The position numbers and the translations under genes were made by a program. Shown here piece by piece: positions 1 to 64,000 of a DNA stretch of 64,000 bases. Numbering within the stretch: position 1 is the first letter of the stretch; the number at the start of each line of letters is the position of its first letter. This stretch comes from an uncultured Thermodesulfobacteriota bacterium (GTDB taxonomy: Bacteria > Desulfobacterota > WTBG01). A model generated the notes under the pieces. That model saw nothing but the letters and a program-made list of their open reading frames with translations, did no database searches and was not told where the DNA came from. The DNA is taken from positions 2,992-66,991 of the forward strand of contig CAZOKO010000001.1 in NCBI GenBank assembly GCA_964580455.1. Reading direction: 5' to 3'.

Positions 1-314
1 AACAGAATTCAGGTATTGAGGTGAGGGATTCAGGAATTTAGGAATTAATTAATGTTGCGGGTTACGAGTTAAGGAGAATTTGTGTTAAATACTTTTATTC
101 CCCTTCGTGTTTCTTCGTGGCCTTCGTGGTTTCGGGTTGTGGAGTTAAAATACTATATACTTAGATCTAAAATTTGATAGTCCCCCTTTGATAAAGGAAG
201 ATGTGGGGTTTTCTAAAGGGGGGAATAGCAAGTTATATAATTACGAGAACGAAAAGTTTATTTAACTTTAGACACTTTATCTCACTTAAAACTGGCATCC
301 AATTTGGAGGTTAG

Positions 315-857
315 ATGGCAAGGGAAAATATGATTAAAGGCACAACTATTATTGCTGTTCGACATAAAGGGAAAGTGGCAATAGGTGGAGATGGGCAGGT
401 AACCTTCGGCAACAACATACTAAAACAGAAAGCAAACAAGATCAGGAAATTATATAATAACAATGTACTGGCCGGTTTCGCCGGAGCCACCGCAGATGCC
501 TTCACCCTTTTTGAAAGGTTTGAGGGAAAGCTGGAACAGCACAACGGTAACCTGTTAAGGTCTGCTGTAGAATTGGCAAAAGACTGGCGCACTGATCGGA
601 TGCTTCGAAAACTGGAAGCCCTGCTTATCGTCGTTAACAAAGAGCATTCCCTGATTGTCTCAGGCAACGGTGATGTAGTAGAGCCTGATGATGGAATCAC
701 TGCTATTGGTTCCGGCGGTTCCTTCGCCCTTGCAGCCGCCAGGGCATTAGTTAAACACTCTGATCTGGATATCAAAACCATCGTTGAAGAATCAATGAAG
801 ATCGCTTCTGAAATCTGCATTTATACTAACGACAAAATAATTGTTGAAGAACTATAA
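315..857 (+). CDS. hslV: ATP-dependent protease subunit HslV
   Basis: 180-aa ORF with a GTTI(I/V)AV N-terminal Thr-protease motif and a GSGG motif. It is immediately upstream of hslU. Four residues (MIKG) precede the catalytic Thr, so the true start or N-terminal processing is uncertain. Confidence 0.85.
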
Positions 858-885
858 TGCGTCACATCAAAACAAGAGAAAACCT

Positions 886-2259
886 ATGAAAAGTTTAACA
901 CCAAAGGAAATCGTATCCGAATTGAACAAGTATATTATAGGTCAGCATAATGCTAAAAGGGCAGTTGCTATTGCCCTGAGAAACAGATGGAGACGCCAGA
1001 ATGTCTCCGATGATCTAAAGGATGAGATTGCCCCCAAAAACATCATTATGATTGGTCCCACTGGTGTGGGTAAGACAGAGATATCCCGAAGATTAGCCAA
1101 CCTCTCACAGTCTCCTTTTTTAAAGATTGAGGCTTCTAAATTCACGGAAGTTGGTTATGTAGGCCGAGATGTTGAATCGATGGTGCGGGATTTAACTGAT
1201 CTTGCTGTTAACCAGATAAAGGCTGAAGAAGCAGAAAAGGTTCAGGTCAAGGCTAAAGAAATCGCGGAGGAACGTATCCTTGATCTTCTGCTTCCACCCC
1301 GACGAGAGGAGAAGAGGAGCTACAATGAATCATCTCCAGAAAAACCCCTCGAGCTGGTAAAAAAAGAGCAGGAGCAAGAGAATACCACCAGAGAGAAGCT
1401 CCGCAAACTTTTAAAAGAGCACAAATTGGACGAAAGGATGGTCGAGCTTGAAACCACTCAAAGGACCGTTCCCATTGTTGAAATCTTTTCAGCCGCCGGC
1501 ATGGAGGAAATGGATATCAATGTTAAAGATATGTTCGGTAACCTCTTTCCCAAAAAGACGCAAAAGAGAAAGGCAAAAATCTCAGAGGCGTTAGAGATCA
1601 TTGCCCAGGAGGAAGCCCAACGGTTAATTGACATGGACAAGGTTACTAAACAAGCCATCGAAAGAGTCGAACAGTCTGGAATTATCTTCTTAGACGAGAT
1701 TGATAAGATCGTGGGAAAAGATAGTGCTCATGGTCCTGATGTCTCACGAGAAGGGGTACAGCGAGATTTGCTGCCTATCGTAGAGGGCTGTACTGTCACT
1801 ACCAAATACGGAATGGTAAAAACCGATCATGTTTTATTCGTTGCCTCAGGAGCATTCTACAGCTCAAAGCCATCAGATTTAATACCGGAGCTGCAAGGAA
1901 GATTTCCCATACGGGTGGAATTGGAATCACTGGGCAAAGAGGAATTTATCCGAATTCTAACCGAGCCTCAAAACGCATTAATCAAACAATACAGGGCATT
2001 AATGGAAACGGAAGGAATTGAGTTGGTCTTTGGAGATGACGCCATAGCGGAAATTGCCGAAATTGCAACCATCGTCAATGAAAGAACTGAAAATATCGGG
2101 GCACGCAGGCTCCATACCATTATGGAAAAACTCTTAGATGAACTCTCATTTGATGCACCCGATTTAGAAAAGAAAGCGTTTACTATTGATGCTAACTACG
2201 TAAAGGGAAAATTGAGCAGTCTGGCCAAAGATGAAGACTTAAGCCGCTACATACTCTAA
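886..2259 (+). CDS. hslU: ATP-dependent protease ATPase subunit HslU
   Basis: AAA+ protein with Walker [10 protein letters not shown], an I-domain insertion, and a C-terminal [10 protein letters not shown] sensor. The start is trimmed from the ORF-track start (841) to the internal ATG at 886 ([10 protein letters not shown]...), which is the typical HslU N-terminus. Confidence 0.9.
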
Positions 2260-2358
2260 TGGGATTAAAAAACCACAGAGAACGCAGAGGTAAAAATATT
2301 TAATGGATGTCATTTCTCTGCGAGCTCTTTGGTTAATCATACCCCGGGAGCTACTCTA

Positions 2359-3240
2359 ATGCAAAAGTTAATTGATAAAGCCACTGTCTTGATGGAGGCA
2401 CTACCCTATATTCGCCGTTTCTATCAGAAGACTATCGTCATCAAGTATGGTGGCCATGCCATGATAGAAAAGGAATTGAAAAAAGATTTCGCCATGGATA
2501 TCACTCTGATGAATTATATTGGATTAAATCCAGTAGTGGTTCATGGCGGAGGCCCCCAGATAGAAGACGTATTAAAAAAGATGGGGAAATCTTCGAAATT
2601 CATCGAGGGCTTAAGAGTAACCGACGAAGAAATCATGGAAGTCGTTGAAATGGTTCTGGTGGGGAAAGTCAACAAGGAAATCGTCAGCTTAATCAACCTG
2701 CAGGGTGGAAAAGCTGTGGGGCTAAGCGGTCAAGATGGACATTTAATTACCGCAAAAAAACTAAGACTTTCGTCTTTGCGCTCCAAAAACAATCGCCACA
2801 AAATCAAAGACATGGGATTGGTAGGGAAAGTAGAATCCGTAAATCCTCATGTCATTGAGACACTGGATCGAAGTAAGTTTATTCCAATTATCGCTCCCAT
2901 TGGCACTGGGAAAGATGGGGAAACCTATAACATCAATGCAGATATGGTAGCAGGGGAAATTGCTTCTGCCCTTAAAGCAGAAAAATTGATTCTCTTAACC
3001 GATACCGAAGGGGTATTAGATAAAAAAGGAAATCTTATCTCATCCATGAATGAAAAGAAAGCAAGGACCTTTATAAAGAAGGGACAGATTTCAGGAGGAA
3101 TGATCCCCAAGGTTAACTGCTGTTTACAGGCTTTAAAAGAAGGTGTAGCAAAAGCCCATATTATTGATGGGAGAATCAAACATGCCATCCTGCTGGAAAT
3201 ATTCACCGATGTGGGTATCGGCACTCAAATTACAGGATAG
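2359..3240 (+). CDS. argB: acetylglutamate kinase
   Basis: Amino-acid kinase family with motif IKYGGHAM. It heads an argB-argD-argF-argG run. Start trimmed to MQKLIDKA... at 2359. Confidence 0.85.
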
Positions 3241-3243
3241 ATT

Positions 3244-4458
3244 ATGAACAAAACATCCATGAAGGCCTTAATCGATAAAGCAGAACAGTACATCTTTCCC
3301 ACCTATACTCGCTCACCTGTAGTCCTCACCAAAGGTGAAGGGATGAGAGTATGGGATAGTGAGGGGAAGGAATACCTGGATTTTGCGTCAGGGATTGCGG
3401 TCCTAAATGTAGGACATCTTCATCCCCGCGTTGTTGAAGCCATCCACAAGCAAAGCAAGACGCTCATGCACGTTTCCAACCTTTACTACAGCGAACCTCA
3501 GATCAAACTGGCAGAGCTGCTGGTAAAGCATTCTTTTGCGGATAAAGTTTTTTTCTGCAACAGTGGAGCAGAAGCCAACGAAGCTGCAATAAAGCTGGCG
3601 CGCAAAGTCAAAAAGGATAAAGGGGAAAGCACCCGTTATGAAATTATTACCATGGAGAATAGTTTTCATGGAAGAACCATGGCAACACTCTCTGCTACCG
3701 GACAAAAAAAGTTTCATCACGGTTTTGAACCTCTCCTTGATGGTTTCACCTATGTCCCCTTCAATAATTCAAAGGCGGTTTTTGATGCAATCACTGACAC
3801 AACCTGTGCCGTGATGGTAGAGCCAATTCAGGGAGAAGGCGGTGTAAACTGCCCTTCTCCTGATTATCTAAAAAAGCTAAGAGACATTTGTGATCAACAT
3901 GGACTGCTTCTCATCTTTGATGAAGTCCAGGTAGGGATGGGCAGAACAGGAAAGCTATTTGCCTATCAGCATTATGGGGTTGAACCAGACATCATGACCC
4001 TGGCTAAAGCCATGGCCGGGGGTATGCCTGTTGGAGCTATGCTGGCAAAGGAAGAGATTGCTTCAAGCTTTTCCCGGGGTACTCACGCCTCCACCTTCGG
4101 AGGGAACCCTCTCTCAAGCGCCGCTGGAATAGCCACTATGGAAGCTCTAATTCAGGACAAAATCCTGGAGAACTGTCAGGAAATGGGGGAATACTTCTAC
4201 TCAAAGTTGTTATCCCTCAAAGAAAAACACTCCTTTATTAAAAAAGTGAAAGGGAAAGGACTCATCCTGGGAATAGAATTATCCTTTGAATGTTCAGAAA
4301 TAGCGACGGAGTGTTTGAAGAGAGGGCTTCTGATTATTTGTACCATGGGAAATATACTCCGCTTCCTCCCCCCACTGATCATCACGAAAAAGGAAATTGA
4401 CATTCTGATTAAAACTTTAGATGAACTTTTTGAACAAACGTCCATTCCAACTTTATGA
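3244..4458 (+). CDS. argD: acetylornithine aminotransferase (class III PLP aminotransferase)
   Basis: Class III aminotransferase signature (FDEVQVGMGRTGK, PLP-binding Lys region) sitting inside an arg cluster. Confidence 0.8.
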   Translation: MNKTSMKALIDKAEQYIFPTYTRSPVVLTKGEGMRVWDSEGKEYLDFASGIAVLNVGHLHPRVVEAIHKQSKTLMHVSNLYYSEPQIKLAELLVKHSFADKVFFCNSGAEANEAAIKLARKVKKDKGESTRYEIITMENSFHGRTMATLSATGQKKFHHGFEPLLDGFTYVPFNNSKAVFDAITDTTCAVMVEPIQGEGGVNCPSPDYLKKLRDICDQHGLLLIFDEVQVGMGRTGKLFAYQHYGVEPDIMTLAKAMAGGMPVGAMLAKEEIASSFSRGTHASTFGGNPLSSAAGIATMEALIQDKILENCQEMGEYFYSKLLSLKEKHSFIKKVKGKGLILGIELSFECSEIATECLKRGLLIICTMGNILRFLPPLIITKKEIDILIKTLDELFEQTSIPTL

Positions 4459-5366
4459 AAAAATATCTTATAAGTATCAATTCCTTAAGCAAGCAGGAAA
4501 TTGAAGAGCTGATTTTCTCTGCCATCAATTTGAAGGAAAAGCAGAAAGCAGGTGAACCCTACCAGCCTTTAAAAGGAAAAACACTGGGAATGCTCTTTGA
4601 GAAACCTTCTACTAGAACCCGGATTTCTTTTGAAGTAGGAATGCTGCAGCTGGGGGGTCATGCCCTCTATATGAGCTGGAGAGATACGCAACTGGGTAGA
4701 GAAGAATCTCTTGAGGATACAGCTCAAGTCCTCTCCAGATATCTAGACGCTATTGTAATCAGGACTTTCTCTCAGAATACCGTTGAGATAATTGCTCAAC
4801 ATGCAGCTATCCCTGTTATCAATGGTCTTACAGATCTGCTTCATCCCTGCCAGATATTGAGTGACATCATGACCATTGTAGAAATGAAAGGGGAATTTAA
4901 GAAACAAAAAATCTCTTATATAGGAGATGGTAATAACATTGCCAATTCCTGGATAAATGCTTCCCTCAAACTGGGATTTAACCTTCATTTAGCCTGTCCC
5001 AAAGGATATGAACCAGATGGAAAGATAGTAGAAAAGGCCCGGATTGATGCCCCATCACAGATAAAGCTCTCCTCTGACCCTTTTGAAGCTGCTAAAGATG
5101 CAGATATCATCAACACCGATACCTGGGTAAGTATGGGACAAGAAAAGGAGCATAAAGAAAGAACAGAAGTTTTTAAAAATTATCAGATAAACAGTTCCTT
5201 ACTTAAGGTGGCGAAGGAGGATGTTCTGGTTATGCACTGTTTACCTGCCCATCGAGGCGATGAGATTACTGATGAAGTAGCAGACGGCAAGCATTCAATC
5301 ATCTTTGATCAGGCTGAAAACCGCCTGCATATGCAGAAGGCTATACTCAAAATGTTACTTGCTTAA
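4455..5366 (+). CDS. argF: ornithine carbamoyltransferase
   Basis: STRTR carbamoyl-phosphate-binding motif plus the HCLPAHRG and DTWVSMGQE motifs that distinguish OTC from ATCase. It overlaps argD by 4 bp. Confidence 0.88.
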
Positions 5367-5389
5367 AAACCAAAAGGAGAAGCAGATTA

Positions 5390-6595
5390 ATGGAGAAGAT
5401 AAAAAAAGTAGTTCTGGCTTATTCTGGTGGCTTAGACACCTCAGTCATCCCCAGGTGGTTGATAGAAACCTACGGATGTGAGGTAATCGCATTCTCTGCT
5501 GATCTAGGACAGGAAGATCCATTTAAAGCACTCAAGAAAAGAGCACTCAGCATTGGTATTAAAAAAGTATATATTGAAGATCTTAAGGAAGAGTTTGCAA
5601 ACGATTTTGTTTTTCCTCTCTTAAGGGCTAACGCCATTTATGAGGGAAGCTATCTGTTAGGAACCGCCATTGCTCGGCCCCTTATTGCCAAAAAACAGAT
5701 CGAAATTGCCCGCAAAGAAAAAGCTGATGCCGTATCCCATGGGGCAACAGGCAAGGGAAATGATCAGGTCCGTTTTGAACTCACCTACCTTTCCTTAAAC
5801 CCCAGGATAAAGATTATTGCACCCTGGAGGCTCTGGCACCTCAATTCCAGACAATCTCTGATTGCCTATGCTAAAAGGCATAAGATCCCTGTAAAAGTCA
5901 GCACAAAAAAGCCTTACAGTACCGATCGCAATCTTCTCCACATAAGTTTTGAAGGAGGCATATTGGAGGATCCATGGAAAGAGCCAAGGGAAGATATGTT
6001 TGTACTCACTGCTTCCCCTGAAAAGGCTCCACAAAAACCTACCTATATTGAAGTTGCTTATGATAAAGGGAATCCCGTAGCCATCAATAATAAACTTCTT
6101 TCCCCTGCCAGGCTTTTAGCAAGGCTTAATAAGCTGGGTGGAATTAATGGTATTGGTCGTGTTGATATGGTGGAAAACCGTTATGTGGGTATGAAATCCC
6201 GCGGCGTATACGAAACGCCAGGGGGTACTATTTTACACATGGCTCATCGGGCAATGGAATCTATCACCCTTGATCGTGAGGTCATGCATCTTAAAGATAG
6301 CTTCATCACCAGATACGCAGAACTTGTTTACTATGGTTACTGGTTTTCTCCTGAAAGGGAGATTTTACAGCGAACGATTGATGAAACCCAGACAAATGTT
6401 ACTGGCACTGTTCGACTGAAGCTCTACAAAGGAAACTGCCTAGTAGTTGGTAGAAAATCCCCCAAATCTCTCTATAGTCCGGATTATGCCACATTTGAAG
6501 AAGATACGGTTTATGACCAGAGTCTGGCTGAGGGCTTCATTCAGCTCAATGCCCTGAGACTTAAAATCAGGAATTCCTTGAGGAAGAAAAGATAA
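5390..6595 (+). CDS. argG: argininosuccinate synthase
   Basis: N-type ATP pyrophosphatase motif AYSGGLDTS over a 401-aa length typical of ArgG. Confidence 0.9.
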
Positions 6596-6599
6596 GTAG

Positions 6600-6626
6600 T
6601 GCCTGAACGAAAAGTCATGTTCAGGC
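6600..6626 (+). terminator. hairpin terminator after argG (gcctgaac-N10-gttcaggc)
   Basis: Perfect 8-bp inverted repeat 5 bp after the argG stop, followed by an A/T-rich tract. Confidence 0.5.
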
Positions 6627-6840
6627 CAAATCCGAATATCTAAATCCGAAACCCGAAACAAATTCGAATATCAAATGACAAAATGACCTAAACTAAAACA
6701 TTGGTAATAAGGTGTTTTTGTCATTGGTACATTTGTATTTTGGTTATTGTTTCGTATTTCGTGCTTCGTATTTCGAATTTTTGACCGAAAAAATGGGGTT
6801 TTCGGTCAAGCACTAGTTAGGGGGAATTTTTCAGAGATTC

Positions 6841-7917
6841 ATGAAACACATTACAAAACTGTTAAAAATATTTTTTTGCATCCTGTGTATAACCCAATTC
6901 CCAAACTGTGGAAAGAAGGGGGATCCCAGCACTCCTGTCGCAGTAACCCCTGCAAAAATTAAAGATCTTACGGCACGCACTCAGGGAAGAGCTATCAACT
7001 TAAGCTGGAGTATACCCAAAAACAATACAGACGGCTCTCAACTTCTTGACCTTAAGGGATTTAAAATACTTCGAAACGAGATAAATATTAAAAAAGAATG
7101 TCCCGACTGCCCAAAAAGATTTTCACTTATCTACGATGTCGATTACAAAACCTATATGATGAACAAACCTCAGGCAGAAAGGATTGAATACAGTGATGAG
7201 GAGCTTCACTTTAAAAACATCTATACCTATAGAGTAGTAAGCTATAACTCAGACAACCAGCTAAGCCCCAGGTCTAATGCTCAAGAGGTCTTCTGGGACA
7301 TCCCCAGTTTGCCTCCCAGGAAGCTTCAGGCAGAGCTTAAAGAAAAATCTACCATCCTGAGCTGGGAAGAACCAAATACCCTTAAAGACAGATCAGCTCT
7401 TAAAGGATTGGCGGGATATAACCTTTATCGAAAGTCCCCTGGTGAAACCTACCCTGCCGACCCTATCAACAGCGAGCTAATTACTACCCTTGCCTGCCGG
7501 GACAAAGGCATAGAAATGGACAGGGATTATCTCTATACGTTAAGAGCGGTAAGAAAGGTCAGGGAAACTTTTATTGAAAGCGAGGGATGTGAAGAGGTTG
7601 CCCTTAATACCACTGATCGTACCCCTCCTGATGCCCCTACAGGTTTAATTGCATTACTTCTCAAAACGGGGATAATGCTCAGGTGGAATGAAAATAAGGA
7701 ATCAGACCTAAGAGGGTACAACCTCTATCGAAAAGCAGGGGGAGGAGCCGATTTTAAAAAATTGAATGCAACACCATTGCCCAAAGCGCGTTACCTTGAC
7801 AGCTCAGTAGTAGAAGACAAGGGATCTTATACTTACGTTGTTACAGCACTTGATGACGCAACTTATACAAACGAAAGCGAACGTTCAAAAGAAGCAACTG
7901 TACGATATCGCTATTAA
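6841..7917 (+). CDS. secreted or lipo-protein with three fibronectin type III-like repeats
   Basis: Hydrophobic N-terminal signal ending in a Cys (…ITQFPNCG). It has three ~100-aa repeats, each carrying L.W…N…L.GYN(L)YR…Y.Y motifs typical of FN3/Big-like β-sandwich domains. Confidence 0.5.
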   Translation: MKHITKLLKIFFCILCITQFPNCGKKGDPSTPVAVTPAKIKDLTARTQGRAINLSWSIPKNNTDGSQLLDLKGFKILRNEINIKKECPDCPKRFSLIYDVDYKTYMMNKPQAERIEYSDEELHFKNIYTYRVVSYNSDNQLSPRSNAQEVFWDIPSLPPRKLQAELKEKSTILSWEEPNTLKDRSALKGLAGYNLYRKSPGETYPADPINSELITTLACRDKGIEMDRDYLYTLRAVRKVRETFIESEGCEEVALNTTDRTPPDAPTGLIALLLKTGIMLRWNENKESDLRGYNLYRKAGGGADFKKLNATPLPKARYLDSSVVEDKGSYTYVVTALDDATYTNESERSKEATVRYRY

Positions 7918-7925
7918 AGGGTTCC

Positions 7926-9185
7926 ATGCACGATTTTCAATATCACCAAAACGAGCTTTACTGCGAAGAGGTTTCCATCAAAGAGATTGCAGATCTGGTG
8001 GATACCCCCTTCTACCTTTACAGCAATCATACTTTAGAAAACCATTTCAAGGTGTTCGATTCTGCTTTTAGTGAGATAGATCACCTCACCTGCTTTTCAG
8101 TAAAAGCTAACTCCAATCTTACAGTTCTTAAAATCTTTATCAATCTGGGCGGAGGGGCAGACATCGTCTCAGGAGGTGAACTCTACCGTGTCCTTAACGC
8201 TGGGGCGGATCCCTTAAAAGTAGTCTTTTCCGGTGTAGGAAAAGGGACTAAAGAATTAGAATATGCACTGGAAGCAGGCATCCTGATGTTCAATATAGAA
8301 TCCACTCAGGAATTAACCACCATTAACCAGGTAGCTCAACGACTGGGCACAAAGGCAAGAATAGCCCTGCGGGTGAATCCCCATATTGATCCCAAGACAC
8401 ATCCTTATATCTCTACCGGATTAAAGAAAAACAAATTTGGAATAGAAATTAATCAGGCACTTGAAGACTACAGGGAGGTAAAAAAATTAAAACACCTGGA
8501 GATTATTGGTGTTGACTGCCACATTGGCTCGCAGATCACTGAAATTCAGCCCTTCGTAGAAACCCTGAGGAAAGTGAAAGAACTGGTGCTTATATTAAGG
8601 CAGGAGGACATAGAAATCCAATATATTGATCTGGGTGGCGGACTGGGTATTACTTACAACCAGGAGCAGCCACCTCATCCCAGAGAATATGCCTCCGCCC
8701 TCATCGAGGAAATGAAGGATTTTAGCTGCACCCTGATCCTTGAGCCCGGCAGAGTGATTGCAGGCAATGCAGGAATCCTTGTCACAAAGGTCCTCTATCT
8801 TAAAGAGGGGACTGAAAAGACTTTTGTCACCGTAGATGCTGCCATGAATGACCTGATCCGTCCCAGCCTCTATGGAGCTTTTCAGGCAATACAGCCCGTA
8901 GTGAAAACAGAGGGAGAAGAAATGGTAGCAGATATTGTGGGGCCTATCTGTGAATCAGGTGATTTTCTTGCTAAAGAGAGAACAATTCCCAGATTAAAAT
9001 CAGACGATCTTATCGCCGTAATGAGTGCCGGGGCTTATGGTTTTACCATGTCCTCTAACTACAATTCCAGACCCCGTGTCCCGGAGGTTCTGGTGGCAGG
9101 AAAAGAATTCTATGTAATTAGAGAGCGAGAAAACTACGAAGACCTGATCAGGGGGGAAACAATTCCGGAGTTCCTGAACAAATGA
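7926..9185 (+). CDS. lysA: diaminopimelate decarboxylase
   Basis: Fold-III PLP decarboxylase carrying the GPICESGD motif. It is adjacent to dapF and dapA. Confidence 0.88.
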   Translation: MHDFQYHQNELYCEEVSIKEIADLVDTPFYLYSNHTLENHFKVFDSAFSEIDHLTCFSVKANSNLTVLKIFINLGGGADIVSGGELYRVLNAGADPLKVVFSGVGKGTKELEYALEAGILMFNIESTQELTTINQVAQRLGTKARIALRVNPHIDPKTHPYISTGLKKNKFGIEINQALEDYREVKKLKHLEIIGVDCHIGSQITEIQPFVETLRKVKELVLILRQEDIEIQYIDLGGGLGITYNQEQPPHPREYASALIEEMKDFSCTLILEPGRVIAGNAGILVTKVLYLKEGTEKTFVTVDAAMNDLIRPSLYGAFQAIQPVVKTEGEEMVADIVGPICESGDFLAKERTIPRLKSDDLIAVMSAGAYGFTMSSNYNSRPRVPEVLVAGKEFYVIRERENYEDLIRGETIPEFLNK

Positions 9186-9994
9186 AATTAATCCCTTTTA
9201 CCAAAATGAGCGCAGCCGGCAATGATTTCATCATTATTGACAACCGCCAGAATATCCTTGATGCTAAAAAGGCTAAAGAATGTGCACAAAATATCTGCAG
9301 ACGAAAACTCTCAGTTGGTGCAGATGGACTAATCCTTATAGAAGACTCTAAAAAGGCAGATTTCAAATGGAGATTTTTTAATGCTGATGGCAGTGAAGCT
9401 GAGATGTGTGGTAACGGTGGAAGGTGTATAGCCAGGCTTTCTCATCTTAAGGGAATTGCACCACGTCAGCTCACCTTTGAGACCCTGGCCGGGATCATCA
9501 AGGCGGAAGTCCTGGAGGAAAGCATAAAACTGCAACTGCCACTCCCCTGCAACTTAACGAGTGATCTAAAACTTCAACTTGAAGGGAAAAGCATTATTGT
9601 TGACAGTATTACCGTTGGTGTACCCCACGCGGTAACGTTTGTTGATGACCTTAAAAAATACCCGGTAGTAGAACTGGGGAGAATGATTCGTTTCTCAGAA
9701 CATTTCAAACCTGCAGGCACCAATGTAAATTTTGTGAACATCAAGAACGGCTCAGCCATAGCTATCAGAACTTATGAGAGGGGAGTAGAAGACGAAACGC
9801 TTGCCTGCGGAACAGGAGCGGTCGCCTCTGCCTTAATCACAAATGAAAAAAAAGGGATAAAATCTCCCGTATCAGTCCTGACCCAGGGAGGAGAGACACT
9901 GACAGTACATTTTACAAAAGAAGATAAAACTTTAAAAGAAGTGTTTTTAGAAGGTACTGCAAACTTCATCTACGAGGGAGAACTCTACCCCTAA
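9182..9994 (+). CDS. dapF: diaminopimelate epimerase
   Basis: GNDFIII motif with both catalytic Cys motifs (MCGNGGRC and ACGTGAVAS). It overlaps lysA by 4 bp. Confidence 0.9.
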   Translation: MKLIPFTKMSAAGNDFIIIDNRQNILDAKKAKECAQNICRRKLSVGADGLILIEDSKKADFKWRFFNADGSEAEMCGNGGRCIARLSHLKGIAPRQLTFETLAGIIKAEVLEESIKLQLPLPCNLTSDLKLQLEGKSIIVDSITVGVPHAVTFVDDLKKYPVVELGRMIRFSEHFKPAGTNVNFVNIKNGSAIAIRTYERGVEDETLACGTGAVASALITNEKKGIKSPVSVLTQGGETLTVHFTKEDKTLKEVFLEGTANFIYEGELYP

Positions 9995-10024
9995 ACACTT
10001 TAATTAGACAGGAGGAAAACTATT

Positions 10025-10897
10025 ATGTTTAAAGGCTCCATGATTCCTATCGTCACTCCTTTTAAAGAAGGAGAAATTGATGAGAAAGGCTTTCAAAACC
10101 TCATCGAATTTCATATCAAAAGCGGCACGGATGCTATTGTTCCCTGTGGTACTACCGGGGAGTCAGCAACTCTAACGTATAAAGAACACGAGAAATTAAT
10201 CGACATCTGCCTTGAGGCGGTTAACCACCGCGTTCCAGTAATTGCAGGAACAGGGTCTAACAGCACGGATGAAGCTATAGAGCTCACCATCTATGCTCAA
10301 AAGGCAGGAGCAGATGGCGCACTGCTCATCACTCCTTATTACAACAAGCCCACTCAGGAAGGACTTTACCAACACTACAAGGCTATTGCTCATAAGACAG
10401 ATCTTCCTCTTATCCTGTACAATGTGCCCAGCAGAACAGGGGTTAACATGTTACCTGAAACAGTAGCTAAACTCTCTGATATACCCAGTATCGTGGGAAT
10501 CAAAGAGGCCTCAGGTTCACTTCAACAGATCTGCGAAATCATTCATCTCTGCGGGGAAAAATGCAGTGTTTTCTCCGGGGACGATTTTATCAATTATCCC
10601 ATTCTTGCCATGGGTGGGAAGGGTATCATCTCGGTAACGGCCAACATCGTGCCGGAGAAAATAGCTGCCATGTGGGATTTCTTCGAATCCGGAGATTATA
10701 ACAAAGCAAGAGAAATCCACTATCAACTCATCTCTCTAAATAACGCTATGTTTTTAGAAACTAATCCTATACCCGTAAAGACTGCCCTGGGACTGATGGG
10801 GAAAATCTCTCCTGAGATGCGCCTCCCCTTATCACCCATGTCTAAAAACAATCTGGAAAAACTTAAAAAAGTAATGGCAAAATATAAACTAATATGA
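10025..10897 (+). CDS. dapA: 4-hydroxy-tetrahydrodipicolinate synthase
   Basis: DHDPS/NAL family motifs (PCGTTGES, active-site Lys region IVGIKEASG) over 290 aa. Confidence 0.9.
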   Translation: MFKGSMIPIVTPFKEGEIDEKGFQNLIEFHIKSGTDAIVPCGTTGESATLTYKEHEKLIDICLEAVNHRVPVIAGTGSNSTDEAIELTIYAQKAGADGALLITPYYNKPTQEGLYQHYKAIAHKTDLPLILYNVPSRTGVNMLPETVAKLSDIPSIVGIKEASGSLQQICEIIHLCGEKCSVFSGDDFINYPILAMGGKGIISVTANIVPEKIAAMWDFFESGDYNKAREIHYQLISLNNAMFLETNPIPVKTALGLMGKISPEMRLPLSPMSKNNLEKLKKVMAKYKLI

Positions 10898-11052
10898 TAG
10901 GAGAACATTCTACATATTAGAACGTTTCAATAACATTACAAAAAGTTTCTCGTATCACCCCCACCCGAATCCCTCTCCCTTCAGGGGGAAGGCAGGATGG
11001 GGATGGATTAATTATTTAAACCCTATAAACTCAAAAGAAAAAGGAGGTTAGC

Positions 11053-11991
11053 ATGCATCACAAAAAGTTTTTTACAAGTATCGGAATGATGGCTATTGCC
11101 CTGGTATTTTCCCTTGCAATCGCTCAATCCGAAGAAACGAAAGGTGATTCTTATGATGCTGAGGTAGTTGCCAAGGTAGGTGATAAAGACGTTAAGTATG
11201 GAGATCTGAATAAGTGGATAAAGATGATGCCCCCTTCTTATCAGAGTATGTTTAGTGACGTCGAGCAGATGAAGAAACTGCTTGATAGGCAAATCAACAA
11301 TATTTTGTTCTCTGAGGAGGCTAGACGGCTAAAACTTGATCAGAAACCGGATGTAAAAGATAAGATTGAAGAGTTTACTAAGGGCATATTAATGCAGGCC
11401 TTAATAGAGGAAAAAGTCAATAAGAACACCTCAGTGAGCGACAAGGAAATTGAAGAATACTATACCAGCAATCAAGATGAATTTAAGATGCCTGGGAAAA
11501 TAAAGGTAGGCTACATACTCATCAAAGTTGACCCTAACGCACAAGAAAAAGTGAAAGAGGAGAAGAAAAACAAAGCAAAAGACATACTTGCCAAAGCAAA
11601 GGCAGGTGAAGATTTCTCTGCCCTGGCTAAACAATACTCAGAAGATAAGAAAACGAAGAACAAAGGGGGGGTCACACCTTTTTTTGCAAAAGGATCAAGA
11701 AGCTCAAAATTTGAAAAGACTGCTTTCAACCTTAAAAAAAATGAAATCAGTGATTTAACCCTTACAAATAAAGGATATTATATTATTAAGCTTCTCGACA
11801 GAAAAGAGGCAGAAACGAAGAGCTTAAAAGAGGCGACAAGCAGAATTAGAAACAAGCTGAAACAAAAGAAGAGAAATGAATCCATTGAAAATCTCTTGAA
11901 AGATCTGAAAGCACAAACCAATGTTGTCATTTATGAAGATACCTTAGCAAAGATAATTGAGAAATCGGAAGGGAAACCAGACAAGAAGTAA
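11053..11991 (+). CDS. periplasmic PpiC-type (parvulin) peptidyl-prolyl isomerase, SurA/PrsA-like
   Basis: Signal peptide followed by a SurA-N-like helical region and a parvulin domain (GYILIKV…GGVTPFFAKG…). Confidence 0.65.
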   Translation: MHHKKFFTSIGMMAIALVFSLAIAQSEETKGDSYDAEVVAKVGDKDVKYGDLNKWIKMMPPSYQSMFSDVEQMKKLLDRQINNILFSEEARRLKLDQKPDVKDKIEEFTKGILMQALIEEKVNKNTSVSDKEIEEYYTSNQDEFKMPGKIKVGYILIKVDPNAQEKVKEEKKNKAKDILAKAKAGEDFSALAKQYSEDKKTKNKGGVTPFFAKGSRSSKFEKTAFNLKKNEISDLTLTNKGYYIIKLLDRKEAETKSLKEATSRIRNKLKQKKRNESIENLLKDLKAQTNVVIYEDTLAKIIEKSEGKPDKK

Positions 11992-12034
11992 TCTTCATCC
12001 CCACCCTATATTGTTGACTTAAGGTCTTTAGTAA

Positions 12035-12060
12035 AATCCCCCTTTGACAAAGGGGGGTGT
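12035..12060. terminator. bidirectional hairpin (ccccctttg-aca-caaaggggg) between convergent genes
   Basis: Perfect 9-bp G/C-rich stem between the 3' ends of the + strand PPIase gene and the − strand gene at 12089. Confidence 0.6.
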
Positions 12061-12088
12061 CTTACGGGTGGGAGTTATAACTCGCTCT

Positions 12089-12886
12089 TTACTGGGGCAC
12101 GAGAATGTTAATCTCTGCCCCTTTTTTAATATCCAGCTCCTTCTGGCAGTTGCCATTTTTTACTGATATTTCCAGCCACTGAGAGCTTCCAAACAGAGCC
12201 AGAACTTCACCATCCCGTACATCTGCATAAGAGAGAGAAAGTTTCTGGATTATCTCTCCACCTACAGAAATATTAAACGATTTATCTGCTACCAACCTGC
12301 TAAATAGATCCTTAGAAATATTACTTATCAGATTACCGAAGTGATCTGCATATACAACCCTGGCTTTAATCACTCCTGCTTCTACCTTTGGCTCCAAATC
12401 TTTTAACATAACAAACCCCTTTAACTCCTTCCCCAACTCTTCTGCAGACACTCCCAGGCTAAGATGGGCAGCCACAGGGGCAAAGATATCCCTGCCATGG
12501 AAGGTAGAACTCACTTCAGGGAGAAAGTAGCTTTTATTGGTGATCTCCCAAACCTTCTTAAACCCTTCCATTAAAAAAATAAAGCTAAAAATCCCATTAT
12601 CTGGTCCAACAAACCAGTATTTATCTGTTTCAATCAGAATGGGTTTTCGTTCACTCCCTACACCAGGATCTACTACCACTACATGGATACTGTGTTCTGG
12701 AAAGTATGAAAAGGAATTATTCAATAAAAAAGCGGCTTCCTCAACATTCTGTTGAGAAACCCGATGAGTAATATCAATAATCTGACAATCGGGATTGACA
12801 GTCAAGATAACACCCTTCATTACACCCGCATACCCACTTTCATCCCCGAAATCGGTAGTAAGGGTTATTATCCTTTCCTTTCCCAT
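12089..12886 (-). CDS. SAM hydroxide adenosyltransferase (DUF62; fluorinase/chlorinase-like SAM hydrolase)
   Basis: N-terminal …ITLTTDFGDESGYAGVMKGVIL… TDFG signature and overall length match the DUF62 family. Confidence 0.75.
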   Translation of the reverse strand: MGKERIITLTTDFGDESGYAGVMKGVILTVNPDCQIIDITHRVSQQNVEEAAFLLNNSFSYFPEHSIHVVVVDPGVGSERKPILIETDKYWFVGPDNGIFSFIFLMEGFKKVWEITNKSYFLPEVSSTFHGRDIFAPVAAHLSLGVSAEELGKELKGFVMLKDLEPKVEAGVIKARVVYADHFGNLISNISKDLFSRLVADKSFNISVGGEIIQKLSLSYADVRDGEVLALFGSSQWLEISVKNGNCQKELDIKKGAEINILVPQ

Positions 12887-12919
12887 ATTTCTTCCCGTTC
12901 CCCAAACACCCGACTGTTT

Positions 12920-13819
12920 CTAAAACTCAACTAATCTTTTGAAGGATTCAAACCGCTCTTCAATCTCATCAAGGGTTAAGGCTCTCAACCTGCCCAGACT
13001 GAAATCTTCAACATCAAAAGAAGCCATAACACTACCATAGATAACAGCTCTGCGTAGCTCGTTCTCATCAATATCCTGAGATTTTGCCAGATACCCTGCA
13101 AACCCACCTGCAAAGGAGTCCCCCGCACCAGTTGGATCAGATAACCTCTCCACGAGATATGCCGGTGCAGAAAAAACAGAGGAAGGAGTAAGAAGCAAGG
13201 CACCATAACTGCCCTGCTTTATCACAAGCGTCTTTGGGCCATAGGAAGAAATTTTTTGATAGGCTTTAATCAGATTAGATTCCTGAGACAGCTGACGAAC
13301 TTCTCCTTCATTAATAATAAGAATATCTACACGTTTTATGATTTCCTTAAGCTGCTTACGCTTTCCTTCTATCCAAAAGTTCATAGTATCACAGACGGTA
13401 AGCTTTGGACGTTTTACCTGTTTAAGGACGTTAAGCTGTAATTCGGGATCAATATTAGCAAGGAAAACAAAAGGTGCATCCTGATATTCCTCTGGAATTT
13501 GGGGGCGGAAATCTTCAAACACATTTAACTGAGTATCGAGTGTTTCCGCCTCATTTAAATCACCACTATATCTCCCCTTCCAGTGAAAGGTCAAACCTGG
13601 TTCCTGTTTTAACCCCCGCAAGTCAATTTTCTTAGTTTTAAGAAAGGCAAGATGCTCTTCTGGAAAATCCCGACCTACAACAGCTACTACTCCCACTTCA
13701 CTAAAGTAGCTTGCTGACACCGAAAAATAGACAGCAGAACCACCCAATGCCTTTTCAACACTTCCATAAGGAGTTTCAACAGAATCAAGTGCAACTGATC
13801 CCACAACCAGCAAATTCAT
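12920..13819 (-). CDS. PfkB-family carbohydrate kinase
   Basis: Ribokinase-like fold with the C-terminal DPTGAGDSFAGGF motif. Start trimmed to MNLLVVGS… because the ORF-track start lies inside a tandem heptamer array. Confidence 0.7.
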   Translation of the reverse strand: MNLLVVGSVALDSVETPYGSVEKALGGSAVYFSVSASYFSEVGVVAVVGRDFPEEHLAFLKTKKIDLRGLKQEPGLTFHWKGRYSGDLNEAETLDTQLNVFEDFRPQIPEEYQDAPFVFLANIDPELQLNVLKQVKRPKLTVCDTMNFWIEGKRKQLKEIIKRVDILIINEGEVRQLSQESNLIKAYQKISSYGPKTLVIKQGSYGALLLTPSSVFSAPAYLVERLSDPTGAGDSFAGGFAGYLAKSQDIDENELRRAVIYGSVMASFDVEDFSLGRLRALTLDEIEERFESFKRLVEF

Positions 13820-13830
13820 TTTTTCCTCCT

Positions 13831-14100
13831 GATGCATGATTCATGATGCAAGATACATGGTGCAGAGGTCAGAAGTTAGCTGTCAACCCTCAATAGTCCC
13901 TCGTTATCCGGTTGCGTTGCTTCTTATTCTCAAGTTAGATTTAACTTTATTCATAACCGATTCACAAATACCGATGCGAGCTGCGTAACCTCAACCGTTT
14001 AACCTGGTCGAAACCTTATAGAGTTTTATTAACCAACTTCTTAATCCTGTATCCTGTATCCTGCATCCTGTATCCTGTATCCTGCATCTTGCATCCTGCC
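13831..14100. repeat. composite intergenic element E1: inverted tandem-heptamer arrays (GATNCAN x4 … ATCCTGY x8) flanking a ~180-bp core
   Basis: Left arm gatgcatgattcatgatgcaagatacat. The right arm is eight tandem 7-mers atcctgt/atcctgc, whose reverse complement reads GATRCAG units. The same architecture recurs at 55.3 kb and 63.0 kb. Confidence 0.7.
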
Positions 14101-14110
14101 AAAAACAGAA

Positions 14111-14914
14111 TTACTCCGGCAAAGTCAGGTCAATCACTTCACCCATTTTACCAGGATTCCCTAATGCTTTTTCATTAAAGAAAAGTTCTACTCCCCCGGC
14201 ATTCCCAACTCTGAGATTAAAATTTTCATTTGCTTTAACCCTGAATGACTCTCCAACCTTCAACAACACTTCAAAAGGTTCTCCCTGATCAAGCCGAAAT
14301 TTTATCCAGGTCTCTTCAGTTGCGAGCACCCGTAAGACCATTTGCCCAGTTTCTACTAGCTTTTGTTCTTCCACGCCATCCATTTCTCCGCTCTCACCAG
14401 ACGAATCCAACCCCTCTGCTTCTTCCGCCACCTTTTCTTCATTTTCTTCCTCTAAAGTCTCTGTTTTTATAACAGAAAGGGGTTTTACTAACTCGGTCTG
14501 TGGTTTCTGCTGACTAATTTCAAAAGGAGGGGTCTCCTTTTTTTCCTGAGGTCTTTTAAAAAACCAAAGAGCAAGTGCTAAAACAAAAATTATAAGCAAA
14601 ACTAAAATTCTGGCAGGGAACAAAACCTTTTTGGGGGGTTTTTGACTCGCGATTTCTTCCTTATCACTCTTTACCTCCAGTGCTTCCAGAGTTTCCTGAT
14701 ATCGCTTAATCACATCACTTCCTTCCAATCCTAGATAGGAAGCATAGGATTTAAGAAAGCCTTGAATGAAAACTCTAGGAGGAATGAGGTCATGCCTGTT
14801 GTTTTCAATAGCAACCAAGATAGGTTCCCTTATCCTGGTTGCTTCGGCAATTTCTGCCAGAGTAATGCTTTGAGCCTCTCTTTCACTTTTTAAATATTCA
14901 CCCAGAGTTTCCAA
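14111..14914 (-). CDS. RodZ-like helix-turn-helix membrane protein (DUF4115 C-terminus)
   Basis: N-terminal XRE-type HTH (…SITLAEIAEATRIREPILVAIEN…), a single TM segment, an acidic linker and a C-terminal β domain. Confidence 0.6.
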   Translation of the reverse strand: METLGEYLKSEREAQSITLAEIAEATRIREPILVAIENNRHDLIPPRVFIQGFLKSYASYLGLEGSDVIKRYQETLEALEVKSDKEEIASQKPPKKVLFPARILVLLIIFVLALALWFFKRPQEKKETPPFEISQQKPQTELVKPLSVIKTETLEEENEEKVAEEAEGLDSSGESGEMDGVEEQKLVETGQMVLRVLATEETWIKFRLDQGEPFEVLLKVGESFRVKANENFNLRVGNAGGVELFFNEKALGNPGKMGEVIDLTLPE

Positions 14915-15382
14915 AATACACCTTTTAAAGTAAAATCCCCTTTCGTTTTTAAGTTAATTTACAAAATTGCAACCACGAAGCCCACGAAGAATCACTAAGT
15001 AGAAAAACAAAACACTCTCCAGTATCTTCCTGCCATATACTTGTTTCGTGTTTTGTAACACTTTAACTTCTTTACGGAAGAACCAAATACAAATAAACCC
15101 ACTTTAAGCCCCTCATATATCACAAATTATTCATGTAAGCAAGAAAAAGCAATTAAAACTCAAAAAGATAAATATCTTGACAAAAACCTAATCTCTGATA
15201 GATTTACAAAAGATTGCTATTAATGATGATCCCTCAAGAAAATCACGATCAGCCGATCTAGAAGGCTCGTGGATTTTTTTATTGTCTTCATTAAAAACTC
15301 CGTGCTTCGCACGGGGGTGCAAAAGGAAATTAGAGTCATTTACGTGCCTACTTTGTTTCACGGCTTTAGGCCACAAAACAAA

Positions 15383-15410
15383 GCCACCCGCTTTGCAGGT
15401 GGCTGTTTAC
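15383..15410 (+). promoter_or_regulatory. hairpin (agccacc-N9-ggtggct) plus T-rich tail in the thiD leader
   Basis: Perfect 7-bp stem followed by gtttacttcc, 25 bp upstream of the thiD start. It could be a leader terminator or attenuator. Confidence 0.35.
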
Positions 15411-15434
15411 TTCCTAATAAGATATTAAATATCC

Positions 15435-16763
15435 ATGAAAAGAATTCTAACTATTGCCGCCTCTGATTCTGGTGGTGGTGCAGGAATTCAAGCTGATCTG
15501 AAAACCATTGCCCTTATGGGCAGTTTTGGAATGAGTGCTATTACTGCCTTAACCGCACAAAACACAACAGGAGTGAAAAAGATTCAAAAAATACCTGCAA
15601 GTTTCATTGCCAGCCAGATTGATGTGGTCATTTCAGACCTGGGTGTAGATGCAGTCAAAACAGGGATGCTTGTCGATACAGAAGTGATAGAAACCGTTTC
15701 TCACAAACTGCGGGCTTATCACATCACAAAGATTATTGTTGATCCAGTAATGGTAGCAAAAAGTGGGGTTCCTCTTCTAGCCGAGGAAGCCTATCTCTCT
15801 CTTAAAAGAGAGCTTATTCCCCTGGCCTTTGTTATAACCCCCAACCTCTATGAGGCATCTATTCTCACAGGCAAAAAGATTGAAAAGGTTTCTCATATGA
15901 AGGAGGTTTCAAAAAAGATTTATCAGATGGGTGCACAAAACGTTTTAGTAAAAGGGGGGCATCTCACTGGAAAACCCGTTGACATCCTCTATGATGGCAA
16001 AGAATTTCACGAATTCGAGACGGAAAGGATTAACACCAAAAATACTCATGGAACCGGCTGTACCTTTTCAGCAGCAATTGCTACAGAAATTGCAAAGGGT
16101 ATACCAGTCACTAAAGCAGTCAAGAACGCGAAAGACTTTATCACAAACTCCATCAGATTTTCTTTAAATTTAGGCAAAGGATATGGCCCTGTTAACCCCT
16201 ATGCCTCTTTTACTCAACATCAGGAGATAATACAGCACAGCAAGGAACTGAAACATGCCTTAAAAAAACTTAAAGAAGGAAATATCGGTCACTTAATCCC
16301 CGAGGTACAATCAAACCTGGGCTATGCCCTTCCTCATGCTGCCAGTTTGCAGGAGGTATTTGCCTTTCCCGGAAGGATTGTAAGACTTAATCACAGTATA
16401 ACCACAGTGGCTGATCCTGTGGCTGGTGCCTCTCGTCACGTAGCTCAAATCATTCTTACTGTGATGAAATTCAGAAGTGACTTAAGGTCTGCCATGAATA
16501 TAAAGTACTCTCAGGAAATCATCAGGAAGTGCCGAACATTGAAATTTAAACTGGGCACATTTAATCGCAAAGATGAACCTGAAAGGATTAAGAAGAAAGA
16601 AGGGGCAAGTCTCAGCTGGGGGATAGAAAATCTCCTGAGCAAAAAAAGGACCGTTCCTGACATCATTTATGACAGGGGAGATATGGGAAAGGAACCAATA
16701 GTAAGAGTCATTGGTAGAAATCCCCTGGACGTAGTAAACAAGGTATTGAAAATTGCGCATTAA
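15435..16763 (+). CDS. thiD: hydroxymethylpyrimidine/phosphomethylpyrimidine kinase fused to a ThiN-type thiamine-phosphate synthase domain (ThiDN)
   Basis: N-terminal ~265 aa are a PfkB-like ThiD (IAASDSGGGAGIQADLKT… GKGYGPVNPYA). The C-terminal ~175 aa resemble the ThiN domain seen in archaeal/Thermotoga-type ThiDN fusions. Confidence 0.75.
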   Translation: MKRILTIAASDSGGGAGIQADLKTIALMGSFGMSAITALTAQNTTGVKKIQKIPASFIASQIDVVISDLGVDAVKTGMLVDTEVIETVSHKLRAYHITKIIVDPVMVAKSGVPLLAEEAYLSLKRELIPLAFVITPNLYEASILTGKKIEKVSHMKEVSKKIYQMGAQNVLVKGGHLTGKPVDILYDGKEFHEFETERINTKNTHGTGCTFSAAIATEIAKGIPVTKAVKNAKDFITNSIRFSLNLGKGYGPVNPYASFTQHQEIIQHSKELKHALKKLKEGNIGHLIPEVQSNLGYALPHAASLQEVFAFPGRIVRLNHSITTVADPVAGASRHVAQIILTVMKFRSDLRSAMNIKYSQEIIRKCRTLKFKLGTFNRKDEPERIKKKEGASLSWGIENLLSKKRTVPDIIYDRGDMGKEPIVRVIGRNPLDVVNKVLKIAH

Positions 16764-18081
16764 AGACCAGGAGAACATAGTGAATCAGCTTGAGCAAGCA
16801 AGAAAAGGTATAGCAACTAAAGATATAGAAGAGGTCGCTTCTTCTGAAGGGGTGGATCCTCAATTCATTATAGAAGGGATGGCAGCAGGACATATTATCA
16901 TTCCCCGCAATAAAAACCATACAACTATCCCTCCAATTGGTATAGGGAAAGGGCTGCGCACCAAGATAAATGCTAACATCGGCACCTCGAAAGACCATCA
17001 GGATATAGAAGAAGAGTTAAAAAAGCTTCGGTTATCTGTTAAATCAGGTGCAGACACGGTTATGGACTTAAGCACGGGTGGTCCTCTGGATGAGATTAGA
17101 AACACCATTCTCAAGGAATCAACGGTTCCTATTGGAACAGTACCTGTCTACCAGGCCGTAATTGAAGCAGTTCAAAGCGATAAGGCAATGGTTCATATGT
17201 CTACCGAGCTGCTCTTTAAAGTAATTGAAAAACATGCCGAAGATGGGGTTGACTTTATCACTGTTCACTGTGGATTAACACGGGAATCGGTAGGAAGGCT
17301 TAAGAGAGAAGGACGGTTGATGGATGTAGTCAGTCGGGGAGGTGCATTTACCGTTGAGTGGATGGCCTACAATAAAAAAGAAAATCCCCTTTATGAACAC
17401 TATGATAGATTACTGGACATTGCTTATGAGTATGATCTCACTTTAAGTCTGGGAGATGGGCTGCGACCGGGCTGTCTGGCTGATGCAACCGACAGAGGGC
17501 AGGTCCAGGAACTGATTATATTGGGAGAGCTGGCAGAACGCGCATGGGCTAAAGATGTGCAGGTGATGATTGAAGGACCAGGACATGTCCCCATTCACCA
17601 GATTACAACTAATGTTCAACTGCAAAAACAACTCTGTCACGGTGCCCCTTTTTATGTATTGGGACCACTGGTAATTGATATTGCCCCAGGATATGATCAT
17701 ATTACCTCAGCCATAGGTGGTGCCCTTGCTGCCTCTGCAGGTGCTGATTTTCTATGTTATGTTACACCCTCGGAGCACTTAAGGCTTCCTACCATAGAAG
17801 ATGTAAAAACCGGTGTTATCGCCTCTAAGATCGCTGCTCATGCTGCTGACATTGCTAAAGGGGTTAAAGGTGCCATGGAAAAAGATATAAAAATGGCAGA
17901 GTGCCGAAAAAAAATGGATTGGAAACGGCAGATTGAGCTATCCCTGGACCCTGCTTTAGCAGATCAACTTCGCTCCACCAGTCAGCCAGCCGACAAAGAT
18001 GTCTGTACCATGTGTGGAGAATTCTGCGCAATTAAACTGCTCAACAAAGAAGAGCGCTGGAAATATTTTGATAATTTTTAA
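16753..18081 (+). CDS. thiC: phosphomethylpyrimidine synthase
   Basis: 442-aa short-form ThiC with the C-terminal CTMCGEFCAIK cluster motif. It overlaps thiD by 11 bp. Confidence 0.9.
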   Translation: MRIKDQENIVNQLEQARKGIATKDIEEVASSEGVDPQFIIEGMAAGHIIIPRNKNHTTIPPIGIGKGLRTKINANIGTSKDHQDIEEELKKLRLSVKSGADTVMDLSTGGPLDEIRNTILKESTVPIGTVPVYQAVIEAVQSDKAMVHMSTELLFKVIEKHAEDGVDFITVHCGLTRESVGRLKREGRLMDVVSRGGAFTVEWMAYNKKENPLYEHYDRLLDIAYEYDLTLSLGDGLRPGCLADATDRGQVQELIILGELAERAWAKDVQVMIEGPGHVPIHQITTNVQLQKQLCHGAPFYVLGPLVIDIAPGYDHITSAIGGALAASAGADFLCYVTPSEHLRLPTIEDVKTGVIASKIAAHAADIAKGVKGAMEKDIKMAECRKKMDWKRQIELSLDPALADQLRSTSQPADKDVCTMCGEFCAIKLLNKEERWKYFDNF

Positions 18082-18157
18082 CTCTTTGACTAATAGCTCT
18101 TGACTGCCGATTTCTGGCTACTGTGAATTTTCCCAAAGCTTATTCAAATAGCAGCCT

Positions 18158-19177
18158 ATGACATTAGGAATTCTCTCCTTAAGATCGGCAACCGTTTCTC
18201 TCCTTTTAATTATACTCTGTTGTTCCCTTTACACATTTCAAAGAAACAATATCTGGAAAGATAATTTTGCTCTCTGGGCAGATTGTGTAAAAAAGTCACC
18301 ACAAAAAGCAAGACCCTTAAATAACCTGGGGAATGCCTATCGTGACCGAAAATTATATGATCAGGCCATCACGCACTACCTGCAGGCCCTTAAACGCTGG
18401 CCTACTTACTCTTTGGCCCATAACAATCTGGGTGTTGCCTATGGACTTAAAAAACTATATTCTCAGGCGTTGAAGGAAATTAGTCTGGCTATCAAACTCA
18501 ACCCTGGCTTCTCACGCGCCTATAATAACCTGGCCAATGCCTACAAGGCTTTGGGTCAACATGATAAAGCACTGGAGCAGTATCACTATGCCATCAAACT
18601 CAATCCAAACCATCCGGACATCTACTATAATCTGGGAAATACCTATGCAACCAAAAAACAATATGATCGTGCTGTAGAGGCCTATTTTAAATCTCTTTCA
18701 CTGAAACCAGACTCACCCAAAGCGTATCTTAACCTGGGCAATGTTTACAGCCGTCAAGCACAATGGGAAAAAGCGCTGTCAGCTTATAAAAGTGCCATTG
18801 ATTTAAATCCTGATTACACCGAGGCTTATAACAACTGGGGAGCTACGCTTAATAAGCTCAAAAGGTATGAAGATGCTAGAGAAGTACTTGAAAAGGCAAG
18901 AGAGCTTAAATCTAATTTCTTCGAGACCTACAACAATCTGGGCAATGCCTATAGCGGGTTAAAACAATATGGAAAGGCCGTTGAATGCTATCAATATGTA
19001 ATAAAACGCAACTCGAACTCTTTTTCAGCACATTATCATCTTGCCTCTATCTACCTTGAGCACATAAAAGATAAACAAAAAGCCCTTTATCATTTTAAAA
19101 GGGCCCTTCAACTCAGTCCCGATCAATCCACCGCAACTGCTCTTAAGAAAAAGATTATAGTATTGGAAAATATGTAG
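18158..19177 (+). CDS. membrane-anchored tetratricopeptide-repeat protein
   Basis: One N-terminal TM helix followed by ~8 TPR units (…NNLGNAY…). It is a paralogue of the TPR ORF at 63311. Confidence 0.7.
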   Translation: MTLGILSLRSATVSLLLIILCCSLYTFQRNNIWKDNFALWADCVKKSPQKARPLNNLGNAYRDRKLYDQAITHYLQALKRWPTYSLAHNNLGVAYGLKKLYSQALKEISLAIKLNPGFSRAYNNLANAYKALGQHDKALEQYHYAIKLNPNHPDIYYNLGNTYATKKQYDRAVEAYFKSLSLKPDSPKAYLNLGNVYSRQAQWEKALSAYKSAIDLNPDYTEAYNNWGATLNKLKRYEDAREVLEKARELKSNFFETYNNLGNAYSGLKQYGKAVECYQYVIKRNSNSFSAHYHLASIYLEHIKDKQKALYHFKRALQLSPDQSTATALKKKIIVLENM

Positions 19178-19218
19178 CTATTTTTAGCTTCATAAAATCC
19201 TAATTTCAGAGAAATATC

Positions 19219-19578
19219 TCACGGTTTGGCTATCCTATTTTTATCGTTTCGATAAACTGGGTATCTACATCCAGTTTTCAAAACATTAGCTAAAAAAGTT
19301 CTCTTATCAAAACTCTTATATTCTTCAATTGTGAATGGTAGAGCCTCGATTAAACTATTATAGTTTGCTGCTATAAGAGAGAGATACTGCATATTTTCTA
19401 TATGTATTTTATTAGAAAACCAATCTGAAATTATTGCTAAATCAATGTCACTATGTTCTTTTGGTTTTCCCCGAGCATACAAACCAAATAAAATGACATC
19501 GTATATCGGTATTTCATTTTCAAGTATAGAAACAAAACCCTGTATAATTTCATCTAACTTATCTTCTGATAGAGCCAT
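19219..19578 (-). CDS. nucleotidyltransferase-domain protein (MNT-like)
   Basis: GS..RG…DIDL minimal NTase motif (LFGLYARGKPKEHSDIDLAI). Confidence 0.55.
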   Translation of the reverse strand: MALSEDKLDEIIQGFVSILENEIPIYDVILFGLYARGKPKEHSDIDLAIISDWFSNKIHIENMQYLSLIAANYNSLIEALPFTIEEYKSFDKRTFLANVLKTGCRYPVYRNDKNRIAKP

Positions 19579-19808
19579 TCAAAAATCTCCTTCGTCTTCT
19601 CATAGATTTCCTCACCCCCTTCTTTATTGACAATTTCCGACAGACTTTCTTTATAGTCTCCATAACGAGTCTCAATGCAGTAAGGTGTTAACTCTGCACC
19701 CTGCACCAATCACAGCTCTTTCACAAATAACAATGTGGTATTCAATCTCACAATTTTTATCTATCTTTGCTGTCTTATGAATATGACCTTCCACCTAACT
19801 CTCCTAAT

Positions 19809-20720
19809 TTACGGCACCCACCTCATCTTATCCTTAAAAAGCTTAAAATATAAATAAGCAGTATCCCCTTGAAAAATATATAATATAATTTTAATGATTC
19901 GGATAAAATTCCAGACAAACCTACCATGCAGCAAATTGTGTTTTAAATTATACTTCTTTATAAGTATATTAAACTCTTTCTTTGCCACATTCCGTATAGT
20001 AGAAGTTTTAGAACTGCTATGCACTCTAAATGCCGCCAAATATTCTCTTATAAACTTAAATCTCACCTTATGCAAGGCAAACTTTATAAACAGATCATTA
20101 TCCATACAGAATTTTAAAGAGGTATCTAATCCTCCAACTTTCTCATAGGCTTCACGTCTCCAAAATGACGCTGGCTGATAAATACCAAACCCTCCATAAA
20201 GAGAACCTAACCTTACTATAGATGTGGTACAATGAGTTAATCTCCTTTCGGAAATCAACACATCTCTTCCATCAATTATATATTTGTTACCATAGACAAC
20301 CTCTGCCTCTTTCTCATCTCTAAAAACCTCTTCTACTTTATATAAAGTACCCGACAAATATATATCATCGCTATTAAGCCATGCTAAAATTCCTCCTGTA
20401 CTCCTTTGAAATCCTTTATTTATAGCATCGCTTTGCCCGTTGTCCTTTTCACTCACCCAAAAAGCCAAATATCTCTCATATTTTTTTATTATCTCTACAC
20501 TCCCATCTGTTGAACCACCATCTATTATGATAAATTCAAGATTTGGATAATTCTGATTCAATACAGAAAGAATCGTCCTTTCTAAAAACTCCCCCTGATT
20601 GAAAGAGGGAGTAACAATAGAAATCCTCGGCCAAGAATGGTCTCTATTTAAAAGGTCCTTTTTATTAAAAAGTGGCTTTGATACAAATCCTCTTATTTCT
20701 TCAGAAGTAAGTGTTCTCAC
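19809..20720 (-). CDS. family 2 glycosyltransferase
   Basis: GT-A N-terminus SIVTPSFNQ…FIIIDGGSTDGS with a DXD region. Confidence 0.75.
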   Translation of the reverse strand: MRTLTSEEIRGFVSKPLFNKKDLLNRDHSWPRISIVTPSFNQGEFLERTILSVLNQNYPNLEFIIIDGGSTDGSVEIIKKYERYLAFWVSEKDNGQSDAINKGFQRSTGGILAWLNSDDIYLSGTLYKVEEVFRDEKEAEVVYGNKYIIDGRDVLISERRLTHCTTSIVRLGSLYGGFGIYQPASFWRREAYEKVGGLDTSLKFCMDNDLFIKFALHKVRFKFIREYLAAFRVHSSSKTSTIRNVAKKEFNILIKKYNLKHNLLHGRFVWNFIRIIKIILYIFQGDTAYLYFKLFKDKMRWVP

Positions 20721-20850
20721 CTATCTATTCCTGTCAATTACCCACTAAACAAGCTTCACTCATTGATCTGTGCAATCTACTGGTAGTGCCGACTCTGATG
20801 CATGTAAATAACTGCCCCTTGCAGCAGCATCCACCCGCATTAAAAAACCA

Positions 20851-21819
20851 CTATTGTAGGTATTTTTTGAGCTTCCTTAACCACCCGACCATAGTATTGG
20901 GCATAATCAAACTCATTACCAGGTTGACTAGATTCCCTGTATCACGCCATGATAAGAAGTGAGTAGAAGCTTTGAACATTGACCAGGCACCTCTCACGTC
21001 TCCACTCTGAGCCAATAAAATAGCATTACCAAGTATCTTATCAGAGAAGTAGCGTTTCCAAAAAATACGTCCTCCCTTCTCTCCATACCACCCATAAACT
21101 TTTTTCTCCCACTTTCTGTTAAAGATCCTGAAGGCCTCAATACGTTTACAGGCATCTGTCATCATCCTTGGTCTATCGTCCTCATAAATAATAACACATG
21201 CTTCCCTTAATACCCTTGCATTATAATTCATATCCGCCATTTTCATCCAGATATCATGCTCATTATGCGCAGGCAAATCTAAATCATATCCACCCATCTC
21301 TTCGAAACAGGTTCTTCTGAAAAGATGAGATGATGGTACAGTACTTAATCCACTATTCAAAATACCGTTTCTGATATTACCATCAAGTTTAGGCATGTTT
21401 ATCAAGGGTATCCTGTTACTGTCCACAAAGATTTTCGCTCCACAAGTAATTACCGCACAATCCGGTCCTAATCTCTGAGCTAACTGTACTTGTTTTTCAA
21501 TCTTCTCTGTCTCCCATTGATCGTCATCATCTAAAAATGCTATGTACTCTCCCTTTGCATTTTTGTTACCTGTCATTCTCGCTGTTACACCACCTTTGTT
21601 TTTGTTGTGTCGCACGTATAGTAACCTATTGCCAAAGTTCCTCACCAATGCTTCTGTTGCGTCATCTGAAAAATCATCTACAACAATGAGCTCAATATTC
21701 TGATAAGTTTGATTGAGGACACTTTCTATGGCACGGGGAACCAATGCACATCGGTTACGCGTCGTGATCACCACACTTGCTAATCCTTTAACGAAATTCT
21801 CCATTTTACTTTTTCTCAA
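20851..21819 (-). CDS. family 2 glycosyltransferase
   Basis: …SVVITTRNR…ELIVVDDFSDD… motifs. Confidence 0.75.
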   Translation of the reverse strand: MRKSKMENFVKGLASVVITTRNRCALVPRAIESVLNQTYQNIELIVVDDFSDDATEALVRNFGNRLLYVRHNKNKGGVTARMTGNKNAKGEYIAFLDDDDQWETEKIEKQVQLAQRLGPDCAVITCGAKIFVDSNRIPLINMPKLDGNIRNGILNSGLSTVPSSHLFRRTCFEEMGGYDLDLPAHNEHDIWMKMADMNYNARVLREACVIIYEDDRPRMMTDACKRIEAFRIFNRKWEKKVYGWYGEKGGRIFWKRYFSDKILGNAILLAQSGDVRGAWSMFKASTHFLSWRDTGNLVNLVMSLIMPNTMVGWLRKLKKYLQ

Positions 21820-22843
21820 AAGCGTTTACCATTGCAACAACTTTTTGGATTTCGACATCTGTTAAAAAAGGATGTATTGGCAGTGATATTACTTCATTCG
21901 AAAAAGCAATAGCATTCCTGTAGTGACCATCATCATAACTACCACTGCTAAAACACGGCTGTCTGTGTAAAGGAGTTGCATAGTGAACCATCGTTTGAAC
22001 ATTATTTTGGGAAAGAAAGGACCTAAGATCATTGCGATATTTTGATCTTATGACAAACTTATGATATACATGGCAACTGCCCTCTTGTTCATACGGTAAA
22101 ATGCAGGCATTACTGATGTTATTGCGGTAGTAGTCTGCAATTTCTCTTCGACGGGTCAGCCACTCTTCATTCAGCCCCAGTTTATAATTTAAAATTGCGG
22201 CTGTTAAACTTGGCATTTGTGAATTGTAGCCAAGGCACACAAAGTCGCCACCATCCCTGCCGTGATAACGCACCTGTGCAATCTTCTCAGCTAACTCCTG
22301 ATTGTCAGTTAACACCATCCCTCCACTTCCCGGAGCACCAATTACCTTTGTCGGATCGAAGCTCACACAACTTAACAGACCGAGTGATCCGGCTTTTCTC
22401 CCCCCATAACTTGCACCAAATGCCTGTGCAGCATCTTCAATAAGAATAAGATCATGGGAATTGGAAAAATACTCTATATCCTCAGGACTTCCCATTTTCC
22501 CAAAAAGGTGAACAAATATAATAGCTTTCGTCTTAGCTGAGACTAGCGAATCTGCGTTCTTCAAGTCCATATTGTATGATTCATCTATATCTACAAAAAT
22601 CGGCTTTGCACCAATCCTGAGAATACAAGACGCTGAGGCTATAAAGGAATAATCCGTAACAAGAACCTCATCTCCAGCCTCAACACCCGCACTCAGGAGA
22701 GAAAAATATAGTGCATCAGTACAGGAATTGACTGCAATAGCATACGTGCGATCACAGAAAATGGCGGTATTCCGTTCAAATTGTGATACTTCTTCCCCCT
22801 GTAAAACCTTGCCATGTGAAAGCACCGCATACACAATGCTCAT
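21806..22843 (-). CDS. DegT/DnrJ/EryC1/StrS-family PLP-dependent sugar aminotransferase
   Basis: Characteristic fold-I sugar aminotransferase sequence over 345 aa. It overlaps the downstream GT2 by 14 bp. Confidence 0.8.
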   Translation of the reverse strand: MSIVYAVLSHGKVLQGEEVSQFERNTAIFCDRTYAIAVNSCTDALYFSLLSAGVEAGDEVLVTDYSFIASASCILRIGAKPIFVDIDESYNMDLKNADSLVSAKTKAIIFVHLFGKMGSPEDIEYFSNSHDLILIEDAAQAFGASYGGRKAGSLGLLSCVSFDPTKVIGAPGSGGMVLTDNQELAEKIAQVRYHGRDGGDFVCLGYNSQMPSLTAAILNYKLGLNEEWLTRRREIADYYRNNISNACILPYEQEGSCHVYHKFVIRSKYRNDLRSFLSQNNVQTMVHYATPLHRQPCFSSGSYDDGHYRNAIAFSNEVISLPIHPFLTDVEIQKVVAMVNAFEKK

Positions 22844-22931
22844 GTATTCTTCTTGCAGAATCTGGAAATCTCTGTCTAATCCAAAAAACGGTATTGTATA
22901 GTCGATTATTTGTGAAATAGCACTACCTCCT

Positions 22932-23573
22932 CTATTTGTTCATGCGAATAAGCTTGGCGGGAACTCCAGCCACTACTTCGTGATCCTTAACATCCTCCGT
23001 AACAACCGCTCCCGCAGCAACAACACAATTGCTGCCGATGGTGATCTTCGGTATTACAGTAGCTCCGGTATAAATATAGGTTTTTTCTCCCACTATCACG
23101 GTACCACCTAAGGAAACACCTGGTGCTATATTACAATAATCCCCTATCTGATTGTCATGCTCAATAACTGATTGTGGATGGATAATTACATGATTGCCAA
23201 CAATAGCATTGGGCTGCAGTGTCGCATGAGGACTAATTATACACCCCCCACCTATCTTACAAAAGGGCGATATTACAGCCCTTGAACTAATACTGTTACC
23301 AAATGAAAATCCATAGTTTGATAACAATTTAACCGCCTTACTCTTTTTCTCCATATCTCCATGTGCTACAATTATCTTTATCTCACTGGTTGAAAATCGT
23401 TTAGTTACTTCTTCAATTCCACATAAAACTTCTACACCGTTTATGTTCGTACCAATCATCAGGCCGGTCTCCATATCAACCGCCCCGATAATATCGTAAT
23501 TCTTATCAATACAAACACTATCTATTACATAACGAGCCTGAGAACCACACCCAATGATCAGAAGTCTGTGCAT
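22932..23573 (-). CDS. PglD/NeuD/WbpD-type sugar N-acetyltransferase (left-handed β-helix)
   Basis: N-terminal Rossmann-like …LLIIGCGSQARYVID… and C-terminal hexapeptide repeats (…IGDYCNIAPGVSLGGTV…). Confidence 0.75.
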   Translation of the reverse strand: MHRLLIIGCGSQARYVIDSVCIDKNYDIIGAVDMETGLMIGTNINGVEVLCGIEEVTKRFSTSEIKIIVAHGDMEKKSKAVKLLSNYGFSFGNSISSRAVISPFCKIGGGCIISPHATLQPNAIVGNHVIIHPQSVIEHDNQIGDYCNIAPGVSLGGTVIVGEKTYIYTGATVIPKITIGSNCVVAAGAVVTEDVKDHEVVAGVPAKLIRMNK

Positions 23574-23581
23574 GTTTTCTC

Positions 23582-24562
23582 CTAACCTTTAGTTATTCGA
23601 AAAGCCTCTTCCAGGTATTCAGCATATTTTACTATCCCCTCCTCGAGATCGTGCGTAGGTAAATATCCCAAAAGAGTCTTAGCCTTTTCAATATCCAACG
23701 CTCCCCTATCAGGACGAAAGCTGTCACCTTCAACATAGTCAATCTCACTATTGGGATACACTGCCATGATAACCTCCAGCAGTTCTTTAAGGGTTCTGCC
23801 CCTTCCCCTGGTTATATTAAAAACCTGGTTGTGGGCTTTCTCCGAAAAGGTAACCAACTTTATCCCTTTGGCTACATCTTCGACAAAGGAAAAATCCAGA
23901 ACTGTCTGTTCTGCGTTCTTTGCTCTAATCTTCTCCCCTTTTACCGCATTGGTCAGAAAAATTCCAACCACTCTTCTATTGTTGTCAGTAGGACCATATA
24001 TTGCGGATGGCCTCACAATTGAATAAGGCATGTCATACCGCTGAGAATACACTTTCACCATATATTCTCCCGCCAGTTTCATTCCTCCATAAATCTCTTT
24101 AGGTTCTTTTGCACAATCTTCCGGTATCGGGACTTTTTTGAAATCTCCATACACCATACTTGAAGAGATGTACACGAATCTGGAAAGATAATTTCCATCA
24201 CGCAAAACCTCTAGAAGGTTTACCGTACCCCCCACGATAGTGCCAAACGCTTCCTCACTATACTCTATAGCCATATTCGCCAAAGGTAAAGCCGCGAAAT
24301 GAACCACAAGCTCCGGCTTTATACTTGAGAACTTTCTTCTCAACTCATCTTTGTTATTGGTATTGCACCTTACTACCTCAGCATTATTTATAAGCTTTTC
24401 AAACCTGTAATTAATATTATACGCATAGAGAGGTTTGATAGGAGGGAGTATATATTGATTAAACGCATCTAATACAAAAACATCATGGCCCTCTTCCGTA
24501 AGTATTTTTACCAGATGTGAACCAACAAAACCTGCTCCTCCGGTAACTACTACTCTGGACAT
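23582..24562 (-). CDS. NAD-dependent nucleotide-sugar epimerase/dehydratase (SDR)
   Basis: TGGAGFVGSHL Rossmann motif and YxxxK region. It is adjacent to the aminotransferase/acetyltransferase pair. Confidence 0.7.
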   Translation of the reverse strand: MSRVVVTGGAGFVGSHLVKILTEEGHDVFVLDAFNQYILPPIKPLYAYNINYRFEKLINNAEVVRCNTNNKDELRRKFSSIKPELVVHFAALPLANMAIEYSEEAFGTIVGGTVNLLEVLRDGNYLSRFVYISSSMVYGDFKKVPIPEDCAKEPKEIYGGMKLAGEYMVKVYSQRYDMPYSIVRPSAIYGPTDNNRRVVGIFLTNAVKGEKIRAKNAEQTVLDFSFVEDVAKGIKLVTFSEKAHNQVFNITRGRGRTLKELLEVIMAVYPNSEIDYVEGDSFRPDRGALDIEKAKTLLGYLPTHDLEEGIVKYAEYLEEAFRITKG

Positions 24563-24564
24563 TC

Positions 24565-25500
24565 TTACCCCCTTTGTAGAAGTTTATTGATAAATTTAAA
24601 CCACTTATCTATTCTTATATTTAACAATGATATAATTCTTAACGCACAACGCAAAGCACTTTTGCCCTCATTTAATTTTACATATGCTCTTATCATATCA
24701 TATAATATTTTCGACTCAGCCTCAGGATATGGCTTAAAATCTTCCCGGAATTTAGACAATCTCATCATGGCTGATTTTATATGATTTCTCAAACTCTCTT
24801 TTGAATTAACGCCTATTCTGTCTAAGTGTCCTATATGTACCTTGCACAGTATCTCGGAAACGTAATCCACCTCAAAATGCTTCGCAATTCTCCGGATAAA
24901 GTCTCCATCATTACCCCTGGGAAGTTCTTCGTCGAAGTATCCGACCTTGTTAATTACCTCTCGTTTTATGATAATGGTAGGACATCCACCAATTGCCTGT
25001 CTGTCTAGCATTTCAACAAAAACATTTCCGCGAAGCTTCGGAGCGCACACGTTAATAGACTTTCCATTATGGAAATATTCCATCCACGCATACACTAGCC
25101 CCGTTTCCGGTGAAGAGTTTTCAATAATTGGCATCTGCACTTCCAGTTTATTGACCGTCCATTCATCATCGTCATCTAAAAAAGCAATGTATTCCCCCTT
25201 GCTAGCCTTTATTCCAGTATTTCTTGCCGCTGATGCTCCTTTTGATGTGTCGTGCTTGAAAAAACGAATCCGAGGGTCATCATATGAGGCAATGACTTCA
25301 TCGGTGTTGTCGGTTGAGCCGTCTGAAACAATGATCAGTTCAAAATCTTCGTAGTTCTGCCTCAGGACACTGTCGACAGCACGGTGAAGCATTTCCTCCC
25401 GATTGTGAGTCGGGATTATAACACTGACATGAGGCAAAGTATTTGCATTTGAAGTTTTTGAATCATTCCTCATAGAATACGCCTGAATAGATTTACACAC
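24565..25500 (-). CDS. family 2 glycosyltransferase
   Basis: …VSVIIPTHNR…ELIIVSDGSTDNT…. Confidence 0.75.
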   Translation of the reverse strand: MCKSIQAYSMRNDSKTSNANTLPHVSVIIPTHNREEMLHRAVDSVLRQNYEDFELIIVSDGSTDNTDEVIASYDDPRIRFFKHDTSKGASAARNTGIKASKGEYIAFLDDDDEWTVNKLEVQMPIIENSSPETGLVYAWMEYFHNGKSINVCAPKLRGNVFVEMLDRQAIGGCPTIIIKREVINKVGYFDEELPRGNDGDFIRRIAKHFEVDYVSEILCKVHIGHLDRIGVNSKESLRNHIKSAMMRLSKFREDFKPYPEAESKILYDMIRAYVKLNEGKSALRCALRIISLLNIRIDKWFKFINKLLQRG

Positions 25501-26333
25501 TGCAGATAGTTGGCTAGGAATAATAAATGAATTTTCTTCAGAAATGTAAGGTCTTTTGCCTTAAGGCAATCAAGTTGTGGTAGCCAATTTCTCCACGAAA
25601 TGCGACCGTGAGCTAGCAAACCTAACTGCTCAAGTTTTTTCTGTCCGATAGCGATCCGTTTTGATTTCTTACGGATTTTACTGAATGTTGAACGGGCTGG
25701 ATGCTTTACGATGGCGTCTGGAATGTAAATGAGTTTTTCGTTTTTCTGGGTGAGGCGCCGTCCAAACTCATAGTCACCTCCGGATATCAAGTCGTTGCGA
25801 AATAGACCGTACGTCTCGAAAAGACGACGTGTAGAAAAAAAATTGGCGGTCGCACCAAATCCAGCGCTTTGCACAAAAGCTTTTTGATTCAATTTTCGTT
25901 TCGAATCGAAATATTCGTACACATTAGGCTGGTCACTTTCAAAAAAAAAGGAGATGTGTCCCGCGCCGCATGTCGCGTTCTCCCGTTTAAGTGCTCGCAA
26001 CCCAGCCTCTATCCATTGTGGTTCAGGAACACAGTCAGAATCTGTAAAAGCCAATATTTTACCTTTAGCTACTTGTATTCCCTTATTTCGTGCGGCATAT
26101 GAACTCTGAATCTCATCTTCGATTACCATGTGAATGAACTGACGATAATTGCGGCAGTACCACTTAACTGTGTTTTGCGTATCATCATTGGAACCGTTAT
26201 CAGCAACAATGACTTCAAAATTATTTTTAGAATACGTCTGATGAAGCAATGCCTCAAGACACACATTGATATTTTGCGCGTCATTGTAAACCGGAACGAT
26301 GATCGATGCAACAAGAGACATGAAATATAACAC
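25470..26333 (-). CDS. family 2 glycosyltransferase
   Basis: …SIIVPVYND…EVIVADNGSNDDT…. Confidence 0.75.
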   Translation of the reverse strand: MLYFMSLVASIIVPVYNDAQNINVCLEALLHQTYSKNNFEVIVADNGSNDDTQNTVKWYCRNYRQFIHMVIEDEIQSSYAARNKGIQVAKGKILAFTDSDCVPEPQWIEAGLRALKRENATCGAGHISFFFESDQPNVYEYFDSKRKLNQKAFVQSAGFGATANFFSTRRLFETYGLFRNDLISGGDYEFGRRLTQKNEKLIYIPDAIVKHPARSTFSKIRKKSKRIAIGQKKLEQLGLLAHGRISWRNWLPQLDCLKAKDLTFLKKIHLLFLANYLQCVNLFRRIL

Positions 26334-26343
26334 CTCATTACAA

Positions 26344-27513
26344 TTAAATATTCATCTCTATCTTCTCCAGGAAATCCAAGGGAAGTCTTGTAATTTCGTA
26401 GATACGAGCCGTGTGTGTCACAGGGTCTTCATTATTTCTGCTCATCATATAAGTATTTTTATCAAAACAATACTCAAATTGCTTAGAAATCCAGTACCGG
26501 GCATCTTCAACATTCTGTCCTTTTTCTCCATCCAGCAGCACATACTTTGAAAACGGCACCTCGAATCCCGGAGGATTATAGGGAAATCCGAATTTGTTGT
26601 CGTTTAAACCATTTATATATTCTTCGGACTCAAGGAAATCTATACATTTTTTGAAAGAATCTGACTGCCAGAACGGGTGCTCAGGAATCTGTTCTTTTAA
26701 TATGCCAAAGGCATAGGTGTTAAAAGCATGATAGCCTATAGATTTATACACCATCTTCTTGTGTTTTTTTTTCTCCTGTTGTTCACCTGTCAAATAGCTA
26801 TCTGAAAAAAACACCTTCCTAAAAATTGTATTCGCGTTTTTGATAAACCGCTTTATATTTGCTTCGAGATTGTATTCTTTTCCTTGTTGACCATCAATAA
26901 GATGATCAATAGGATGATAAATCAATCCGTTATCCATAACTGCGAGGTTGCGGCTCAGGCAATCCATAAAACGGTTGATTCTTTGAATGATGGTACTTCT
27001 TTGCTGTCCCTTATGTAGCGAAGCACAGGCTGCAAACCAGAGTTGATGATTAAAAGTTGCGTCAAATCTGAAGATCTCGCCATCAATTTCGAGCCTGTTC
27101 CACAGCCCAAAGTCGCTATTAAAAGGATGTTGGAAAAAGACCTGCTCGGCCAACTCTGAATATTTCTCGTGCCCCAGGCAAGCCGCCGCCTTCGCCAACG
27201 CTTCGAAAGTCCACGCCTGGCCGATCAGACCATTGCACTTGTCCTTTCCCGTCTTGTTTCGATGATGAAAAGAATAACCGTGGGGCCGAGCTTCTTCGGA
27301 GCAAATATACGCTACGAGATCTCGTACAGTGTCACAGTACTTGATTTGGCCCGTCCATTCAAAAACGTTTGCGAAGGTAATCAACCAGTGAGCCCGATTG
27401 CGGACGGGCGTTTCGGGGTCATGGTAGGGCCCGTTATGTCCCGCGCGAATGAACTCGTTCGGATTCTCCAGTGCCTTGTCGGCTATCTGTACAAGTATAT
27501 CAGCAATATACAT
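26344..27513 (-). CDS. putative polysaccharide lyase/epimerase-like (α/α)-toroid protein (NHxxW motif)
   Basis: 389-aa soluble protein with no confident family match by eye. It contains …ATFNHQLWFAAC…, which resembles the catalytic N-H-x-x-W signature of alginate-lyase/heparinase-II/III-type folds. This is a weak assignment. Confidence 0.3.
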   Translation of the reverse strand: MYIADILVQIADKALENPNEFIRAGHNGPYHDPETPVRNRAHWLITFANVFEWTGQIKYCDTVRDLVAYICSEEARPHGYSFHHRNKTGKDKCNGLIGQAWTFEALAKAAACLGHEKYSELAEQVFFQHPFNSDFGLWNRLEIDGEIFRFDATFNHQLWFAACASLHKGQQRSTIIQRINRFMDCLSRNLAVMDNGLIYHPIDHLIDGQQGKEYNLEANIKRFIKNANTIFRKVFFSDSYLTGEQQEKKKHKKMVYKSIGYHAFNTYAFGILKEQIPEHPFWQSDSFKKCIDFLESEEYINGLNDNKFGFPYNPPGFEVPFSKYVLLDGEKGQNVEDARYWISKQFEYCFDKNTYMMSRNNEDPVTHTARIYEITRLPLDFLEKIEMNI

Positions 27514-27637
27514 TTTTCAAATCTATCATTGCAGCTTTAATAGTGGCAAGGCCCTTAAATTTATACAGTAATCCCCAATTGTTAGCAGAAGAATCTGCTA
27601 CTCACTCTGGTGCAGCGTGGGAGTAGTAAGGGTTTAC

Positions 27638-28486
27638 CTATATGCGACGACAGACATGAATCTTTTCATGCTTATGAATGCCATAACGGGTGATGGTCTC
27701 ACTAGGCAACTTCGCTGCAAAATCATCCAGCACTACCTCAAAACCCGCCTTACGAAGAAGATTCACAAAATCAGGTCCGTAGCGACGAACATGGTCTGGA
27801 TGCCCAAAGTGCGCGGCACGTGTTTCTGGTGTCGTAATGGTCTTATCTTCTATGATTTGTTCTGCCCAAATTGGAACCTGAATAATAGCTCTTCCTGTTG
27901 GTCTTAAAATACGGCAAAGCTCTTGTGCTGCTTTGAAATCGTCCTGGATATGCTCAAGGACATGATAGCAAAGAATAAAATCAAGCGAAGCGTCATCAAA
28001 TTTCAAATCAGTGATATCCATTAAGTGCGTAGGGTTTCGGTGTGGGGTAATGTCAATCGATACGTAGTCGATATCCGCATCATGGAAAAAGGCATTATAA
28101 ATAAACCTATTTGGTGCAATATCTAATACTCGTGCGCCTGGCTTTAAAATGTTTGGTTTATCTTTTAAATAAAACCATAATAAACGGTGCCGCTCACCAG
28201 CGCCGCAATTGGGACACAAGGCGTTGGCGACACAGATCCAATCCATGGCCAATAAACGTTTTCCATCGTCACTTTGCCAAAATGGTCGGTCCAGAGCCCC
28301 GGAGGGACGGAAACGATCAAACGACATCCCACAAAACGGGCACTCCACGTTATCCCCGGCGTATATTTTAATTCGGCGCCGGCGTTGATATTCTCGCCGA
28401 GCCTTTTGGGTAGAATTCAACACTGGTTTTAAAACAAATTTGGCCAAATTTTTGGGTAATCCCATATCCCGTGCTACTCCCCGCAA
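27638..28486 (-). CDS. class I SAM-dependent methyltransferase with N-terminal CxxC…CxxC zinc-ribbon
   Basis: CPFCG…CPNCG motif followed by the SAM motif I region (…GARVLDIAPN…) and a Methyltransf_11/23-like body. Confidence 0.6.
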   Translation of the reverse strand: MRGVARDMGLPKNLAKFVLKPVLNSTQKARREYQRRRRIKIYAGDNVECPFCGMSFDRFRPSGALDRPFWQSDDGKRLLAMDWICVANALCPNCGAGERHRLLWFYLKDKPNILKPGARVLDIAPNRFIYNAFFHDADIDYVSIDITPHRNPTHLMDITDLKFDDASLDFILCYHVLEHIQDDFKAAQELCRILRPTGRAIIQVPIWAEQIIEDKTITTPETRAAHFGHPDHVRRYGPDFVNLLRKAGFEVVLDDFAAKLPSETITRYGIHKHEKIHVCRRI

Positions 28487-30651
28487 TGAGTAATTTGTCG
28501 CTCAACTTCTAACGCGATATGTGCGGCACATAGTTGATGTTGCAAGCTGATAGGCCATTGGCTCTCTGTTTTCACAGCTCGAGCAAAAGCGGCGATTTCA
28601 GCGAAGTGCCCTTTGTCACCTGAATATTTCTGTCGTTTGTTTTGTGGGCCGAAAAATTCTAATTCCTCATAATCGTTCATGACAAGCACAGATTCGTCAA
28701 GATATCCACGCATATGTTCTTTAGGATAGGTTTTATGTCCCAATGTTGTGTAGGTCAAAGTTGCCAGGGAACCATCAGTAAATGATATCGTCGCAGTAAA
28801 GTTTTCGTTCGGGCTATGATCATTACCTGAAACACCAGCGTGGCTCACGGTAATGCTTCGTGGAACACTATCGATTAAATATAAAAATAAATCATAAATA
28901 TGACAGGCCTCGCCAAGATTGCGTCCACCGCCTTCTTCTGTACGAAGCCAATGGTCAGGGGAGAGTGCTCCGGAGTTTACCTCATAATTAATAATAACGG
29001 GAGACTGACGTTCTTGTATGATCGATTTGGCATCAACCATGAGTTGAGAAAATCGCCGGTTATACCCCGTCATAAGCATGGGCTTGTTTTTGGTGTTATC
29101 CTGATAGAAGGCCTTAATTTGGTCCAATTCATCCATCGTCAAAGCCAATGGTTTTTCCACAAATACGTTCTTTCCGGTCTGGAGGGCCTTCAGGGTCATT
29201 TTGGCGTGTAAATTGTGGCGCGTGCCGATAATGATAGCATCCAGTTCTGCGTCTTGCAGCAACTCGTCGTACGAGGTGGTGGCATAGTCAGCGCCGTACT
29301 GTTCGGCCACTTGCATGGCAGTGGCCCCGGTGCGGCTCATCACCGCGGCCAGGCGCACCTCACCCTCCAAACTTTTGAGCGCGGGCAGATGGACCCGTTT
29401 GGTAAATCGGCCAGCACCGGCCATGGCCACCCGAATGATTCCCCCGGTTGCTTTTGGTCGGATCTGAACCAGGTCTACGCGGGTTCGCCTTTTCTCGGTC
29501 AGAAGTTTATCGTCAGGATATTTGATAAAGATGGCACAGGGTCTATCGGTGCCATCTTTTAGGCGTTGGTAGGCTTCAGGCGCGACATCCAGAGGGAACT
29601 CTTCAGTCATCAGGGCCAAGTCCAGCTTTTCTTCGGCCAGCAAGCGCAGATATTCCTCCATGTTGCGCTTTTCAGTCCAGCGGACGTAGGCGTAGGGGTA
29701 ATCCAGTCCTTTCTCCTCATAGCGCTCGTCGTAGCGCCCCGGCCCGTAGGAGATTGAAGCCAAGAAATCTATCTCCTTACGCAAAAAAGGATTCTTTTGA
29801 ATGTTCATAGGAACTAAGCCGACCACAACCACCCGACCCTTCTGGCGCGTGATCTCCATGGCTGTCTGCACAATCTCGTCGCTTTGAGAGGCCGCCGTGA
29901 TCAGGCAGACATCAACTCCCATGTGTTTGGTAAAGCGATTGACCGGCCATTGAACTTTATCAGGGTCAGCATACGCTTCGTCAATGTCCAGCTCCTTGGC
30001 TCGCTCGACCTGTGTCGGGTCTATGTCGAAGCCGATCACTCGGGCGCCAGATAACTTTAACAGTTGTACGCTGATTAGACCCACCAACCCCAGGCCAATG
30101 ACGGCCACTGATTCACCCAGATGAATTTCGGCCCGGCGCACGCCCTGCATAGCAACAGCCCCCACCGCTACCGAGGCCGCGTTCTTCATGTCGGCCTGCG
30201 GAGGGATCATGGTGACCAGATTCTCGGGGACGACGACGAGTTCAGAGTGAGTGGCTTTGTTTGCTCCGGCGCAGGCCACCCGGTCGCCCGGCTGAAATAG
30301 GGTCACCCCCGACCCGACCGCTACCACCCGGCCCGAACAGGAATAGCCGATGGAGACCATTGGCCTAGTGGATGAGTCCTTTGGCCCTAAGTAGTCGAAC
30401 ACAGTAGATACAGTTTTCTTAACCCCGTGATTGCGCAGGTAGTTGATCAGTTTGTTGATCAAGGCCGGATTCTGGGCCATACGTGTAACCAGACCGGGTG
30501 GCTGTGATCCCATTGCTTCCAGCGTGGCCATCTCCGTACCAGTGCTAATCAAAGAATACGCCACCTCAACCAATATGTGTCCAGGTTGAAGCAGCGGCGA
30601 TGGCACTTCAATAACTTTCGCACCATTCACGGTAGAGAAAACTTGCTTCAT
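28474..30651 (-). CDS. fusion protein: N-terminal MDR (alcohol-dehydrogenase-like) domain + C-terminal Gfo/Idh/MocA oxidoreductase
   Basis: Residues 1–340 have an MDR Rossmann (…VAVIGLGLVGL…). Residues ~390–725 are a Gfo/Idh/MocA NAD-binding region (…RVAMAGAGRFT…) with its α/β C-terminal domain. Confidence 0.65.
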   Translation of the reverse strand: MKQVFSTVNGAKVIEVPSPLLQPGHILVEVAYSLISTGTEMATLEAMGSQPPGLVTRMAQNPALINKLINYLRNHGVKKTVSTVFDYLGPKDSSTRPMVSIGYSCSGRVVAVGSGVTLFQPGDRVACAGANKATHSELVVVPENLVTMIPPQADMKNAASVAVGAVAMQGVRRAEIHLGESVAVIGLGLVGLISVQLLKLSGARVIGFDIDPTQVERAKELDIDEAYADPDKVQWPVNRFTKHMGVDVCLITAASQSDEIVQTAMEITRQKGRVVVVGLVPMNIQKNPFLRKEIDFLASISYGPGRYDERYEEKGLDYPYAYVRWTEKRNMEEYLRLLAEEKLDLALMTEEFPLDVAPEAYQRLKDGTDRPCAIFIKYPDDKLLTEKRRTRVDLVQIRPKATGGIIRVAMAGAGRFTKRVHLPALKSLEGEVRLAAVMSRTGATAMQVAEQYGADYATTSYDELLQDAELDAIIIGTRHNLHAKMTLKALQTGKNVFVEKPLALTMDELDQIKAFYQDNTKNKPMLMTGYNRRFSQLMVDAKSIIQERQSPVIINYEVNSGALSPDHWLRTEEGGGRNLGEACHIYDLFLYLIDSVPRSITVSHAGVSGNDHSPNENFTATISFTDGSLATLTYTTLGHKTYPKEHMRGYLDESVLVMNDYEELEFFGPQNKRQKYSGDKGHFAEIAAFARAVKTESQWPISLQHQLCAAHIALEVERQITHCGE

Positions 30652-31673
30652 TAAGACTCCTCTTCAGAAAAAGGTCCAAAATTATCAATCGCATACTGAT
30701 AAATCTCCAGATCTGGTTTACATATTGCTCTAACCCTTTCCCCAACTTCAGGTGTAACCGATCTCCGATACGAATCTGATATAGGGTTTTTCTTTTTGTG
30801 GGGAACTTTCAGTTTAAATCCAAAACGATCTTCAAATTTTCTCTGGAAATCTTCTAAATGCTCTGTAAACCCTATGATCTCAAATTTGTGCAGATTTGCC
30901 TTTGCTCTATATATCGCTGGTTGAGAAGCATAGTCCTCTCCCTTTCTAACACCGCCCAGATATGCCACATACTGATGTCCAAGATGCTTTGCTCTTTCTG
31001 ATTGTAGAAAGGTCATTATATCTTCATCTGTTCTTCCATAATCACGATGTACAAACCTGATGTAAAGGTAAGTTGAAAACCATCTTTCCACAGGATCCCG
31101 CAAGCAGGTAATAAACTTATACTTGCTGCCAAACTCACTATACGCTACTTTACTGAACGGGATGTGACCACTAATGAACTTTATTTTCTTGCCCATGAGG
31201 TACAAAAGCAAAAGCTCGCGATATTTTGGCACGTAGTAAGTCTCAGCCTCATCTGCAAAGTTATCTAATTCCTGATAAAAGGATTTTGCAGCTCTAAATG
31301 AAGGTGCTGAAGCAATGGTATAATTGGAAAAAGGAAACCATCTTTTAATTGCATCATCAATCGAAGTTCCCCCACACTTATGAATGTGTAAGAAGAAAAG
31401 GTCGGGGAAGTCATTATAGTATAGGTTCAGAGCTCTTTTCATGGGACTGTGTAAAAAAAGAACTCTATCTAAATTCCGATAACATATGCCCACCAAACGG
31501 GCACCCCATTTTACCATAGGCTTGACAATCCAATTCTGAATTTCTGTCATTTGGACACCCTTTCCATGATGACATTTATCATGTACGTAGAAGATAGCTG
31601 ATTTAAAAGATGGTATTAAGACACGTCCAGTCTCTGGTTTGTCGAAAGAACGCGTGCTATATACTTCTGCCAT
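30651..31673 (-). CDS. putative carbohydrate sulfotransferase (Sulfotransfer_2/3-like)
   Basis: 5'-PSB-like motif FLHIHKCGGTSI (compare HIPKTGGT) and 3'-PB-like motif CLRDPVERWFSTYLY (compare RDPxxRxxSxY) with the right spacing. Length 340 aa. Confidence 0.55.
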   Translation of the reverse strand: MAEVYSTRSFDKPETGRVLIPSFKSAIFYVHDKCHHGKGVQMTEIQNWIVKPMVKWGARLVGICYRNLDRVLFLHSPMKRALNLYYNDFPDLFFLHIHKCGGTSIDDAIKRWFPFSNYTIASAPSFRAAKSFYQELDNFADEAETYYVPKYRELLLLYLMGKKIKFISGHIPFSKVAYSEFGSKYKFITCLRDPVERWFSTYLYIRFVHRDYGRTDEDIMTFLQSERAKHLGHQYVAYLGGVRKGEDYASQPAIYRAKANLHKFEIIGFTEHLEDFQRKFEDRFGFKLKVPHKKKNPISDSYRRSVTPEVGERVRAICKPDLEIYQYAIDNFGPFSEEES

Positions 31674-32675
31674 TCATGATACTTTGATATCGGTTAGGTT
31701 AGTAATGATTCTTTCTGCTAGGGCAATCTGCTCTTTAGAGGTTAGGTCACTCTGCCTGAAACTACGAATATGAAATCCGAAAGGAGCACCCTTCCATATA
31801 AATTCTTCCCAGCCATACATGGTCGCGTCTACATAGCCACGCTCACGAAATCCATTGCGTGTATAGTATTCTGGCCGCTTTGGAAGATAACTAAAGCGAT
31901 CAGGAAGCAATTTATTAAGGATCCTATTACTCGCTCGTTGAAAGACTTGTACAGAATCTTCAGAACTAGGTCTGTAAACTGGTTGGAGGCACTCAAAGCG
32001 AATCCTGGAAGACCAGTGATATCTACGGTAGATACGATATCCGGTATCTGGTTGCGTTCCGACTTGTATTCGGTGCTTCAGATCGTCAGCGAATCGGAAA
32101 CCCAAACGGACACTACAGCGCGTGAGTGCTAGAAGGAAGTATTGCAAGATTTGTGATTGCAGTCGGTGTTCCTCTTTGTCATTCTGTTCTCCGGGTCTGA
32201 AGTCCAATGTCCCTATGTTAATCCGCTCTAGATCGATAAAGAGGCAGTGTACACAAGGAAAGTAGCGGTATTTTCTGATCCATTGTGGATGCCAAGGAGC
32301 ACCAAAGAAGGCCAGGTCGTTCGCTTTCATATACCGAATGACATCATCAATCCATTTCTGCCGCACAATGTAGAAATCCGGATCAAGAAATACCAAGAAC
32401 CTAGTATCCACGAATTTGATAGCCTTGTTCAGAGCAGCGCCATGGTGGTAGCTAGCTGGCGCCCACTTGTTGGCGTCCTTCTCATAACCGTTTAGAACGT
32501 GGAAATGATCGGAACTGAGATTCAAAGCGTCCAGTGACCCAGGTGGCGTATTCTCAACGACCAACCACGCTATCTTGTGGGAATGATTTAAGAGCGTCGT
32601 TAACTCCCAGTTCAGCTCAAGATGCTTCTTGCTATGAAATGATACTGAACATATTGTCAGGCTAGATTCGTACAT
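31674..32675 (-). CDS. putative GT-A-like glycosyltransferase (unassigned family)
   Basis: …FLVFLDPDFYIV… DXD-like motif in an α/β context. No confident family assignment. Confidence 0.3.
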   Translation of the reverse strand: MYESSLTICSVSFHSKKHLELNWELTTLLNHSHKIAWLVVENTPPGSLDALNLSSDHFHVLNGYEKDANKWAPASYHHGAALNKAIKFVDTRFLVFLDPDFYIVRQKWIDDVIRYMKANDLAFFGAPWHPQWIRKYRYFPCVHCLFIDLERINIGTLDFRPGEQNDKEEHRLQSQILQYFLLALTRCSVRLGFRFADDLKHRIQVGTQPDTGYRIYRRYHWSSRIRFECLQPVYRPSSEDSVQVFQRASNRILNKLLPDRFSYLPKRPEYYTRNGFRERGYVDATMYGWEEFIWKGAPFGFHIRSFRQSDLTSKEQIALAERIITNLTDIKVS

Positions 32676-32728
32676 AAATGGATTCCTTAGTAACCCATGA
32701 AAGCTAACTTCATAACATCCTATTCCAA

Positions 32729-33820
32729 CTACTCACTACGAATGCCAACAAGATGCCGATAACTATAGATAGACCGAGATGATTGGTTGCCGCGTAACAG
32801 CTTACGAACAAAGCTCCTTACGAATCGCCTGACTGAGACCCTGCCATGATCAGGCCCAGTATCTATAACTGTATATGGAACGTCCAACACTTTTACTCTC
32901 GTCAAATCATAGTATCGAGATAGGACAGAGCTCACTGTAGTAAGCTGCGAATTATATCGAGACCTCTCCCGGTTTAAACTGTAGAGGTTGGGACACTCTA
33001 ACTGATAAACCTTTCGCACATAATGATCGACCAACTCGGTGGTCATCTCTTGGAACGAAACCATGTTGATAGTCAAGTCAAGCTGCTCCACCCGGATGTC
33101 ATCCAGGAAGTAATGCGGCAAAAAGATAAAGTCATAGGATTTATAATCTTTCAGAAGGGTTGCCATTGGTCCATCACCGTATGTAAGTACGGAAGCGGAT
33201 GGGAATAACGTTCTTAGATAGACAGCAGAGAAAAGTAATGTCTGAGGTAAATCTATGATGATGTAAGTAATGTTCGGACACAATGTCTTGAACTGATAAG
33301 CAAATCCCCCCCACCCAGCGCCAATCTCCATGACGACCTTCTTCCCCTTCCCTGAGTTGGCGCGAAATTGCGCAAGCAGCCCTGCTTTGCTCAAGGCGAT
33401 CAAAGACTCGTAGTATTTTAACGTGTCAACGTTGAACAGAGCACCATCAATTAGGTGGCCAAATCCCCCAAGTAGTGGAGACTCAGACACCAGCAAATTG
33501 CTGTCATCTTGTTGTCGCAGTACCTGCAACTTTCTGGCAAATGCTTCTCGCTGATGTGTATGATGGCCCCGATAGTCGAAGACGCGCACTCCGGTTAGGT
33601 GATAGCAATGATGCCTCAGCTTTTCGATTATTAGGGGAGAAGCATCAAGCATGTACTCAAAGCCTGCCAGTTCCTCTTCCCAATAATTGCTGAGATTGTC
33701 GGTGTGAGCAGCGACATGGTTTATCATCTTAAATACGACTTCACGTACTTCAAGGTAAATGCGATACTCTCTACTTCGTCTGGCATTCTCTACAGAATCC
33801 ACTAAAGCACTATATCTCAT
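32729..33820 (-). CDS. class I SAM-dependent methyltransferase with ~150-aa N-terminal extension
   Basis: Motif I VVMEIGAGWGGFAYQF and a downstream acidic motif. Confidence 0.55.
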   Translation of the reverse strand: MRYSALVDSVENARRSREYRIYLEVREVVFKMINHVAAHTDNLSNYWEEELAGFEYMLDASPLIIEKLRHHCYHLTGVRVFDYRGHHTHQREAFARKLQVLRQQDDSNLLVSESPLLGGFGHLIDGALFNVDTLKYYESLIALSKAGLLAQFRANSGKGKKVVMEIGAGWGGFAYQFKTLCPNITYIIIDLPQTLLFSAVYLRTLFPSASVLTYGDGPMATLLKDYKSYDFIFLPHYFLDDIRVEQLDLTINMVSFQEMTTELVDHYVRKVYQLECPNLYSLNRERSRYNSQLTTVSSVLSRYYDLTRVKVLDVPYTVIDTGPDHGRVSVRRFVRSFVRKLLRGNQSSRSIYSYRHLVGIRSE

Positions 33821-33846
33821 TAAGACCCTCCATCATCATTCTTGCG

Positions 33847-34569
33847 CTACTTCACACGACGCAGCCACCCGTATTGGTGAAACGAAAATAGATTTCGCCG
33901 CCATAGCTTGTCATCTCGAACAAAGTTGCTGTTGTTTCTTAAGAACTCGTTTACTGCTTCAAGTGGACCAGGTCCGAAATCAGGGACAACAGGGTGTCCG
34001 TTAATATTCGTGTCCTCCACAACAAGGTAACAACCCACATCAACAAATCGGCTATATATTTCAAGTTCTCTTAAGACGTGTTCATAACTGTGATCCGAGT
34101 CCAATGACACCAGCCCATTTTGTGTGGTGAGAAGGTCTTCTACAGACTCAACCGTTTTGGCATCAACCGAGTCTCCCTCTATTAGGTGGATTCTTGAATG
34201 GCTGAGACTTCTAGCTTCAGCGGTAGTTTCAATATCTATACCTATCACTATTGCGTCTGCATCAGCACCGATCAAGTCCAAGATGTGCGCAAAGTATAGG
34301 ATTGAACCTCCATACGCTACACCTGTCTGCAAGATAAAGGCTGGCCTCTCATGATGTATGAGTTCTTGATAGAGCAAGAGGTCAAATGGCAGCTGTCTTA
34401 TTGGGTATCCGAGATATTTGTTCTTCCTCCAGCCCCTGGTATTATAGTATAGGCGATGGAATCTATCTATGACTATTCTATCGATTAGTCGAAATATATT
34501 GGAACTCAGACGAGACAACCTCATGTCTGCCAACCGTGGTTTTGTTTTCATATTTAGAATATACCTCAC
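33847..34569 (-). CDS. CmcI-family (cephalosporin hydroxylase/rhamnosyl O-methyltransferase-like) methyltransferase
   Basis: …[26 protein letters not shown]… matches the CmcI (PF04989) core. Confidence 0.6.
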
Positions 34570-34668
34570 TCACTCCTATCCTAGAGCAATAGTATTCCCT
34601 GGCAAGAACGGGCGCACTATACTCCAGAGCAGTCAGTCTCCTCCTTGGTCAGGATTTGGTGGCTCGGC

Positions 34669-35307
34669 TCAGGTAATTGACATGGATTTCTTAACAAGTA
34701 TAGCATTTAACAATGTTGGAAATAGAGCACAGGAATACTTACTACTCACAAGACCAAACCTCCGCATAATGCGCATAATCACAGTTGGGGCAAATATTTC
34801 CTGACGAGCGAGGTTGGCAGTGAGAGGTAACCTTTCCCCTCTGATTTTTGTGTAATAAAAGGACCTATCCTCTACTAGCTCACATTCAGGGAATAGAACT
34901 GATAAGGAAGCTGGGGTAAATCTCCAATAATCATCGGGAAATGTATGAATTTCCCAGACAAAAGGAACACTTATGAATATCACTCCTCTCTCGGCAAGGA
35001 ATCTACTAATATTCTCTGCCATCTTAAGTGGATACTTGCAATGCTCTAGGACACTAAAACAAATTACAGTCTTAAACTTTTCAATCCCCATTTTGTTTTT
35101 TATCAATTCATAATCCGAAGTAAAATCACAAACAACATCAACGCCTTTACCCGGTTCCTGATCAACCCCTATGTAGGTTTCGGTCTTAAATAATTGTCTG
35201 AAGTCATTTGCATTTCCGTACTGTTTGCTTCCTACCTCCAAAATATGCCCTTCAACCATATGACGATTCTCAATTACGAAATCTAGTTGGTTTTGGTGTC
35301 CCGACAT
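34669..35307 (-). CDS. class I SAM-dependent methyltransferase
   Basis: Motif I ILEVGSKQYGN. Start placed at the ATG forming a TAATG overlap with the wzt stop (35305–35309). The longer ORF-track start would overlap wzt by 73 bp. Confidence 0.6.
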   Translation of the reverse strand: MSGHQNQLDFVIENRHMVEGHILEVGSKQYGNANDFRQLFKTETYIGVDQEPGKGVDVVCDFTSDYELIKNKMGIEKFKTVICFSVLEHCKYPLKMAENISRFLAERGVIFISVPFVWEIHTFPDDYWRFTPASLSVLFPECELVEDRSFYYTKIRGERLPLTANLARQEIFAPTVIMRIMRRFGLVSSKYSCALFPTLLNAILVKKSMSIT

Positions 35308-36611
35308 TAGCTTAGCTCCTGTCTTTTGGTAATCCATTGTAAGAGCGGGCGAACCACTCCGGGCATCTCTCCCCCCCAATCGCCACGCGCGGAATTGCCA
35401 CTAGCATTATCCACTATCTGAAAGGCTATAACGTCTTGCTCACGTACATGCTTGACAGTCGGACTTATCGTGCTGATCCCAGCGAAAACAAACACGGTCC
35501 CTTCCGCCATGAGATTGGCGGGTATCCAGGCCATAGTGGTATAACATCCTGTGGGTCGAGGCTGTTGACGCCATTCAGGGTCTGTGTCTATGGCAGTGAA
35601 GATTACCATACCATACTGGTTGGTGAGACGAAAAACCGGTGTGAGTACGACATCAGGCTTGAGCACATTGTACCGCATTACGAGTGCAAAAGGTCGGCAA
35701 ATATCAATCGCTTCACTTACCTTTCCATCTTCGTTCTGGACGTACACAGCTCGTAATCGAACTATATCGTCACCCGGTGCATTGTTGAGTTTACGCCATT
35801 CTCGCTTTGCCACAGTACCTAGATCAGACTGAAGATAGGTAGCTACAACCTGTTGAGAAGGCCCATCTTGTATAACCTGACCCTCATTCAACAATATCGT
35901 GCGTTGACACAGTCGAGTAATAGACGGCATACTGTGAGAGACAAACAACACCGTCCGTCCGCCTACTCCGATCTCACCCATCTTCTCCAAGCATTTCTTC
36001 TGAAAGCGGATATCCCCCACTGCCAGCACTTCATCCACTAGCAATATCTCCGGCTCCAAGTGGGCTGCCACAGCAAAGGCTAGGCGCACATACATACCGC
36101 TGGAATAGTACTTCACTGGTGTGTCTACGAACTTCTCGAGCTCAGCAAAGGCCACGATCTCGTCGAACTTGCGGTCGATCTCGTCCCGTTTCATCCCCAG
36201 GATGGCGCCGCTGAGATAGACATTCTCCCGCCCGGTCAGCTCGGGGTGGAAGCCAGTGCCCACCTCCAGCAAGCTGCCCACCCTCCCGTGGATCTCAGCA
36301 CGGCCTTCGGTCGGCTCGGTGATGCGGGAGAGGATCTTGAGCAGCGTGGTCTTGCCCATCCCGTTGCGTCCAATGATGCCTACAACTTCGCCATGTTTAA
36401 CCTCGAATGAGACGTCCTTAAGTGCCCAGATGAAGTTAGTTGATGGCTGATGGCTCGTGGCTGATGGCCGATGGTCGGTTCTTCTAGCCCGACGGCGGAA
36501 AGGTGAAGAGAAGGCATTCGCTATGCTCTCCCGAAGAGTCTTATAGCCTACAAACTGACCTACACGATAAAGCTTACCTAAGTTTTCTGCTTTGATGGCG
36601 ATGTTGCTCAT
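35307..36611 (-). CDS. wzt: ABC transporter ATP-binding protein Wzt/KpsT-type with C-terminal carbohydrate-binding extension
   Basis: TagH/Wzt-type N-terminus (MSNIAIKAENLGKLYRV…), Walker A GRNGMGKTT, signature YSSGM, Walker B LLVDEVLAVGD. A ~170-aa C-terminal non-ABC extension fits the Wzt_C β-sandwich described for O-antigen terminal-cap recognition. Confidence 0.75.
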   Translation of the reverse strand: MSNIAIKAENLGKLYRVGQFVGYKTLRESIANAFSSPFRRRARRTDHRPSATSHQPSTNFIWALKDVSFEVKHGEVVGIIGRNGMGKTTLLKILSRITEPTEGRAEIHGRVGSLLEVGTGFHPELTGRENVYLSGAILGMKRDEIDRKFDEIVAFAELEKFVDTPVKYYSSGMYVRLAFAVAAHLEPEILLVDEVLAVGDIRFQKKCLEKMGEIGVGGRTVLFVSHSMPSITRLCQRTILLNEGQVIQDGPSQQVVATYLQSDLGTVAKREWRKLNNAPGDDIVRLRAVYVQNEDGKVSEAIDICRPFALVMRYNVLKPDVVLTPVFRLTNQYGMVIFTAIDTDPEWRQQPRPTGCYTTMAWIPANLMAEGTVFVFAGISTISPTVKHVREQDVIAFQIVDNASGNSARGDWGGEMPGVVRPLLQWITKRQELS

Positions 36612-37003
36612 GGATTATCCTTGATAGGAGACCGATGACCGTGGACGGGAACACCTAAAGCTTTCCGAAAAGCTTGCAATTTAACAAAAATCTCGTGCCC
36701 AAATTCCCTTATTTCCATAAGTAAATCACTGGATAAATAGTCTCGTCGTTCTATGATATCCAAACATGCTATTGTCTCCAAATAGGATCTCAAAGCCAAT
36801 CCAAGAAAACGGTTCTGCTCTGCATTGGTTTGTCCAGTTGAACCCTCTGCAATATTCAGCACGACAGAAGTTGCTGCTCGCTCTAATTGGTTCCGTAGAT
36901 TGAATCGCTCTGAGACAGGTAGCTTGCTTGAACACCCATATATTTTGTCAACATAATCCAAAGCCAAACGGTAAACATCCAGACGCTGAAACTTGTATTT
37001 CAT
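36608..37003 (-). CDS. four-helix-bundle protein (23S rRNA intervening-sequence protein/Avd-like, TIGR02436-type)
   Basis: KYKFQRLDVYRLALDY…LPVSERFNLRNQLERAATSVVLNIAEG… is typical of the family. Start set at ATG 37003, which has a GGAGGA Shine-Dalgarno 6 nt upstream. The stop overlaps the wzt start by 4 bp. Confidence 0.7.
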   Translation of the reverse strand: MKYKFQRLDVYRLALDYVDKIYGCSSKLPVSERFNLRNQLERAATSVVLNIAEGSTGQTNAEQNRFLGLALRSYLETIACLDIIERRDYLSSDLLMEIREFGHEIFVKLQAFRKALGVPVHGHRSPIKDNP

Positions 37004-37041
37004 ATATCCTCCGTTTCCAGTCTCTTGTCTCCTGTCTGCTT

Positions 37042-37899
37042 TCATATCACATCAGCAAAGGTTCTTTCACTACGTCGGAAATAAAACGCCCCTGAAATCA
37101 ATACCACTATTACAATTATAACAGAGATGGCCATCAAAGAGCCAGGCGGCGCTTTACCTAAAAGAGCCCAGCGGAAACCCTCAATTACTCCAGCCATGGG
37201 ATTAAATCCATATATTATTTGAAATTTCTCTGGCAGGAGGCTCGATGAATAAACCACTGGCGATGCAAAAAGCCATAGTTGAATTACAAATGGTATTACA
37301 TAGCGCACATCGCGATATCTTACATTTATTGCCGAGAGCCATAGGCCCACTCCTAAAGCAGTCATCAACGTTAGAAGGATAAATGCTGGCAACCAGAGTA
37401 TTTGGATAGTGGGAGGATAACCATAATAAAACATCATACCGATCAAAATAGTAAAGGCGATAGCAAAGTCAACCAGAGGGGAGAGGATACCAGAAAGGGG
37501 CATAACCAGCCTGGGGAAATATACTTTCCGAACGAGATTAGCATCCTGAACAAGGATGTTGCTTGAACGTGTTATGCCTTCAGCAAATAAGGTCCAGGGA
37601 AGCAATGCAGCATAATTAAACAGTGGATATGGGACCCCCTCTGAAGGAACTTTCGCCAGGTTGCCGAAGAATAGAGTAAATACTACCATCATAAAAAAGG
37701 GCTGGATAATTGCCCAAGCAGCACCCAGGAGTGTTTGCTTATAGCGTACTTTAATCTCCCGCCAGGTGAGAAAATACATCAGTTCGCGATAGATCCATAA
37801 ATCCCTTAAGTTTATTGGTATCCAACCCCTTGTGGGACGAATAACCACCATAGGCAATGAATTTATATTTGATTCACGCTTAAAGATATTCGCTTTCAT
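37042..37899 (-). CDS. wzm: ABC-2 type polysaccharide export permease Wzm/KpsM-like
   Basis: 285 aa with six predicted TM segments and ABC-2 family features. It lies immediately upstream of wzt. Confidence 0.75.
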   Translation of the reverse strand: MKANIFKRESNINSLPMVVIRPTRGWIPINLRDLWIYRELMYFLTWREIKVRYKQTLLGAAWAIIQPFFMMVVFTLFFGNLAKVPSEGVPYPLFNYAALLPWTLFAEGITRSSNILVQDANLVRKVYFPRLVMPLSGILSPLVDFAIAFTILIGMMFYYGYPPTIQILWLPAFILLTLMTALGVGLWLSAINVRYRDVRYVIPFVIQLWLFASPVVYSSSLLPEKFQIIYGFNPMAGVIEGFRWALLGKAPPGSLMAISVIIVIVVLISGAFYFRRSERTFADVI

Positions 37900-37966
37900 T
37901 CCTCAGTTACCACTTTTCATATTATTCTAACAAACTTCACTTATCAGGCGTAATATACCATTAAGC

Positions 37967-38908
<942 letters not shown>

Positions 38909-39027
38909 TTATCTCACTAAGCAATCAAGTACTGTTCAAAACTTCAATACAGAGCACGGGGAATTTAAAAAAATATTCAATTAACTGTAGAGTTAAACTT
39001 TTTTCATGCAGTTTCGAATACTTTAGT

Positions 39028-40158
39028 TCATCTCTCAATCAACCTGTTCTCTGCCCAGCGAATGCCATGTTTCTGCAATATCTTTTTCCCATCACCTTTA
39101 GGGGTGAGACCGGTAGATTCCACATCTGCATCTATCATTATCTTTACCAAGTCCTCAAACATCACTTTAGGTTCCCAATCCAATCTTTTTCTGGCTTTAG
39201 AAGTATCGGCAAGAAGATACCCTACCTCGGTAGGCCTAAAGTAGCGAGGGTCAATTTCGACAACAACATCTCCATGTTTAATATTTAACACACCCCTTTC
39301 TACTTCTTTGACAATTCCTTTTTCACCAAGACCGCTTACCTGCCATGCTATCTCAATACCTGCGTAACTAAAAGCAAGCTCCACAAACTCCTTTACTGAG
39401 TGACTTTCACCCGTACCAATTACATAATCATCAGGCTCATCCTGTTGCAAGATAAGTCTCATACATTCAACATACTCTGGAGCAAATCCCCAGTCTCTTT
39501 TGGCCTCTAAGTTACCCAGATAGAGTTTCTTTTGCTTTCCTGCAAGAATATTAGCTATAGCTCTGGTAATTTTTCTGGTAACGAAAGTTTCTCCCCTCCT
39601 TGGGCTTTCATGGTTGAACAGTATCCCATTGCAGGCAAACATTTTATATCCTTCTCTGTAATTTACTACCATCCAATAGGCATAGAGCTTTGCACAAGCA
39701 TAAGGACTTCTCGGTTTAAAAGAGGTATCTTCATTCTGGGGAGGAGACGAGGTACCAAATATCTCCGAAGAGGAGGCTTGATAAAATTTCGTCTTGGTAC
39801 CACTCCTCCTTAAGGCCTCAAGTAATCTTATGGTTCCAAGAGCTGAAATATCTCCTGTATACTCTGGCATGTCAAAACTTACTCGAACATGGCTTTGCGC
39901 ACCCAAATGATATATTTCATCTGGCTCAATGTTATAAATAATATTAGTAATCTGTTCGGCATTTGATAAGTCCCCATAATGGAGAAAGAGTCTTGCATTC
40001 GGCGTGTGAGGATCAACATAAATATGTTCAATTCTCTCAGTGTTAAATGTGCTTGCCCTCCTTATAATTCCATGGACTTCATACCCTTTTGATAAAAGAA
40101 GTTCAGCAAGATATGAACCATCTTGACCAGTAATACCGGTAATGAGAGCCTTTTTCAT
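39028..40158 (-). CDS. gmd: GDP-mannose 4,6-dehydratase
   Basis: Classical Gmd N-terminus [22 protein letters not shown] and a 376-aa length. Confidence 0.88.
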
Positions 40159-40262
40159 TCTTACCCTCCGTATTAACTATTGTAATCCATAGTGTTCATT
40201 TTTTGAACAATACCATCAAAAAAATTTATGTCAAGTTCATTTTCATCTATTTTTAACCACGA

Positions 40263-40600
40263 AGCTCACGAAGGTTTACAAAGTGTTGAAATGTTACTTA
40301 GCCACAGATTTCACAGATTTTCACAAGAAGGTATTTACAAAAACGCAAACTCACCTATGGCTTCAGCAACTGAAAAAGTTCTGTTTTTCAAATAGCTAAT
40401 TCTTTATATCTAAAATCTTAATAATCTGCGTTTATCTGCGTCCGAGAAATAAATTTCTCATAGTATAAATCCAGTGTTCAATTATTGAACATTGTAAACT
40501 AATATCGGAATATGTCAAGATTTTCTTTAATATTTTGTAGTTATTCACCACAGGGAACACGGAGATGCACGAATCTGCAACCACGAAGTTTACAAAGTGT
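40263..40600. repeat. ~300-bp direct repeat, copy 1 (left flank of TA array)
   Basis: About 92% identical to 43303–43612. It contains the CACAGATT repeats, the 15-bp palindrome GTTCAATTATTGAAC and atctgcgtttatctgcgtcc. Confidence 0.85.
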
Positions 40601-40649
40601 TGAAACAAAATGACAAAACATGTAGATTATAAAGGCTCACATCTCAATC

Positions 40650-41066
40650 TTATACAAGAATCTTTTGAACGGCATCAATTATCTTTTTTGCATATTTGAT
40701 ACAGGTATTAGCATCTTCTTCACTATAAGCTTCATCTGGGGTAATATCCGGCAGGCCGTTTGGATACCTTGTAGGAATGTAGAATCGATCAAGAATAGTT
40801 GCTTCCCTTTTGAGGCTGAGTAGCGAGTTATAAACTTTTAAGTCAATATTTTCCAAATCATCAATCAATTTTTTTATCGAATGGCCCCAGGGATCAGCAT
40901 CAACAAAATACCAAACTGATTTCAAAGCCTTCTCTCCTGCTTGCTGGGCATGAAAGCACGAGTGTGCAAACTTCCCATTCTTTTCCAAAATTACAGCCGT
41001 ATCCAAATCATCTGAAGCTGTTTTCAACCAGCGCTGAGCCTCATTCTTATTTTTATCAATGCTCAT
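40650..41066 (-). CDS. HEPN-domain protein (TA pair 1, putative toxin)
   Basis: HEPN (PF05168-like) helical signature …FHAQQAGEKALKSVWYF…. Confidence 0.65.
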   Translation of the reverse strand: MSIDKNKNEAQRWLKTASDDLDTAVILEKNGKFAHSCFHAQQAGEKALKSVWYFVDADPWGHSIKKLIDDLENIDLKVYNSLLSLKREATILDRFYIPTRYPNGLPDITPDEAYSEEDANTCIKYAKKIIDAVQKILV

Positions 41067-41376
41067 AAATAATTTTCCCTTTATACAAAATATCCTTAAT
41101 AAAATGCCGGTGTGAAATTTTTTCCAGCTCTTCAGGCGTATAGATTAGTATGTCAACAGCATATCCCTTGAAAGTGCTGTAAATTTCATCAAACTGATCG
41201 TACCGCTCAAAGAACCGTTTATTCGTATCCATAATAATCATCAAATCCAAATCACTTTTCCTTGTTTCTTTGCCGATGGCATAAGATCCAAATAGAAAGG
41301 CTTTTTTAACCTTACATTTTTGAAATATTGGAGTAAGTAATTCTTTGATTTTTGTAATACTATTATTTTTTTTCAC
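41056..41376 (-). CDS. minimal nucleotidyltransferase MNT (TA pair 1, putative antitoxin)
   Basis: …AFLFGSYAIGKETRKSDLDLMII… GS-x9-13-DxD NTase motif. It overlaps the HEPN gene by 11 bp. Confidence 0.7.
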   Translation of the reverse strand: MKKNNSITKIKELLTPIFQKCKVKKAFLFGSYAIGKETRKSDLDLMIIMDTNKRFFERYDQFDEIYSTFKGYAVDILIYTPEELEKISHRHFIKDILYKGKIIYEH

Positions 41377-41501
41377 TACATTTTCATCTCATTATTCAAT
41401 TGGATATTTAAAGCTTTTATTACTTCTGGAAATAATACCTAATATGATAACCACGAAACACACGAAGAGTAGCCACAGATTACACAGATTTTCACAGAAT
41501 T

Positions 41502-41906
41502 TCACCTTTTCTCTGTCTTCCTTTTTATAATACTCTCTATAGTCTCAACAAATTTTAGGGCTTCATCATGCCAATTACTGACCTCATTCAAGTCAAAACG
41601 GAATAAGTCGGCATAATCACCCTTTTGTCTATTGTCAAATAATTTGTCATACATTTGAGCTAATTCTGGATTTACTAAACCAGTTTTAACAAAGTTTTGG
41701 TGAAAGAGAGAACGAACACCACTATGTTTAGCAGAAGATAGTCCATCCAAAAGTAACAAAGCAGAAACAGCGTAAAAACAGGCATAATAAAGACGATTAA
41801 CAAAGGTATTAGTATAACCCTGTTCGATGAGAATTTTAGCTTCCTCAAGAGATTCACGACTTCGCTCAAGCCGATAATTTACTAAGATAAGGGTTTCTTC
41901 GTTCAT
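41502..41906 (-). CDS. HEPN-domain protein (TA pair 2)
   Basis: HEPN-like helical protein. Start trimmed to MNEETLIL… giving a 4-bp overlap with the upstream MNT gene. Confidence 0.55.
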   Translation of the reverse strand: MNEETLILVNYRLERSRESLEEAKILIEQGYTNTFVNRLYYACFYAVSALLLLDGLSSAKHSGVRSLFHQNFVKTGLVNPELAQMYDKLFDNRQKGDYADLFRFDLNEVSNWHDEALKFVETIESIIKRKTEKR

Positions 41907-42250
41907 AAAACAATACCTTCCCTTTGAATATTTTGACATAGTGGCATTGCATTATATAATGTAGAGTTCCAATCTTTTTCCCTCATCAGAATAACAGTTA
42001 ATACAGCCCCTGTTTCAAGCTCTATTGAAAATAACTGCCGACGGAAAACATCCTCTCTATCAATGGTGACTTCACCATCTGTTAAAATAAGCAAATCATA
42101 ATCTGATTCTGGTTCAGCATCTCCTCTTGCTCTCGAACCATAAAGAATAATTTTTGCAGAAGATTCAATGTTTTTGATAGCATTGCGAGATCTTTCCAAT
42201 ATATCCATTTCTAATTTATTTATAGCCTTATGGTCTTTCAGTTGTTTCAT
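41903..42250 (-). CDS. minimal nucleotidyltransferase MNT (TA pair 2)
   Basis: …IILYGSRARGDAEPESDYDLLIL… NTase motif. Confidence 0.7.
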   Translation of the reverse strand: MKQLKDHKAINKLEMDILERSRNAIKNIESSAKIILYGSRARGDAEPESDYDLLILTDGEVTIDREDVFRRQLFSIELETGAVLTVILMREKDWNSTLYNAMPLCQNIQREGIVL

Positions 42251-42377
42251 ATTTTAACCAACTTACAAACAACCACTAAGGTCACTAAAGACACAAAGTG
42301 TTAAAATGTTTAGCCACAGATTGCACGGATTTTTACAGGATTTTCTTTTTACTTCTTCGTGTGCTTCGTGGTTAAGA

Positions 42378-42818
42378 TCAATCCTTTCTATCTTCACTTT
42401 CTCTTTCTAAAATTCCTTCCAGTAATTTTGAAACAAGAGGTTTGAGTTCGGCAAACATACTAATAGCCTCCCATCGGAAGTTAAGATATCTATGAGCAAG
42501 ACGATTCCTCTGAATAGCTAATTTAGATAACTTCTCCTGCTCTTCTTCAGAAAAATCAAAAATTCTCGCGCATTCTTTTAAAACCTGAGCATAATTCTCT
42601 ATGGGTATAGCTTCCTGAGTAAGTACAGTCCCACTTACTTCGATGAGTGCAGTTAAAATATTCTCTACGGTACGATCCATTAATTTCTGGAGTTTTTTAT
42701 CTTTCTGATAATCTTCCCAAGTCATAGAGACATAATCTTCATCAAACTCCTTCATCTCTTGAGAGATGAACTGTAATGACTCAATTATCCTCCCCACTGC
42801 ATATCTAAATTCTGGCAT
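42378..42818 (-). CDS. HepT-like (DUF86) HEPN toxin (TA pair 3)
   Basis: C-terminal R-x4-H-x-Y motif (RNRLAHRY), diagnostic of HepT/DUF86. Confidence 0.7.
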   Translation of the reverse strand: MPEFRYAVGRIIESLQFISQEMKEFDEDYVSMTWEDYQKDKKLQKLMDRTVENILTALIEVSGTVLTQEAIPIENYAQVLKECARIFDFSEEEQEKLSKLAIQRNRLAHRYLNFRWEAISMFAELKPLVSKLLEGILERESEDRKD

Positions 42819-42821
42819 ACA

Positions 42822-43256
42822 TTATCTCCTCATATTTTCTCTAGCTATTTCTAATTGCCAGGGAATACCAAAAATGCAAAAGTCTTCCATTTGAAAAATA
42901 GCTGATATTTTTAAATCAAGGTATCTTTTCTCATCCCTGATGAACAAAGGCTTTCCTAAAACAATGGCATTATAATAAAGCATGGGCTTACGGAAATCTT
43001 CAAAAACAGGGATGACGTTTACCTCCTGATTCAAACTCGTACTCAATTCATAAGAAATATCCGTAATCAATTGAAAATATTCCTCTTGCCTAATACTAGA
43101 GGAAAAGACTATAGCTAAATCTATATCTGATTCTCTGTGAGGGTATCCAGTTGCCCAGGAACCATAGAGAAAAGCCATGTCTATACCATATTGTGAGGAT
43201 TTTTTTTTAAAAAAGTCTTTTAATTCCAAAATGATTTCTTCTGCTGTATTTTTCAT
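42822..43256 (-). CDS. MntA-like nucleotidyltransferase antitoxin (TA pair 3)
   Basis: …AFLYGSWATGYPHRESDIDLAIVF… NTase motif. It lies 3 bp upstream of the DUF86 gene. Confidence 0.7.
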   Translation of the reverse strand: MKNTAEEIILELKDFFKKKSSQYGIDMAFLYGSWATGYPHRESDIDLAIVFSSSIRQEEYFQLITDISYELSTSLNQEVNVIPVFEDFRKPMLYYNAIVLGKPLFIRDEKRYLDLKISAIFQMEDFCIFGIPWQLEIARENMRR

Positions 43257-43302
43257 TTAACTTAAGGACACTCCTTAAACAACGTCTAAAAATAAATCCT
43301 CG

Positions 43303-43612
43303 AAGCTCACGAAGTGTTGAAATATTTCTAGCCACAGATTTTCACAAGAAGGTATTTACAAAAACGCAAACTCCCCTACGGCTTCAATAACTGAAAAAGT
43401 TCTGTTTTTTAAATAGCTAATTCTTTATATCTAAAATCTTAATAATCTGCGTTTATCTGCGTCCGAGAAATAAATTTCTTATAGTATAAATTGTGTGTTC
43501 AATTATTGAACATTATAAACTAATATCGGAATATGTCAAGATTTCCTTTAACTTTTTGTAGTTATTTACCACAGAGAACACTGAGATCATAAATTGAAAC
43601 CACGAAGTTCCT
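43303..43612. repeat. ~300-bp direct repeat, copy 2 (right flank of TA array)
   Basis: Near-identical to copy 1 and lies immediately upstream (minus-strand sense) of TA pair 3. Confidence 0.85.
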
Positions 43613-43633
43613 TTACGGGATAACAGGATAAAC

Positions 43634-43680
43634 AAGATGCTAACTTCATTCGCCCTACGGGCTACTTCCGTTAGCATCAT
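43634..43680 (-). terminator. hairpin terminator after hypothetical gene 43689–44210
   Basis: gatgctaac…gttagcatc 9-bp stem enclosing an inner gccc-tac-gggc hairpin. In minus-strand sense it is followed by a T-rich run (TTGTTTAT). Confidence 0.55.
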
Positions 43681-43688
43681 TATCTTCC

Positions 43689-44210
43689 TTACACCTCATC
43701 CCCTGGAGGGTATACAGATTCGGAAACATTATAAATGCCCCATTCACTCTCATCCCATATCACCTCATCTTCTTTACAAAAATCCGGTTTATCTTTCTTA
43801 GCAAAAACAAAATAACAAGTCATCCCTCTCCTTTTTGGGTCAAGCAGAGAAAATTCCTTCATATCTTGTGAGTTTAAAAAGTGTACCTTTCGAGGTAGCA
43901 CTATCTTATATGCGTGAGCCAAAGAAAATCGAGGGTTAATAAAATATACCACACCGTTTTCCCCGCTGTTATCCTTCACAAAATACATAAGCTTATAAAC
44001 CTTGCGTAAACGCTCCGTATTAGGATTATCCTTGCTTCCTTCCGATAATAATATTTCCCTCTCAGATGTACCCCAGTGACTTATCATAAAAGAAAAGCGA
44101 GGGTATAAAAAAACAATGGATAGTAAAATGATGTTACCTACTGCAATAACATATAAAAACATCTTTATAAATAAACTATAATTGGCTTTTCTTACTAAAG
44201 AAGTAGACAA
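43689..44210 (-). CDS. hypothetical membrane-anchored protein
   Basis: 173-aa ORF with one N-terminal TM helix. It is immediately downstream of, and co-oriented with, the GT-C-like gene. Confidence 0.4.
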   Translation of the reverse strand: MSTSLVRKANYSLFIKMFLYVIAVGNIILLSIVFLYPRFSFMISHWGTSEREILLSEGSKDNPNTERLRKVYKLMYFVKDNSGENGVVYFINPRFSLAHAYKIVLPRKVHFLNSQDMKEFSLLDPKRRGMTCYFVFAKKDKPDFCKEDEVIWDESEWGIYNVSESVYPPGDEV

Positions 44211-44212
44211 TT

Positions 44213-45862
44213 TTATTCCTCAAATGCCTTTTGAATTCTTCTGGATATGGCAAAGAAAAAGATGATAACAGGATAAATAGGAAGGAGCCCTCTAATCTGA
44301 GCACTGTTTATTACCTTACCAGGATGATAAACAATAGTTTTTAAAAATTCTACCAGATCATAACTCCAATTAAGCATAGAGTATCCTTTAGGATAAAGAG
44401 AGAAGTAGAACCAACCGCATATAATAATATTTAATATTAAAAACGAGAGTATAAAGATAAATAAATAAGCATGTTCTCTTATAATATTTTTGTATTTTAT
44501 TAAAGGTAATAGCACTATCAGAACTGAGGTTGGGAGAAAAAATACATTGCCAAATATAAATATGATTGATCTCATAGCTAATGTCTTTACAAAAAAGAGA
44601 AATTGACTGACAAAATCTAAATTATTTTGAACATTTTGAGGAATGAAAGCATATACAATTAGAAGAATAGCTAAACTTAACCCTATCACTTTCATCAGGG
44701 TAAAAATTCGTTTTTCATATTTATCAACGAAATTTATGAGACTACTACAGCTTTTTTTCTTTAGGATAATGTTGGAAGATACTATAATAACTATTATTAA
44801 AATGATTATAGCTAGAGAGAATAGCTGATAGGTTTCACCGGGAACTAATGTATAACTAGAAAAAAAAGACCAGAGAAAAGATATAAATAAAGAAGGTAAA
44901 GCCAGGTACAATAGATTCTTTGAAAGATGATATCTTAGTGAATAGAGAGCCGTAAGAATTAACGGTATAAGAAAATATACCAACATCTCAAATCTGGTGA
45001 AAATGGAGAGGCTATAAAATACACCTGCAAGTAGTGGATGAGAATAATTGATCCTAGCCTCATTTCCTGATTCGGAAATATCGCTCAGATGAGAAAACCA
45101 AAATAGTGTTGCAATAGAAAAATAATACGCTGCTGTTAAATTGAGGATACCTAAAAAACTATGCCACCAGATATAAGGAGTGGTAGCAAGAATTAATGTG
45201 AAAATTAAGGATGTTTTTTTATTTATCTCTAAAGCAATTAGCCTAAAATAAAAGCATAATACTAATGATAAGTAGAAAAGTGAAAAAATAATCTTTGGAT
45301 GTGTCCCACCGAGAAAATATACAAAAGAGTATGATAAGGGGATAAGTGGAGGATATGGCATGAAATAGTTTTCGGGTTCAATGGCTCTATTTACAGCCAT
45401 TAACTTACCTGTAGCTTCATAACCTATTCCATCGGCAATCATAATAGGATAATAGTATGAAAATATTAAACTGACTATAAATAGAGGAAGAACGGCGAGA
45501 TACAATTTGTAATTCAACTGCGAAAACCAACTGCCCTCAGAGAATATAGTCCTCTTGCTCAAATGATTCAAACGGGTGGCATCCAACTTCCCTATCACAC
45601 CCCTGACAACAAAAAGCACTATTGAGATTAAAAGTATTAAAATAATTAACTGTGTTTTAGAATTCAAAAAGTTAAAGCAAAGCATCAGAAACACTAGCAG
45701 CGAAGTAAATCCAATCCCCATGCCATAAGACAAACTCAATTTCTCTTCAAAAGCTAAATCAGATGCAAGCAAATCCAGCAAGAAATACCCTATTACAATA
45801 AGCAACAAAAAACTAATCGTTAAAACCATCTGGCTACCTATTCTTAAGTAGGTATAGGACAA
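44213..45862 (-). CDS. polytopic membrane protein, putative GT-C-fold glycosyltransferase (ArnT/PMT-like)
   Basis: 549 aa with more than 12 predicted TM helices, rich in F/Y/L, and with periplasmic-loop-like segments. No specific motif was identified. Its context is a Dpm1-like GT2 at 48285. Confidence 0.35.
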   Translation of the reverse strand: MSYTYLRIGSQMVLTISFLLLIVIGYFLLDLLASDLAFEEKLSLSYGMGIGFTSLLVFLMLCFNFLNSKTQLIILILLISIVLFVVRGVIGKLDATRLNHLSKRTIFSEGSWFSQLNYKLYLAVLPLFIVSLIFSYYYPIMIADGIGYEATGKLMAVNRAIEPENYFMPYPPLIPLSYSFVYFLGGTHPKIIFSLFYLSLVLCFYFRLIALEINKKTSLIFTLILATTPYIWWHSFLGILNLTAAYYFSIATLFWFSHLSDISESGNEARINYSHPLLAGVFYSLSIFTRFEMLVYFLIPLILTALYSLRYHLSKNLLYLALPSLFISFLWSFFSSYTLVPGETYQLFSLAIIILIIVIIVSSNIILKKKSCSSLINFVDKYEKRIFTLMKVIGLSLAILLIVYAFIPQNVQNNLDFVSQFLFFVKTLAMRSIIFIFGNVFFLPTSVLIVLLPLIKYKNIIREHAYLFIFILSFLILNIIICGWFYFSLYPKGYSMLNWSYDLVEFLKTIVYHPGKVINSAQIRGLLPIYPVIIFFFAISRRIQKAFEE

Positions 45863-46085
45863 TCATTATTTATAATATTTTTCTGTTTTTCCTTTAAATC
45901 ACACCTGCAATTTCACTCACGAGATCCAACATAATATAGCTTTGAATAAAACATCTATTAACCATTTTTCGCCAATGTGAAGCTTGCTACCCCGAGGGCG
46001 AGGTTTCCTGGAATTAATTCTATTGTTTGCAAAACATACCTTTTGATCCAACTGCCCTGATATAGTTATTCCTCCCCTGAAAACT

Positions 46086-47507
46086 TTATCCCCATAACAT
46101 ACCTATTGCAAGGTTTGCCTTTGTCATCAAATCACCCCAAGAGCGGATTTTCAGCGCTTCCTTAAAGATATATTTTGGTCGCATATAAAAATCCTTGTAT
46201 GCCTTTTTTAAAATACTAACCAGCTCCTCTCGAGGTAATGTATTGGGTAAGGTGGGGGGGACAAAATCAGGCTGTGGTGATTTCGCAAACTCCTGCCAAT
46301 AATCAGAATAATACAGCCCATTGTGAAGCGCTTCAATGTAAAGAGGTGTTCCAGGGAATGGAGTTAAAATTGCAAAATGGGCATAATCCGGATTAAGTTC
46401 AAGTGCAAAATCAAAGGTTTCCTGCATCTGAGAGCGCGTTTCATTAGGACAGCCAAACATAAAATACCCCAGAGTTTCAATGCCTGCTTCATGTGCATCA
46501 TGAAAAGCTTTAATGGCAAGTTTTCGTGTAATTCCCTTTTTTAATACCTTCATCATTTCCGAACTTCCCGTTTCAACTCCAAAGTGGATTCGTGTACAAC
46601 CTGCACGTTTCGCCAATTCAAGCATATCACTACTAACATCATTTACTCTTGCACGAATATCCCATTCAATTTGAATATTCTTTTGTAAAATCATTTCACA
46701 GATTTCATAAACTCGATCTCTTTTAATTGTAAATGTATCATCGTAAAAGATGATCTCTCGAATCCCAAGTTCGAGCACCTGTTCAATTTCATTTACAACA
46801 TACCGTGGTGAGTGAAAACGAAATTTCTTTCCAAGGTTTGGCCGATCACAAAAAATGCATTTATAAGGACATCCTCTTGAGGAAAAAGCGGTAGTCACAT
46901 AATGTTCTCCTGAATCTCTTGTGGACAAAATCGAGTGATAAAACCTGTAATCAAGCAAACGTCGGTTCGGCACAGGCAACTCATCAAGATCTGCAATAAA
47001 ATCGTCGGTTGGATTACATTTGATCTGATTCTCTTCTTTCCAGTATAACCCCGGAACCAAATTATATTCTCTCCTGTTTTCAGCCAATAAATTGACCAAC
47101 TTTGCAAACGGTTTTTCTCCTTCTCCTTTCAACACAAAGGTAACACCAGGGATGTTTATGGTTTCTTTGGGATAAATCGCCAAGTGGGGACCACCCAGTA
47201 CGATCGAGGCAGTGGGATTCTCCATACGAATCGCTTTCACAGTCTTTATAACATCAATCATAGCAAAGGTGACGGCAGTAATCCCTACAACGTCATAATC
47301 TCTTGCTACATTCGCTACTTTTGCATAATCTGCATCATAAATAGCTGCATCATAAATTTTAACAGAATGGTTTGTATTCTTTTCAAGATAAGATGCAATG
47401 TACAACAGTCCCAATGGAGGTAAAAACGTTGTTTTCTGTTGCAAAAACTCCGGGACATTTGATGTAATAGTATAATTATTCGGAGGATTAACCAGAATTA
47501 CTTTCAT
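46086..47507 (-). CDS. B12-binding-domain radical SAM protein (class B)
   Basis: N-terminal cobalamin-binding Rossmann region followed by the radical SAM motif SRGCPYKCIFCD. Start trimmed to MKVILVNPP…. Confidence 0.7.
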   Translation of the reverse strand: MKVILVNPPNNYTITSNVPEFLQQKTTFLPPLGLLYIASYLEKNTNHSVKIYDAAIYDADYAKVANVARDYDVVGITAVTFAMIDVIKTVKAIRMENPTASIVLGGPHLAIYPKETINIPGVTFVLKGEGEKPFAKLVNLLAENRREYNLVPGLYWKEENQIKCNPTDDFIADLDELPVPNRRLLDYRFYHSILSTRDSGEHYVTTAFSSRGCPYKCIFCDRPNLGKKFRFHSPRYVVNEIEQVLELGIREIIFYDDTFTIKRDRVYEICEMILQKNIQIEWDIRARVNDVSSDMLELAKRAGCTRIHFGVETGSSEMMKVLKKGITRKLAIKAFHDAHEAGIETLGYFMFGCPNETRSQMQETFDFALELNPDYAHFAILTPFPGTPLYIEALHNGLYYSDYWQEFAKSPQPDFVPPTLPNTLPREELVSILKKAYKDFYMRPKYIFKEALKIRSWGDLMTKANLAIGMLWG

Positions 47508-47624
47508 AATATACACAATCAACCCCAAAAAGTTATCATCCTATTTTCCAAATGAAAGAATACTTTTCATTATTGGCAATATAGTTTTACAGATTAACAT
47601 ATTATTTATAAAAAATAGAGCTTA

Positions 47625-48209
47625 TCATTTCCTCTCAAAAATATATAATTTATTTAAAAACTGGAATTTAACTTTTTTGATCAATTTGAATCCACATCCG
47701 ATCAACAAATTCATTATATATTCACGCTTTAGACCTTCTTCTTCACCTTCTTTTTTTTCTCTTCCTTCCTCGATTTTATCAATCCAGAACATTCTATGCC
47801 TTACTTTCCCTATTATTGGTTCAAGATTTGTTATAATGACTCTTCCATAACTTTTTAAAATTCTATCCACTTCTGTTATCACTTCCTTCCGATTTGGAAT
47901 GTGATTAAAACTAGCTACAAATGCGACAGTATCAAAAGCATTCTCTTTAAACGGTAATTTAGATGGGTCTTCAATTATGATTGCCCCTCCACTAAAATCA
48001 AAAACATCTACACCAACACTACCGTTCCCATATTTTTTCACCAGAATGTTAGGCCCACATCCAACATCTAATAATCTACCTTTTGCAAATTTTATAACTA
48101 TCTCATTGCGCTCATCGCGAATCGACTTTAAGCCAATTTTACTAGTAAATTCATGAGGCATAGATAATCTTAGAGGAAGGAAAATTTTATTTATAATACC
48201 GTATATCAC
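47625..48209 (-). CDS. class I SAM-dependent methyltransferase
   Basis: Motif I LLDVGCGPN. 194 aa. Confidence 0.6.
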   Translation of the reverse strand: MIYGIINKIFLPLRLSMPHEFTSKIGLKSIRDERNEIVIKFAKGRLLDVGCGPNILVKKYGNGSVGVDVFDFSGGAIIIEDPSKLPFKENAFDTVAFVASFNHIPNRKEVITEVDRILKSYGRVIITNLEPIIGKVRHRMFWIDKIEEGREKKEGEEEGLKREYIMNLLIGCGFKLIKKVKFQFLNKLYIFERK

Positions 48210-48284
48210 ATCCTATTACCCCTCTACTTTTGACTCTATTATTTAAACCTAACGGGATATTCTGGATTATTCTCTTCAAGACTT

Positions 48285-49154
48285 TTATTCATTAATGCGC
48301 CGCATCAGAGATATTTGATCAGCAATCAGCCCAAAGAAAAAAATATTCAAGCCAGAAATGGTTGCAAAGAGAGCACCTTTCGGGAATGAGAGAAAATAAA
48401 CAATTCCGTAAATTGAATATACAAGACCAACAAATAACATGGTTAAACCAATAGGAGCAAATATTTTTAATGGATTGAATAACATGATAATTCTTAATAT
48501 CAAAAGTAAAGTTTTAAGTCCGTCATTTGCTGTAACCAGACTTTTACCCCCAGTTCTTTTTCCTACATCTATTGGCACAAAGGTCACATTGTAGGCTGCT
48601 TTAATGAAAGCCAGTGTCATAGTAGCTGTAATAGAAAATCCGTTTGGATACAAATGTATAAATTCCATGAAAATATCTTTTCTCACAGCGCGAAACCCCG
48701 AGTTCAAATCAGGGATTTTTTTATTAACAAGATATTCCGCTGTGTGTTTCAATATCCATTTCCCAAAACTGCGAACAGCAGGCCATCTTCTTCCTCCTCG
48801 CTCTCCAACGACCATATCAAATACACTCATTTTCTCAACAAGGCGGTTTATATCATTAACTGAATGCTGACCGTCAGCATCCATCATAACAACAATATCT
48901 GTGCTGGCCAAACGAACTCCAGTCTTGATTGCCGCACCATAGCCTTTATTATATGGATGATTTATAATTTTAATTATTCCATTTTCAGAACTATTCTTAA
49001 ACTCTTCTAAAATAGTACGGCTTTCATCAGTAGATCCGTCATTTACGAAAACCAATTCAAAATCCTGTGAATCGAGGAAGTGTTTTAAACATTGTAGAAC
49101 GTCAGGCAATGTCTTTTCTTCATTGTAAACAGCTATAACAACTGTGTAATTCAT
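48285..49154 (-). CDS. Dpm1/GtrB/ArnC-like polyprenyl-phosphate glycosyltransferase (GT2) with C-terminal TM anchor
   Basis: …YTVVIAVYNEEKTLPDVL…VFVNDGSTDES… followed by two C-terminal TM helices, as in the GtrB/ArnC family. Confidence 0.7.
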   Translation of the reverse strand: MNYTVVIAVYNEEKTLPDVLQCLKHFLDSQDFELVFVNDGSTDESRTILEEFKNSSENGIIKIINHPYNKGYGAAIKTGVRLASTDIVVMMDADGQHSVNDINRLVEKMSVFDMVVGERGGRRWPAVRSFGKWILKHTAEYLVNKKIPDLNSGFRAVRKDIFMEFIHLYPNGFSITATMTLAFIKAAYNVTFVPIDVGKRTGGKSLVTANDGLKTLLLILRIIMLFNPLKIFAPIGLTMLFVGLVYSIYGIVYFLSFPKGALFATISGLNIFFFGLIADQISLMRRINE

Positions 49155-49277
49155 AACGTATTTACCCCCCCTTTTTACTACTTATGTAAACTCTCAGTTT
49201 TAACCATATTTTATTGCCTTTCAAATTTATCTCCATGCCAAATGGCATCTACTCATCTCTAAGATTCATATTAGTCA

Positions 49278-50417
49278 CTATACAAGTGCTTGATAAATTT
49301 CCACATACTTGTCAATAATACCATCCCACGCAAAATCATTCTTAACCAGTTCTTTAATATGTTTACCACATTTACCCCTCACCTGTTCATCAAGTAAAAC
49401 CTTAACTCTGTCTGCAAGTATGGAAGGGTTATCAAATTCTACCAGATAACCAGTCTCCCCATCTCTAATCAGTTCCCTGGCAATCCCAACCGGGGTTGAA
49501 ATAACAGGCAGGCCTGCAGCCGCTGCTTCCAGAATAGGCTGTCCAAAACTCTCATACTTTGATGCGTAAACAAAAATATCGGCAGAACAGTAGCACTCTA
49601 CTAGCGCATCACCAAATTGAGGTCCTGAAAAGTGTACTCTATCACCAACTCCCAACTGACTTGCCAGTTCAATCAATTCCTTAAGATATCCTCCCCTGGA
49701 GACACTGCTGGTCTTTTCCTCAGATCCAACCAGAGTGAGCTCTACTCCACCATTAATCTCCTTCAAAGCCCTTATCAGATTTTCCACTCTGCGATTCCTG
49801 GCAATCCTACCCACGAATAGCAATGTCACGCTGTCTTTTTCTTTACTATCAGTCACCTCATATCTATCAACATCGATGCCTGCCGGAATCAACCTCAACT
49901 TCTCTTCACTAATGCCAAACTCTATCGCATCCTCATATTCAACCCGACTTGAAACAACTACCAGATCAGCTCTTCTGGCTGTGAGCTTGAGGGTTAAAAG
50001 GTCATAAATAGCGTAGGGCAATCGGTCAAGCTTTCCTTCAAGATATCTTCTGTAACCCAGCAATGAGCCATGGGTACTGAGTATAAAAGGTTTCCTCTTT
50101 AATACAGAAAAAAAAAGACCCAGGTCGGCCTGAAAATTACGGTAATTATGGCTGTGAATCAGGTCAAAATCCTTAAACCCTTTAATCATTCCCAGACTGA
50201 TGCAATATCTCATCAATCGAAATTGATTACTATAGCGGGTAACCTTAATACCCTTAAAATCTTCTCTGCAGGGAAGGTTGTTATCAACATCACAATAGGT
50301 AGTTAAAACAGGGGAGCGAAAACCTCTTTGCTCTAGTTCCTGGGAAATCCTAAATGCCTGATTTGTAGGACCAGTGACATAGGGATAAAAGGTTTCTATG
50401 GTTCGAAGAATATTCAT
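49278..50417 (-). CDS. family 4 (GT-B, group 1) glycosyltransferase
   Basis: C-terminal E-x7-E region …ASKYESFGQPILEAAAAGLPVIS…. Confidence 0.75.
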   Translation of the reverse strand: MNILRTIETFYPYVTGPTNQAFRISQELEQRGFRSPVLTTYCDVDNNLPCREDFKGIKVTRYSNQFRLMRYCISLGMIKGFKDFDLIHSHNYRNFQADLGLFFSVLKRKPFILSTHGSLLGYRRYLEGKLDRLPYAIYDLLTLKLTARRADLVVVSSRVEYEDAIEFGISEEKLRLIPAGIDVDRYEVTDSKEKDSVTLLFVGRIARNRRVENLIRALKEINGGVELTLVGSEEKTSSVSRGGYLKELIELASQLGVGDRVHFSGPQFGDALVECYCSADIFVYASKYESFGQPILEAAAAGLPVISTPVGIARELIRDGETGYLVEFDNPSILADRVKVLLDEQVRGKCGKHIKELVKNDFAWDGIIDKYVEIYQALV

Positions 50418-50440
50418 CTTAATAGCTCAGCTATTTTTTA

Positions 50441-50480
50441 GACAGGATAACAGGATTGACAAGATAATTTCTAAAATGGA
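50441..50480 (-). promoter_or_regulatory. conserved 40-bp promoter-like motif (also at 55951–55995)
   Basis: The minus strand reads TTGTCA-N16-TAAAAA-N22-ATG of the GT4 gene. The same word (caggataaYagRattgacaagataatttctaaa) recurs upstream of the cupin gene start at 55925. Confidence 0.4.
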
Positions 50481-50659
50481 GGTTGCGTTGCTCGTATCGT
50501 CTAAAAGAATCTGAAAAAACATCTATCTGCGTTTACCCCGTTAGATAAAATTTCAGAATGTACCGCATTATACATTTTTGTCTTGAATTGTTTGAAACAT
50601 ACATAAAACCTATGCTGATTATCTAACGGGGTGAATCTGCGTCCAAAAATTGATTTCAA

Positions 50660-51259
50660 TTAAATTAAAATCAATTTCTCCTCTGTTACTCCTAAATCCC
50701 TAGCTTTTTTACAAATTTTTTCTTTGGAGGTCAAGGCAACAACTATCACCCGATCAAAATCAAAATCTTTAATTGACTCAACAGATTTAACCTTCTTTCC
50801 AAAGAAGTTTTTCCCCGTTTTAAAATCATCCACTACAGCTACTAAATCAAGTTTTGTTTCTTGTAAAGAAAGGTACGCAATTTCAGCAATCTCACCAGCT
50901 CCATAAAAAATAATCCTTTTAACCTTCTCCTTTTCTATTGCCAAAAAAACATTATTAAGTCTTAATCTCAAATCCTTATAGAAATTGAAGGAAAATTTCA
51001 TATACTCATAGGTAAGTTTGCTTTTCTCTGCTATTCCTTTGGGAGTCAAATTATAGATAATGCGGTTCTTGGGCATGGTATCCACCATGATATACCCTTT
51101 CTTGATTAACCTTTTTAGATACAAATTGGTTAATCCAAGGGCAATACCCAGCTTCCCGGATAGTTTTCTCTGGGTAAGGCTCTGGTCTTCTGAAACTTCC
51201 TCTAAGATACGATATGTTCGATGTGCTTCATTATCCATAAACAGTTCCAATATGTTCAA
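50660..51259 (-). CDS. winged-HTH transcriptional regulator with C-terminal Rossmann-like (Rex/CoA-binding-like) domain
   Basis: N-terminal wHTH (…LTQRKLSGKLGIALGLTNLYLKRLIKKGYI…). The C-terminal half has a GxGxxA/G-like turn (IIFYGAGEIAEIAY) and a βαβ pattern. Confidence 0.45.
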   Translation of the reverse strand: MNILELFMDNEAHRTYRILEEVSEDQSLTQRKLSGKLGIALGLTNLYLKRLIKKGYIMVDTMPKNRIIYNLTPKGIAEKSKLTYEYMKFSFNFYKDLRLRLNNVFLAIEKEKVKRIIFYGAGEIAEIAYLSLQETKLDLVAVVDDFKTGKNFFGKKVKSVESIKDFDFDRVIVVALTSKEKICKKARDLGVTEEKLILI

Positions 51260-51356
51260 TTTATGAACACTCTAACACAAAAAAAATACCTGTCAAGAAA
51301 TTTCCATGAGATTGCTTCTCTCCGTTTGCATTGATATTCCAAATGAACAACTTATA

Positions 51357-52847
51357 TCATTTACTATAGTCTTTAGTCCCACTCCTTTTTAACACACCCA
51401 CCAAACCCCTTAATGTTTCCGCCTGCTCCTGATTGGGACTGAGTTCTAAACTTCTTTGAAAGTGAAGCAGTGCTTTTTGATAATCTTTAAGATCATAGTA
51501 AAATAGAGCGCCTAAATTCTTATGAATTTCAGCAGAACCAGAATCAAGTTCTATTGCTTTTGAAAATAACCTGATTGCCTCCTGTATTTTATTATCCTTA
51601 TAGTATTTAATTGCGTGAGCATTTAATGTATTACCAAGGTGCTCATTCAGTGTTTTTTCATCATAACTGTTTATATCACCCACATCAATTTTCAAAGTGC
51701 CAGCTTCTTCCAGATATCTTAAAGCCTTTTCAGGCCACCCCCTTTTCAATGATGAAAGAGCAGCTTGCTTATATCGAAAATATTTCTCCCCTTCCGTTTT
51801 TCCCTTATGTAAACCAAGAGATGCACCATCCAAAACAATAAAGAATACCATACAAAAGGTTGTCAGGAACAAAACTGACTTCTCAAGTCTAGCTCTGGAT
51901 AGCCTCAAAAATACACTCAATAGTATAACTGATAAAAACAGCGCCAGAAGGGGAAGGAGAAGAAGAAAATAGTTCCACACAATGAGAACAAGAGAAACAC
52001 ATGAGGTCACTATAATTTTCCTTTTCATTTTAACAGAATCAATTAATGCAGCTACCCCAAAGGAAAGAATTATGTTACAGTTTAAAATAAAACGATGTCC
52101 AAAAGAGGCCTCATTTAAGAAGCCAGAACAAATTACCAGGGAGGTAAGCAGGCATAGGGAAAATATTATACTCACCCTTTTCTCCATTTTTATGAAAACA
52201 GCTAAGCCAATGAGCCCAAAAATCCATGCCGGCTCAGTTATAAAAACACCCCAATCCTTTCCTACAAAAACATATAAGATGTTTTGAAATATGTTCGTTA
52301 GAGTAAATGATACATGGCTTGCGGGTGGAAGAAGTTTACCCAATATAGTACCCCAGGCAACCAGTTGCGGCAATACAACAACAATATAAGCAACAACCAT
52401 CAACAGTACATTTCTTCCTAATAACTTCAATTCGCTAAATTTTCTCTCGTAAAAACCTCTTATTGCCTGAACAAGAAAATCGAGAAATGGAATCAAAAGA
52501 AACATTCCTGTATTTAGACGAATACTGCAAAGCATTCCCGCCGAAATTCCTAAAAGAAGATAGCCTAAAGCATTCTTGCATTTACTTCTGTACAAAACCC
52601 AGCTGTAAATGAAAAGCACCATCAACAGAAATTTCCCTGAGTGAGACATTCTCTGACGGATAAATGTGTAATAAGGAAGAGGGGTGCTGAAAAAGAGAGT
52701 TATGGTAGCAATAAGAGAAGCCTTCTCAGAGAAATATTTTTCAGAAGAGAAAAATTGAGGATCAATCCCAGGAAAACGCAAAGGCTTGATCCTATTCCCA
52801 CTAAAGCATGGTAGGGGAAAGCATATCCATCCACACCAACCTGGCAA
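51357..52847 (-). CDS. polytopic membrane protein with C-terminal TPR repeats (TMTC/PMT-like architecture); possibly the 3' part of a disrupted gene
   Basis: More than 8 TM helices followed by ~4 TPR units. The ORF-track start is a TTG and the N-terminus is ambiguous. See the adjacent fragment 52901–53272. Confidence 0.45.
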   Translation of the reverse strand: MPGWCGWICFPLPCFSGNRIKPLRFPGIDPQFFSSEKYFSEKASLIATITLFFSTPLPYYTFIRQRMSHSGKFLLMVLFIYSWVLYRSKCKNALGYLLLGISAGMLCSIRLNTGMFLLIPFLDFLVQAIRGFYERKFSELKLLGRNVLLMVVAYIVVVLPQLVAWGTILGKLLPPASHVSFTLTNIFQNILYVFVGKDWGVFITEPAWIFGLIGLAVFIKMEKRVSIIFSLCLLTSLVICSGFLNEASFGHRFILNCNIILSFGVAALIDSVKMKRKIIVTSCVSLVLIVWNYFLLLLPLLALFLSVILLSVFLRLSRARLEKSVLFLTTFCMVFFIVLDGASLGLHKGKTEGEKYFRYKQAALSSLKRGWPEKALRYLEEAGTLKIDVGDINSYDEKTLNEHLGNTLNAHAIKYYKDNKIQEAIRLFSKAIELDSGSAEIHKNLGALFYYDLKDYQKALLHFQRSLELSPNQEQAETLRGLVGVLKRSGTKDYSK

Positions 52848-52900
52848 CCCAAAAAACTATAGATTGAAGCAATAGCATGTCCTATGAGAAAGAAGGGAAT

Positions 52901-53272
52901 CTACAAAACAGCCGACCCGATAGACCAGTAATTGATGCTATACCCTGTAGGTGTTATGGTATCAAAATGGTAGTACCCCTTCTCATTGAAAAAACCAATG
53001 TCGCAGTCAAAAAAAGCAGACCGCAAATAGGCGTAGTAACCCGCATCATCACCAGCATCAATTTTGGTAATAGAATAATATCCGGTATGCTCTCCGGGAT
53101 TAATCCAAGCACTAAAAGTACCAAGGGGTGTTAAGAGGAGAAATGAGAAATAAAATACTAATAAAATTATGAGGTATGAACCATTACGCTGAAGGAATGT
53201 TGGACGGCCGTTATTCTTTAAACATTTTTGATGACCTTTCCTACTTGCAATGTCGTGGGTTGATTTATTCAC
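52901..53272 (-). pseudogene. N-terminal fragment (TM helix + acidic DAGDDAGYY loop) possibly belonging to the 51357–52847 gene via a frameshift
   Basis: 123-aa ORF directly upstream in a different frame, with a 54-bp gap. Its TM segment plus DD-containing first loop is what the N-terminus of a GT-C/TMTC-like protein would look like. Confidence 0.3.
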
Positions 53273-53299
53273 ACACGGCTTTTTTTTCGCTTCGAATTT

Positions 53300-54277
53300 T
53301 TACTCATAGAGCTGGTACTTAACCCGCCACAAATCACATCTACCACAGATTCTATTGTGGTTTTCTCTAAAGTCTTCAAACTCTTTGCTTTTCCATATTT
53401 CTCTCAGTTCTTTTTCAAAGAGATTTCCCAATCTGTATTTGGGCATACCACAGCAGGGAGTAACTTCAGCCTTTTGATTGATATAAACATAATCATAAAG
53501 TCTCAAACAGTACTTCCCAGAGCGATGAAGAATTGACTTCAAGATTTTATAGCTAACTCTTGCAAGTCCATCAAAAAGGGCATACTGAATACTGTCTACC
53601 CGGATATCGAGTTTCTTTCCCAAACGATCCGCCTCTTGTAAAACTATTCTTTCCTCCTCTGCAGAAGGTCTCTTAATATCACCATTAAATCTAGCATCCA
53701 GTCTTCCAATATTTATCCTTTCAACCCCTGCCTGCTTGCCAAATTGTATCACATCGTAAATATCCTCCCCCTTATCCTTATGCAGCGTGGTTTGGAGGGT
53801 AACTGCAGGAATAATCCCATTGCGTTCTTTCACTAAATCTCTAACATGCTTCAATACATCAAGATCCGAGTGCCCAGCCTCACTAACTCTCTTAACACTC
53901 TCTATAGAAATAGTAATTCCATCCAGGCCTGATGTGATCACTTGATGTCGAAAATCGGGGGTTAATAGAGAGCCGTTGGTTGTCAGTTTTACACTATAGC
54001 CCCTTACTTTACAGTAGGCAATCATTTCAAAAATATGGGGATGTATCAGAGGCTCTCCCCAGCCGGTTAGTGTAAGCTGTTTAACTCCTCTTAGCCGGCT
54101 AATAATCTTTTTAAAAGTCTCAAGTGGCATATCCTCTTTGAGAACCTTAAAATGATCCCTTGGGCACATTATACAATTGAGATTACACCTGTTGGTTATC
54201 TCAATTTGCGCCTGACAGGGATAATCAGGAATTATATAAAAAAGCCTCCCCAGGGTTTCTTTTGCAATATCTTTCAT
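53300..54277 (-). CDS. radical SAM protein with C-terminal SPASM/twitch-like Cys cluster
   Basis: CNLNCIMC (Cx3Cx2C) near the N-terminus. The C-terminus has …CCGMPKY…CGRCDLW…. Confidence 0.65.
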   Translation of the reverse strand: MKDIAKETLGRLFYIIPDYPCQAQIEITNRCNLNCIMCPRDHFKVLKEDMPLETFKKIISRLRGVKQLTLTGWGEPLIHPHIFEMIAYCKVRGYSVKLTTNGSLLTPDFRHQVITSGLDGITISIESVKRVSEAGHSDLDVLKHVRDLVKERNGIIPAVTLQTTLHKDKGEDIYDVIQFGKQAGVERINIGRLDARFNGDIKRPSAEEERIVLQEADRLGKKLDIRVDSIQYALFDGLARVSYKILKSILHRSGKYCLRLYDYVYINQKAEVTPCCGMPKYRLGNLFEKELREIWKSKEFEDFRENHNRICGRCDLWRVKYQLYE

Positions 54278-55296
54278 TAAATATAGCTTTTAATCAGTTT
54301 CCAGTAAAAATTTAATACTGGGCTTAATCCCTTGTCCAGCAAAGGGTGTTTTATACCACCAATACGAAGTATCCCGACAAAAAGGCAAATAATTTTACTG
54401 TCCTCAACCCTTCTCAATGCTCTGGTGATTCTTCGCTTTTTTAGAATAGAAGGGAATAAACACACTATTTCAAAGTAACTTTTACACTTAAGAATAAACC
54501 ATCCGGTAGTAAGAGCAAAACAAAGCTCAGCCATCTCTACCAGAATCAAAGCCGGAAAGATAAGTAGCAGTGTTTTAAGCTGATAATTCTTTAACAACAG
54601 TTGCAGCCGATTCTTTTCCGAATGATAAAATTTTTTGGGGTTTTTGCTGAAGTGGTATTTATGATACATAACCGCTTCAGGATTAACCATAAGTTTTTTA
54701 CCTGACAGTCTTATCCTCCAAGAGAGATCGTGGTCTTCATGGTACATAAAAAAGTCCTGATCAAAACCTCCCACCTGATTAAAAAGCTCTCGCTTAACTA
54801 AAAATATTCCACCGCAGGCAGTCTCCTCAATTTGCATATGAGCTCTATCTTCTTCGTCAATATATTTAGGACAAGCTAAACCAAGATAGTTGATAATATT
54901 TCCAAAAGAGTTGATTTTATTCCTATCATTAAAGTATAAAATTTTAGGGACTACTGCCCCCACCTTTTCATCTTCAATTATGTCGACCATCTTTTCTACA
55001 CAACACTCATCCAGGTAAAGATCATTATTTAAGAACAGAACATACTCACCACTCGAACATTCAACCCCTCTATTAACTGCAGGGCCAAATCCCATATTAT
55101 CCGGGTTAACGAGCACATTTACTACAGGAAAGAAGTCCTTCATATACTCAACCGATCCATCAACTGAGGCATTATCAATCAGCAACAGTTCCAGAGGAGT
55201 GTATGTCTGTTTCTTTAATGAAATAAAACAATCCTCAAGATGCTCCTTCCCGTTCCAATTTACCACAATGATGGATACTAACTTCTTTTTTGTCAT
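54277..55296 (-). CDS. family 2 glycosyltransferase (rhamnosyltransferase-like)
   Basis: …VSIIVVNWNGKEHLEDCF…LLLIDNASVDGS…. Confidence 0.7.
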   Translation of the reverse strand: MTKKKLVSIIVVNWNGKEHLEDCFISLKKQTYTPLELLLIDNASVDGSVEYMKDFFPVVNVLVNPDNMGFGPAVNRGVECSSGEYVLFLNNDLYLDECCVEKMVDIIEDEKVGAVVPKILYFNDRNKINSFGNIINYLGLACPKYIDEEDRAHMQIEETACGGIFLVKRELFNQVGGFDQDFFMYHEDHDLSWRIRLSGKKLMVNPEAVMYHKYHFSKNPKKFYHSEKNRLQLLLKNYQLKTLLLIFPALILVEMAELCFALTTGWFILKCKSYFEIVCLFPSILKKRRITRALRRVEDSKIICLFVGILRIGGIKHPLLDKGLSPVLNFYWKLIKSYI

Positions 55297-55303
55297 ATTT
55301 CAC

Positions 55304-55526
55304 TCGATACACGATTCAAGATTCACGATGCATGATTCATGATACACGATGGTATTTTATAACTGCCTCTCTAAAGTTATAGAGCTTTGCACCTAATTCT
55401 TCATATCTATGAAAAAATCTTTCGAAAATGTCTTTCTCAAGTGATTCAGTTTCATAAGCATCTCTAAATGAACTTTAGTTTCATTCCTGCATCCTGTATC
55501 CTCTATCCTGCATCCTGCTTGTATCA
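55304..55526. repeat. composite intergenic element E2: inverted tandem-heptamer arrays (GATNCAN x6 … ATCCTGY x5) flanking a ~130-bp AT-rich core
   Basis: Left arm gatacacgattcaagattcacgatgcatgattcatgatacacgatgg. Right arm attcctgcatcctgtatcctctatcctgcatcctgc. Confidence 0.7.
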
Positions 55527-55925
55527 TAATATCTTTTCATAAAAAGTATCGGAGTCTTTTTCATTATAGGGTTCATCAATGTAGATAAGCAGATACATCA
55601 TCTCACTGCCTGTGTTTTCAATCGCATGGGATACATGAGGAGGAATTCTTACTGTTTTAAGATGATGCTCACTCAATCTCAACTCTTCTCGCTCTCCTGA
55701 ATGCATATCTACCAGCACAAGTCGTGCTTCACCCTTAAGCACGCAATACCACTCAAATTTTCGCTTATGGTAGTGGTTCCCTTTCACATAACCAGGATAG
55801 GCAGTAGTTACCATAAATTGCCCAAACTCTTTTTCTCTGATCAATTCCTCTTTGCGGACAATCTCAGCCAACCAGCCCCGTTCATCCTTTTTTGTATCAA
55901 GTGAATTAACCTCAACTCCCTTCAT
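55524..55925 (-). CDS. cupin-fold sugar-nucleotide isomerase/epimerase-like protein (FdtA/WxcM-C-like)
   Basis: 133-aa double-stranded β-helix with His-rich metal/sugar-binding strands (…GNHYHKRKFEWYCVLKGEARL…PPHVSHAIEN…). Confidence 0.45.
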   Translation of the reverse strand: MKGVEVNSLDTKKDERGWLAEIVRKEELIREKEFGQFMVTTAYPGYVKGNHYHKRKFEWYCVLKGEARLVLVDMHSGEREELRLSEHHLKTVRIPPHVSHAIENTGSEMMYLLIYIDEPYNEKDSDTFYEKIL

Positions 55926-56049
55926 CTACTATTCCTCTTGAAACTATTTATACAGGATAATAGAATTGACAAGATAATTTCTAAATCCTGTTCACTCTAT
56001 TACCCTATTAAGTATTTTTCCTATTCAAATCCGCAAGATTTTAGACCAG

Positions 56050-56919
56050 CTATTTCCTCCTAAACCATTCATAGGTCATCTTCAAGCCATCTTTAATCTC
56101 CATCTGGGGACTCCAGTTAAATTGCTCCCTGCATTTGGTATTATCTCCCCACCAAATTATCTCATTATCCTGCGAGTCATCCTTATATTCCACCTCGATT
56201 ATTTTTCCTGAAATCTCAGATAACATCTCGATAATCTGATTGACAGTTACTACTTTTCCAGAACAGAGGTTGACTATTTCTACTCCTTCTTGTTTATAGT
56301 TTATAACTTGTAAAAGCACCTGGATCACATCACTGATATAAAGAAAATCTCTGCCCTGCTTACCAGAACCATACACAGTAAACGGCTTATTCTGGGTTAA
56401 AAGATCAGAAAAAGTAGAAATCACCGAATTATAGTAGGGTTTACACCCGGGCCCAAAGAAATTTGACCCCCTGAAAATAATACTTCTGATTTGATAACAG
56501 GAAATTATTTCTTCAGCAGTTTTTTTAGAAACGCCATAAATGTTTTCAGGGGATGCAGGGTGGAGTTCGTTTATAATGCCTGACTTCTCTGGTACCTGAT
56601 ATACCTGAAAAGAAGACAGGTAAACCAATTGAACATCACGTTTGGCGTAAGCAGTTATAGCTTCCAGGACATTTAAGGTGCCAAGGACATTTGTTTTGAT
56701 CAGATTTTCCTTAGTATCTCTGTTTACACCGGCCAGATGAAAGATTACTTCTTTATCTTCCACAAAGGACTTCATACTTTCCATTTGAAAAAGGTTGTAT
56801 TTCTTTTTATCAAAAGGTTCAACCTCTACCTCAGGCATAGAGATTAAAGCATTCAGTAAATGTCTGCCAACAAAACCATAAGCTCCTGTAATACCAATCT
56901 TCATTGCGATCTGATCCAC
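56050..56919 (-). CDS. NAD(P)-dependent epimerase/dehydratase/reductase (SDR, short form)
   Basis: GITGAYGFVG Rossmann motif over 289 aa. Confidence 0.65.
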   Translation of the reverse strand: MDQIAMKIGITGAYGFVGRHLLNALISMPEVEVEPFDKKKYNLFQMESMKSFVEDKEVIFHLAGVNRDTKENLIKTNVLGTLNVLEAITAYAKRDVQLVYLSSFQVYQVPEKSGIINELHPASPENIYGVSKKTAEEIISCYQIRSIIFRGSNFFGPGCKPYYNSVISTFSDLLTQNKPFTVYGSGKQGRDFLYISDVIQVLLQVINYKQEGVEIVNLCSGKVVTVNQIIEMLSEISGKIIEVEYKDDSQDNEIIWWGDNTKCREQFNWSPQMEIKDGLKMTYEWFRRK

Positions 56920-57842
56920 TCCTCGGTTCTGGCAATCCCCTCTTTAAGACTTACGTTAGGTTTCCATCCCAAAAGTGATTTAGCCTTAGAGTAATCACAG
57001 CAAAGCCTGGCTATCTCTGATTGAGGATGGTGGTGGGGAATATGTTTTATCCTGTTCCTATCCTGACAAACAAGCAGTGCAAGTTCATTGATCGAGATAT
57101 CCTCACCCGTTCCCGCATTTACTACATGGCCAATAGCCTCTTCAGCAAAAGATGCTTCCAGGAGAAAATCTGCACAATCCTCTACATAGAGGAGGTCACG
57201 GGTTTGAGTGCCATCACCAAATATCTCCAGGTCCTTCCCCTCCAAGTACCTCTTAATAAAAATGGAAACCACTCCCCCCTCCATATTACTTTTTTGAAAA
57301 GGGCCATAGGTATTAAATGGTCTGCAAACAACCACAGGTAAACCATACCCATAATAGTAGGACTCCGCCAAATTCTCTGCTGCCAGTTTAGAACCGGCAT
57401 AAGGCGAAACGGGTTTCACCTGGTGCTGCTCATTGATAGCATTAGAAGAATGAACCAGATCATAGACCATACAGGTACCAACCAGAACGACTTTTGTTTT
57501 ATAGTTGCGAGCCTCTTCTAATATATTATAGGTCCCTGTTATATTGGTAGTAAATGCCTTTTCCGGATCGTCGAGGCTTTCCTGCACATTAATCTGGGCT
57601 GCCAGGTGAATACAGAGATCAAAGTGGTTAAGAAAAAGTTTCCTTATTAAATCTCTTTCTCTTATATCTCCCTTGATAAATTCCCTGTAAGCATCACTGC
57701 GTCGCAGTCCTCTCAGATTATCTTCACTCCCGTTGGACAGGTTATCGAGCACCCATACTTCGATATCTTTGTCCATTTCAAGCAACCCCTTAACAACCCA
57801 CCTTCCTATAAATCCCGCCCCACCGGTAACCAGTACCTTCAT
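56901..57842 (-). CDS. NAD-dependent nucleotide-sugar epimerase/dehydratase (SDR)
   Basis: [15 protein letters not shown] and a YAGSK catalytic region. Confidence 0.7.
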   Translation of the reverse strand: MKVLVTGGAGFIGRWVVKGLLEMDKDIEVWVLDNLSNGSEDNLRGLRRSDAYREFIKGDIRERDLIRKLFLNHFDLCIHLAAQINVQESLDDPEKAFTTNITGTYNILEEARNYKTKVVLVGTCMVYDLVHSSNAINEQHQVKPVSPYAGSKLAAENLAESYYYGYGLPVVVCRPFNTYGPFQKSNMEGGVVSIFIKRYLEGKDLEIFGDGTQTRDLLYVEDCADFLLEASFAEEAIGHVVNAGTGEDISINELALLVCQDRNRIKHIPHHHPQSEIARLCCDYSKAKSLLGWKPNVSLKEGIARTEEWIRSQ

Positions 57843-58798
57843 TTAATATGCCTCCGATACCATTCAGCAGTTCTTTTTAGTCCTTCTTCCAGGGAATACT
57901 GAGGCTCCCATCCAGTCTTCTTTTTAATTTCAGAATAGTCCGCCTCTAGCGACATGAGATCAGCTGATCGCCCTTTTTGGTAAACAATCTCAGAAGTTGA
58001 ACCTGTTATGTCTAAAATTATCCTTGTCAAATCTTTAATGGAAGTCTGTTTACCCGTTCCAATATTGAAAATTTCACCGGCCAATTCCCTACCTCTCTCG
58101 ACAACCAATACATAAGCATGAACAGCATCCTTTACATACTGAAAATCCCTTGTCTGCTCTCCTTGATTATGGATAACAAGAGGTTCCCCTTTAAGAGCTT
58201 TGACCAGATAGTTAGAGATTACACCAGCATTTCCACTTATATCCTGGTTTTCACCAAAAGTATTAAAATTCCTCAATATGACAACCGGGTATTTATACCA
58301 CTGATACATGGCATAGCAATGCTTTTCTGCTGCTAATTTGGTTACCGCATAGATACTTCGAGGAAGCATGGGATGATTAATATCCATAGGGGTATAAATA
58401 GGATTACCATAGACCTCCGGTGAAGAGGCATAAATAAGAAGAGGCCATTTTTTCACTCTCACCAGTGTCTGCATAAATCGAAAGGTTCCATATTCATTAT
58501 TCTTAAAATAATCTTCCTGCCTCTCCATGGATTCTGGAATGGAGATATGTGCAGCTAAATGCACTACCACATCCAGATTCATCTGGTCAATCTCTTCAAA
58601 GGTTAAATCATAAAACTTCCCTTCTATGAGCTTAAACTTTTGTTTAAACTGTTCTGATTTGATAAAGGGGTCTTTTTCGAAATATTCTCGGGAGAAATCA
58701 TCAATCCCTATCACCTGACTAACATCTTCTCTCTTTACCAGTTCATCCACTAGATGAACACCATAAAGACCTGCAGCACCCGTAATTAAAATTCTCAT
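57839..58798 (-). CDS. NAD-dependent nucleotide-sugar epimerase/dehydratase (SDR)
   Basis: ILITGAAGLYGVHLV and a YAVTK catalytic region. Start trimmed to MRILITG. Confidence 0.7.
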   Translation of the reverse strand: MRILITGAAGLYGVHLVDELVKREDVSQVIGIDDFSREYFEKDPFIKSEQFKQKFKLIEGKFYDLTFEEIDQMNLDVVVHLAAHISIPESMERQEDYFKNNEYGTFRFMQTLVRVKKWPLLIYASSPEVYGNPIYTPMDINHPMLPRSIYAVTKLAAEKHCYAMYQWYKYPVVILRNFNTFGENQDISGNAGVISNYLVKALKGEPLVIHNQGEQTRDFQYVKDAVHAYVLVVERGRELAGEIFNIGTGKQTSIKDLTRIILDITGSTSEIVYQKGRSADLMSLEADYSEIKKKTGWEPQYSLEEGLKRTAEWYRRHIK

Positions 58799-58856
58799 TC
58801 CTACTCCTTTCCTCACTTTTCAGTCAATTAAATGCCCTCTAGTAGCTAGCCAATTC

Positions 58857-60293
58857 TCATCTTCTCACAGGGAATACTGTTATAAGAAAGGCATAAAAAC
58901 CTTTTAAAATCCTGAAAATATTACCGGGATTTTTAACCATCCTTAAGAAATAATTCCAAATAATGCGTGGTCTCAAATAAAATTCTTTTAACATCCTTCT
59001 AGTACTGCTGTTGAGTATCTCTTCATCCAAACCTTTCGGAATAAAAACAGGCTGCAGCAGATTCATTTTATCCCAACTATTTGTAAAAACCCCATACTGG
59101 TGAGCAATCTCATAAAGTTCTGAGCCCGGGAAAGGGGTAAGCATCATTACACTGATATCATTCAGAGGTATCTTTTTAGCAAGATTTATTGTCTTAGAAA
59201 TGGTTTCCTCACTTTCAAGAGGATGACCTACCATAAAGAACCCCTTTGTCAGGATTCCCGCTTCTCTGGTCCATGCAACCGCCTGCTCCACCTGAGCTAA
59301 ATCAATCTTTTTCTTCTCCAGGTCAAGAATATGCTGTGCTCCACTTTCAATACCGTACCCTATCTCCCAACACCCGGCTTTGTGCATCAGTTCTAATATC
59401 TCCGGGGTTACCATGTCTACTCTCCCCAGACAGGACCAGGAGAGGTCAAGCTTTTCTCTCAAAATAGACTCGCATATTTTAATTAATCTTGATTTAAACA
59501 TTACAAAGGTATCATCTTCTATTAGTAATTCTTTTATCCCATATCCATAAACCAGCTCCTTAATCCAGTTGATGATATACTCGGAACTGAAAGCTCGACA
59601 GCGATTGCCAAAGACCGATCGGTCACAAAAGATGCACCGATTAGGACACCCCCTGCTGGTTACAATAGCTGCAGCAGGAAAACGTGCCATCTTGAAAGGA
59701 GGAGGATGAAATGCCCTGGGGAAGCCCTCAAGAAGATCATGGGCCGGAAAAGGGAGCTGATCCAAATCTTCAATTAACTCTCTCGAAGAAGTAAGCTTAA
59801 GAGACCTATCCTCGCCTTCCCCCTCTCTATATATAACACCTTTAACTGTTTCCAGTTTTTCCCCATTTTCTAATGCTTTCAACAATTCAACTATGGTTGT
59901 CTCACCTTCTCCAACAACACCTACATCAAAGTCAGAAAAACGCTCCATGGTCTCCTGAGGTGCCGAAGTAATATGGGGCCCCCCAACAATAATTGTAATA
60001 TTCTCATCAATCAGTTTTATACATCCTGCCAGTTGAGCTGCAGTACCGATTGAGAAGGTAGTAGCAGATAGCCCTACATGGCAGGGCTTAATCTCCCTGA
60101 TTTTCTGGAGCACCTGCCCCTGATCTAAATCCCTGGCAGCAGCCTCAATTACTAAGGAGTCAAATCCATACTTCCTGGTTACGGCAGCAAGTGAGATTAT
60201 ACCCAGCGAAGGCATCGCATTGCCCGCCTTAGCCCATGAACCGTATCGCGCTTCGAGGGATAAGGGGGGGGTCATAAAAATTATACTACTCAT
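58857..60293 (-). CDS. B12-binding-domain radical SAM protein (class B), second copy
   Basis: Cobalamin-binding N-domain plus SRGCPNRCIFCD. Confidence 0.7.
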   Translation of the reverse strand: MSSIIFMTPPLSLEARYGSWAKAGNAMPSLGIISLAAVTRKYGFDSLVIEAAARDLDQGQVLQKIREIKPCHVGLSATTFSIGTAAQLAGCIKLIDENITIIVGGPHITSAPQETMERFSDFDVGVVGEGETTIVELLKALENGEKLETVKGVIYREGEGEDRSLKLTSSRELIEDLDQLPFPAHDLLEGFPRAFHPPPFKMARFPAAAIVTSRGCPNRCIFCDRSVFGNRCRAFSSEYIINWIKELVYGYGIKELLIEDDTFVMFKSRLIKICESILREKLDLSWSCLGRVDMVTPEILELMHKAGCWEIGYGIESGAQHILDLEKKKIDLAQVEQAVAWTREAGILTKGFFMVGHPLESEETISKTINLAKKIPLNDISVMMLTPFPGSELYEIAHQYGVFTNSWDKMNLLQPVFIPKGLDEEILNSSTRRMLKEFYLRPRIIWNYFLRMVKNPGNIFRILKGFYAFLITVFPVRR

Positions 60294-60553
60294 AAACGTA
60301 CTCTTTAAACCATAAAAGAAGTTAATGCTAAAGCAGGAATGACAGTTTGTTTTGAATTCTGTACTCTGTAATTTTCATTTTTACTTGGCCGAGCTCAGCC
60401 AGGCATTGTCTGTTCAACTTAATTTCTAATATCACATTTTATATTATTATTCCAGTAATTGTAAAACTAAAGAAATATCTTGTATTTCAACTCCATTTTG
60501 ATAAACTGGTGCAGGTTACATTCAGTTACCACCCATAAGAGATTATTGATAAG

Positions 60554-61315
60554 TTGACTACTAGCAGGAACTGTAAATTGAATACATCATCCAAAATTCT
60601 GACAATCATACCGGCTCTCAATGAAGAAAAGAACATTGCCCAGGTAATTGACGGCATCAAGAAAAACGCACCTTTCTGTGACATTCTGGTAATCGATGAC
60701 GGTTCTTCTGATTCCACTGCGGTACTCGCTAAAACAACAGGTGCTAAAGTTATCCATCTGCCGTTCAATATGGGATATGGGATTGCCCTTCAAACAGGAT
60801 ATAAGTATGCCCTTGAGAACGGCTATCACTACATGGCACAGATAGATGGCGATGGTCAGCACGATCCTCAATACATCAAAGAGCTTTTAGAGATAGTTAC
60901 ATCTGGGGAAGCCGACATTACTATAGGGTCCAGATTTTCAAAAAATAATAGAAATCACACCTATAAAGCTGGGTGGGTAAAACGGACAGGCATTATACTG
61001 TTTGCCTACATTACCTCAATAATCATAAAACAAAAGGTTTCTGATCCTACTTCAGGATATCAAGCTATCAATAGAAAGGTAGCAAAATTCTATGCCAGTG
61101 AATCATATCCTTCCGACTATCCTGACGCTGATGTCATCATTATGCTTCATCGAGCCGGTTTCAGAATTAAAGAGCTTCCTGTTGTCATGTACCAGAACAG
61201 GAACAGGAAATCGATGCACAGCGGTATGAAACCATTTTATTACATCTTCAAGATGTTCCTTTCTATCTTTCTCACCCTTTTGAGAAAAAGTGAACTGCTA
61301 AACCAGAGAAATTAG
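60554..61315 (+). CDS. Dpm1/GtrB-like polyprenyl-phosphate glycosyltransferase (GT2)
   Basis: …ILTIIPALNEEKNIAQVI…LVIDDGSSDST… with a C-terminal amphipathic/TM tail. Confidence 0.7.
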   Translation: MTTSRNCKLNTSSKILTIIPALNEEKNIAQVIDGIKKNAPFCDILVIDDGSSDSTAVLAKTTGAKVIHLPFNMGYGIALQTGYKYALENGYHYMAQIDGDGQHDPQYIKELLEIVTSGEADITIGSRFSKNNRNHTYKAGWVKRTGIILFAYITSIIIKQKVSDPTSGYQAINRKVAKFYASESYPSDYPDADVIIMLHRAGFRIKELPVVMYQNRNRKSMHSGMKPFYYIFKMFLSIFLTLLRKSELLNQRN

Positions 61316-61320
61316 AGAAT

Positions 61321-61692
61321 ATGCCCTTACAACAGAAGTTTTTTGCTATCATCATCAGTCTTTCTCTTCTGGTATTTATCATCGAGCTGGTACGACGGAA
61401 AAAGCTGAGGGAAGAATATTCCTGGCTCTGGTTACTGACAGGAACTATAATCTTGATACTTGCCCTCTGGTATGACCTGCTGCAATGGATGACAAGTCTT
61501 ATCGGTGCAGGACTTCCAACTTCTACACTCTTCTTTCTGGGGCTGGTTTTTCTCATCCTGATTGCTATTCAGTTTTCGGTAAAGGTATCAGCATTACATA
61601 CTCAGGTTAAAAACCTGGCACAAGAAAATGGACTGCTTAAAAACAGGATTGAAAATCTGGAAGAAGGGGACACCCCTAAAAGAGAGAAATAA
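61321..61692 (+). CDS. DUF2304-like small membrane protein (GtrB partner)
   Basis: 123 aa with three TM helices and a C-terminal coiled-coil tail. It lies immediately downstream of the GtrB-like gene, which is the conserved arrangement for this family. Confidence 0.55.
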   Translation: MPLQQKFFAIIISLSLLVFIIELVRRKKLREEYSWLWLLTGTIILILALWYDLLQWMTSLIGAGLPTSTLFFLGLVFLILIAIQFSVKVSALHTQVKNLAQENGLLKNRIENLEEGDTPKREK

Positions 61693-61708
61693 AAAAGGAG
61701 AGCTTACA

Positions 61709-62983
61709 ATGGGGAAAAAGAAGAAAAAAGGGGGATCCAAAGACACAACAACCAGTGTGACCACTCGGGTAAATGGAGCACCATCACCTGACAAACAGAC
61801 TGGCATTAAATATATAATCTTTTCCCTCCTCTCTATTATAATTCTTGGTATAATCATCTATTCCAATACCTTTGATGCTTCCTGGCACTTCGATGACCAC
61901 ACCGCTATTGTAGAAAATTATGGTATCAGAAACCTTAAAGGGACAATTTTTAGCGGAGGGTCAAGGTGGATAGGGTTCATTAGCTTTGCCCTCAACTACC
62001 ATTTTGGGAAGCTTGATGTGTTTGGTTATCATCTGGTCAATATCTGCATTCACCTTATAAGTGCCATTCTGGTATACTTTTTAGTGCTTTTAAGCTTCAA
62101 GACACCCTGTTTAAAAGACAACAAAATCTCCCATTATGCAGCGTCTATTTCCCTGGCTTCAGGCTTAATATTTGTAGCCCATCCCATTCAAACCCAGGCT
62201 GTAACATACATTGTTCAACGCTTCACGTCCCTGGCTACACTCTTCTACCTCCTCTCCCTGGTTCTCTTCATCAAGGCACGATTACAAAACCAGGAGGGGG
62301 GAAGTTTTTTCTCTCCTTCACACCTGGCATGCTATTTGGGCTCTCTCTTAGCTGCCTATCTTGCAATGAAAACTAAAGAGATTACTATAACCCTGCCGGT
62401 AATTATTCTGCTCTATGAATTCTCTTTTTTCAGCCCCTCCTTAAGAGCACTCGCAAGAAAGCTTCCTTATCTCATTCCATTACTGCTCACCTTTTTCATC
62501 ATTCCTTTCTCCCGCTATGGAATCGGACTGCTTGGTATATCAGGTGGTACTTTTATGGGAATAGCAGAAGTCGGTGATATCATTGGAGATGCAACCCAGG
62601 AAACTGCAACTATCTCACGAACAGATTATCTTCTAACCCAATTTAATGTCATAGTAACCTACATCCGATTACTCTTCTTCCCTGTTAATCAGAATCTTGA
62701 CTACGACTACCCCATTTCACGTACTCTCTTCGCATTTCCCACATTTTTCTCTTTCCTTTTCCTGATATCAGTTGTCATCTTTGCCGTTTGGATGTTTAAG
62801 AAGTCACGGCTAATCTCTTTTGGTATTTTCTGGTTTTTCATCACCCTATCGGTAGAGTCAAGCATTATTCCTATAAGAGATGTTATCTTTGAGCACAGGG
62901 TCTATCTTCCTTCCGTGGGTTTCGTTATATTTTTAACGGTCGCCATCTACCAGATGATGGGGCAGATAAAGACCAAACCCTAG
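61709..62983 (+). CDS. TMTC-like (DUF1736) polytopic membrane protein, TPR part encoded separately
   Basis: …FDASWHFDDHTAIVEN… DD motif in the first loop and …FVAHPIQTQAVTYIVQRFTSLATLFYLLSL… matching the conserved HP.HTEAV…R block of TMTC/DUF1736 proteins. Start chosen at ATG 61709, which has an AAAAGGAG RBS. Confidence 0.6.
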   Translation: MGKKKKKGGSKDTTTSVTTRVNGAPSPDKQTGIKYIIFSLLSIIILGIIIYSNTFDASWHFDDHTAIVENYGIRNLKGTIFSGGSRWIGFISFALNYHFGKLDVFGYHLVNICIHLISAILVYFLVLLSFKTPCLKDNKISHYAASISLASGLIFVAHPIQTQAVTYIVQRFTSLATLFYLLSLVLFIKARLQNQEGGSFFSPSHLACYLGSLLAAYLAMKTKEITITLPVIILLYEFSFFSPSLRALARKLPYLIPLLLTFFIIPFSRYGIGLLGISGGTFMGIAEVGDIIGDATQETATISRTDYLLTQFNVIVTYIRLLFFPVNQNLDYDYPISRTLFAFPTFFSFLFLISVVIFAVWMFKKSRLISFGIFWFFITLSVESSIIPIRDVIFEHRVYLPSVGFVIFLTVAIYQMMGQIKTKP

Positions 62984-63016
62984 CGAAGCTTCACCTCACC
63001 GACGAGCCTTCGCTAT

Positions 63017-63217
63017 ACTAGATACTGGATACTGGATGCAAGATACAATATGTAGGATTTCGTTCTAACAGGGTAAATATCGGTGTTTATAAATCGGTTA
63101 TGGGTACAACCAAAATTAAGAGCAACTCAACCGTGTTACGAAAGACGAAACGAGCAGCGCAACCGAATAACGAGCAACTTTTTTATCTAGGATCCAGTAT
63201 CTAGCATCCAGCATCAC
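63017..63217. repeat. composite intergenic element E3: inverted tandem-heptamer arrays (ACTGGAT… / …ATCCAGY) flanking a ~140-bp core
   Basis: Left arm gatactggatactggatgcaagataca, right arm ggatccagtatctagcatccagcatc; the two are reverse complements at the unit level. The core shares ctcaaccgtNtta and ggttgcg(c/t)tgc words with E1. Confidence 0.7.
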
Positions 63218-63310
63218 TTTGCATAAGTGTATCTTTTAAAAAAACTTGACTCATTTATTAAGTTTTCGGACTACTAATAGACAGCTAGAGGAACTGAATA
63301 GTGTGCCGAT

Positions 63311-64000
63311 ATGGTTTCGACGATAGAAAAACCTTTTCCAAACGGTTTATCCCTTTTGAAAGTTTACATATTAATTATTATACTTTTCGTTCTTACAGCT
63401 AATCATAGAAACAAGATCTGGAACCGGGAAGAAACCCTATGGCTGGATAACATCGAAAAAGCTCCCTTAAAGGCACGGCCTTACCATAGCCTGGGAGTTC
63501 ACTGCATGGATGAAGAAAATTACATCCAGGCTATTAAACATTTTAAGCATGCCCTCCAATTAGACCCTACCTACTCTTCAGCATATAATAACCTCGGCTC
63601 ATCATATAAAATGCAAGGAGCTTATCAAGAAGCAAAACAGGCTTTTAAAAAGGCACTTAAGATTAACCCTTCTTACGTCAAAGCCCTTTATAATTTGGGC
63701 AATCTCTACCACCACCGGGAATTATACAGGCAGGCAGAAGAAGCATATGAAAAAGCATTACGTATAAATCCCGGACTTCCTCAGGCACACAACAATCTGG
63801 GAAGCATCTATAATCATCATCAACAATACGATAAAGCCATATCAGCATTTAAAGAGGCGCTGTCAACAGACCCCCTCTTTGAAATGGCATATAATAATAT
63901 TGGCATTGCTTTCTATAACACAGGTCTCTACCAGGAAGCTATGAAGCACTACCAGAAAGCTATCCAGATCAATCCCAAATTCACTGATGCCTATAATAAC
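63311..64000 (+). CDS. membrane-anchored TPR protein (partial, runs off the window)
   Basis: ATG at 63311, one TM helix, then TPR units (…YNNLGSSY…YNLGNLY…). It is a paralogue of 18158–19177 and the likely TPR half of the split TMTC-like gene. Confidence 0.6.
   Translation, partial: MVSTIEKPFPNGLSLLKVYILIIILFVLTANHRNKIWNREETLWLDNIEKAPLKARPYHSLGVHCMDEENYIQAIKHFKHALQLDPTYSSAYNNLGSSYKMQGAYQEAKQAFKKALKINPSYVKALYNLGNLYHHRELYRQAEEAYEKALRINPGLPQAHNNLGSIYNHHQQYDKAISAFKEALSTDPLFEMAYNNIGIAFYNTGLYQEAMKHYQKAIQINPKFTDAYNN

Follow-up and report, generated by a model that had tools for sequence, protein, structure and literature searches.

Runs of tandem heptamers that face runs of their own reverse complement raise the question whether such sites are incidental low-complexity DNA or elements of a definite kind. 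A preliminary description of the 64-kb window, i.e. the whole stretch of DNA that was analysed, placed such pairs at four intergenic sites (E0 to E3) and regarded them as unusual and of no known class. Heptamers have counted as an over-represented class of long SSRs in bacteria since 2007, and we know of no accepted role for them. With moderate confidence we interpret E0 to E3, together with a further cassette at 36.6-37.0 kb, as small non-autonomous insertion cassettes with MITE-like behaviour and IVS-like architecture.

Heptamer arrays and predicted stems

A scan for period-7 arrays detected six in the 64-kb window, versus a mean of 0.02 and a maximum of 1 in 100 dinucleotide shuffles. For the periods 5, 6, 8 and 9 the same scan gave 1, 0, 0 and 0 arrays. 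TRF called period 7 in both arms of E1 (13830-13864 and 14044-14098), E2 (55305-55351 and 55485-55518) and E3 (63015-63037 and 63184-63215), and once in E0 (6750-6780). As inverted copies, the arms of E3 were 79% complementary over 34 nt, those of E0 71% over 34 nt and those of E1 79% over 24 nt. Thus, a heptamer run facing its own reverse complement was confirmed for the four intergenic sites. The heptamer classes of the window are GGATRCA, GATACTG, AAATCCG and GAGACAG, and the cargo between the arms comprises 85-220 nt (Table 1).

All of E0-E3 sit between co-directional genes. The purine-rich arm, read in gene sense, begins 1-30 nt past the upstream stop codon. E1 fills a spacer of 291 nt and begins 10 nt past the stop codon (14111-14113) of a RodZ-like gene. 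At its other end it had been described as abutting the pfkB start codon. The start is likely the ATG at 13819 and not 13837, but the element does adjoin the pfkB RBS GGAGG (13825-13829), which is unpaired at the stem base in the MFE fold. E2 fills 227 nt and begins 3 nt past the stop codon (55524-55526) of a cupin gene. E0 is located between argG (stop 6593-6595) and an fn3 gene (start 6841). Gene calls are inflated by the arrays, as in a 305-aa pfkB call. Short-read assemblies are broken by them; contig L002 ends within the E1 arm.

Predicted RNA folds pair the arms of all four elements, with z = -4.8 (E1), -4.3 (E2), -3.1 (E3) and -3.5 (E0), and leave the downstream RBS unpaired. The arms of E1, E2 and E3 are complementary to one another's arms nearly as well as to their own (17-20/21). 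Hence, covariation gives the stems weak support, E0 excepted, and strong arm covariation between the elements was dropped as an argument.

Table 1 Coordinates of the heptamer-armed elements and of their parts in the window
Feature	Position	Strand	Basis or remark
E0, complete dispersed element	6597..6815	+	219 nt; homology to second copy starts and stops at these ends
E0 left TIR TAGTGCCTGAAC	6597..6608	+	outer strand of hairpin 6601-6626
E0 5' heptamer arm, AAATCCG class	6628..6662	+	inverted pair with 3' arm
E0 3' heptamer arm, TTTCGTA class	6747..6781	+	TRF 6750-6780; 71% complementary to 5' arm
E0 right TIR GGTCAAGCACTA	6804..6815	+	outer strand of hairpin 6781-6809
E1 3' arm, ATCNTGM units	13830..13866	-	ends at pfkB RBS
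E1 core	13867..14043	-	conserved E1/E3 block 13894-14018 (nhmmer match 14018-13894)
E1 5' arm (gene sense), 8 units RCAGGAT	14044..14100	-	TRF 7.9 copies, 89% matches
Intact PF05635 gene (23S_rRNA_IVP, Avd-like four-helix-bundle)	36608..37003	-	Pfam E=1.2e-24
PF05635 cassette 3' arm, GGTCNNC units	36611..36650	-	encodes C-terminal tail ...PVHGHRSPIKDNP
PF05635 cassette 5' arm, GACAGGA GACAAGA GACTGGA	37010..37042	-	TRF 37016-37037; runs into own RBS
E2 3' arm, ATCNTGN units	55302..55351	-	ends 5-8 nt before GT2 start codon (55296)
E2 core, probable decayed PF05635 gene remnant	55352..55484	-	profile match and ortholog L135
E2 5' arm (gene sense), RCAGGAT units	55485..55520	-	TRF, fold
E3, complete 305-nt insertion	62981..63285	+	compared with empty site in L154
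E3 end sequences			TAGCGAAGC...GACAGC
E3 5' heptamer arm, GATACTG class	63015..63048	+	TRF; 79% complementary pair
E3 conserved core	63063..63155	+	homologous to E1 core; two copies of GCARCNCAACCGNNTNACGA
E3 3' heptamer arm, ATCCAGY class	63181..63215	+	TRF; inverted pair

Insertion, loss and replacement between strains

For E3 an empty site was found in L154. It reads ...AAACCC^CAGAGGAAC..., its flanks sharing 97.8% and 99.3% identity with those of the window, and both arms lie within the inserted 305-nt segment. The junctions carry CTAG (62980-62983 and 63285-63288), where the empty site reads CCAG. The candidate target-site duplication is ambiguous (CTAG, TAG or possibly TA). The first three bases of E3, TAG, form the stop codon of ORF 61709-62983, and its extreme ends match only as TAGC...GCTA, followed by the subterminal heptamer arms. 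Splitting of a gene by E3 was considered, since homologs at a greater distance (31-48% identical) run through the junction without a break. Yet the two ORFs are already separate in the closest relatives, which do not carry E3; thus, the split is older than the insertion.

E0 is a dispersed element with a second copy at L144:2465-2704, which is 91% identical and has a different gene context. Its 12-nt TIRs are complementary at 10/12 positions, read from the sequence, and the element matches itself in reverse orientation (nhmmer E=1.6e-9). A TA stands at each end of both copies, which could equally belong to the TIR. E0 is missing from L141 (96% identical) and present in relatives that are only ~80-86% identical. 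For a related E0-type element, L136 and L140 differ from L137 by two units (14 nt). A 132-nt element with TIR-like ends is located inside the heptamer arm of L137 and is missing from L139. Searches of plasmids with the E3 and E0 elements, and of viral contigs with one E0 core word, gave no match.

E1 shows the same patchy occurrence. It is missing from L130 and L131 (flanks 94-97% identical), where only GATTCTAGATGCTGGAT is kept, and it is found in relatives only about 80-86% identical. Neither E1 nor E0 has a clean empty site; in the relatives the whole spacer is replaced. Hence, at these two sites deletion or recombinational cassette exchange is as likely as transposition.

The cores of E1 and E3 were reported to share words. 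This is true, but after reverse complementation of E1 the alignment extends over ~95-125 nt, including the common blocks ATCGGTRTTTRTRAATCGGTTATG and GCARCNCAACCGNNTNACGA, the latter twice in E3. The core was detected at E1, E3, L144, L146, L147 and L148 and at the E1-orthologous site in L145. In general, it occupies at least five distinct sites, two in the window and the others in metagenomic contigs of relatives (Desulfobacterota). The inspected copies (E1, E3, L144, L146 and L147) are all sense-oriented and lie between a stop codon and the next start. The copies are mosaic: L144 is without the 5' hairpin and the 3' tail of E3, L146 is without the 3' half, and the copies of L145 and L148 are nearly armless. 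A coding function of this core was rejected, as small ORFs from the conserved ATG run in different frames in E1, E3 and L144.

The arms vary between strains in whole heptamers. The 5' arm of E1 has 8 units in the window versus 5-7 in the close strains L126, L127 and L128, and the 3' arm of E2 is one unit longer than in L135. Such changes are consistent with replication slippage. Within the source population no copy-number variation was detected, the five E1 contigs from different samples being identical; heptamer copy number varied between strains only.

In summary, strains of 94-98% nucleotide identity differ by the insertion, loss or replacement of cassettes, and the arms travel along. The four sites are thus discrete cassettes and no incidental low-complexity DNA. 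The suggestion of a MITE family was largely borne out: the elements are small (below ~500 bp) and without a transposase gene, the E3 site is occupied in the window but not in L154, E0 has TIRs and occurs in two contexts, and the E1/E3 core is multi-copy. A transposase or other mobility gene linked to any of the elements was not found.

A neutral origin was weighed against this, in which polymerase slippage, biased toward 7-nt units, produces the arrays, template switching the inverted pairs, and leftover spacers or pseudogenes the cores, with neither function nor dedicated mobility. Strains 94-97% identical can do without the elements, copy number drifts, the cargo of E2 is probably a decayed gene, and promoter, terminator and Rfam signals are absent from the elements. 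Over-representation of heptamers has also been ascribed to polymerase slippage (Mrazek 2007, as cited in PMC4692102). Nevertheless, by-products of this kind would hardly arrive as a single 305-nt unit with both arms, as E3 did, or be dispersed at other loci with 84-93% identity, as the E0 and E1/E3 cores are. Furthermore, the E1 core is ~90% identical at the same site in L145, compared with ~78-86% for the flanking genes, and all inspected copies are sense-oriented, filling the space from stop codon to RBS. We therefore regard the neutral explanation as unlikely.

PF05635 genes as cargo

A fifth site, which the preliminary description had missed, combines an intact PF05635 gene with heptamer arms (36608-37042). 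PF05635 "four helix bundle" proteins are a large orphan family of bacterial genomes. The gene (36608-37045, minus strand) scored 87 bits, compared with a Pfam gathering cut-off of 33.8, and has the PDB relative 2gsc (E=8e-13). Its neighbours are wzm (37042-37899) and wzt (35307-36611), and it overlaps each of them by ATGA. In the MFE fold the 5' arm (37010-37042) pairs with 36611-36650; the fold of the whole cassette is not significantly stabler than shuffles (z=-1.7).

E2 had been placed in the promoter of the GT2 gene. This was not supported: the element lies between the cupin (FdtA-like) and GT2 genes of one cluster, and its promoter consensus is not above chance. Its core is related to the same protein family. 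In L135, where the flanks are 89.7% identical, the orthologous core encodes a PF05635 N-terminus, found with 35 bits by a locally built profile. The E2 core matched positions 89-119 of the PF05635 profile weakly, at fragment level (7 bits), and both have ...YEELGxKLYNFREAV... in common. The E2 core is, to judge mainly from the ortholog in L135, a decayed gene of an Avd-like "23S rRNA intervening-sequence protein" (PF05635). The cores of E1, E3 and E0 were examined as PF05635 remnants with the locally built, iterated profile and gave no signal; E1 also has no conserved reading frame.

Heptamer arrays were also found beside PF05635 genes of many lineages. Homologs of the PF05635 protein carry tails that read as translated arrays, C-terminal in 62/120 ("SPV/SSV") and N-terminal in 21/120. 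In L151 and L152 the arrays were verified as DNA. Within array-bearing loci, PF05635 matches are nearer to the arrays than expected from random placement (median 196 nt, permutation p=0.011), an association that rests on 10 hits, one homolog subfamily and one Xanthomonas gene. Xanthomonas campestris offers a further case: there, the start of XCC0516, the closest relative with a solved structure (PDB 2gsc), is overlapped by a GGGAATC array. The array-derived tails "TEDGR..." and "...SPVSG" inflate PF05635 protein calls.

A wider search for heptamer arrays found three tandem GGATRCA units in no fewer than 120 stretches, which represent more than 15 phyla. In array-bearing stretches period 7 dominates, with 271 arrays, whereas no other period between 4 and 12 reaches more than 43, and for 105/308 arrays an inverted partner lies no more than 600 nt away. 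Between co-directional genes these GGATRCA arrays showed no strand preference, with 19 sense and 16 antisense by crude ORF calls. Convergent spacers with such arrays exceeded divergent ones modestly (15 vs 5), and half of the arrays lie inside crude ORFs.

The window ties heptamer repeats to PF05635 proteins. A far-reaching interpretation would be that heptamer-armed cassettes make up one cross-phylum class of mobile "mRNA intervening sequences". The Avd-like PF05635 gene would then belong to the autonomous form, with E0 and E1/E3 as non-autonomous derivatives. The protein may aid spread or maintenance of the cassettes; it might act together with a reverse transcriptase, either the host's or a distant one, or bind the repeat hairpin. 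If true, this would give a function to the orphan "four helix bundle / 23S rRNA IVS proteins" and explain the over-representation of 7-nt repeats in many bacterial genomes. We consider it speculative and hold it to be improbable.

Possible roles in the transcript and comparison with known systems

For the preferred reading as small insertion cassettes, the following model is proposed. In the polycistronic transcript the arms would pair to an imperfect stem of 23-30 bp with the cargo looped out. The cargo would be either an intact PF05635 gene, a decayed one (E2), the ~125-nt non-coding core of E1/E3 or another core (E0). The stem would bring the upstream stop codon beside the downstream RBS. 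Furthermore, it is a plausible substrate of RNase III, with rRNA IVS and the H. influenzae hmw hairpin as precedents; hence, arm length could tune processing and downstream expression. Processing of the cassette stems by RNase III is inferred from this analogy. The heptamer arrays may also act as landing or recombination sites for module exchange. As the filled and empty sites demonstrate, discrete cassettes that insert inside operons can have heptamer arrays as their arms, and with the predicted arm pairing such insertions would keep the stop codon near the next RBS. If the RNase III-hairpin mechanism holds, it would allow widespread harmless insertion of DNA into operons, perhaps with slippage tuning of the downstream gene.

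A slipped-strand, phase-variable spacer had also been suggested. The slippage part is in agreement with the variable arms of E1 and E2. A promoter-spacer switch is unsupported, since the arrays lie in intercistronic spacers without promoter consensus: scans for promoter consensus and intrinsic terminators in all four elements were at or below shuffle expectation, and both roles were rejected. An expression tuner of the hmw type was also considered. In the 5'-UTR of H. influenzae hmw1A, RNase III cleavage of an (ATCTTTC)n hairpin is needed for expression and for the change of repeat number, and the repeat number, which changes by slippage, sets expression (Rapun-Araiz et al. 2025, PMC12721329). 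Correspondingly, the slippage-set length of a hairpin processed by RNase III would control pfkB and GT2 as phase-variable loci, with mobility incidental. In favour of this are the heptamer SSR precedent, whole-heptamer length differences between strains, located in the arm nearest the upstream gene, and 3' arms ending at the RBS or start codon. On the other hand, E1 is identical in the five contigs mentioned, the downstream genes are housekeeping or biosynthetic ones and not surface antigens, and the PF05635 cassette has the same architecture without the logic of a downstream target. Such tuning as the main role appears rather improbable.

Binding of a regulatory RNA-binding protein was considered next to this, with the heptamers as iterated sites for CsrA, or for cold-shock or S1 proteins with one heptamer each, controlling translation of the next gene. 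The 55-nt 5' arm of E1 holds seven GGA motifs, and CAGGAUG, a unit recurring across many phyla, contains the GGA core of a CsrA site. We take this unit of E1 and E2 to equal the CsrB repeat consensus. Csp, S1 and CsrA were likewise discussed as candidates for TAACTGA arrays (PMC4679880). Against this, other elements of the window use units of unrelated sequence (AAATCCG, GAGACAG and GATACTG), the stem would hide the sites, and GGATRCA arrays elsewhere are found without strand preference. Thus, binding sites of this kind are very unlikely to be the explanation.

The idea of a structured ncRNA family found no support for the cores. No match to Rfam 15 was obtained in the window at the gathering threshold, and none at E<=1 in four loci bearing the E1/E3 core. 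RNAalifold of eight core copies gave -6.55 kcal/mol and 13 pairs, only three of them with any double change, i.e. almost no covariation. A possible 6-bp core stem, CGGTTG/CAACCG, is invariant and thus uninformative. That the E1/E3 core is a cis-regulatory or small RNA merely insulated by the arms would fit its conservation at the orthologous site, noted above, its strict sense orientation and the invariant blocks ATCGGT-N7-AATCGGTTATG and ACGA..GAC. As direct repeats, these conserved blocks point to a site at the protein or DNA level and not to helices. Together with the poor fold and the empty Rfam search, this leaves a structured RNA extremely improbable.

The claim that the elements belong to no known class stood in part. 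REP, BIME and REPIN elements are imperfect palindromes of ~20-40 nt with one consensus, often clustered and RAYT-linked. The arms described here are tandem heptamers of several classes, and no REP-like consensus recurs in the window; this assignment was rejected. STRR heptamers of heterocystous cyanobacteria are CCCCAGT, TTGGTCA and CAACAGT. They differ from the units found here, and the host clusters with proteins of Deltaproteobacteria/Desulfobacterota MAGs. An rRNA IVS in the strict sense sits in a 23S (or 16S) rRNA helix and is excised by RNase III. The elements are none, as the window contains no rRNA (Rfam) and they lie between or next to protein-coding genes. Overstated was the novelty, as heptamer inverted pairs are published. 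In Xanthomonas, over-representation of heptamer SSRs and convergent inverted array pairs were described (Rehm et al. 2015, PMC4692102); for GGGAATC, 70/186 sites are convergent inverted pairs capable of forming stem-loops, and most are transcribed (PMC4692102). TAACTGA arrays are known from Beggiatoaceae, cyanobacteria and Bacteroidetes (MacGregor 2015, PMC4679880). Like these and the cyanobacterial STRR/GGGGAYT arrays, the arrays of the window consist of tandem 7-nt units, are mostly intergenic, lie near stop or start codons and vary in length between relatives. Unlike them, they form the arms of discrete cassettes (220-305 nt) that have conserved cores and, clearly in E0, terminal repeats. 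The insertion of one cassette is documented, and the units differ, as does the host, a Desulfobacterota MAG. A link to PF05635 is absent from PMC4692102 and PMC4679880.

Some bacterial MITEs form long hairpins and are transcribed together with adjacent genes, among them the Correia elements of Neisseria and the cyanobacterial Nezha. BrickBuilt of P. gingivalis, another of this group, is a MITE with a 23-nt minisatellite (PMC4596501). The cassettes resemble all three in being small, non-coding, multi-copy and intergenic, with insertion polymorphism between strains and, clearly in E0, TIRs, and BrickBuilt in an internal tandem repeat of variable length. They differ in the long inverted repeat, which is itself made of tandem heptamers, in the small gene carried by some cassettes, and in that no cognate transposase was found.

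In hmw1A, too, a heptamer array of the transcript makes up one side of a long hairpin just before a gene, as is predicted for the cassettes. There, the second arm is G-rich and not a heptamer array, and hmw1A is a single locus of a proven phase-variable adhesin, unlike the dispersed cassettes. RNase III cuts the stem of rRNA IVS, and the ends are not religated (PMC11270868). With PF05635-bearing 23S rRNA IVS the cassettes share the long inverted-repeat stem, the PF05635 ORF in the loop and a sporadic, apparently horizontal distribution; in contrast to them, they are located in spacers of operon mRNAs (wzm-wzt, cupin-GT2) and have heptamer-built stems. PF05635 proteins resemble Avd of diversity-generating retroelements in sequence and structure (PMC10053308), as seen here in the 2gsc match, but unlike in Avd systems the heptamer arms are not TR/VR pairs. 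In general, the elements resemble a variant of the known mini-transposons and heptamer-repeat elements more than a new kind of system.

Architecture and position of the elements

The inverted architecture seen in the preliminary description was found again at all four sites, where a tandem heptamer array faces an array of reverse-complementary units, and TRF reported the arrays at the same places. In a simple period scan six period-7 arrays were counted in the window, compared with 0.02 on average over 100 dinucleotide shuffles; the same kind of scan gave 1, 0, 0 and 0 arrays for periods 5, 6, 8 and 9. Complementarity of the two arms was detected by a repeat finder over 34 nt in E3 (79%), 34 nt in E0 (71%) and 24 nt in E1 (79%). 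When folded as single strands, the arms of E0-E3 paired into stems of ~23-30 bp (z-scores -3.1 to -4.8). The elements are real and more organised than was first visible. At 90% identity, proteins of the window fall into clusters with database proteins labelled 'Deltaproteobacteria bacterium'.

Each element occupies the whole spacer of a co-directional gene pair. The purine-rich arm comes first in gene sense, directly past the upstream stop codon, and the second arm extends to the next gene's ribosome-binding site or start. The reported contact of E1 with pfkB was verified, but the arm abuts GGAGG-N5-ATG; thus the start of pfkB should be 13819, not 13837. In the MFE fold this ribosome-binding site is unpaired at the base of the E1 stem. 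The 305-aa pfkB call in JGI data (start 13837) is a read-through artefact of the heptamer array. Neither a sigma-70-like promoter nor an intrinsic terminator was detected above shuffle expectation in E0, E1, E2 or E3, and the suggested location of E2 in a GT2 promoter could not be upheld.

Elements, PF05635 gene and further core copies
Feature	Position	Strand	Context	Remark
E0	6597-6815	+	argG/fn3-gene spacer	element begins 1 nt past upstream stop
E1	~13830-14100	-	rodZ-like/pfkB spacer	5' arm begins 10 nt past upstream stop
E2	~55302-55520	-	cupin/GT2 spacer	5' arm begins 3 nt past upstream stop
E3	62981-63285	+		upstream gene's stop codon supplied by element itself
Intact PF05635 gene	36608-37003	-	between wzm and wzt	Pfam 87 bits
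E1/E3-core copies	L144, L146, L147		new gene contexts
E1/E3-core copy	L148			diverged, without arms
E1/E3-core copy	L145		orthologous rodZ-pfkB spacer of relative

Insertion, loss and replacement

Compared with L154, the contig of the closest relative found at this site (flanks 97.8% and 99.3% identical), E3 is an insertion: the empty site ...AAACCC^CAGAGGAAC... stands against ...AAACCC[305 nt]TAGAGGAAC... in the window. Both heptamer arms and the core lie within the inserted block, together with a 5' hairpin and a 3' tail. Thus, the arms belong to the moved unit. The insertion point lies 9 nt ahead of a pre-existing stop codon. Around it, the window encodes a PMT-like membrane domain (61709-62983) and, in the same frame, a protein with one TM segment plus TPR (63311-64000); in relatives of this clade the gap between both ORFs is 13-58 nt, and in distant homologs both parts form one continuous protein of ~420-550 aa. 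Splitting of such a gene by E3, as these homologs suggested, was rejected, because near relatives without E3 already have two ORFs.

A second copy of E0, 91% identical, was identified after an unrelated gene (L144:2465-2704). The homology starts with TAGTG(C/T)CTGAAC and ends with GGTC(A/G)AGCACTA, which are mutual inverted repeats, and E0 matches its own reverse orientation. As a dispersed element, E0 carries terminal inverted repeats. Another MAG named 'delta proteobacterium' has a weak nhmmer match to the E0 5' arm and core (E=6e-6) adjoining a GGATGCA array (L024:1570-1636), which may be a further member. The proposed MITE family is consistent with the E3 insertion, the dispersed copies and the E0 terminal repeats, but no transposase was found for the cassettes, and the target-site duplication is ambiguous (E3: CTAG at both junctions, CCAG in the empty site).

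The words described as common to E1 and E3 in opposite orientation are part of a longer similarity, the cores aligning over ~95-125 nt once E1 is reverse-complemented. In the window, the blocks ATCGGTRTTTRTRAATCGGTTATG and GCARCNCAACCGNNTNACGA matched only at E1 and E3 (chance expectation zero). Further cores exist: when public metagenome contigs were scanned for ATCGGTRTTTRTRAATCGGTTATG, five additional real copies were obtained. In L145 the core is ~90% identical to E1, with flanking genes at 78-86% and arms nearly lost. All copies with inspected flanks (E1, E3, L144, L146, L147) lie in gene-sense orientation. No conserved reading frame and no Rfam match were found for the core, and without a convincing consensus structure the suggested structured ncRNA family is not supported. 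Since the copies are mosaic, combining 5' hairpin, arms, core and 3' tail variously, and whole spacers are replaced, recombination at the arrays is suggested to contribute to cassette movement.

The presumed variation in heptamer number was observed between strains. The E1 5' arm counts 8 units in the window, as it does in five contigs of other samples, and 5-7 units in 97-98%-identical strains with just four substitutions in the core; the E2 3' arm exceeds that of L135, a relative's contig, by one unit. One short-read contig terminates within the E1 5' arm (L002:1-52). Heptamer arrays break assemblies; therefore, copy numbers from short-read MAGs may be collapsed. In two strains (L130, L131; 94-97% identical) the E1 spacer is just 89 nt with three 5'-arm-type heptamers. 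At the E0 site, L141 (96% identical) carries an unrelated 105-nt hairpin-rich segment, and L136-L140 (~84% identical) a larger E0-type element. Among the latter, contigs with identical ArgG differ by 14 nt, i.e. two heptamers. L137:4200-4643 also differs from L139:4200-4511 (identical ArgG) by 132 nt inserted inside a heptamer arm; with its TIR-like ends CCTGCCCTGG...CTGGGCCAGGG, this insertion appears to be a different small mobile element targeting the array. Since E1 and E0 occur in relatives only ~80-86% identical, both are probably old at their sites, some close strains having lost or replaced them. The neighbouring argF-argG spacer measures 23 nt in the window (5366-5390) and ~200 nt in the ~84%-identical relatives (L136:2796-3001). 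A palindromic element, CACCGCAGAGACCGC...GCGATCTCTGTGGTG, between TTGCTTA-type direct repeats accounts for the extra length, in which contigs differ by 9 nt.

Association with PF05635 genes

In L135 (flanks 89.7% identical) the arms of E2 surround a 61-codon ORF. In its first half, this ORF clearly encodes the N-terminus of the Avd-like four-helix-bundle family PF05635 (23S_rRNA_IVP; 35 bits, locally built profile). The E2 core shares the 3' half of this ORF (...YEELGxKLYNFREAV...), and its match to the profile is a weak one at the C-terminal helix. E2 is thereby recognisable as the wreck of a PF05635 gene.

The intact gene encodes a protein with 2gsc as closest solved structure. Three GAGACNG-type heptamers lead into its ribosome-binding site, and its 3' end consists of three complementary GGTCNNC units. 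These units pair in the MFE fold; the fold of the whole cassette is not significantly stable (z=-1.7). The adjacent Wzt ABC-transporter ATPase gene (35307-36611, minus strand) contains (TGATGGC)x4 in frame in its N-terminal region (36441-36474), encoding ...RRTDHRPSATSHQPST... shortly ahead of the Walker A region. PF05635 genes between wzm and wzt or directly 5' of wzt occur in the window (36608-37899) and in two unrelated contigs (L151:884-4422, L152:206-2187). The homologs, from sources named Bipolaricaulota, Zixibacteria, Thermodesulfobacteriota and Deltaproteobacteria, are 62-85% identical. This recurrence suggests either that the insertion site is conserved or that the wzm-IVP-wzt block spread horizontally as a whole.

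Among the 120 best homologs of this protein, 62 have C-terminal and 21 N-terminal tails. Many printed tails read ...TEDGRQKTGD... or ...SPVSGPRSSV..., which look like translated purine-rich and pyrimidine-rich heptamer arrays. Many database calls of these homologs run through the neighbouring arrays and are therefore 20-70 aa too long. In L151 and L152, likewise located between wzm and wzt, the gene has (AGACRGR)n on its 5' side; on its 3' side, (AGACRGR)n is followed by (GGTCTCC)n. Ten PF05635 matches at loci that had been retrieved by their GGATRCA arrays were closer to arrays (median 196 nt) than placements drawn at random (p=0.011). In the Xanthomonas campestris repeat table, a 4-unit GGGAATC array lies over the annotated start codon of XCC0516, 6 nt from bccP (PMC4692102, supplementary file 2, repeat 15). 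XCC0516 is the PF05635 protein crystallised as 2gsc; XCC0516-XCC0517 shows that the array-plus-IVP arrangement also exists in a cultured organism, a point on which PMC4692102 does not comment. Taken together, these sequences argue for a general link between heptamer arrays and PF05635.

Possible function and comparison with known heptamer arrays

The elements are discrete cassettes with strain-to-strain insertion and loss, arm slippage, sense orientation and pairing-capable arms. Presumably, they are co-transcribed with their operons. The arms would then form an imperfect double-stranded stem with the cargo looped out, which would hold the stop codon beside the next ribosome-binding site and would be a likely RNase III substrate. 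This model is considered the most economical reading because of two precedents. RNase III cuts rRNA intervening sequences, some of them with PF05635 ORFs, and no religation follows (PMC11270868). In H. influenzae, transcribed (ATCTTTC)n is one arm of a hairpin, whose cleavage by RNase III raises HMW1A expression and is needed for repeat-number change (PMC12721329).

Among species-representative genomes, GGATRCA x3 was found in at least 120 stretches, including ones from Bacteroidota, Chloroflexota, Acidobacteriota, Verrucomicrobiota, Planctomycetota, Desulfobacterota, Nitrospirota, Gallionella, a Calothrix and Methanophagales archaea. At these loci period 7 outnumbers every other period from 4 to 12, many other heptamer units occur, and an inverted partner lies within 600 nt of 105 of the 308 arrays, mostly at a distance of 11-100 nt.

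Over-representation of heptamers in bacteria has already been described. Convergent inverted heptamer pairs, the majority transcribed, are known from Xanthomonas (PMC4692102), TAACTGA arrays adjoin start codons (PMC4679880), and regulatory effects of heptamer arrays were reported for Nostoc. The former view of the elements as unusual is therefore overstated. Possibly new is their association with Avd-like PF05635 cassettes, which no paper found in the literature search states. In general, the elements belong with MITE-like hairpin elements and heptamer SSRs.

Follow-up and report, generated by a model that had tools for sequence, protein, structure and literature searches.

The window (the whole stretch of DNA analysed, 64,000 nucleotides) has an unbroken minus-strand run of genes across 19.8-40.2 kb, all co-directional with overlaps or short gaps between them, which is a cluster for the making and ABC-transporter-dependent (Wzm/Wzt) export of a surface glycan. 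The bacterium is uncultured, and proteins of 90% identity or more to its housekeeping genes carry the label 'Deltaproteobacteria bacterium' MAG. In order of transcription it comprises gmd, an fcl-like gene, wzm, wzt, four methyltransferases together with a GT-A glycosyltransferase, a sulfotransferase and a two-domain dehydrogenase, then amino-sugar genes and GT2s, with sugar-nucleotide and glycosyltransferase genes bordering the methyltransferase/sulfotransferase stretch on either side. The features are as follows:

39028..40158, minus strand: gmd, GDP-mannose 4,6-dehydratase, opening gene of the run (TIGR01472, 548 bits, equivalog-level cut-off 415; PF16363, 487 bits)
37967..38905, minus strand: fcl-like GDP-4-keto-6-deoxymannose epimerase/reductase (top NCBIfam match GDP-L-fucose synthase, 295 bits, under the equivalog cut-off of 500)
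37042..37899, minus strand: wzm, ABC-2 permease (PF01061, 79.7 bits; 50% identity to wzm of comparison locus L153)
36608..37045, minus strand: four-helix-bundle '23S rRNA intervening-sequence protein' gene (PF05635, 87 bits; TIGR02436, 81.7 bits)
35826..36611, minus strand: wzt nucleotide-binding domain, residues 1-262 (PF00005, 82 bits)
35307..35825, minus strand: wzt predicted C-terminal carbohydrate-binding domain, residues ~263-434 and stop codon (AF2 fold)
34669..35307, minus strand: MT23, class I SAM methyltransferase, 212 aa (PF13489, Methyltransf_23, 28.5 bits, cut-off 27)
33847..34551 (ORF to 34569), minus strand: methyltransferase of the CmcI / rhamnosyl-O-methyltransferase family (PF04989, RMNT_CmcI, 180.7 bits)
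32729..33820, minus strand: NanM-type putative sugar O-methyltransferase, 363 aa (TIGR04371, 106 bits, cut-off 44; no Pfam match)
31674..32675, minus strand: GT-A fold glycosyltransferase of a large unnamed family (AF2 pLDDT 90.5; weak GT2 match)
30651..31550, minus strand: Sulfotransfer_2-family PAPS-type sulfotransferase, 299-aa gene call (PF03567, 23.8 bits, cut-off 22)
28474..30651, minus strand: two-domain oxidoreductase, ADH_zinc and GFO_IDH_MocA fusion (PF00107, 72.8 bits; PF01408, 91.7 bits)
27638..28465 (ORF to 28486), minus strand: MT11, class I SAM methyltransferase (PF08241, Methyltransf_11, 47.9 bits)
26344..27513, minus strand: 389-aa protein with no Pfam or NCBIfam match
19809..26333, minus strand: remainder of the operon, namely two GT2s, an SDR, an N-acetyltransferase, a DegT aminotransferase and two further GT2s

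A previous reading of this DNA (the sequence-only reading) had recognised the four methyltransferases, the sulfotransferase, a GT-A-like protein and the dehydrogenase fusion, all of which are found at or near where it placed them. Its description of the methyltransferases as upstream and gmd/fcl as downstream of wzt is reversed; transcription from the minus strand puts the methyltransferases and sulfotransferase downstream of wzt, and gmd/fcl upstream. The fcl-like enzyme yields a GDP-6-deoxyhexose, probably GDP-L-fucose. The genes in 19809..26333, whose SDR is 4,6-dehydratase/epimerase-like and whose N-acetyltransferase is of the NeuD/PglB/VioB family, are predicted to provide for assembly of the polymer and for an acetamido-dideoxyhexose pathway. 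The two-domain oxidoreductase has a UDP-GlcNAc 3-dehydrogenase-like match (E 8e-16) and is probably a sugar or sugar-nucleotide dehydrogenase. The '23S rRNA intervening-sequence protein' gene sits between wzm and wzt, overlapping each by 4 nt; it is not present in L153, has a homologue in just one of 80 related loci and is probably outside the export mechanism.

Wzt (35307-36611) is a 434-aa protein with ABC_tran at residues 64-195 followed by the ~170-aa extension beyond the ABC cassette that had been noticed earlier. The top PDB sequence match of its nucleotide-binding domain is Aquifex aeolicus Wzt (8dku, E 8.5e-65). The extension does match Pfam Wzt_C (PF14524), but under the cut-off (19.9 against 30.4 bits, E 7.8e-4), and because of this its assignment rests on structure prediction. 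The AF2 model (pLDDT 88, pTM 0.81) is all-beta and forms the beta-sandwich/CBM fold that had been anticipated, and all of its top 15 PDB matches in Foldseek (15/15) are Wzt carbohydrate-binding domains, the best being 6o14/8dky, 2r5o and 5hno (E 4e-7 to 1e-5), with 3-O-methyl-mannose bound in 8dky. The modelled fold identifies the extension as a carbohydrate-binding beta-sandwich of the Wzt type. Alignment of its subfamily gives the motifs IPxNLxxEG, GxSARGD and GVVRPLLxW, with the Arg residues of GxSARGD and GVVRP invariant.

The ORF of MT23 spans 34669-35379, its likely true start being the ATG at 35307 (for a product of 212 aa), which overlaps the wzt stop codon (TAATG, 35305-35309). MT23 is a candidate terminator methyltransferase, and the placing of methyltransferases just after wzt in an ABC-transporter-dependent glycan operon is familiar from O-antigen systems with capped chains. 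MT11 begins with a Cys-rich segment, and none of the comparison loci has a homologue of it. Both MT11 and MT23 are class I methyltransferases of a generic kind that match their families only weakly, and there are B12-radical SAM enzymes farther upstream in the region, as might be expected if the methyltransferases and sulfotransferase formed an unrelated lipid or small-molecule pathway merely lying beside the transporter. This is very improbable given the tight, co-directional spacing of the genes, the sugar-nucleotide and glycosyltransferase genes at both sides, and the NanM and CmcI matches, which are to sugar O-methyltransferase families; moreover, every examined neighbourhood of sulfotransferase and GT-A homologues is a glycan cluster.

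Modelling confirms the GT-A fold of the glycosyltransferase. Its best PDB match is WrtF, a GDP-fucose-dependent O-antigen fucosyltransferase, with a match that spans just ~170 residues (TM ~0.33-0.43), followed by SpsA, TarP and others. The family has at least 372 homologues; D98 and D100 of 'LDPDF' are invariant in its alignment. A Wzm/Wzt pair or wzt lies within 5 kb of the homologue in four of seven loci and a methyltransferase is directly upstream of it in four of the seven (L150, L153, L155, L156), while in L151 the methyltransferases are at least two genes away and in L152 and L154 there is none near it. The protein is a candidate transferase for the terminal sugar; its donor sugar is uncertain, because the family elsewhere often occurs with a NeuB / CMP-transferase / transketolase-like set and not with gmd/fcl.

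The closest syntenic relative is L153, where the binding domain is 67% identical and the order wzm-wzt-MT23-NanM-GT-A is kept (identities of 50, 68, 64, 59 and 46%, respectively), with MT23 at the equivalent place. This locus has no sulfotransferase, and no CmcI-family gene at the matching position. NanM-type homologues (59% identity) adjoin the GT-A family gene in both L153 and L150. Across the 80 genomic loci whose binding domain is of this subfamily, an MT23 homologue was found in just one (weak, 23.7 bits) and a NanM homologue in none, so the 'conserved block' rests mainly on L153 and L150. A CmcI-like methyltransferase is present in 22 of the 80, Methyltransf_11 and FkbM methyltransferases also occur, and 6-deoxy-sugar pathway genes are found in most (SDR 72/80, RmlC-like 35/80).

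The sulfotransferase ORF covers 30651-31673, its start probably being internal (299 or 263 aa), and its stop and the dehydrogenase start overlap. It matches heparan sulfate 2-O-sulfotransferase in the PDB (E 6e-4), and its PAPS-binding motifs are intact, the K of HKCGGTS, the H of SGH and the R and S of LRDPVERWFS being invariant in the alignment. The majority of its 78 homologues have PF03567, and homologues are found in clusters for polysaccharides, one of which has a PAPS synthase. By these motifs it is a credible PAPS-dependent glycan sulfotransferase and looks functional, and the glycan is thus probably sulfated somewhere.

The sequence-only reading had suggested sulfation as a possible part of a cap recognised by the Wzt C-terminus. 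Such a terminator would include a sulfate ester, either by itself or on a 6-deoxyhexose that is also methylated, with the sulfotransferase as (co-)terminator. The enzyme does lie in the same tight operon, right after GT-A and with catalytic motifs intact, and the invariant Arg residues of the binding domain could bind an anion. However, these residues are invariant in all 80 subfamily loci, and a search with the HMM of the family plus nine seed sequences drawn from three sulfotransferase families gave a confident sulfotransferase in none of the 80, the sole match being marginal (E 2e-4); nor is there one near the 67% identical domain of L153. In three unrelated contigs a wzt with another type of binding domain is directly followed by a sulfotransferase gene: L094 (Wzt_C 42 bits, then Sulfotransfer_3), L128 (Wzt_C-like, then a Sulfotransfer_2-like gene) and L152 (Wzt_C, then Sulfotransfer_3, APS kinase and a GT-A of the window's family). 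Their domains belong to other subfamilies, with no detectable (L094), weak (L128) and 23% (L152) identity to that of the window, although this adjacency keeps a sulfate terminator a live idea elsewhere. Similarly, wzt of A. salmonicida A450 (438 aa) is followed by a sulfotransferase-domain ORF (PMC4483657), but sulfate was not found in the O-antigen of this species. The closest sulfotransferase homologues examined are in L005 (Polysacc_synt) and L006 (Wzz/Wzy_C), both Wzx/Wzy-type export clusters with additional sulfotransferases, which suggests internal sulfation, and L007 holds a second sulfotransferase; Wzm/Wzt is not present in any of the three. A sulfated cap is therefore unlikely for the window, and the sulfotransferase is probably an extra particular to this lineage. 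The literature that could be searched does not contradict the statement of the sequence-only reading that Wzt systems have no described sulfated terminator. The comparative evidence points to methylation, over sulfation, as the feature read by the Wzt binding domain.

In every example of a terminated O-polysaccharide in the literature covered, the terminal epitope is bound by a Wzt binding domain, and export is confined to terminated chains (PMC11231755; PMC9445017). Aquifex aeolicus has an O-antigen of 6-deoxyhexose and mannose with a 3-O-methyl-Rha/Man cap recognised by the Wzt binding domain (PMC9445017); with this cap established, the O-methylated 6-deoxyhexose of the proposal is not the different capping chemistry that had been suggested. 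Its WzmWzt (6o14, 8dky, 8dku) gives both the best nucleotide-binding-domain sequence match and the best C-terminal fold match, although the binding domains are only ~12% identical in structural alignment and the window adds four methyltransferases, a sulfotransferase and a dedicated GT-A beside wzt. The WbdD-Wzt system of E. coli O9a/O8 (Klebsiella O3/O5) likewise has Wzm/Wzt export gated by the Wzt C-terminal domain (2r5o being one of the best fold matches), and its terminator chemistry involves SAM-dependent methylation, like the candidate here. In contrast, a kinase domain was found in none of the 20 ORFs between 19809 and 40158, as previously noted, and judged by size alone none of their products would suit a WbdD-like coiled-coil ruler. 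The control of chain length may therefore not be that of the prototypes; terminator functions appear spread over several small proteins.

That no coiled-coil/kinase terminator was found would also suit a glycan with no dedicated cap, in which the four methyltransferases and the sulfotransferase modify repeat units or nucleotide-sugar precursors and the Wzt C-terminus binds a repeat feature or unmodified end or is vestigial. Five modifying enzymes exceed the normal need of a single cap, and many of the subfamily loci have their CmcI-like gene inside what looks like a nucleotide-sugar pathway (SDR, RmlC-like, DegT, formyltransferase), which fits modification of precursors or repeat units. Such a glycan is possible but the less likely case, as the terminated O-polysaccharides of the literature covered all have the Wzt binding domain on the terminal epitope (PMC11231755; PMC9445017), translation of wzt is coupled to that of a methyltransferase and the wzt-MT-MT-GT block is kept as a unit.

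The locus is likely a cap-and-export system, and its best explanation as a whole, held with a little better than even confidence, is a methyl-capped chain read by the Wzt binding domain with the sulfotransferase as an accessory, the cap most likely being methyl groups as in known systems. GT2 enzymes would assemble the glycan on a lipid carrier in the cytoplasm, with gmd and the fcl-like gene supplying GDP-6-deoxyhexose. The terminator block directly after wzt (MT23, the NanM-type methyltransferase and GT-A, with the CmcI-type enzyme added in the window's lineage) would put an O-methylated sugar on the non-reducing end, and the Wzt beta-sandwich would bind this cap and license export in the manner of E. 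coli O8/O9a and Aquifex aeolicus. The sulfotransferase (adding sulfate from PAPS), the fused dehydrogenase, MT11 and the 389-aa protein would be lineage-specific accessories which most likely decorate or build repeat-unit sugars and would not set what the binding domain reads. In favour of the methyl cap are the WrtF-like GT-A fold with gmd/fcl at the operon head, the wzt/MT23 overlap, the L153 synteny and the subfamily counts for CmcI-like genes against sulfotransferases (22/80 and 0/80); against it, the methyltransferases of such loci can also modify internal residues or nucleotide sugars. Of the capping module originally proposed, the binding-domain fold, the wzt-adjacent methyltransferases and a credible sulfotransferase stand, while sulfation as a cap feature does not.

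The same logic and order are seen in the 'TET' operon of Pseudomonas syringae CPA (gmd-rmd-wzm-wzt-O-methyltransferase-glycosyltransferase; PMC7820976), where GDP-6-deoxyhexose genes and wzm precede a Wzt_C-bearing wzt, a methyltransferase and a glycosyltransferase. It differs in having one methyltransferase and no sulfotransferase, as opposed to four and a sulfotransferase, and in making D-rhamnose via rmd where the window has an fcl-like enzyme. The O-antigen operon of Rhizobium tropici CIAT 899 also holds gmd, fcl, wzm and a binding-domain-bearing wzt together (PMC12595478) and is the source of WrtF. However, WrtF polymerises the repeat unit and is not a shown terminator, it is 11-14% identical to the window GT-A in structural alignments, and the C-terminal half of the latter is different and larger. 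The sulfated capsule loci of marine Cobetia/Vibrio, with a KpsMT ABC transporter, PAPS genes and a sulfotransferase (PMC11766843), share a sulfotransferase-bearing glycan cluster and an ABC-transporter route, but these group III capsule transporters have no Wzt-type binding domain, the sulfate is on repeat units, and PAPS synthesis genes are in the cluster, none being identified in the scanned ORFs of the window. A homologue of the 389-aa protein (258 bits) is found in L096, ~1.9 kb downstream of a sulfotransferase homologue with two genes between, and this cluster has a gene for a CysN/CysC PAPS synthase as well.

The glycan-export genes lie in a single long minus-strand run of the window, spanning approximately 40158 to 19809, and are listed here in the direction of transcription.

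39028-40158, minus strand: gmd (TIGR01472, 548 bits)
37967-38905, minus strand: fcl-like reductase/epimerase gene (top match GDP-L-fucose synthase, 295 bits, cut-off 500)
37042-37899, minus strand: wzm, ABC-2 permease
36608-37045, minus strand: four-helix-bundle "23S rRNA IVP" gene (PF05635)
35307-36611, minus strand: wzt (434 aa)
34669-35307, minus strand: MT23, small class I methyltransferase (Methyltransf_23, 28.5 bits)
33847-34551, minus strand: CmcI-family methyltransferase (180.7 bits)
32729-33820, minus strand: NanM-type sugar O-methyltransferase (TIGR04371, 106 bits)
31674-32675, minus strand: GT-A-like protein (weak GT2 match)
30651-31550, minus strand: Sulfotransfer_2 protein (23.8 bits)
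28474-30651, minus strand: zinc-ADH and Gfo/Idh/MocA fusion (two dehydrogenase domains)
27638-28465, minus strand: MT11, class I methyltransferase (Methyltransf_11, 47.9 bits)
26344-27513, minus strand: 389-aa protein without family match
19809-26333, minus strand: two GT2 enzymes, SDR, NeuD/PglB/VioB-type N-acetyltransferase, DegT aminotransferase and two further GT2 enzymes

The gene inventory given in the sequence-only reading is correct, except that its upstream/downstream wording runs against the direction of transcription. Several environmental metagenomes contain identical copies of this locus (contigs of 100-106 kb), and NCBI proteins sharing 90% identity or more with the LysA and one radical-SAM protein of the window carry the label "Deltaproteobacteria bacterium" MAG. 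Promoter and terminator scans of the window between 19 and 39 kb gave results no better than shuffled sequence and are therefore uninformative on operon boundaries.

Wzm and Wzt make up an ABC exporter of the O-polysaccharide type, with PF00005 (82 bits) found beside PF01061 (79.7 bits). The nucleotide-binding domain of Wzt matches A. aeolicus Wzt (E-value 8.5e-65), as well as the models for galactan-export Wzt/RfbE and TagH (E-values 1e-53 to 1e-58, under their equivalog cut-offs). Its C-terminal extension had been proposed to be a carbohydrate-binding domain, for which a profile search against Wzt_C (PF14524) was suggested as a check. This search fell short (19.9 bits against a gathering score of 30.4, E-value 7.8e-4), while a precomputed PF14524 match is present in 12 of the 29 homologues collected with Wzt residues 253-434, a subfamily well defined by the motifs IPxNLxxEG, GxSARGD and GVVRPLLxW. 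As Pfam alone left the matter undecided, structure prediction was applied. The AlphaFold2 model built on the 29-homologue alignment is all-beta (pLDDT 88, pTM 0.81) and its top 15 PDB matches in Foldseek are all Wzt binding domains (TM-score up to 0.76 on target), these being from A. aeolicus (6o14 and 8dky, the latter containing bound 3-O-methyl-mannose), E. coli O9a (2r5o) and Raoultella O12 (5hno), together with 8dl0. The predicted beta-sandwich is superposable on these solved domains, and with a confident model matching Wzt binding domains exclusively, the extension passes the fold test set for it.

Many bacterial surface glycans have their length set by cap-dependent export, which acts as a quality-control step and, to our knowledge, the chemistries shown experimentally for the cap at the non-reducing end are few, namely methyl, methyl-phosphate and Kdo. 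The binding domain of A. aeolicus binds a 3-O-methyl-Rha/Man cap (PMC9445017), and analogous cap-dependent export occurs in E. coli O8/O9a and in K. pneumoniae; WbdD, WbbB and the terminators of K. pneumoniae O4/O7 carry a coiled-coil molecular ruler (PMC11231755). No kinase domain was found in the 20 ORFs of the run, which bears out the earlier statement that a WbdD-like kinase is lacking. The methyltransferases are of 363 aa or less, and the 725-aa protein is wholly covered by its two dehydrogenase domains.

Two of the methyltransferases have clear family assignments, the CmcI-type enzyme to PF04989 (180.7 bits, cut-off 23.2) and the NanM-type enzyme to the TIGR04371 subfamily (106.3 bits, cut-off 44). 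With 142 bits against a cut-off of 400 in NF045824, the former does not qualify as an equivalog of the rhamnosyl O-methyltransferase of mycobacteria. The start codon of MT23 overlaps the wzt stop codon (TAATG). Searching with the window GT-A protein uncovered the nearest syntenic relative, locus L153, whose Wzt binding domain is the closest found (67% identical). It has wzm, wzt, MT23, the NanM-type gene and the GT-A gene in the same order as the window (identities 50, 68, 64, 59, and 46%, respectively), with a NeuB/CMP-transferase set coming after the GT-A gene. Neither a CmcI gene nor a sulfotransferase is present in L153. Also missing there is the "23S rRNA intervening-sequence protein" gene (PF05635/TIGR02436; 36608-37045, minus strand), which in the window separates wzm from wzt, overlapping each of them by 4 nt, and has a homologue in just one of the 80 related loci described below.

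When genomes sampled at one per species were scanned with a nine-sequence alignment of the binding-domain subfamily, 162 relatives were found, and 80 loci were fetched. The hosts include Acidobacteriota, Chloroflexota, Nitrospirota and Binatia, as well as Methanocellaceae and Methanoregulaceae, the methanogenic archaea being represented by loci L017 and L040. Homologues of the window sulfotransferase, NanM-type methyltransferase, GT-A protein, MT11 and 389-aa protein were found in none of the 80. Genes of 6-deoxy-sugar pathways predominate (SDR in 72, RmlC-like in 35, DegT in 18), and a CmcI-type methyltransferase is present in 22 loci, or 16 of the 41 that are 15 kb or longer. Among 108 otherwise unassigned downstream ORFs, a Pfam scan identified Methyltransf_11 in nine and FkbM in three, along with formyl- and acetyltransferases; sulfotransferase families did not appear. 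The 80-locus survey, L153 and the TAATG overlap, taken together, indicate that the window binding domain has methyltransferases and the GT-A protein as its conserved partners, with the sulfotransferase, dehydrogenase fusion, MT11 and 389-aa protein being lineage-specific.

The enrichment of CmcI was considered as proof of a cap methyltransferase and rejected, as many loci embed the gene in an apparent nucleotide-sugar pathway. In many of the 80 (e.g., L012, L016, L023, L028), wzt is followed by a shared module of SDR, RmlC-like cupin, formyltransferase (in some), CmcI-like, DegT and GT2 genes, which resembles, from its gene families, a formamido/amino-6-deoxyhexose pathway with an embedded CmcI-type enzyme.

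The GT-A protein scores just under the Pfam GT2 cut-off (23.0 bits against 23.3), and possesses a GT-A fold and an Asp-x-Asp motif. In its AlphaFold2 model (pLDDT 90.5), the match to GT-A glycosyltransferases spans the N-terminal ~170 residues, with WrtF, a GDP-fucose-dependent O-antigen fucosyltransferase of R. tropici (PMC12595478), as the top match ahead of SpsA, TarP and TarS. D98 and D100 of the LDPDF motif are invariant in 45 homologues, and the family, which is unnamed, has at least 372 members (38-54% identity). Of seven loci inspected with homologues (L150-L156), four have a Wzm/Wzt pair or wzt within 5 kb, three of these with a long Wzt (422-435 aa) whose Wzt_C match is clear in L152, faint in L154 and not on record for L153. 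Four of the seven (L150, L153, L155, L156) have a methyltransferase as the immediate upstream neighbour of the GT-A gene, in L151 methyltransferases are found further upstream, and L152 and L154 show none. This synteny with wzt and methyltransferases fits a module that transfers a terminal sugar which is then methylated. The donor used in the window is uncertain, since several of the homologue loci carry CMP-sugar genes rather than gmd/fcl. The GT-A homologues of L151, L152, L153, L155, and L156 repeatedly occur together with genes for NeuB, Hydrolase_3, short-chain dehydrogenase, aldehyde dehydrogenase, CTP_transf_3 and a transketolase/DXP-synthase-like protein, and the recurring NeuB/CTP_transf_3 set suggests a CMP-activated sugar pathway tied to this family.

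On balance, we lean towards a model of methylated cap and export for the window locus. Judging by family, the GT2 enzymes would assemble the polymer in the cytoplasm, attached to a lipid carrier, and gmd and the fcl-like gene, assigned to GDP-6-deoxyhexose synthesis, would provide a sugar whose exact identity is presumptive. The terminal residue would be added by the GT-A protein and O-methylated by MT23, the NanM-type enzyme and, in the window lineage, the CmcI-type enzyme, as synteny, translational coupling and co-occurrence suggest. If the systems of A. aeolicus, E. coli O8/O9a and K. pneumoniae are a guide, binding of the methylated cap by the Wzt domain would then allow export to proceed. 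The sulfotransferase would sulfate the glycan somewhere, most likely in its repeat units. A locus with no dedicated cap, in which all of these decorations are internal, is appreciably less probable.

The sulfotransferase itself belongs narrowly to Sulfotransfer_2 (PF03567; 23.8 bits, cut-off 22). It has 78 detectable homologues, mostly with PF03567, and heparan sulfate 2-O-sulfotransferase (HS2ST) structures align over its SGH and RDPVER segments (E-value 6e-4). K58, H129, R151, and S159 are invariant in a 32-sequence alignment that includes the window protein, these being the Lys of HxxKxGGTS, the His of SGH, and the Arg and Ser of LRDPVxRxxS, so that the 5'-phosphosulfate-binding Lys, the catalytic His and the 3'-phosphate-binding Arg/Ser are all present. 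Three out of three close homologues examined lie in polysaccharide clusters with extra sulfotransferases and no Wzm/Wzt, two of the clusters having Wzx/Wzy-type export genes (Polysacc_synt flippase; Wzz and Wzy_C). In locus L096, a homologue has a CysN/CysC PAPS synthase as its neighbour. These motifs and neighbourhoods are reasonably read as those of a PAPS-dependent sulfotransferase directed at glycans. No PAPS-synthesis gene was found among the window ORFs scanned, which form part of the total. Locus L096, whose cluster encodes the PAPS synthase, also has a 258-bit homologue (9197-10309) of the window 389-aa protein (26344-27513, minus strand), ~1.9 kb downstream of the sulfotransferase homologue and separated from it by two genes; the two proteins may work together.

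It had been proposed that sulfate may form part of the cap read by the window Wzt. In the boldest version of this idea, the sulfotransferase would act on the terminal sugar from the adjacent GT-A protein, and Wzt would read a sulfated (and methylated) terminator. The co-occurrence check suggested for this idea went against it, none of the 80 subfamily loci having a confident sulfotransferase, nor does L153. Single-sequence phmmer searches of the 80 loci with the window protein found none, and a family HMM with nine seeds (Sulfotransfer_1, _2, _3) gave a single marginal match (E-value 2e-4). A sulfated cap is consequently improbable here, the less likely reading for the window, and the locus rather varies a pattern already known.

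The sulfate idea draws its support from other binding-domain subfamilies, not that of the window. In a metagenome scan for sulfotransferase relatives, Wzt co-occurs in three of the 22 contigs of at least 8 kb, a rough rate given this number, as the scan yielded mostly short contigs. In three unrelated contigs (L094, L128, L152), a wzt of another subfamily is directly followed by a sulfotransferase. L094 has a Wzt_C match (42 bits) followed by Sulfotransfer_3, with a homologue of the window sulfotransferase 9 kb further on. L128 (1340-4739) has, in series, wzm, wzt (422 aa, Wzt_C-like), a Sulfotransfer_2-like gene and two WavE genes. Its sulfotransferase has a ~100-aa N-terminal extension which, by eye, has a long-helix look. 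The protein may thus combine a WbdD-style ruler with a sulfotransferase and would be a candidate sulfate terminator. L152 (4438-9047; Bacillota MAG GCA_040757355.1) has wzm, wzt with Wzt_C, Sulfotransfer_3, an APS kinase and a GT-A-family gene (product 43% identical to the window protein), and is an independent case of a binding-domain transporter followed by a sulfation module. In A. salmonicida A450, wzt (438 aa) is likewise followed by an ORF with a sulfotransferase domain, with no sulfate detected in its O-antigen (PMC4483657). Marine Cobetia are known to export sulfated capsules by KpsMT transporters (PMC11766843). The literature searched, which excluded the 2019 census of terminator chemistry, nowhere describes a sulfate terminator in a Wzm/Wzt system. 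A sulfated cap in the window, if real, would be the first sulfate-based terminator in such a system, and the wzt-adjacent sulfotransferases of L094, L128, L152 and A. salmonicida would represent an unrecognised class of glycan chain terminators.

The architecture of the window, with GDP-6-deoxyhexose genes, wzm, wzt with binding domain, methyltransferase and glycosyltransferase, is that of the P. syringae TET operon (PMC7820976) and also matches the R. tropici operon (PMC12595478), and the proposed cap logic is that of A. aeolicus. However, the window differs from all three in its distinct, widespread binding-domain subfamily, in terminator functions that seem to be distributed among several small proteins (no kinase domain found, coiled-coil ruler not evident), and in an unusually large set of modifying enzymes, a sulfotransferase among them. 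Its main value is as an entry point to this unstudied subfamily (162 matches in bacteria and methanogenic archaea), to a candidate split terminator module of two small methyltransferases and a member of the GT-A family, and to the wzt-adjacent sulfotransferases of other organisms.

Between gmd and the upstream glycan genes are three successive nucleotidyltransferase/HEPN (toxin-antitoxin-like) pairs (40650-43256, minus strand), which divide the polysaccharide region in two. The upstream part (46086-60293, minus strand) encodes two B12-binding radical SAM enzymes (46086-47528, 58857-60293), a radical SAM/SPASM protein (53300-54277), a class I methyltransferase (47625-48209), a GT2 and a GT4. 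These genes may serve further unusual glycan modifications, possibly C-methylation.

Follow-up and report, generated by a model that had tools for sequence, protein, structure and literature searches.

A predicted carbohydrate sulfotransferase in a Wzm/Wzt polysaccharide locus of an uncultured Thermodesulfobacteriota bacterium

Introduction

Does an uncultured Thermodesulfobacteriota bacterium sulfate the polysaccharide that it exports to its surface? The question is raised by a single open reading frame (ORF) at 30651-31673, on the minus strand of a 64-kb stretch of DNA that we refer to in its entirety as the window. An earlier note on this DNA described the ORF as a carbohydrate-type sulfotransferase (ST) embedded in a Wzm/Wzt locus, and considered it unusual on the grounds that bacterial glycan sulfation is uncommon. 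Our analysis indicates that the surface glycan of this bacterium is probably sulfated, because a sugar sulfotransferase gene sits in its surface-polysaccharide operon. The gene itself is very probably an ordinary member of a large, already annotated family of bacterial sugar sulfotransferases.

The rarity of such genes was overstated in the earlier note. When clustered at 50% identity, the ST family comprises 858 cluster representatives at E<=1e-30 and 11,962, or about 12,000, at E<=1e-10, and its members are routinely named by PGAP. Earlier literature, including Maeda et al., also speaks against rarity, and such genes have already been reported in ABC-type polysaccharide clusters. In Aeromonas salmonicida, wzt is immediately followed by an ORF with a sulfotransferase domain (PMC4483657). 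The present case is sound but unsurprising, and leaves current understanding unchallenged. Within the literature searched, we know of no member of this bacterial subfamily that has been characterised or assayed.

Results

The earlier note proposed two checks on the identity of the ST, an HMM search and an alignment of the residues expected to bind 3'-phosphoadenosine-5'-phosphosulfate (PAPS), and both bear it out. The ORF matches PF03567 (Sulfotransfer_2) at 23.8 bits against a gathering threshold of 22 (E 5.8e-5), with residues 86-328 aligned to profile positions 5-252 of 252. We found 78 homologues, most of which carry a precomputed PF03567 assignment. A profile built from the family matches HS6ST (E 3.5e-17; 5'-phosphosulfate-binding sequence VFLHIQKTGGTT, 3'-phosphate-binding sequence ITMLRDPVSRYLSEW) and, over its full length, HS2ST (E 1.3e-11), with the HGH and RDPIER motifs aligned. 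Taken as a single sequence, the ST has a marginal PF03567 score, only just over the threshold, and it matches no NCBIfam model.

Both of the PAPS-binding signatures described in the earlier note are located in the ORF, and their spacing is fitting, with K99 and R192 separated by 93 residues. The 5'-phosphosulfate-binding (5'-PSB) loop FLHIHKCGGTSI occupies residues 94-105 (31359-31394, minus strand), includes K99 (31377-31379) and G102, and aligns with VFLHIQKTGGTT of HS6ST and with the PKTASTS loop of HS2ST. The 3'-phosphate-binding (3'-PB) strand-turn-helix CLRDPVERWFSTYLY spans residues 190-204 (31062-31106, minus strand), and its LRDPVERWFS segment aligns with IRDPIERLVS of HS2ST and LRDPVSRYLS of HS6ST. 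Between them lies FISGHIPF (31155-31178, minus strand), in which H170 (31164-31166) is aligned with the second His of 'fyHGHvsy' in the HS2ST structures 4NDZ and 3F5F, the proposed catalytic base of that enzyme. Across 26 aligned, diverse homologues, the 5'-PSB Lys (K99), G102, H170, the 3'-PB Arg and Ser (R192 and S200), P194 and V195 never vary, and conservation of R197 is 90% or more. These motifs fit the published definitions for PF03567, namely a conserved Lys in the 5'-PSB and PxxRxxS in the 3'-PB (PMC11625862).

The predicted structure leads to the same family. An AF2 model of the ST has a mean pLDDT of 82.6, with values above 90 for most of residues 90-335, and Foldseek ranks HS2ST (E 5e-9, prob 1.0, TMt 0.55) and HS6ST as its best matches, with TPST, SULT and SOT enzymes coming next. 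The family HMM, conserved residues, profile matches to HS2ST and HS6ST, and fold agree in identifying a carbohydrate-type sulfotransferase.

The boundaries of the gene require some revision. The maximal ORF encodes 340 aa from an ATG, with the conserved catalytic domain at approximately residues 88-335, and the earlier note stated that it abuts both flanking genes. Its ATG (31671-31673) lies directly 3' of the TGA (31674-31676) of an upstream 333-aa ORF (31674-32675, minus strand). At the other end, base 30651 is common to the ST stop codon, TAA, and the ATG of a 725-aa Zn-ADH(MDR)/GFO-IDH-MocA fusion oxidoreductase (28474-30651, minus strand), so that the junction reads TAATG. There are two internal start candidates: Met42 (ATG 31548-31550), with the Shine-Dalgarno (SD)-like sequence GGAAAGGG upstream, and Met78 (ATG 31440-31442), which agrees with the starts of homologues. 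Among the start candidates only Met42 has an SD-like sequence, and a clear SD precedes most neighbouring genes. Residues 1-65 are absent from every homologue in the aligned family, homologues are 250-300 aa in length, and residues 1-40 are modelled as disordered, with pLDDT below 50. The identical protein appears in public gene calls as 340 aa (one Logan call), 299 aa and 263 aa. Comparative genomics is uninformative on the start codon, as contigs of the same locus are at least 99.6% identical and have 0 substitutions in 31551-31673.

The true start is probably Met42 (31550) or Met78 (31442) rather than Met1, which would leave the first 41-77 codons untranslated, including codons 1-41 of the maximal ORF (31551-31673, minus strand). 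The maximal ORF does abut its upstream neighbour, but the gene proper probably does not, and the abutment is probably an artefact of choosing the longest ORF. The 1-nt overlap with the downstream gene stands. The conclusion that the gene is operonic is upheld by its place in a same-strand, tightly packed array with short gaps and by this stop/start overlap.

The array runs, on one strand, from gmd through an fcl-like gene, wzm, wzt, three methyltransferase genes and a GT-A-like gene to the ST and further genes. GDP-mannose 4,6-dehydratase is encoded by gmd (39028-40158, minus strand; TIGR01472, 547.6 bits, above cut-off), and a GDP-L-fucose-synthase-like reductase/epimerase by the next gene (37967-38905, minus strand; NF047922, 295 bits, below the cut-off of 500). 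The Fcl-like enzyme supplies a GDP-6-deoxyhexose, probably GDP-L-fucose. The Wzm/Wzt setting reported in the earlier note is confirmed by profile: the ABC-2 permease Wzm (37042-37899, minus strand; PF01061, 79.7 bits; NF050109, 60 bits) and the ABC ATPase Wzt (35307-36611, minus strand; ABC_tran, 82 bits; NF050108 galactan Wzt/RfbE, 181 bits) are encoded together, with NCBIfam scores that are below the equivalog cut-offs. Wzt is 434 aa long, a length compatible with a carbohydrate-binding domain, and has a C-terminal extension of ~170 aa that matches Wzt_C weakly (19.9 bits against a cut-off of 30.4). The three methyltransferases directly after wzt (32729-35379, minus strand), a Methyltransf_23 protein, an RMNT_CmcI rhamnosyl-O-methyltransferase-like protein and a NanM-like sugar O-methyltransferase, are candidates for glycan O-methylation or chain capping. 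A WbdD-like kinase or coiled-coil protein was not identified in the window. In the upstream 333-aa ORF, the likeness to GT-A enzymes is weak (PF00535, 23.0 against 23.3 bits, over 48 residues).

The ORFs of the window that were scanned include neither an initiating phosphoglycosyltransferase of the WecA/WbaP type nor a WaaL ligase. Because such genes are often encoded away from the glycan locus, this is compatible with an O-antigen, and the exported product could be either an O-antigen or another Wzm/Wzt-exported glycan. Genes for PAPS synthesis and PAP recycling (cysC, cysDN, cysQ) were absent from the window and from ~4.5 kb of extra flank.

Homologues of the ST sit in polysaccharide loci, often beside further sulfotransferases; all six loci whose gene content was checked were of this kind. 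The same operon of the window encodes an EpsD/HpsE-like GT2 glycosyltransferase (25470-26333, minus strand), and a specific orthologue of this GT2 is present on the same strand as the ST in 12 of the 18 closest loci, lying 33-169 nt downstream of it in six of those 12. Because its specific orthologues are neighbours of the ST in the majority of these loci, we infer from these sequence comparisons that the GT2 is a likely functional partner of the ST. This conserved module of an ST and a specific GT2 is a new result of the present analysis. The GT-A-like ORF and the MDR/GFO fusion were also considered as partners, and were rejected because neither had a match in any homologue locus.

Most members of the ST family are in Wzx/Wzy-type loci. 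A Wzm/Wzt setting is atypical, being found in one of 82 other loci (L015) by tblastn and iterative HMM searches that used the window Wzm as a single seed and may miss divergent ABC-2 permeases. Other ABC ATPases near homologues are mostly fused exporters of ~620 aa. L015, from a Bacteroidota metagenome-assembled genome, contains Wzm/Wzt and at least six sulfotransferases, three of which belong to the ST family. Three sulfotransferases directly follow its wzt, in the position occupied by the three methyltransferases in the window.

Discussion

We consider it likely that the gene product is a cytoplasmic PAPS-dependent carbohydrate O-sulfotransferase (PF03567, HS2ST/HS6ST-like) that sulfates the lipid-linked glycan of its operon, which is exported by Wzm/Wzt. 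This reading draws on family membership, conservation of motifs and catalytic residues, fold, operon context and the co-conservation of ST and GT2. From these we infer the donor (PAPS), the acceptor, the sulfated position and the extent of sulfation, on every repeat or not. By the example of the family, K99 of the 5'-PSB loop would contact the 5'-phosphosulfate of PAPS, R192 and S200 of the 3'-PB strand-turn-helix would hold its 3'-phosphate, and H170 would take a proton from a hydroxyl of the sugar, which could then attack the sulfuryl group in line. The genomic context suggests that the acceptor would be the lipid-linked glycan made by the operon at the cytoplasmic face of the inner membrane, predicted to be rich in 6-deoxyhexose (from Gmd and the Fcl-like enzyme) and O-methylated. 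The sulfated residue would most likely be that added by the GT2 at 25470-26333, or its neighbour, and the sulfated polymer would be exported through Wzm/Wzt as an O-antigen-type surface polysaccharide of this diderm bacterium. The nearest named ArgG matches come from Thermodesulfobacteriota / Deltaproteobacteria DG_8, in agreement with this host.

Should the prediction prove correct, an anaerobic member of the Thermodesulfobacteriota, so far uncultured, places sulfate esters on a 6-deoxyhexose-rich, O-methylated, O-antigen-type surface glycan. This would add to the evidence for sulfated surface polysaccharides well beyond cyanobacteria, rhizobia and marine Gammaproteobacteria, and would mean that a glycan sulfated in the cytoplasm can still leave by way of Wzm/Wzt. 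The practical value lies in the two-gene module of ST and GT2, which lends itself to reconstitution in a heterologous host and to work on the acceptor specificity of a large bacterial sulfotransferase subfamily. Points against the reading are the marginal single-sequence Pfam score, the absence of PAPS-supply genes from the window and ~4.5 kb of flank, the atypical Wzm/Wzt setting and the mosaic composition of the locus. A sulfotransferase gene in such a locus is in itself no guarantee that the glycan is sulfated, since the known O-antigen structure of A. salmonicida lacks sulfate despite the sulfotransferase-domain ORF beside wzt (PMC4483657).

One alternative, which we find rather unlikely, is that the ST is a genuine PAPS sulfotransferase with another acceptor, such as another glycolipid, lipid A/core, a nucleotide sugar or a small molecule, and that its gene merely resides in a mosaic locus. 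The locus is a mosaic in base composition: GC content is 38.8% in the ST gene compared to 51.6% in the MDR/GFO gene and 52.1% in wzt, in a window of 40.4%. Glycolipid-acting bacterial sulfotransferases are known, for example NodH, Stf0 and KpsS (PMC11625862), and the adjacent GT-A-like and MDR/GFO genes are not conserved partners of the ST family. However, the ST lies mid-operon among glycan-building genes and overlaps the next gene, the operon also encodes its conserved GT2 partner, and all six of the homologue loci inspected are polysaccharide loci.

Alternatively, the ST could make a cap at the non-reducing end, where sulfate, either by itself or carried by a methylated terminal sugar, would stop extension and serve as an epitope for the C-terminal carbohydrate-binding domain of Wzt; we consider this unlikely. 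Methyl or phosphomethyl (WbdD) and Kdo caps are found in E. coli O8/O9a and Klebsiella O12, and to our knowledge sulfate as a chain terminator would be a chemistry not yet described beside these. The C-terminal extension of the window Wzt, with its weak Wzt_C match, would imply a capped glycan, and in L015 the sulfotransferases that take the methyltransferase slot of the window come directly after a Wzt whose Wzt_C domain is clear (55.9 bits). In A. salmonicida, where the ORF follows wzt and the repeat unit lacks sulfate, a substoichiometric terminal group would fit (PMC4483657). In the window, however, it is the three methyltransferases and not the ST that adjoin wzt. Methylation is the established cap chemistry. 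Moreover, the Wzt C-terminal domains of the window and L015 are not alignable: similarity by BLASTP (52%) stops at about residue 314, so there is no pointer to a shared terminal epitope, and a sulfated cap common to the two loci was unsupported. The predominance of Wzx/Wzy-type loci, which use no such cap, also argues against a terminating role, and a sulfotransferase conserved together with one GT2 is in keeping with modification of a particular residue of the backbone. It is distinctly unlikely that sulfate forms all or part of a terminating cap that is recognised by the Wzt C-terminal domain on the exported glycan. If true, such a cap could explain orphan sulfotransferase genes next to wzt, as in A. 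salmonicida.

It is very unlikely that the ST is inactive as a sulfotransferase, whether as a degenerate pseudo-enzyme or as a P-loop kinase-like protein with another activity: the marginal single-sequence Pfam score, weaker Foldseek matches to zeta toxins and nucleotide kinases (E ~1e-3) and a low-coverage strain variant (n = 1) in which a premature stop removes the last 26 residues point in this direction, but the PAPS-binding and catalytic positions are all invariant across a large family, the family-profile matches to HS2ST and HS6ST are strong, and the kinase-like matches, far weaker than those to sulfotransferases, reflect a shared P-loop-like fold.

The preferred reading, sulfation of the operon's own glycan, can be compared with several known systems. 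HS2ST (PDB 3F5F, 4NDZ) and HS6ST (PDB 5T03), animal enzymes of PF03567, have the same fold as the ST (Foldseek E 5e-9 and 1e-5, respectively) and the same 5'-PSB (..H.(P/Q/H)K.GGT(S/T)) and 3'-PB (LRDP..R..S) motifs at only 15-20% identity. By this likeness, the expected chemistry of the ST would be PAPS-dependent O-sulfation of a polysaccharide hydroxyl. Of the HGH of HS2ST, only the second His is kept in the SGH of the ST. Unlike the animal enzymes, the ST lacks a type II membrane anchor and Golgi lumen topology and would modify a lipid-linked glycan in the cytoplasm of the bacterium, and its acceptor would not be a glycosaminoglycan.

The rhizobial Nod-factor sulfotransferases NodH and NoeE offer an analogy to the proposed activity, as PAPS-dependent sugar sulfation takes place on a lipid-linked oligosaccharide. 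The substrate of NoeE is methyl-fucose, a parallel to the fucose and O-methyltransferase content of the window locus. Among the 23 tblastn matches of the ST at E<=1e-3 in 72,556 plasmids there was no rhizobial record; on this search a link to NoeE was set aside, with no close kinship to plasmid-borne NoeE or NodH detected. Rhizobial KPS is exported by a KpsMT-type, ABC-transporter-dependent system, not by Wzm/Wzt. KpsS of Mesorhizobium loti, a chromosomally encoded polysaccharide sulfotransferase for which fucosyl activity is described (Townsend & Keating 2008, cited in PMC11625862), is likened to the ST by that description, in that it acts on a surface polysaccharide and the window locus makes a GDP-6-deoxyhexose, probably GDP-L-fucose. 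NodH belongs to PF13469, not PF03567 (PMC11625862). ORF19 of the A. salmonicida wb(salmo) cluster, a 'hypothetical protein with sulfotransferase domain', is also inside a Wzm/Wzt (ABC-2) O-antigen locus; it is likened to the ST by this description, its Pfam family not being stated, and unlike the ST it is 216 aa long and directly follows wzt (PMC4483657).

Direct homologues of the ST, with 25-49% identity and the same length and motifs, are the bacterial genes named 'sulfotransferase family 2 domain-containing protein' in EPS/CPS loci, including cyanobacterial sulfated-EPS clusters (PMC8205485) and Roseobacter-group and Priestia plasmids. Like the window, these are glycosyltransferase-rich polysaccharide loci, often with the specific EpsD/HpsE-like GT2 adjoining. 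They are mostly of the Wzx/Wzy type or beside the fused ABC exporters, whereas the window and L015 use Wzm/Wzt, and they contain multiple sulfotransferases, compared to a single ST and four methyltransferases in the window locus.

Identification of a predicted sulfotransferase

We predict with high confidence that the 340-codon ORF on the minus strand at 30651-31673 encodes a PAPS-type carbohydrate sulfotransferase (ST). The earlier note had proposed this reading, and the family profile, the invariant motifs and the modeled fold support it. The two PAPS-binding motifs quoted in that note were located at residues 94-105 (window 31359-31394) and 190-204 (31062-31106), and both junctions of the maximal ORF were found: its ATG (31671-31673) comes immediately after the TGA of an upstream 333-aa ORF, and base 30651 is common to its TAA and the ATG of the downstream 725-aa gene (a 1-nt overlap). 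ST has a significant match to Sulfotransfer_2 (PF03567; 23.8 bits, gathering score 22, E 5.8e-5) that spans nearly the entire profile (positions 5-252 of 252). Its Sulfotransfer_1 match is below the Pfam threshold, and no NCBIfam model matched. By itself this single-sequence Pfam match would be marginal, a doubt that the wider family removes. A search of ~5.8 billion proteins found 78 homologues, most with a precomputed PF03567 assignment, the best non-identical ones being 49% identical to ST. Across ST and diverse homologues (26 aligned), the invariant columns are K99 and G102 in the 5'-phosphosulfate-binding loop (PSB), R192, P194, V195 and S200 in the 3'-phosphate-binding strand-turn-helix (PB), and H170 and A257, so that the PSB Lys and the PB Arg and Ser expected of a sulfotransferase are all conserved. 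The family thus shows the PF03567 hallmarks, a PSB Lys and PxxRxxS in the PB (PMC11625862).

Comparison with known structures points the same way. The ST family profile matched heparan sulfate 6-O-sulfotransferase (HS6ST; 5T03) at E 3.5e-17, whose PSB is VFLHIQKTGGTT and whose PB is ITMLRDPVSRYLSEW, and heparan sulfate 2-O-sulfotransferase (HS2ST; 4NDZ/3F5F) at E 1.3e-11 over its full length. In single-sequence and profile alignments alike, H170 lies opposite the latter His of "HGH" in HS2ST, the residue that serves as the catalytic base of that enzyme. In an alignment-based AlphaFold2 model of ST, the catalytic domain has high confidence (pLDDT mostly above 90 for residues 90-335). Foldseek placed HS2ST (E 5e-9, probability 1.0) and HS6ST first among PDB structures, ahead of sulfotransferases of the tyrosylprotein, cytosolic and plant types. 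Zeta toxins and nucleotide kinases were matched only at E ~1e-3, as expected from a shared P-loop-like fold.

Start of the gene

The maximal ORF almost certainly overstates the real gene. Family members are 250-300 aa long, no homologue in the 26-member alignment has a counterpart of residues 1-65, and residues 1-40 have pLDDT below 50 in the AlphaFold2 model. Public gene calls of the identical sequence start at Met42 (299 aa) or Met78 (263 aa), and one Logan call covers 340 aa. Most genes of the operon have a clear Shine-Dalgarno sequence (e.g., GGAGG, GAGGAG, AAGGGGG); among the candidate starts of ST only Met42 has a similar sequence (GGAAAGGG), Met1 has none, and Met78 is the start position of several homologues. 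The contigs compared were all at least 99.6% identical, with zero changes in the disputed stretch. The earlier note had both flanking genes abutting ST. The downstream overlap stands, but because the 5' end is overstated, the upstream zero-gap junction, although true of the maximal ORF, is probably not a real translational junction; a spacer of 123 or 231 nt is more likely.

One 1.9 kb scaffold (ENA SUTE22-1_SAMN10231892 scaffold_48649) is a 99.6% identical strain or assembly variant of window 30220-32108. Four clustered substitutions in it (window 30718-30738) create a premature stop, and its ST lacks the last 26 residues, including the conserved C-terminal helix. This truncated ST could be assembly noise or a naturally inactivated allele.

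Operon and locus

Operon membership, also proposed earlier, holds despite the corrected 5' end, given the same-strand neighbors, the short gaps and a number of terminator-like sites no greater than chance: positions 26000-41000 contain 13, compared to 12.1 expected from shuffled sequence, and one of these, at 31796-31778 on the minus strand, falls within the upstream ORF. The array, all on the minus strand, starts with gmd (39028-40158; TIGR01472, 548 bits, above cut-off), a GDP-L-fucose-synthase-like gene (37967-38905; NF047922, 295 bits, below cut-off), wzm (37042-37899; PF01061, 79.7 bits), a small four-helix-bundle (IVP) gene (36608-37045; PF05635, TIGR02436) and wzt (35307-36611; 434 aa, weak Wzt_C). 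Three methyltransferases (32729-35379; Methyltransf_23, RMNT_CmcI rhamnosyl-O-MT-like and NanM-like sugar O-MT) and a weakly GT-A-like ORF (31674-32675; PF00535, 23.0 vs 23.3 bits) precede ST. Beyond ST are a fusion of two oxidoreductase domains (28474-30651), a further methyltransferase (27638-28486; Methyltransf_11), a 389-aa ORF without a Pfam or NCBIfam match (26344-27513), two GT2s (24565-26333; PF00535), an epimerase/dehydratase (23582-24562; PF01370), a NeuD/PglB-type acetyltransferase (22932-23573; TIGR03570), a DegT aminotransferase (21806-22843; PF01041) and two additional GT2s (19809-21819; PF00535).

This gene content identifies an ABC-transporter-dependent glycan locus, whose polymer is predicted to contain a 6-deoxyhexose and an acetamido sugar and to be O-methylated. 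The window's ArgG shares 84-85% identity with proteins that carry the names Deltaproteobacteria bacterium DG_8 and Thermodesulfobacteriota. The host is thus a diderm, which makes LPS O-antigen the simplest product. Genes for an initiating transferase, for WaaL or for a capsule-type Kps system are absent from the 64-kb window, so O-antigen is a product that we infer. Neither the window nor ~4.5 kb of sequence beyond it contains cysC, cysDN or cysQ.

Two members of the array have unusual features. The IVP gene overlaps both wzm and wzt by 4 nt, an odd site for its family. The 725-aa fusion combines two oxidoreductases, a Zn-dependent alcohol dehydrogenase (MDR) and a GFO/IDH/MocA enzyme; such a pairing is unusual for a glycan locus, and the gene has no counterpart near other family STs. 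The GC contents of this fusion (51.6%) and of wzt (52.1%) are ~11-12 points above the window mean of 40.4% and above their immediate neighbors, which suggests recent acquisition from a higher-GC donor; both genes still overlap their neighbors at start/stop junctions.

Association with a glycosyltransferase and proposed position of the sulfate

Of 18 loci with an ST that shares at least 35% identity with the target, 12 (L003, L005, L007-L014, L023 and L084) have, on the same strand, a specific orthologue of the EpsD/HpsE-like GT2 at 25470-26333. The orthologues have bit scores of 112-188 (29-44% identity), about twice the score of any other GT2 of the window at the same place, and half of them lie directly adjacent to ST, just 33-169 nt downstream. 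Loci with the module come from Cyanobacteria, Nitrospirota and Thermodesulfobacteriota. In the window, ST and the GT2 share an operon at a distance of 4.3 kb, separated by the MDR/GFO fusion (51.6% GC, compared to 38.8% for ST), a methyltransferase and the 389-aa ORF. We infer that the two enzymes share a target residue or modify neighboring ones, and that the genes now lying between theirs are later insertions. The module is the best available handle on the acceptor specificity of ST.

Family, fold, conservation of the motifs and catalytic residue, operon context and module conservation provide the basis for a proposed mechanism. PAPS would be bound by K99 at the 5'-phosphosulfate and by R192 and S200 at the 3'-phosphate, and H170 would activate a sugar hydroxyl. 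In all Wzm/Wzt pathways the glycan is assembled entirely on the cytoplasmic face. The acceptor would be an undecaprenyl-linked glycan built wholly at this face, where PAPS would be available, and Wzm/Wzt would then export the sulfated chain. We favor sulfation of the backbone or a side decoration over sulfation of the chain terminus only. The position right after wzt is typical of chain terminators, and here it is held by the three methyltransferases, not ST. In addition, ST travels with the GT2 across many Wzx/Wzy-type loci, and the Wzt C-terminal domains of the two ST-bearing Wzm/Wzt loci, the window and a Bacteroidota locus (L015), are unrelated; both observations likewise argue against a sulfate confined to the terminus.

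Distribution of the family and its contexts

ST is one more member of a known, abundant family. A search of 1.84 billion cluster representatives with its profile gave 11,962 proteins at E<=1e-10, 858 of them at E<=1e-30, and named genomes with members include Cyanobacteria, Nitrospirota, delta- and alphaproteobacteria, Bacteroidota and even one Thermoplasmatota MAG. Plasmid-borne members are routinely named "sulfotransferase family 2 domain-containing protein" by PGAP. Given this abundance and the existing literature, including Maeda et al., the description of bacterial glycan sulfation as uncommon was overstated. Mesorhizobium loti KpsS is described, in a citation within PMC11625862, as a polysaccharide sulfotransferase with fucosyl activity, and the sulfated capsules of Cobetia come from a KpsMT ABC pathway whose cluster also contains PAPS and sulfotransferase genes (PMC11766843).

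All six homologue loci inspected for gene content are polysaccharide loci. Some are Wzx-type with extra Sulfotransfer_1/3 genes, and the Leisingera and Paracoccus plasmid homologues lie in Wzy/tyrosine-kinase EPS loci with paired sulfotransferases. Cyanobacterial loci have fused TMD-NBD ABC exporters of ~610-620 aa, an "ABC-type" context unlike Wzm/Wzt; the closest cyanobacterial homologues (L007, L010, L011, L013, L023) lie 2-4 kb downstream of the exporter. Of 82 other loci, L015 alone had a Wzm/Wzt neighbor of the window type. The setting that the earlier note called notable is therefore unusual for this subfamily, yet not new in kind: in the Aeromonas salmonicida O-antigen cluster a sulfotransferase-domain ORF immediately follows wzt, although that O-antigen is not known to contain sulfate (PMC4483657).

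L015, from a Bacteroidota MAG (JBCDFF010000001.1, 1-11511), encodes Wzm and a Wzt with a clear Wzt_C (55.9 bits); the NBDs of this Wzt and the window Wzt share 52% identity. Directly after wzm-wzt are two Sulfotransfer_3 genes and one Sulfotransfer_2 gene, then GT2 and GT4, and further downstream are three tandem copies of the target family (9135-9848, 10001-10702 and 10798-11511). This total of at least six sulfotransferases suggests that the ABC-exported glycan of L015 is very heavily sulfated.

Other features of the window

Just upstream of gmd is a 255-nt direct repeat (40312-40566 and 43333-43587; 94% identity), whose copies flank three nucleotidyltransferase (MNT)/HEPN-type toxin-antitoxin pairs arranged in tandem (40650-43256). 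At its opposite end, the glycan locus has a lone nucleotidyltransferase gene (19219-19578). A second glycan locus, of low GC (34-38%) and on the minus strand (44213-60293), encodes two B12-binding radical SAM enzymes, one radical SAM/SPASM protein, GT2 and GT4 transferases, an FdtA-like cupin and three epimerase/dehydratases, with two sizeable ORFs without a Pfam match at 44213-45862 and 43689-44210.
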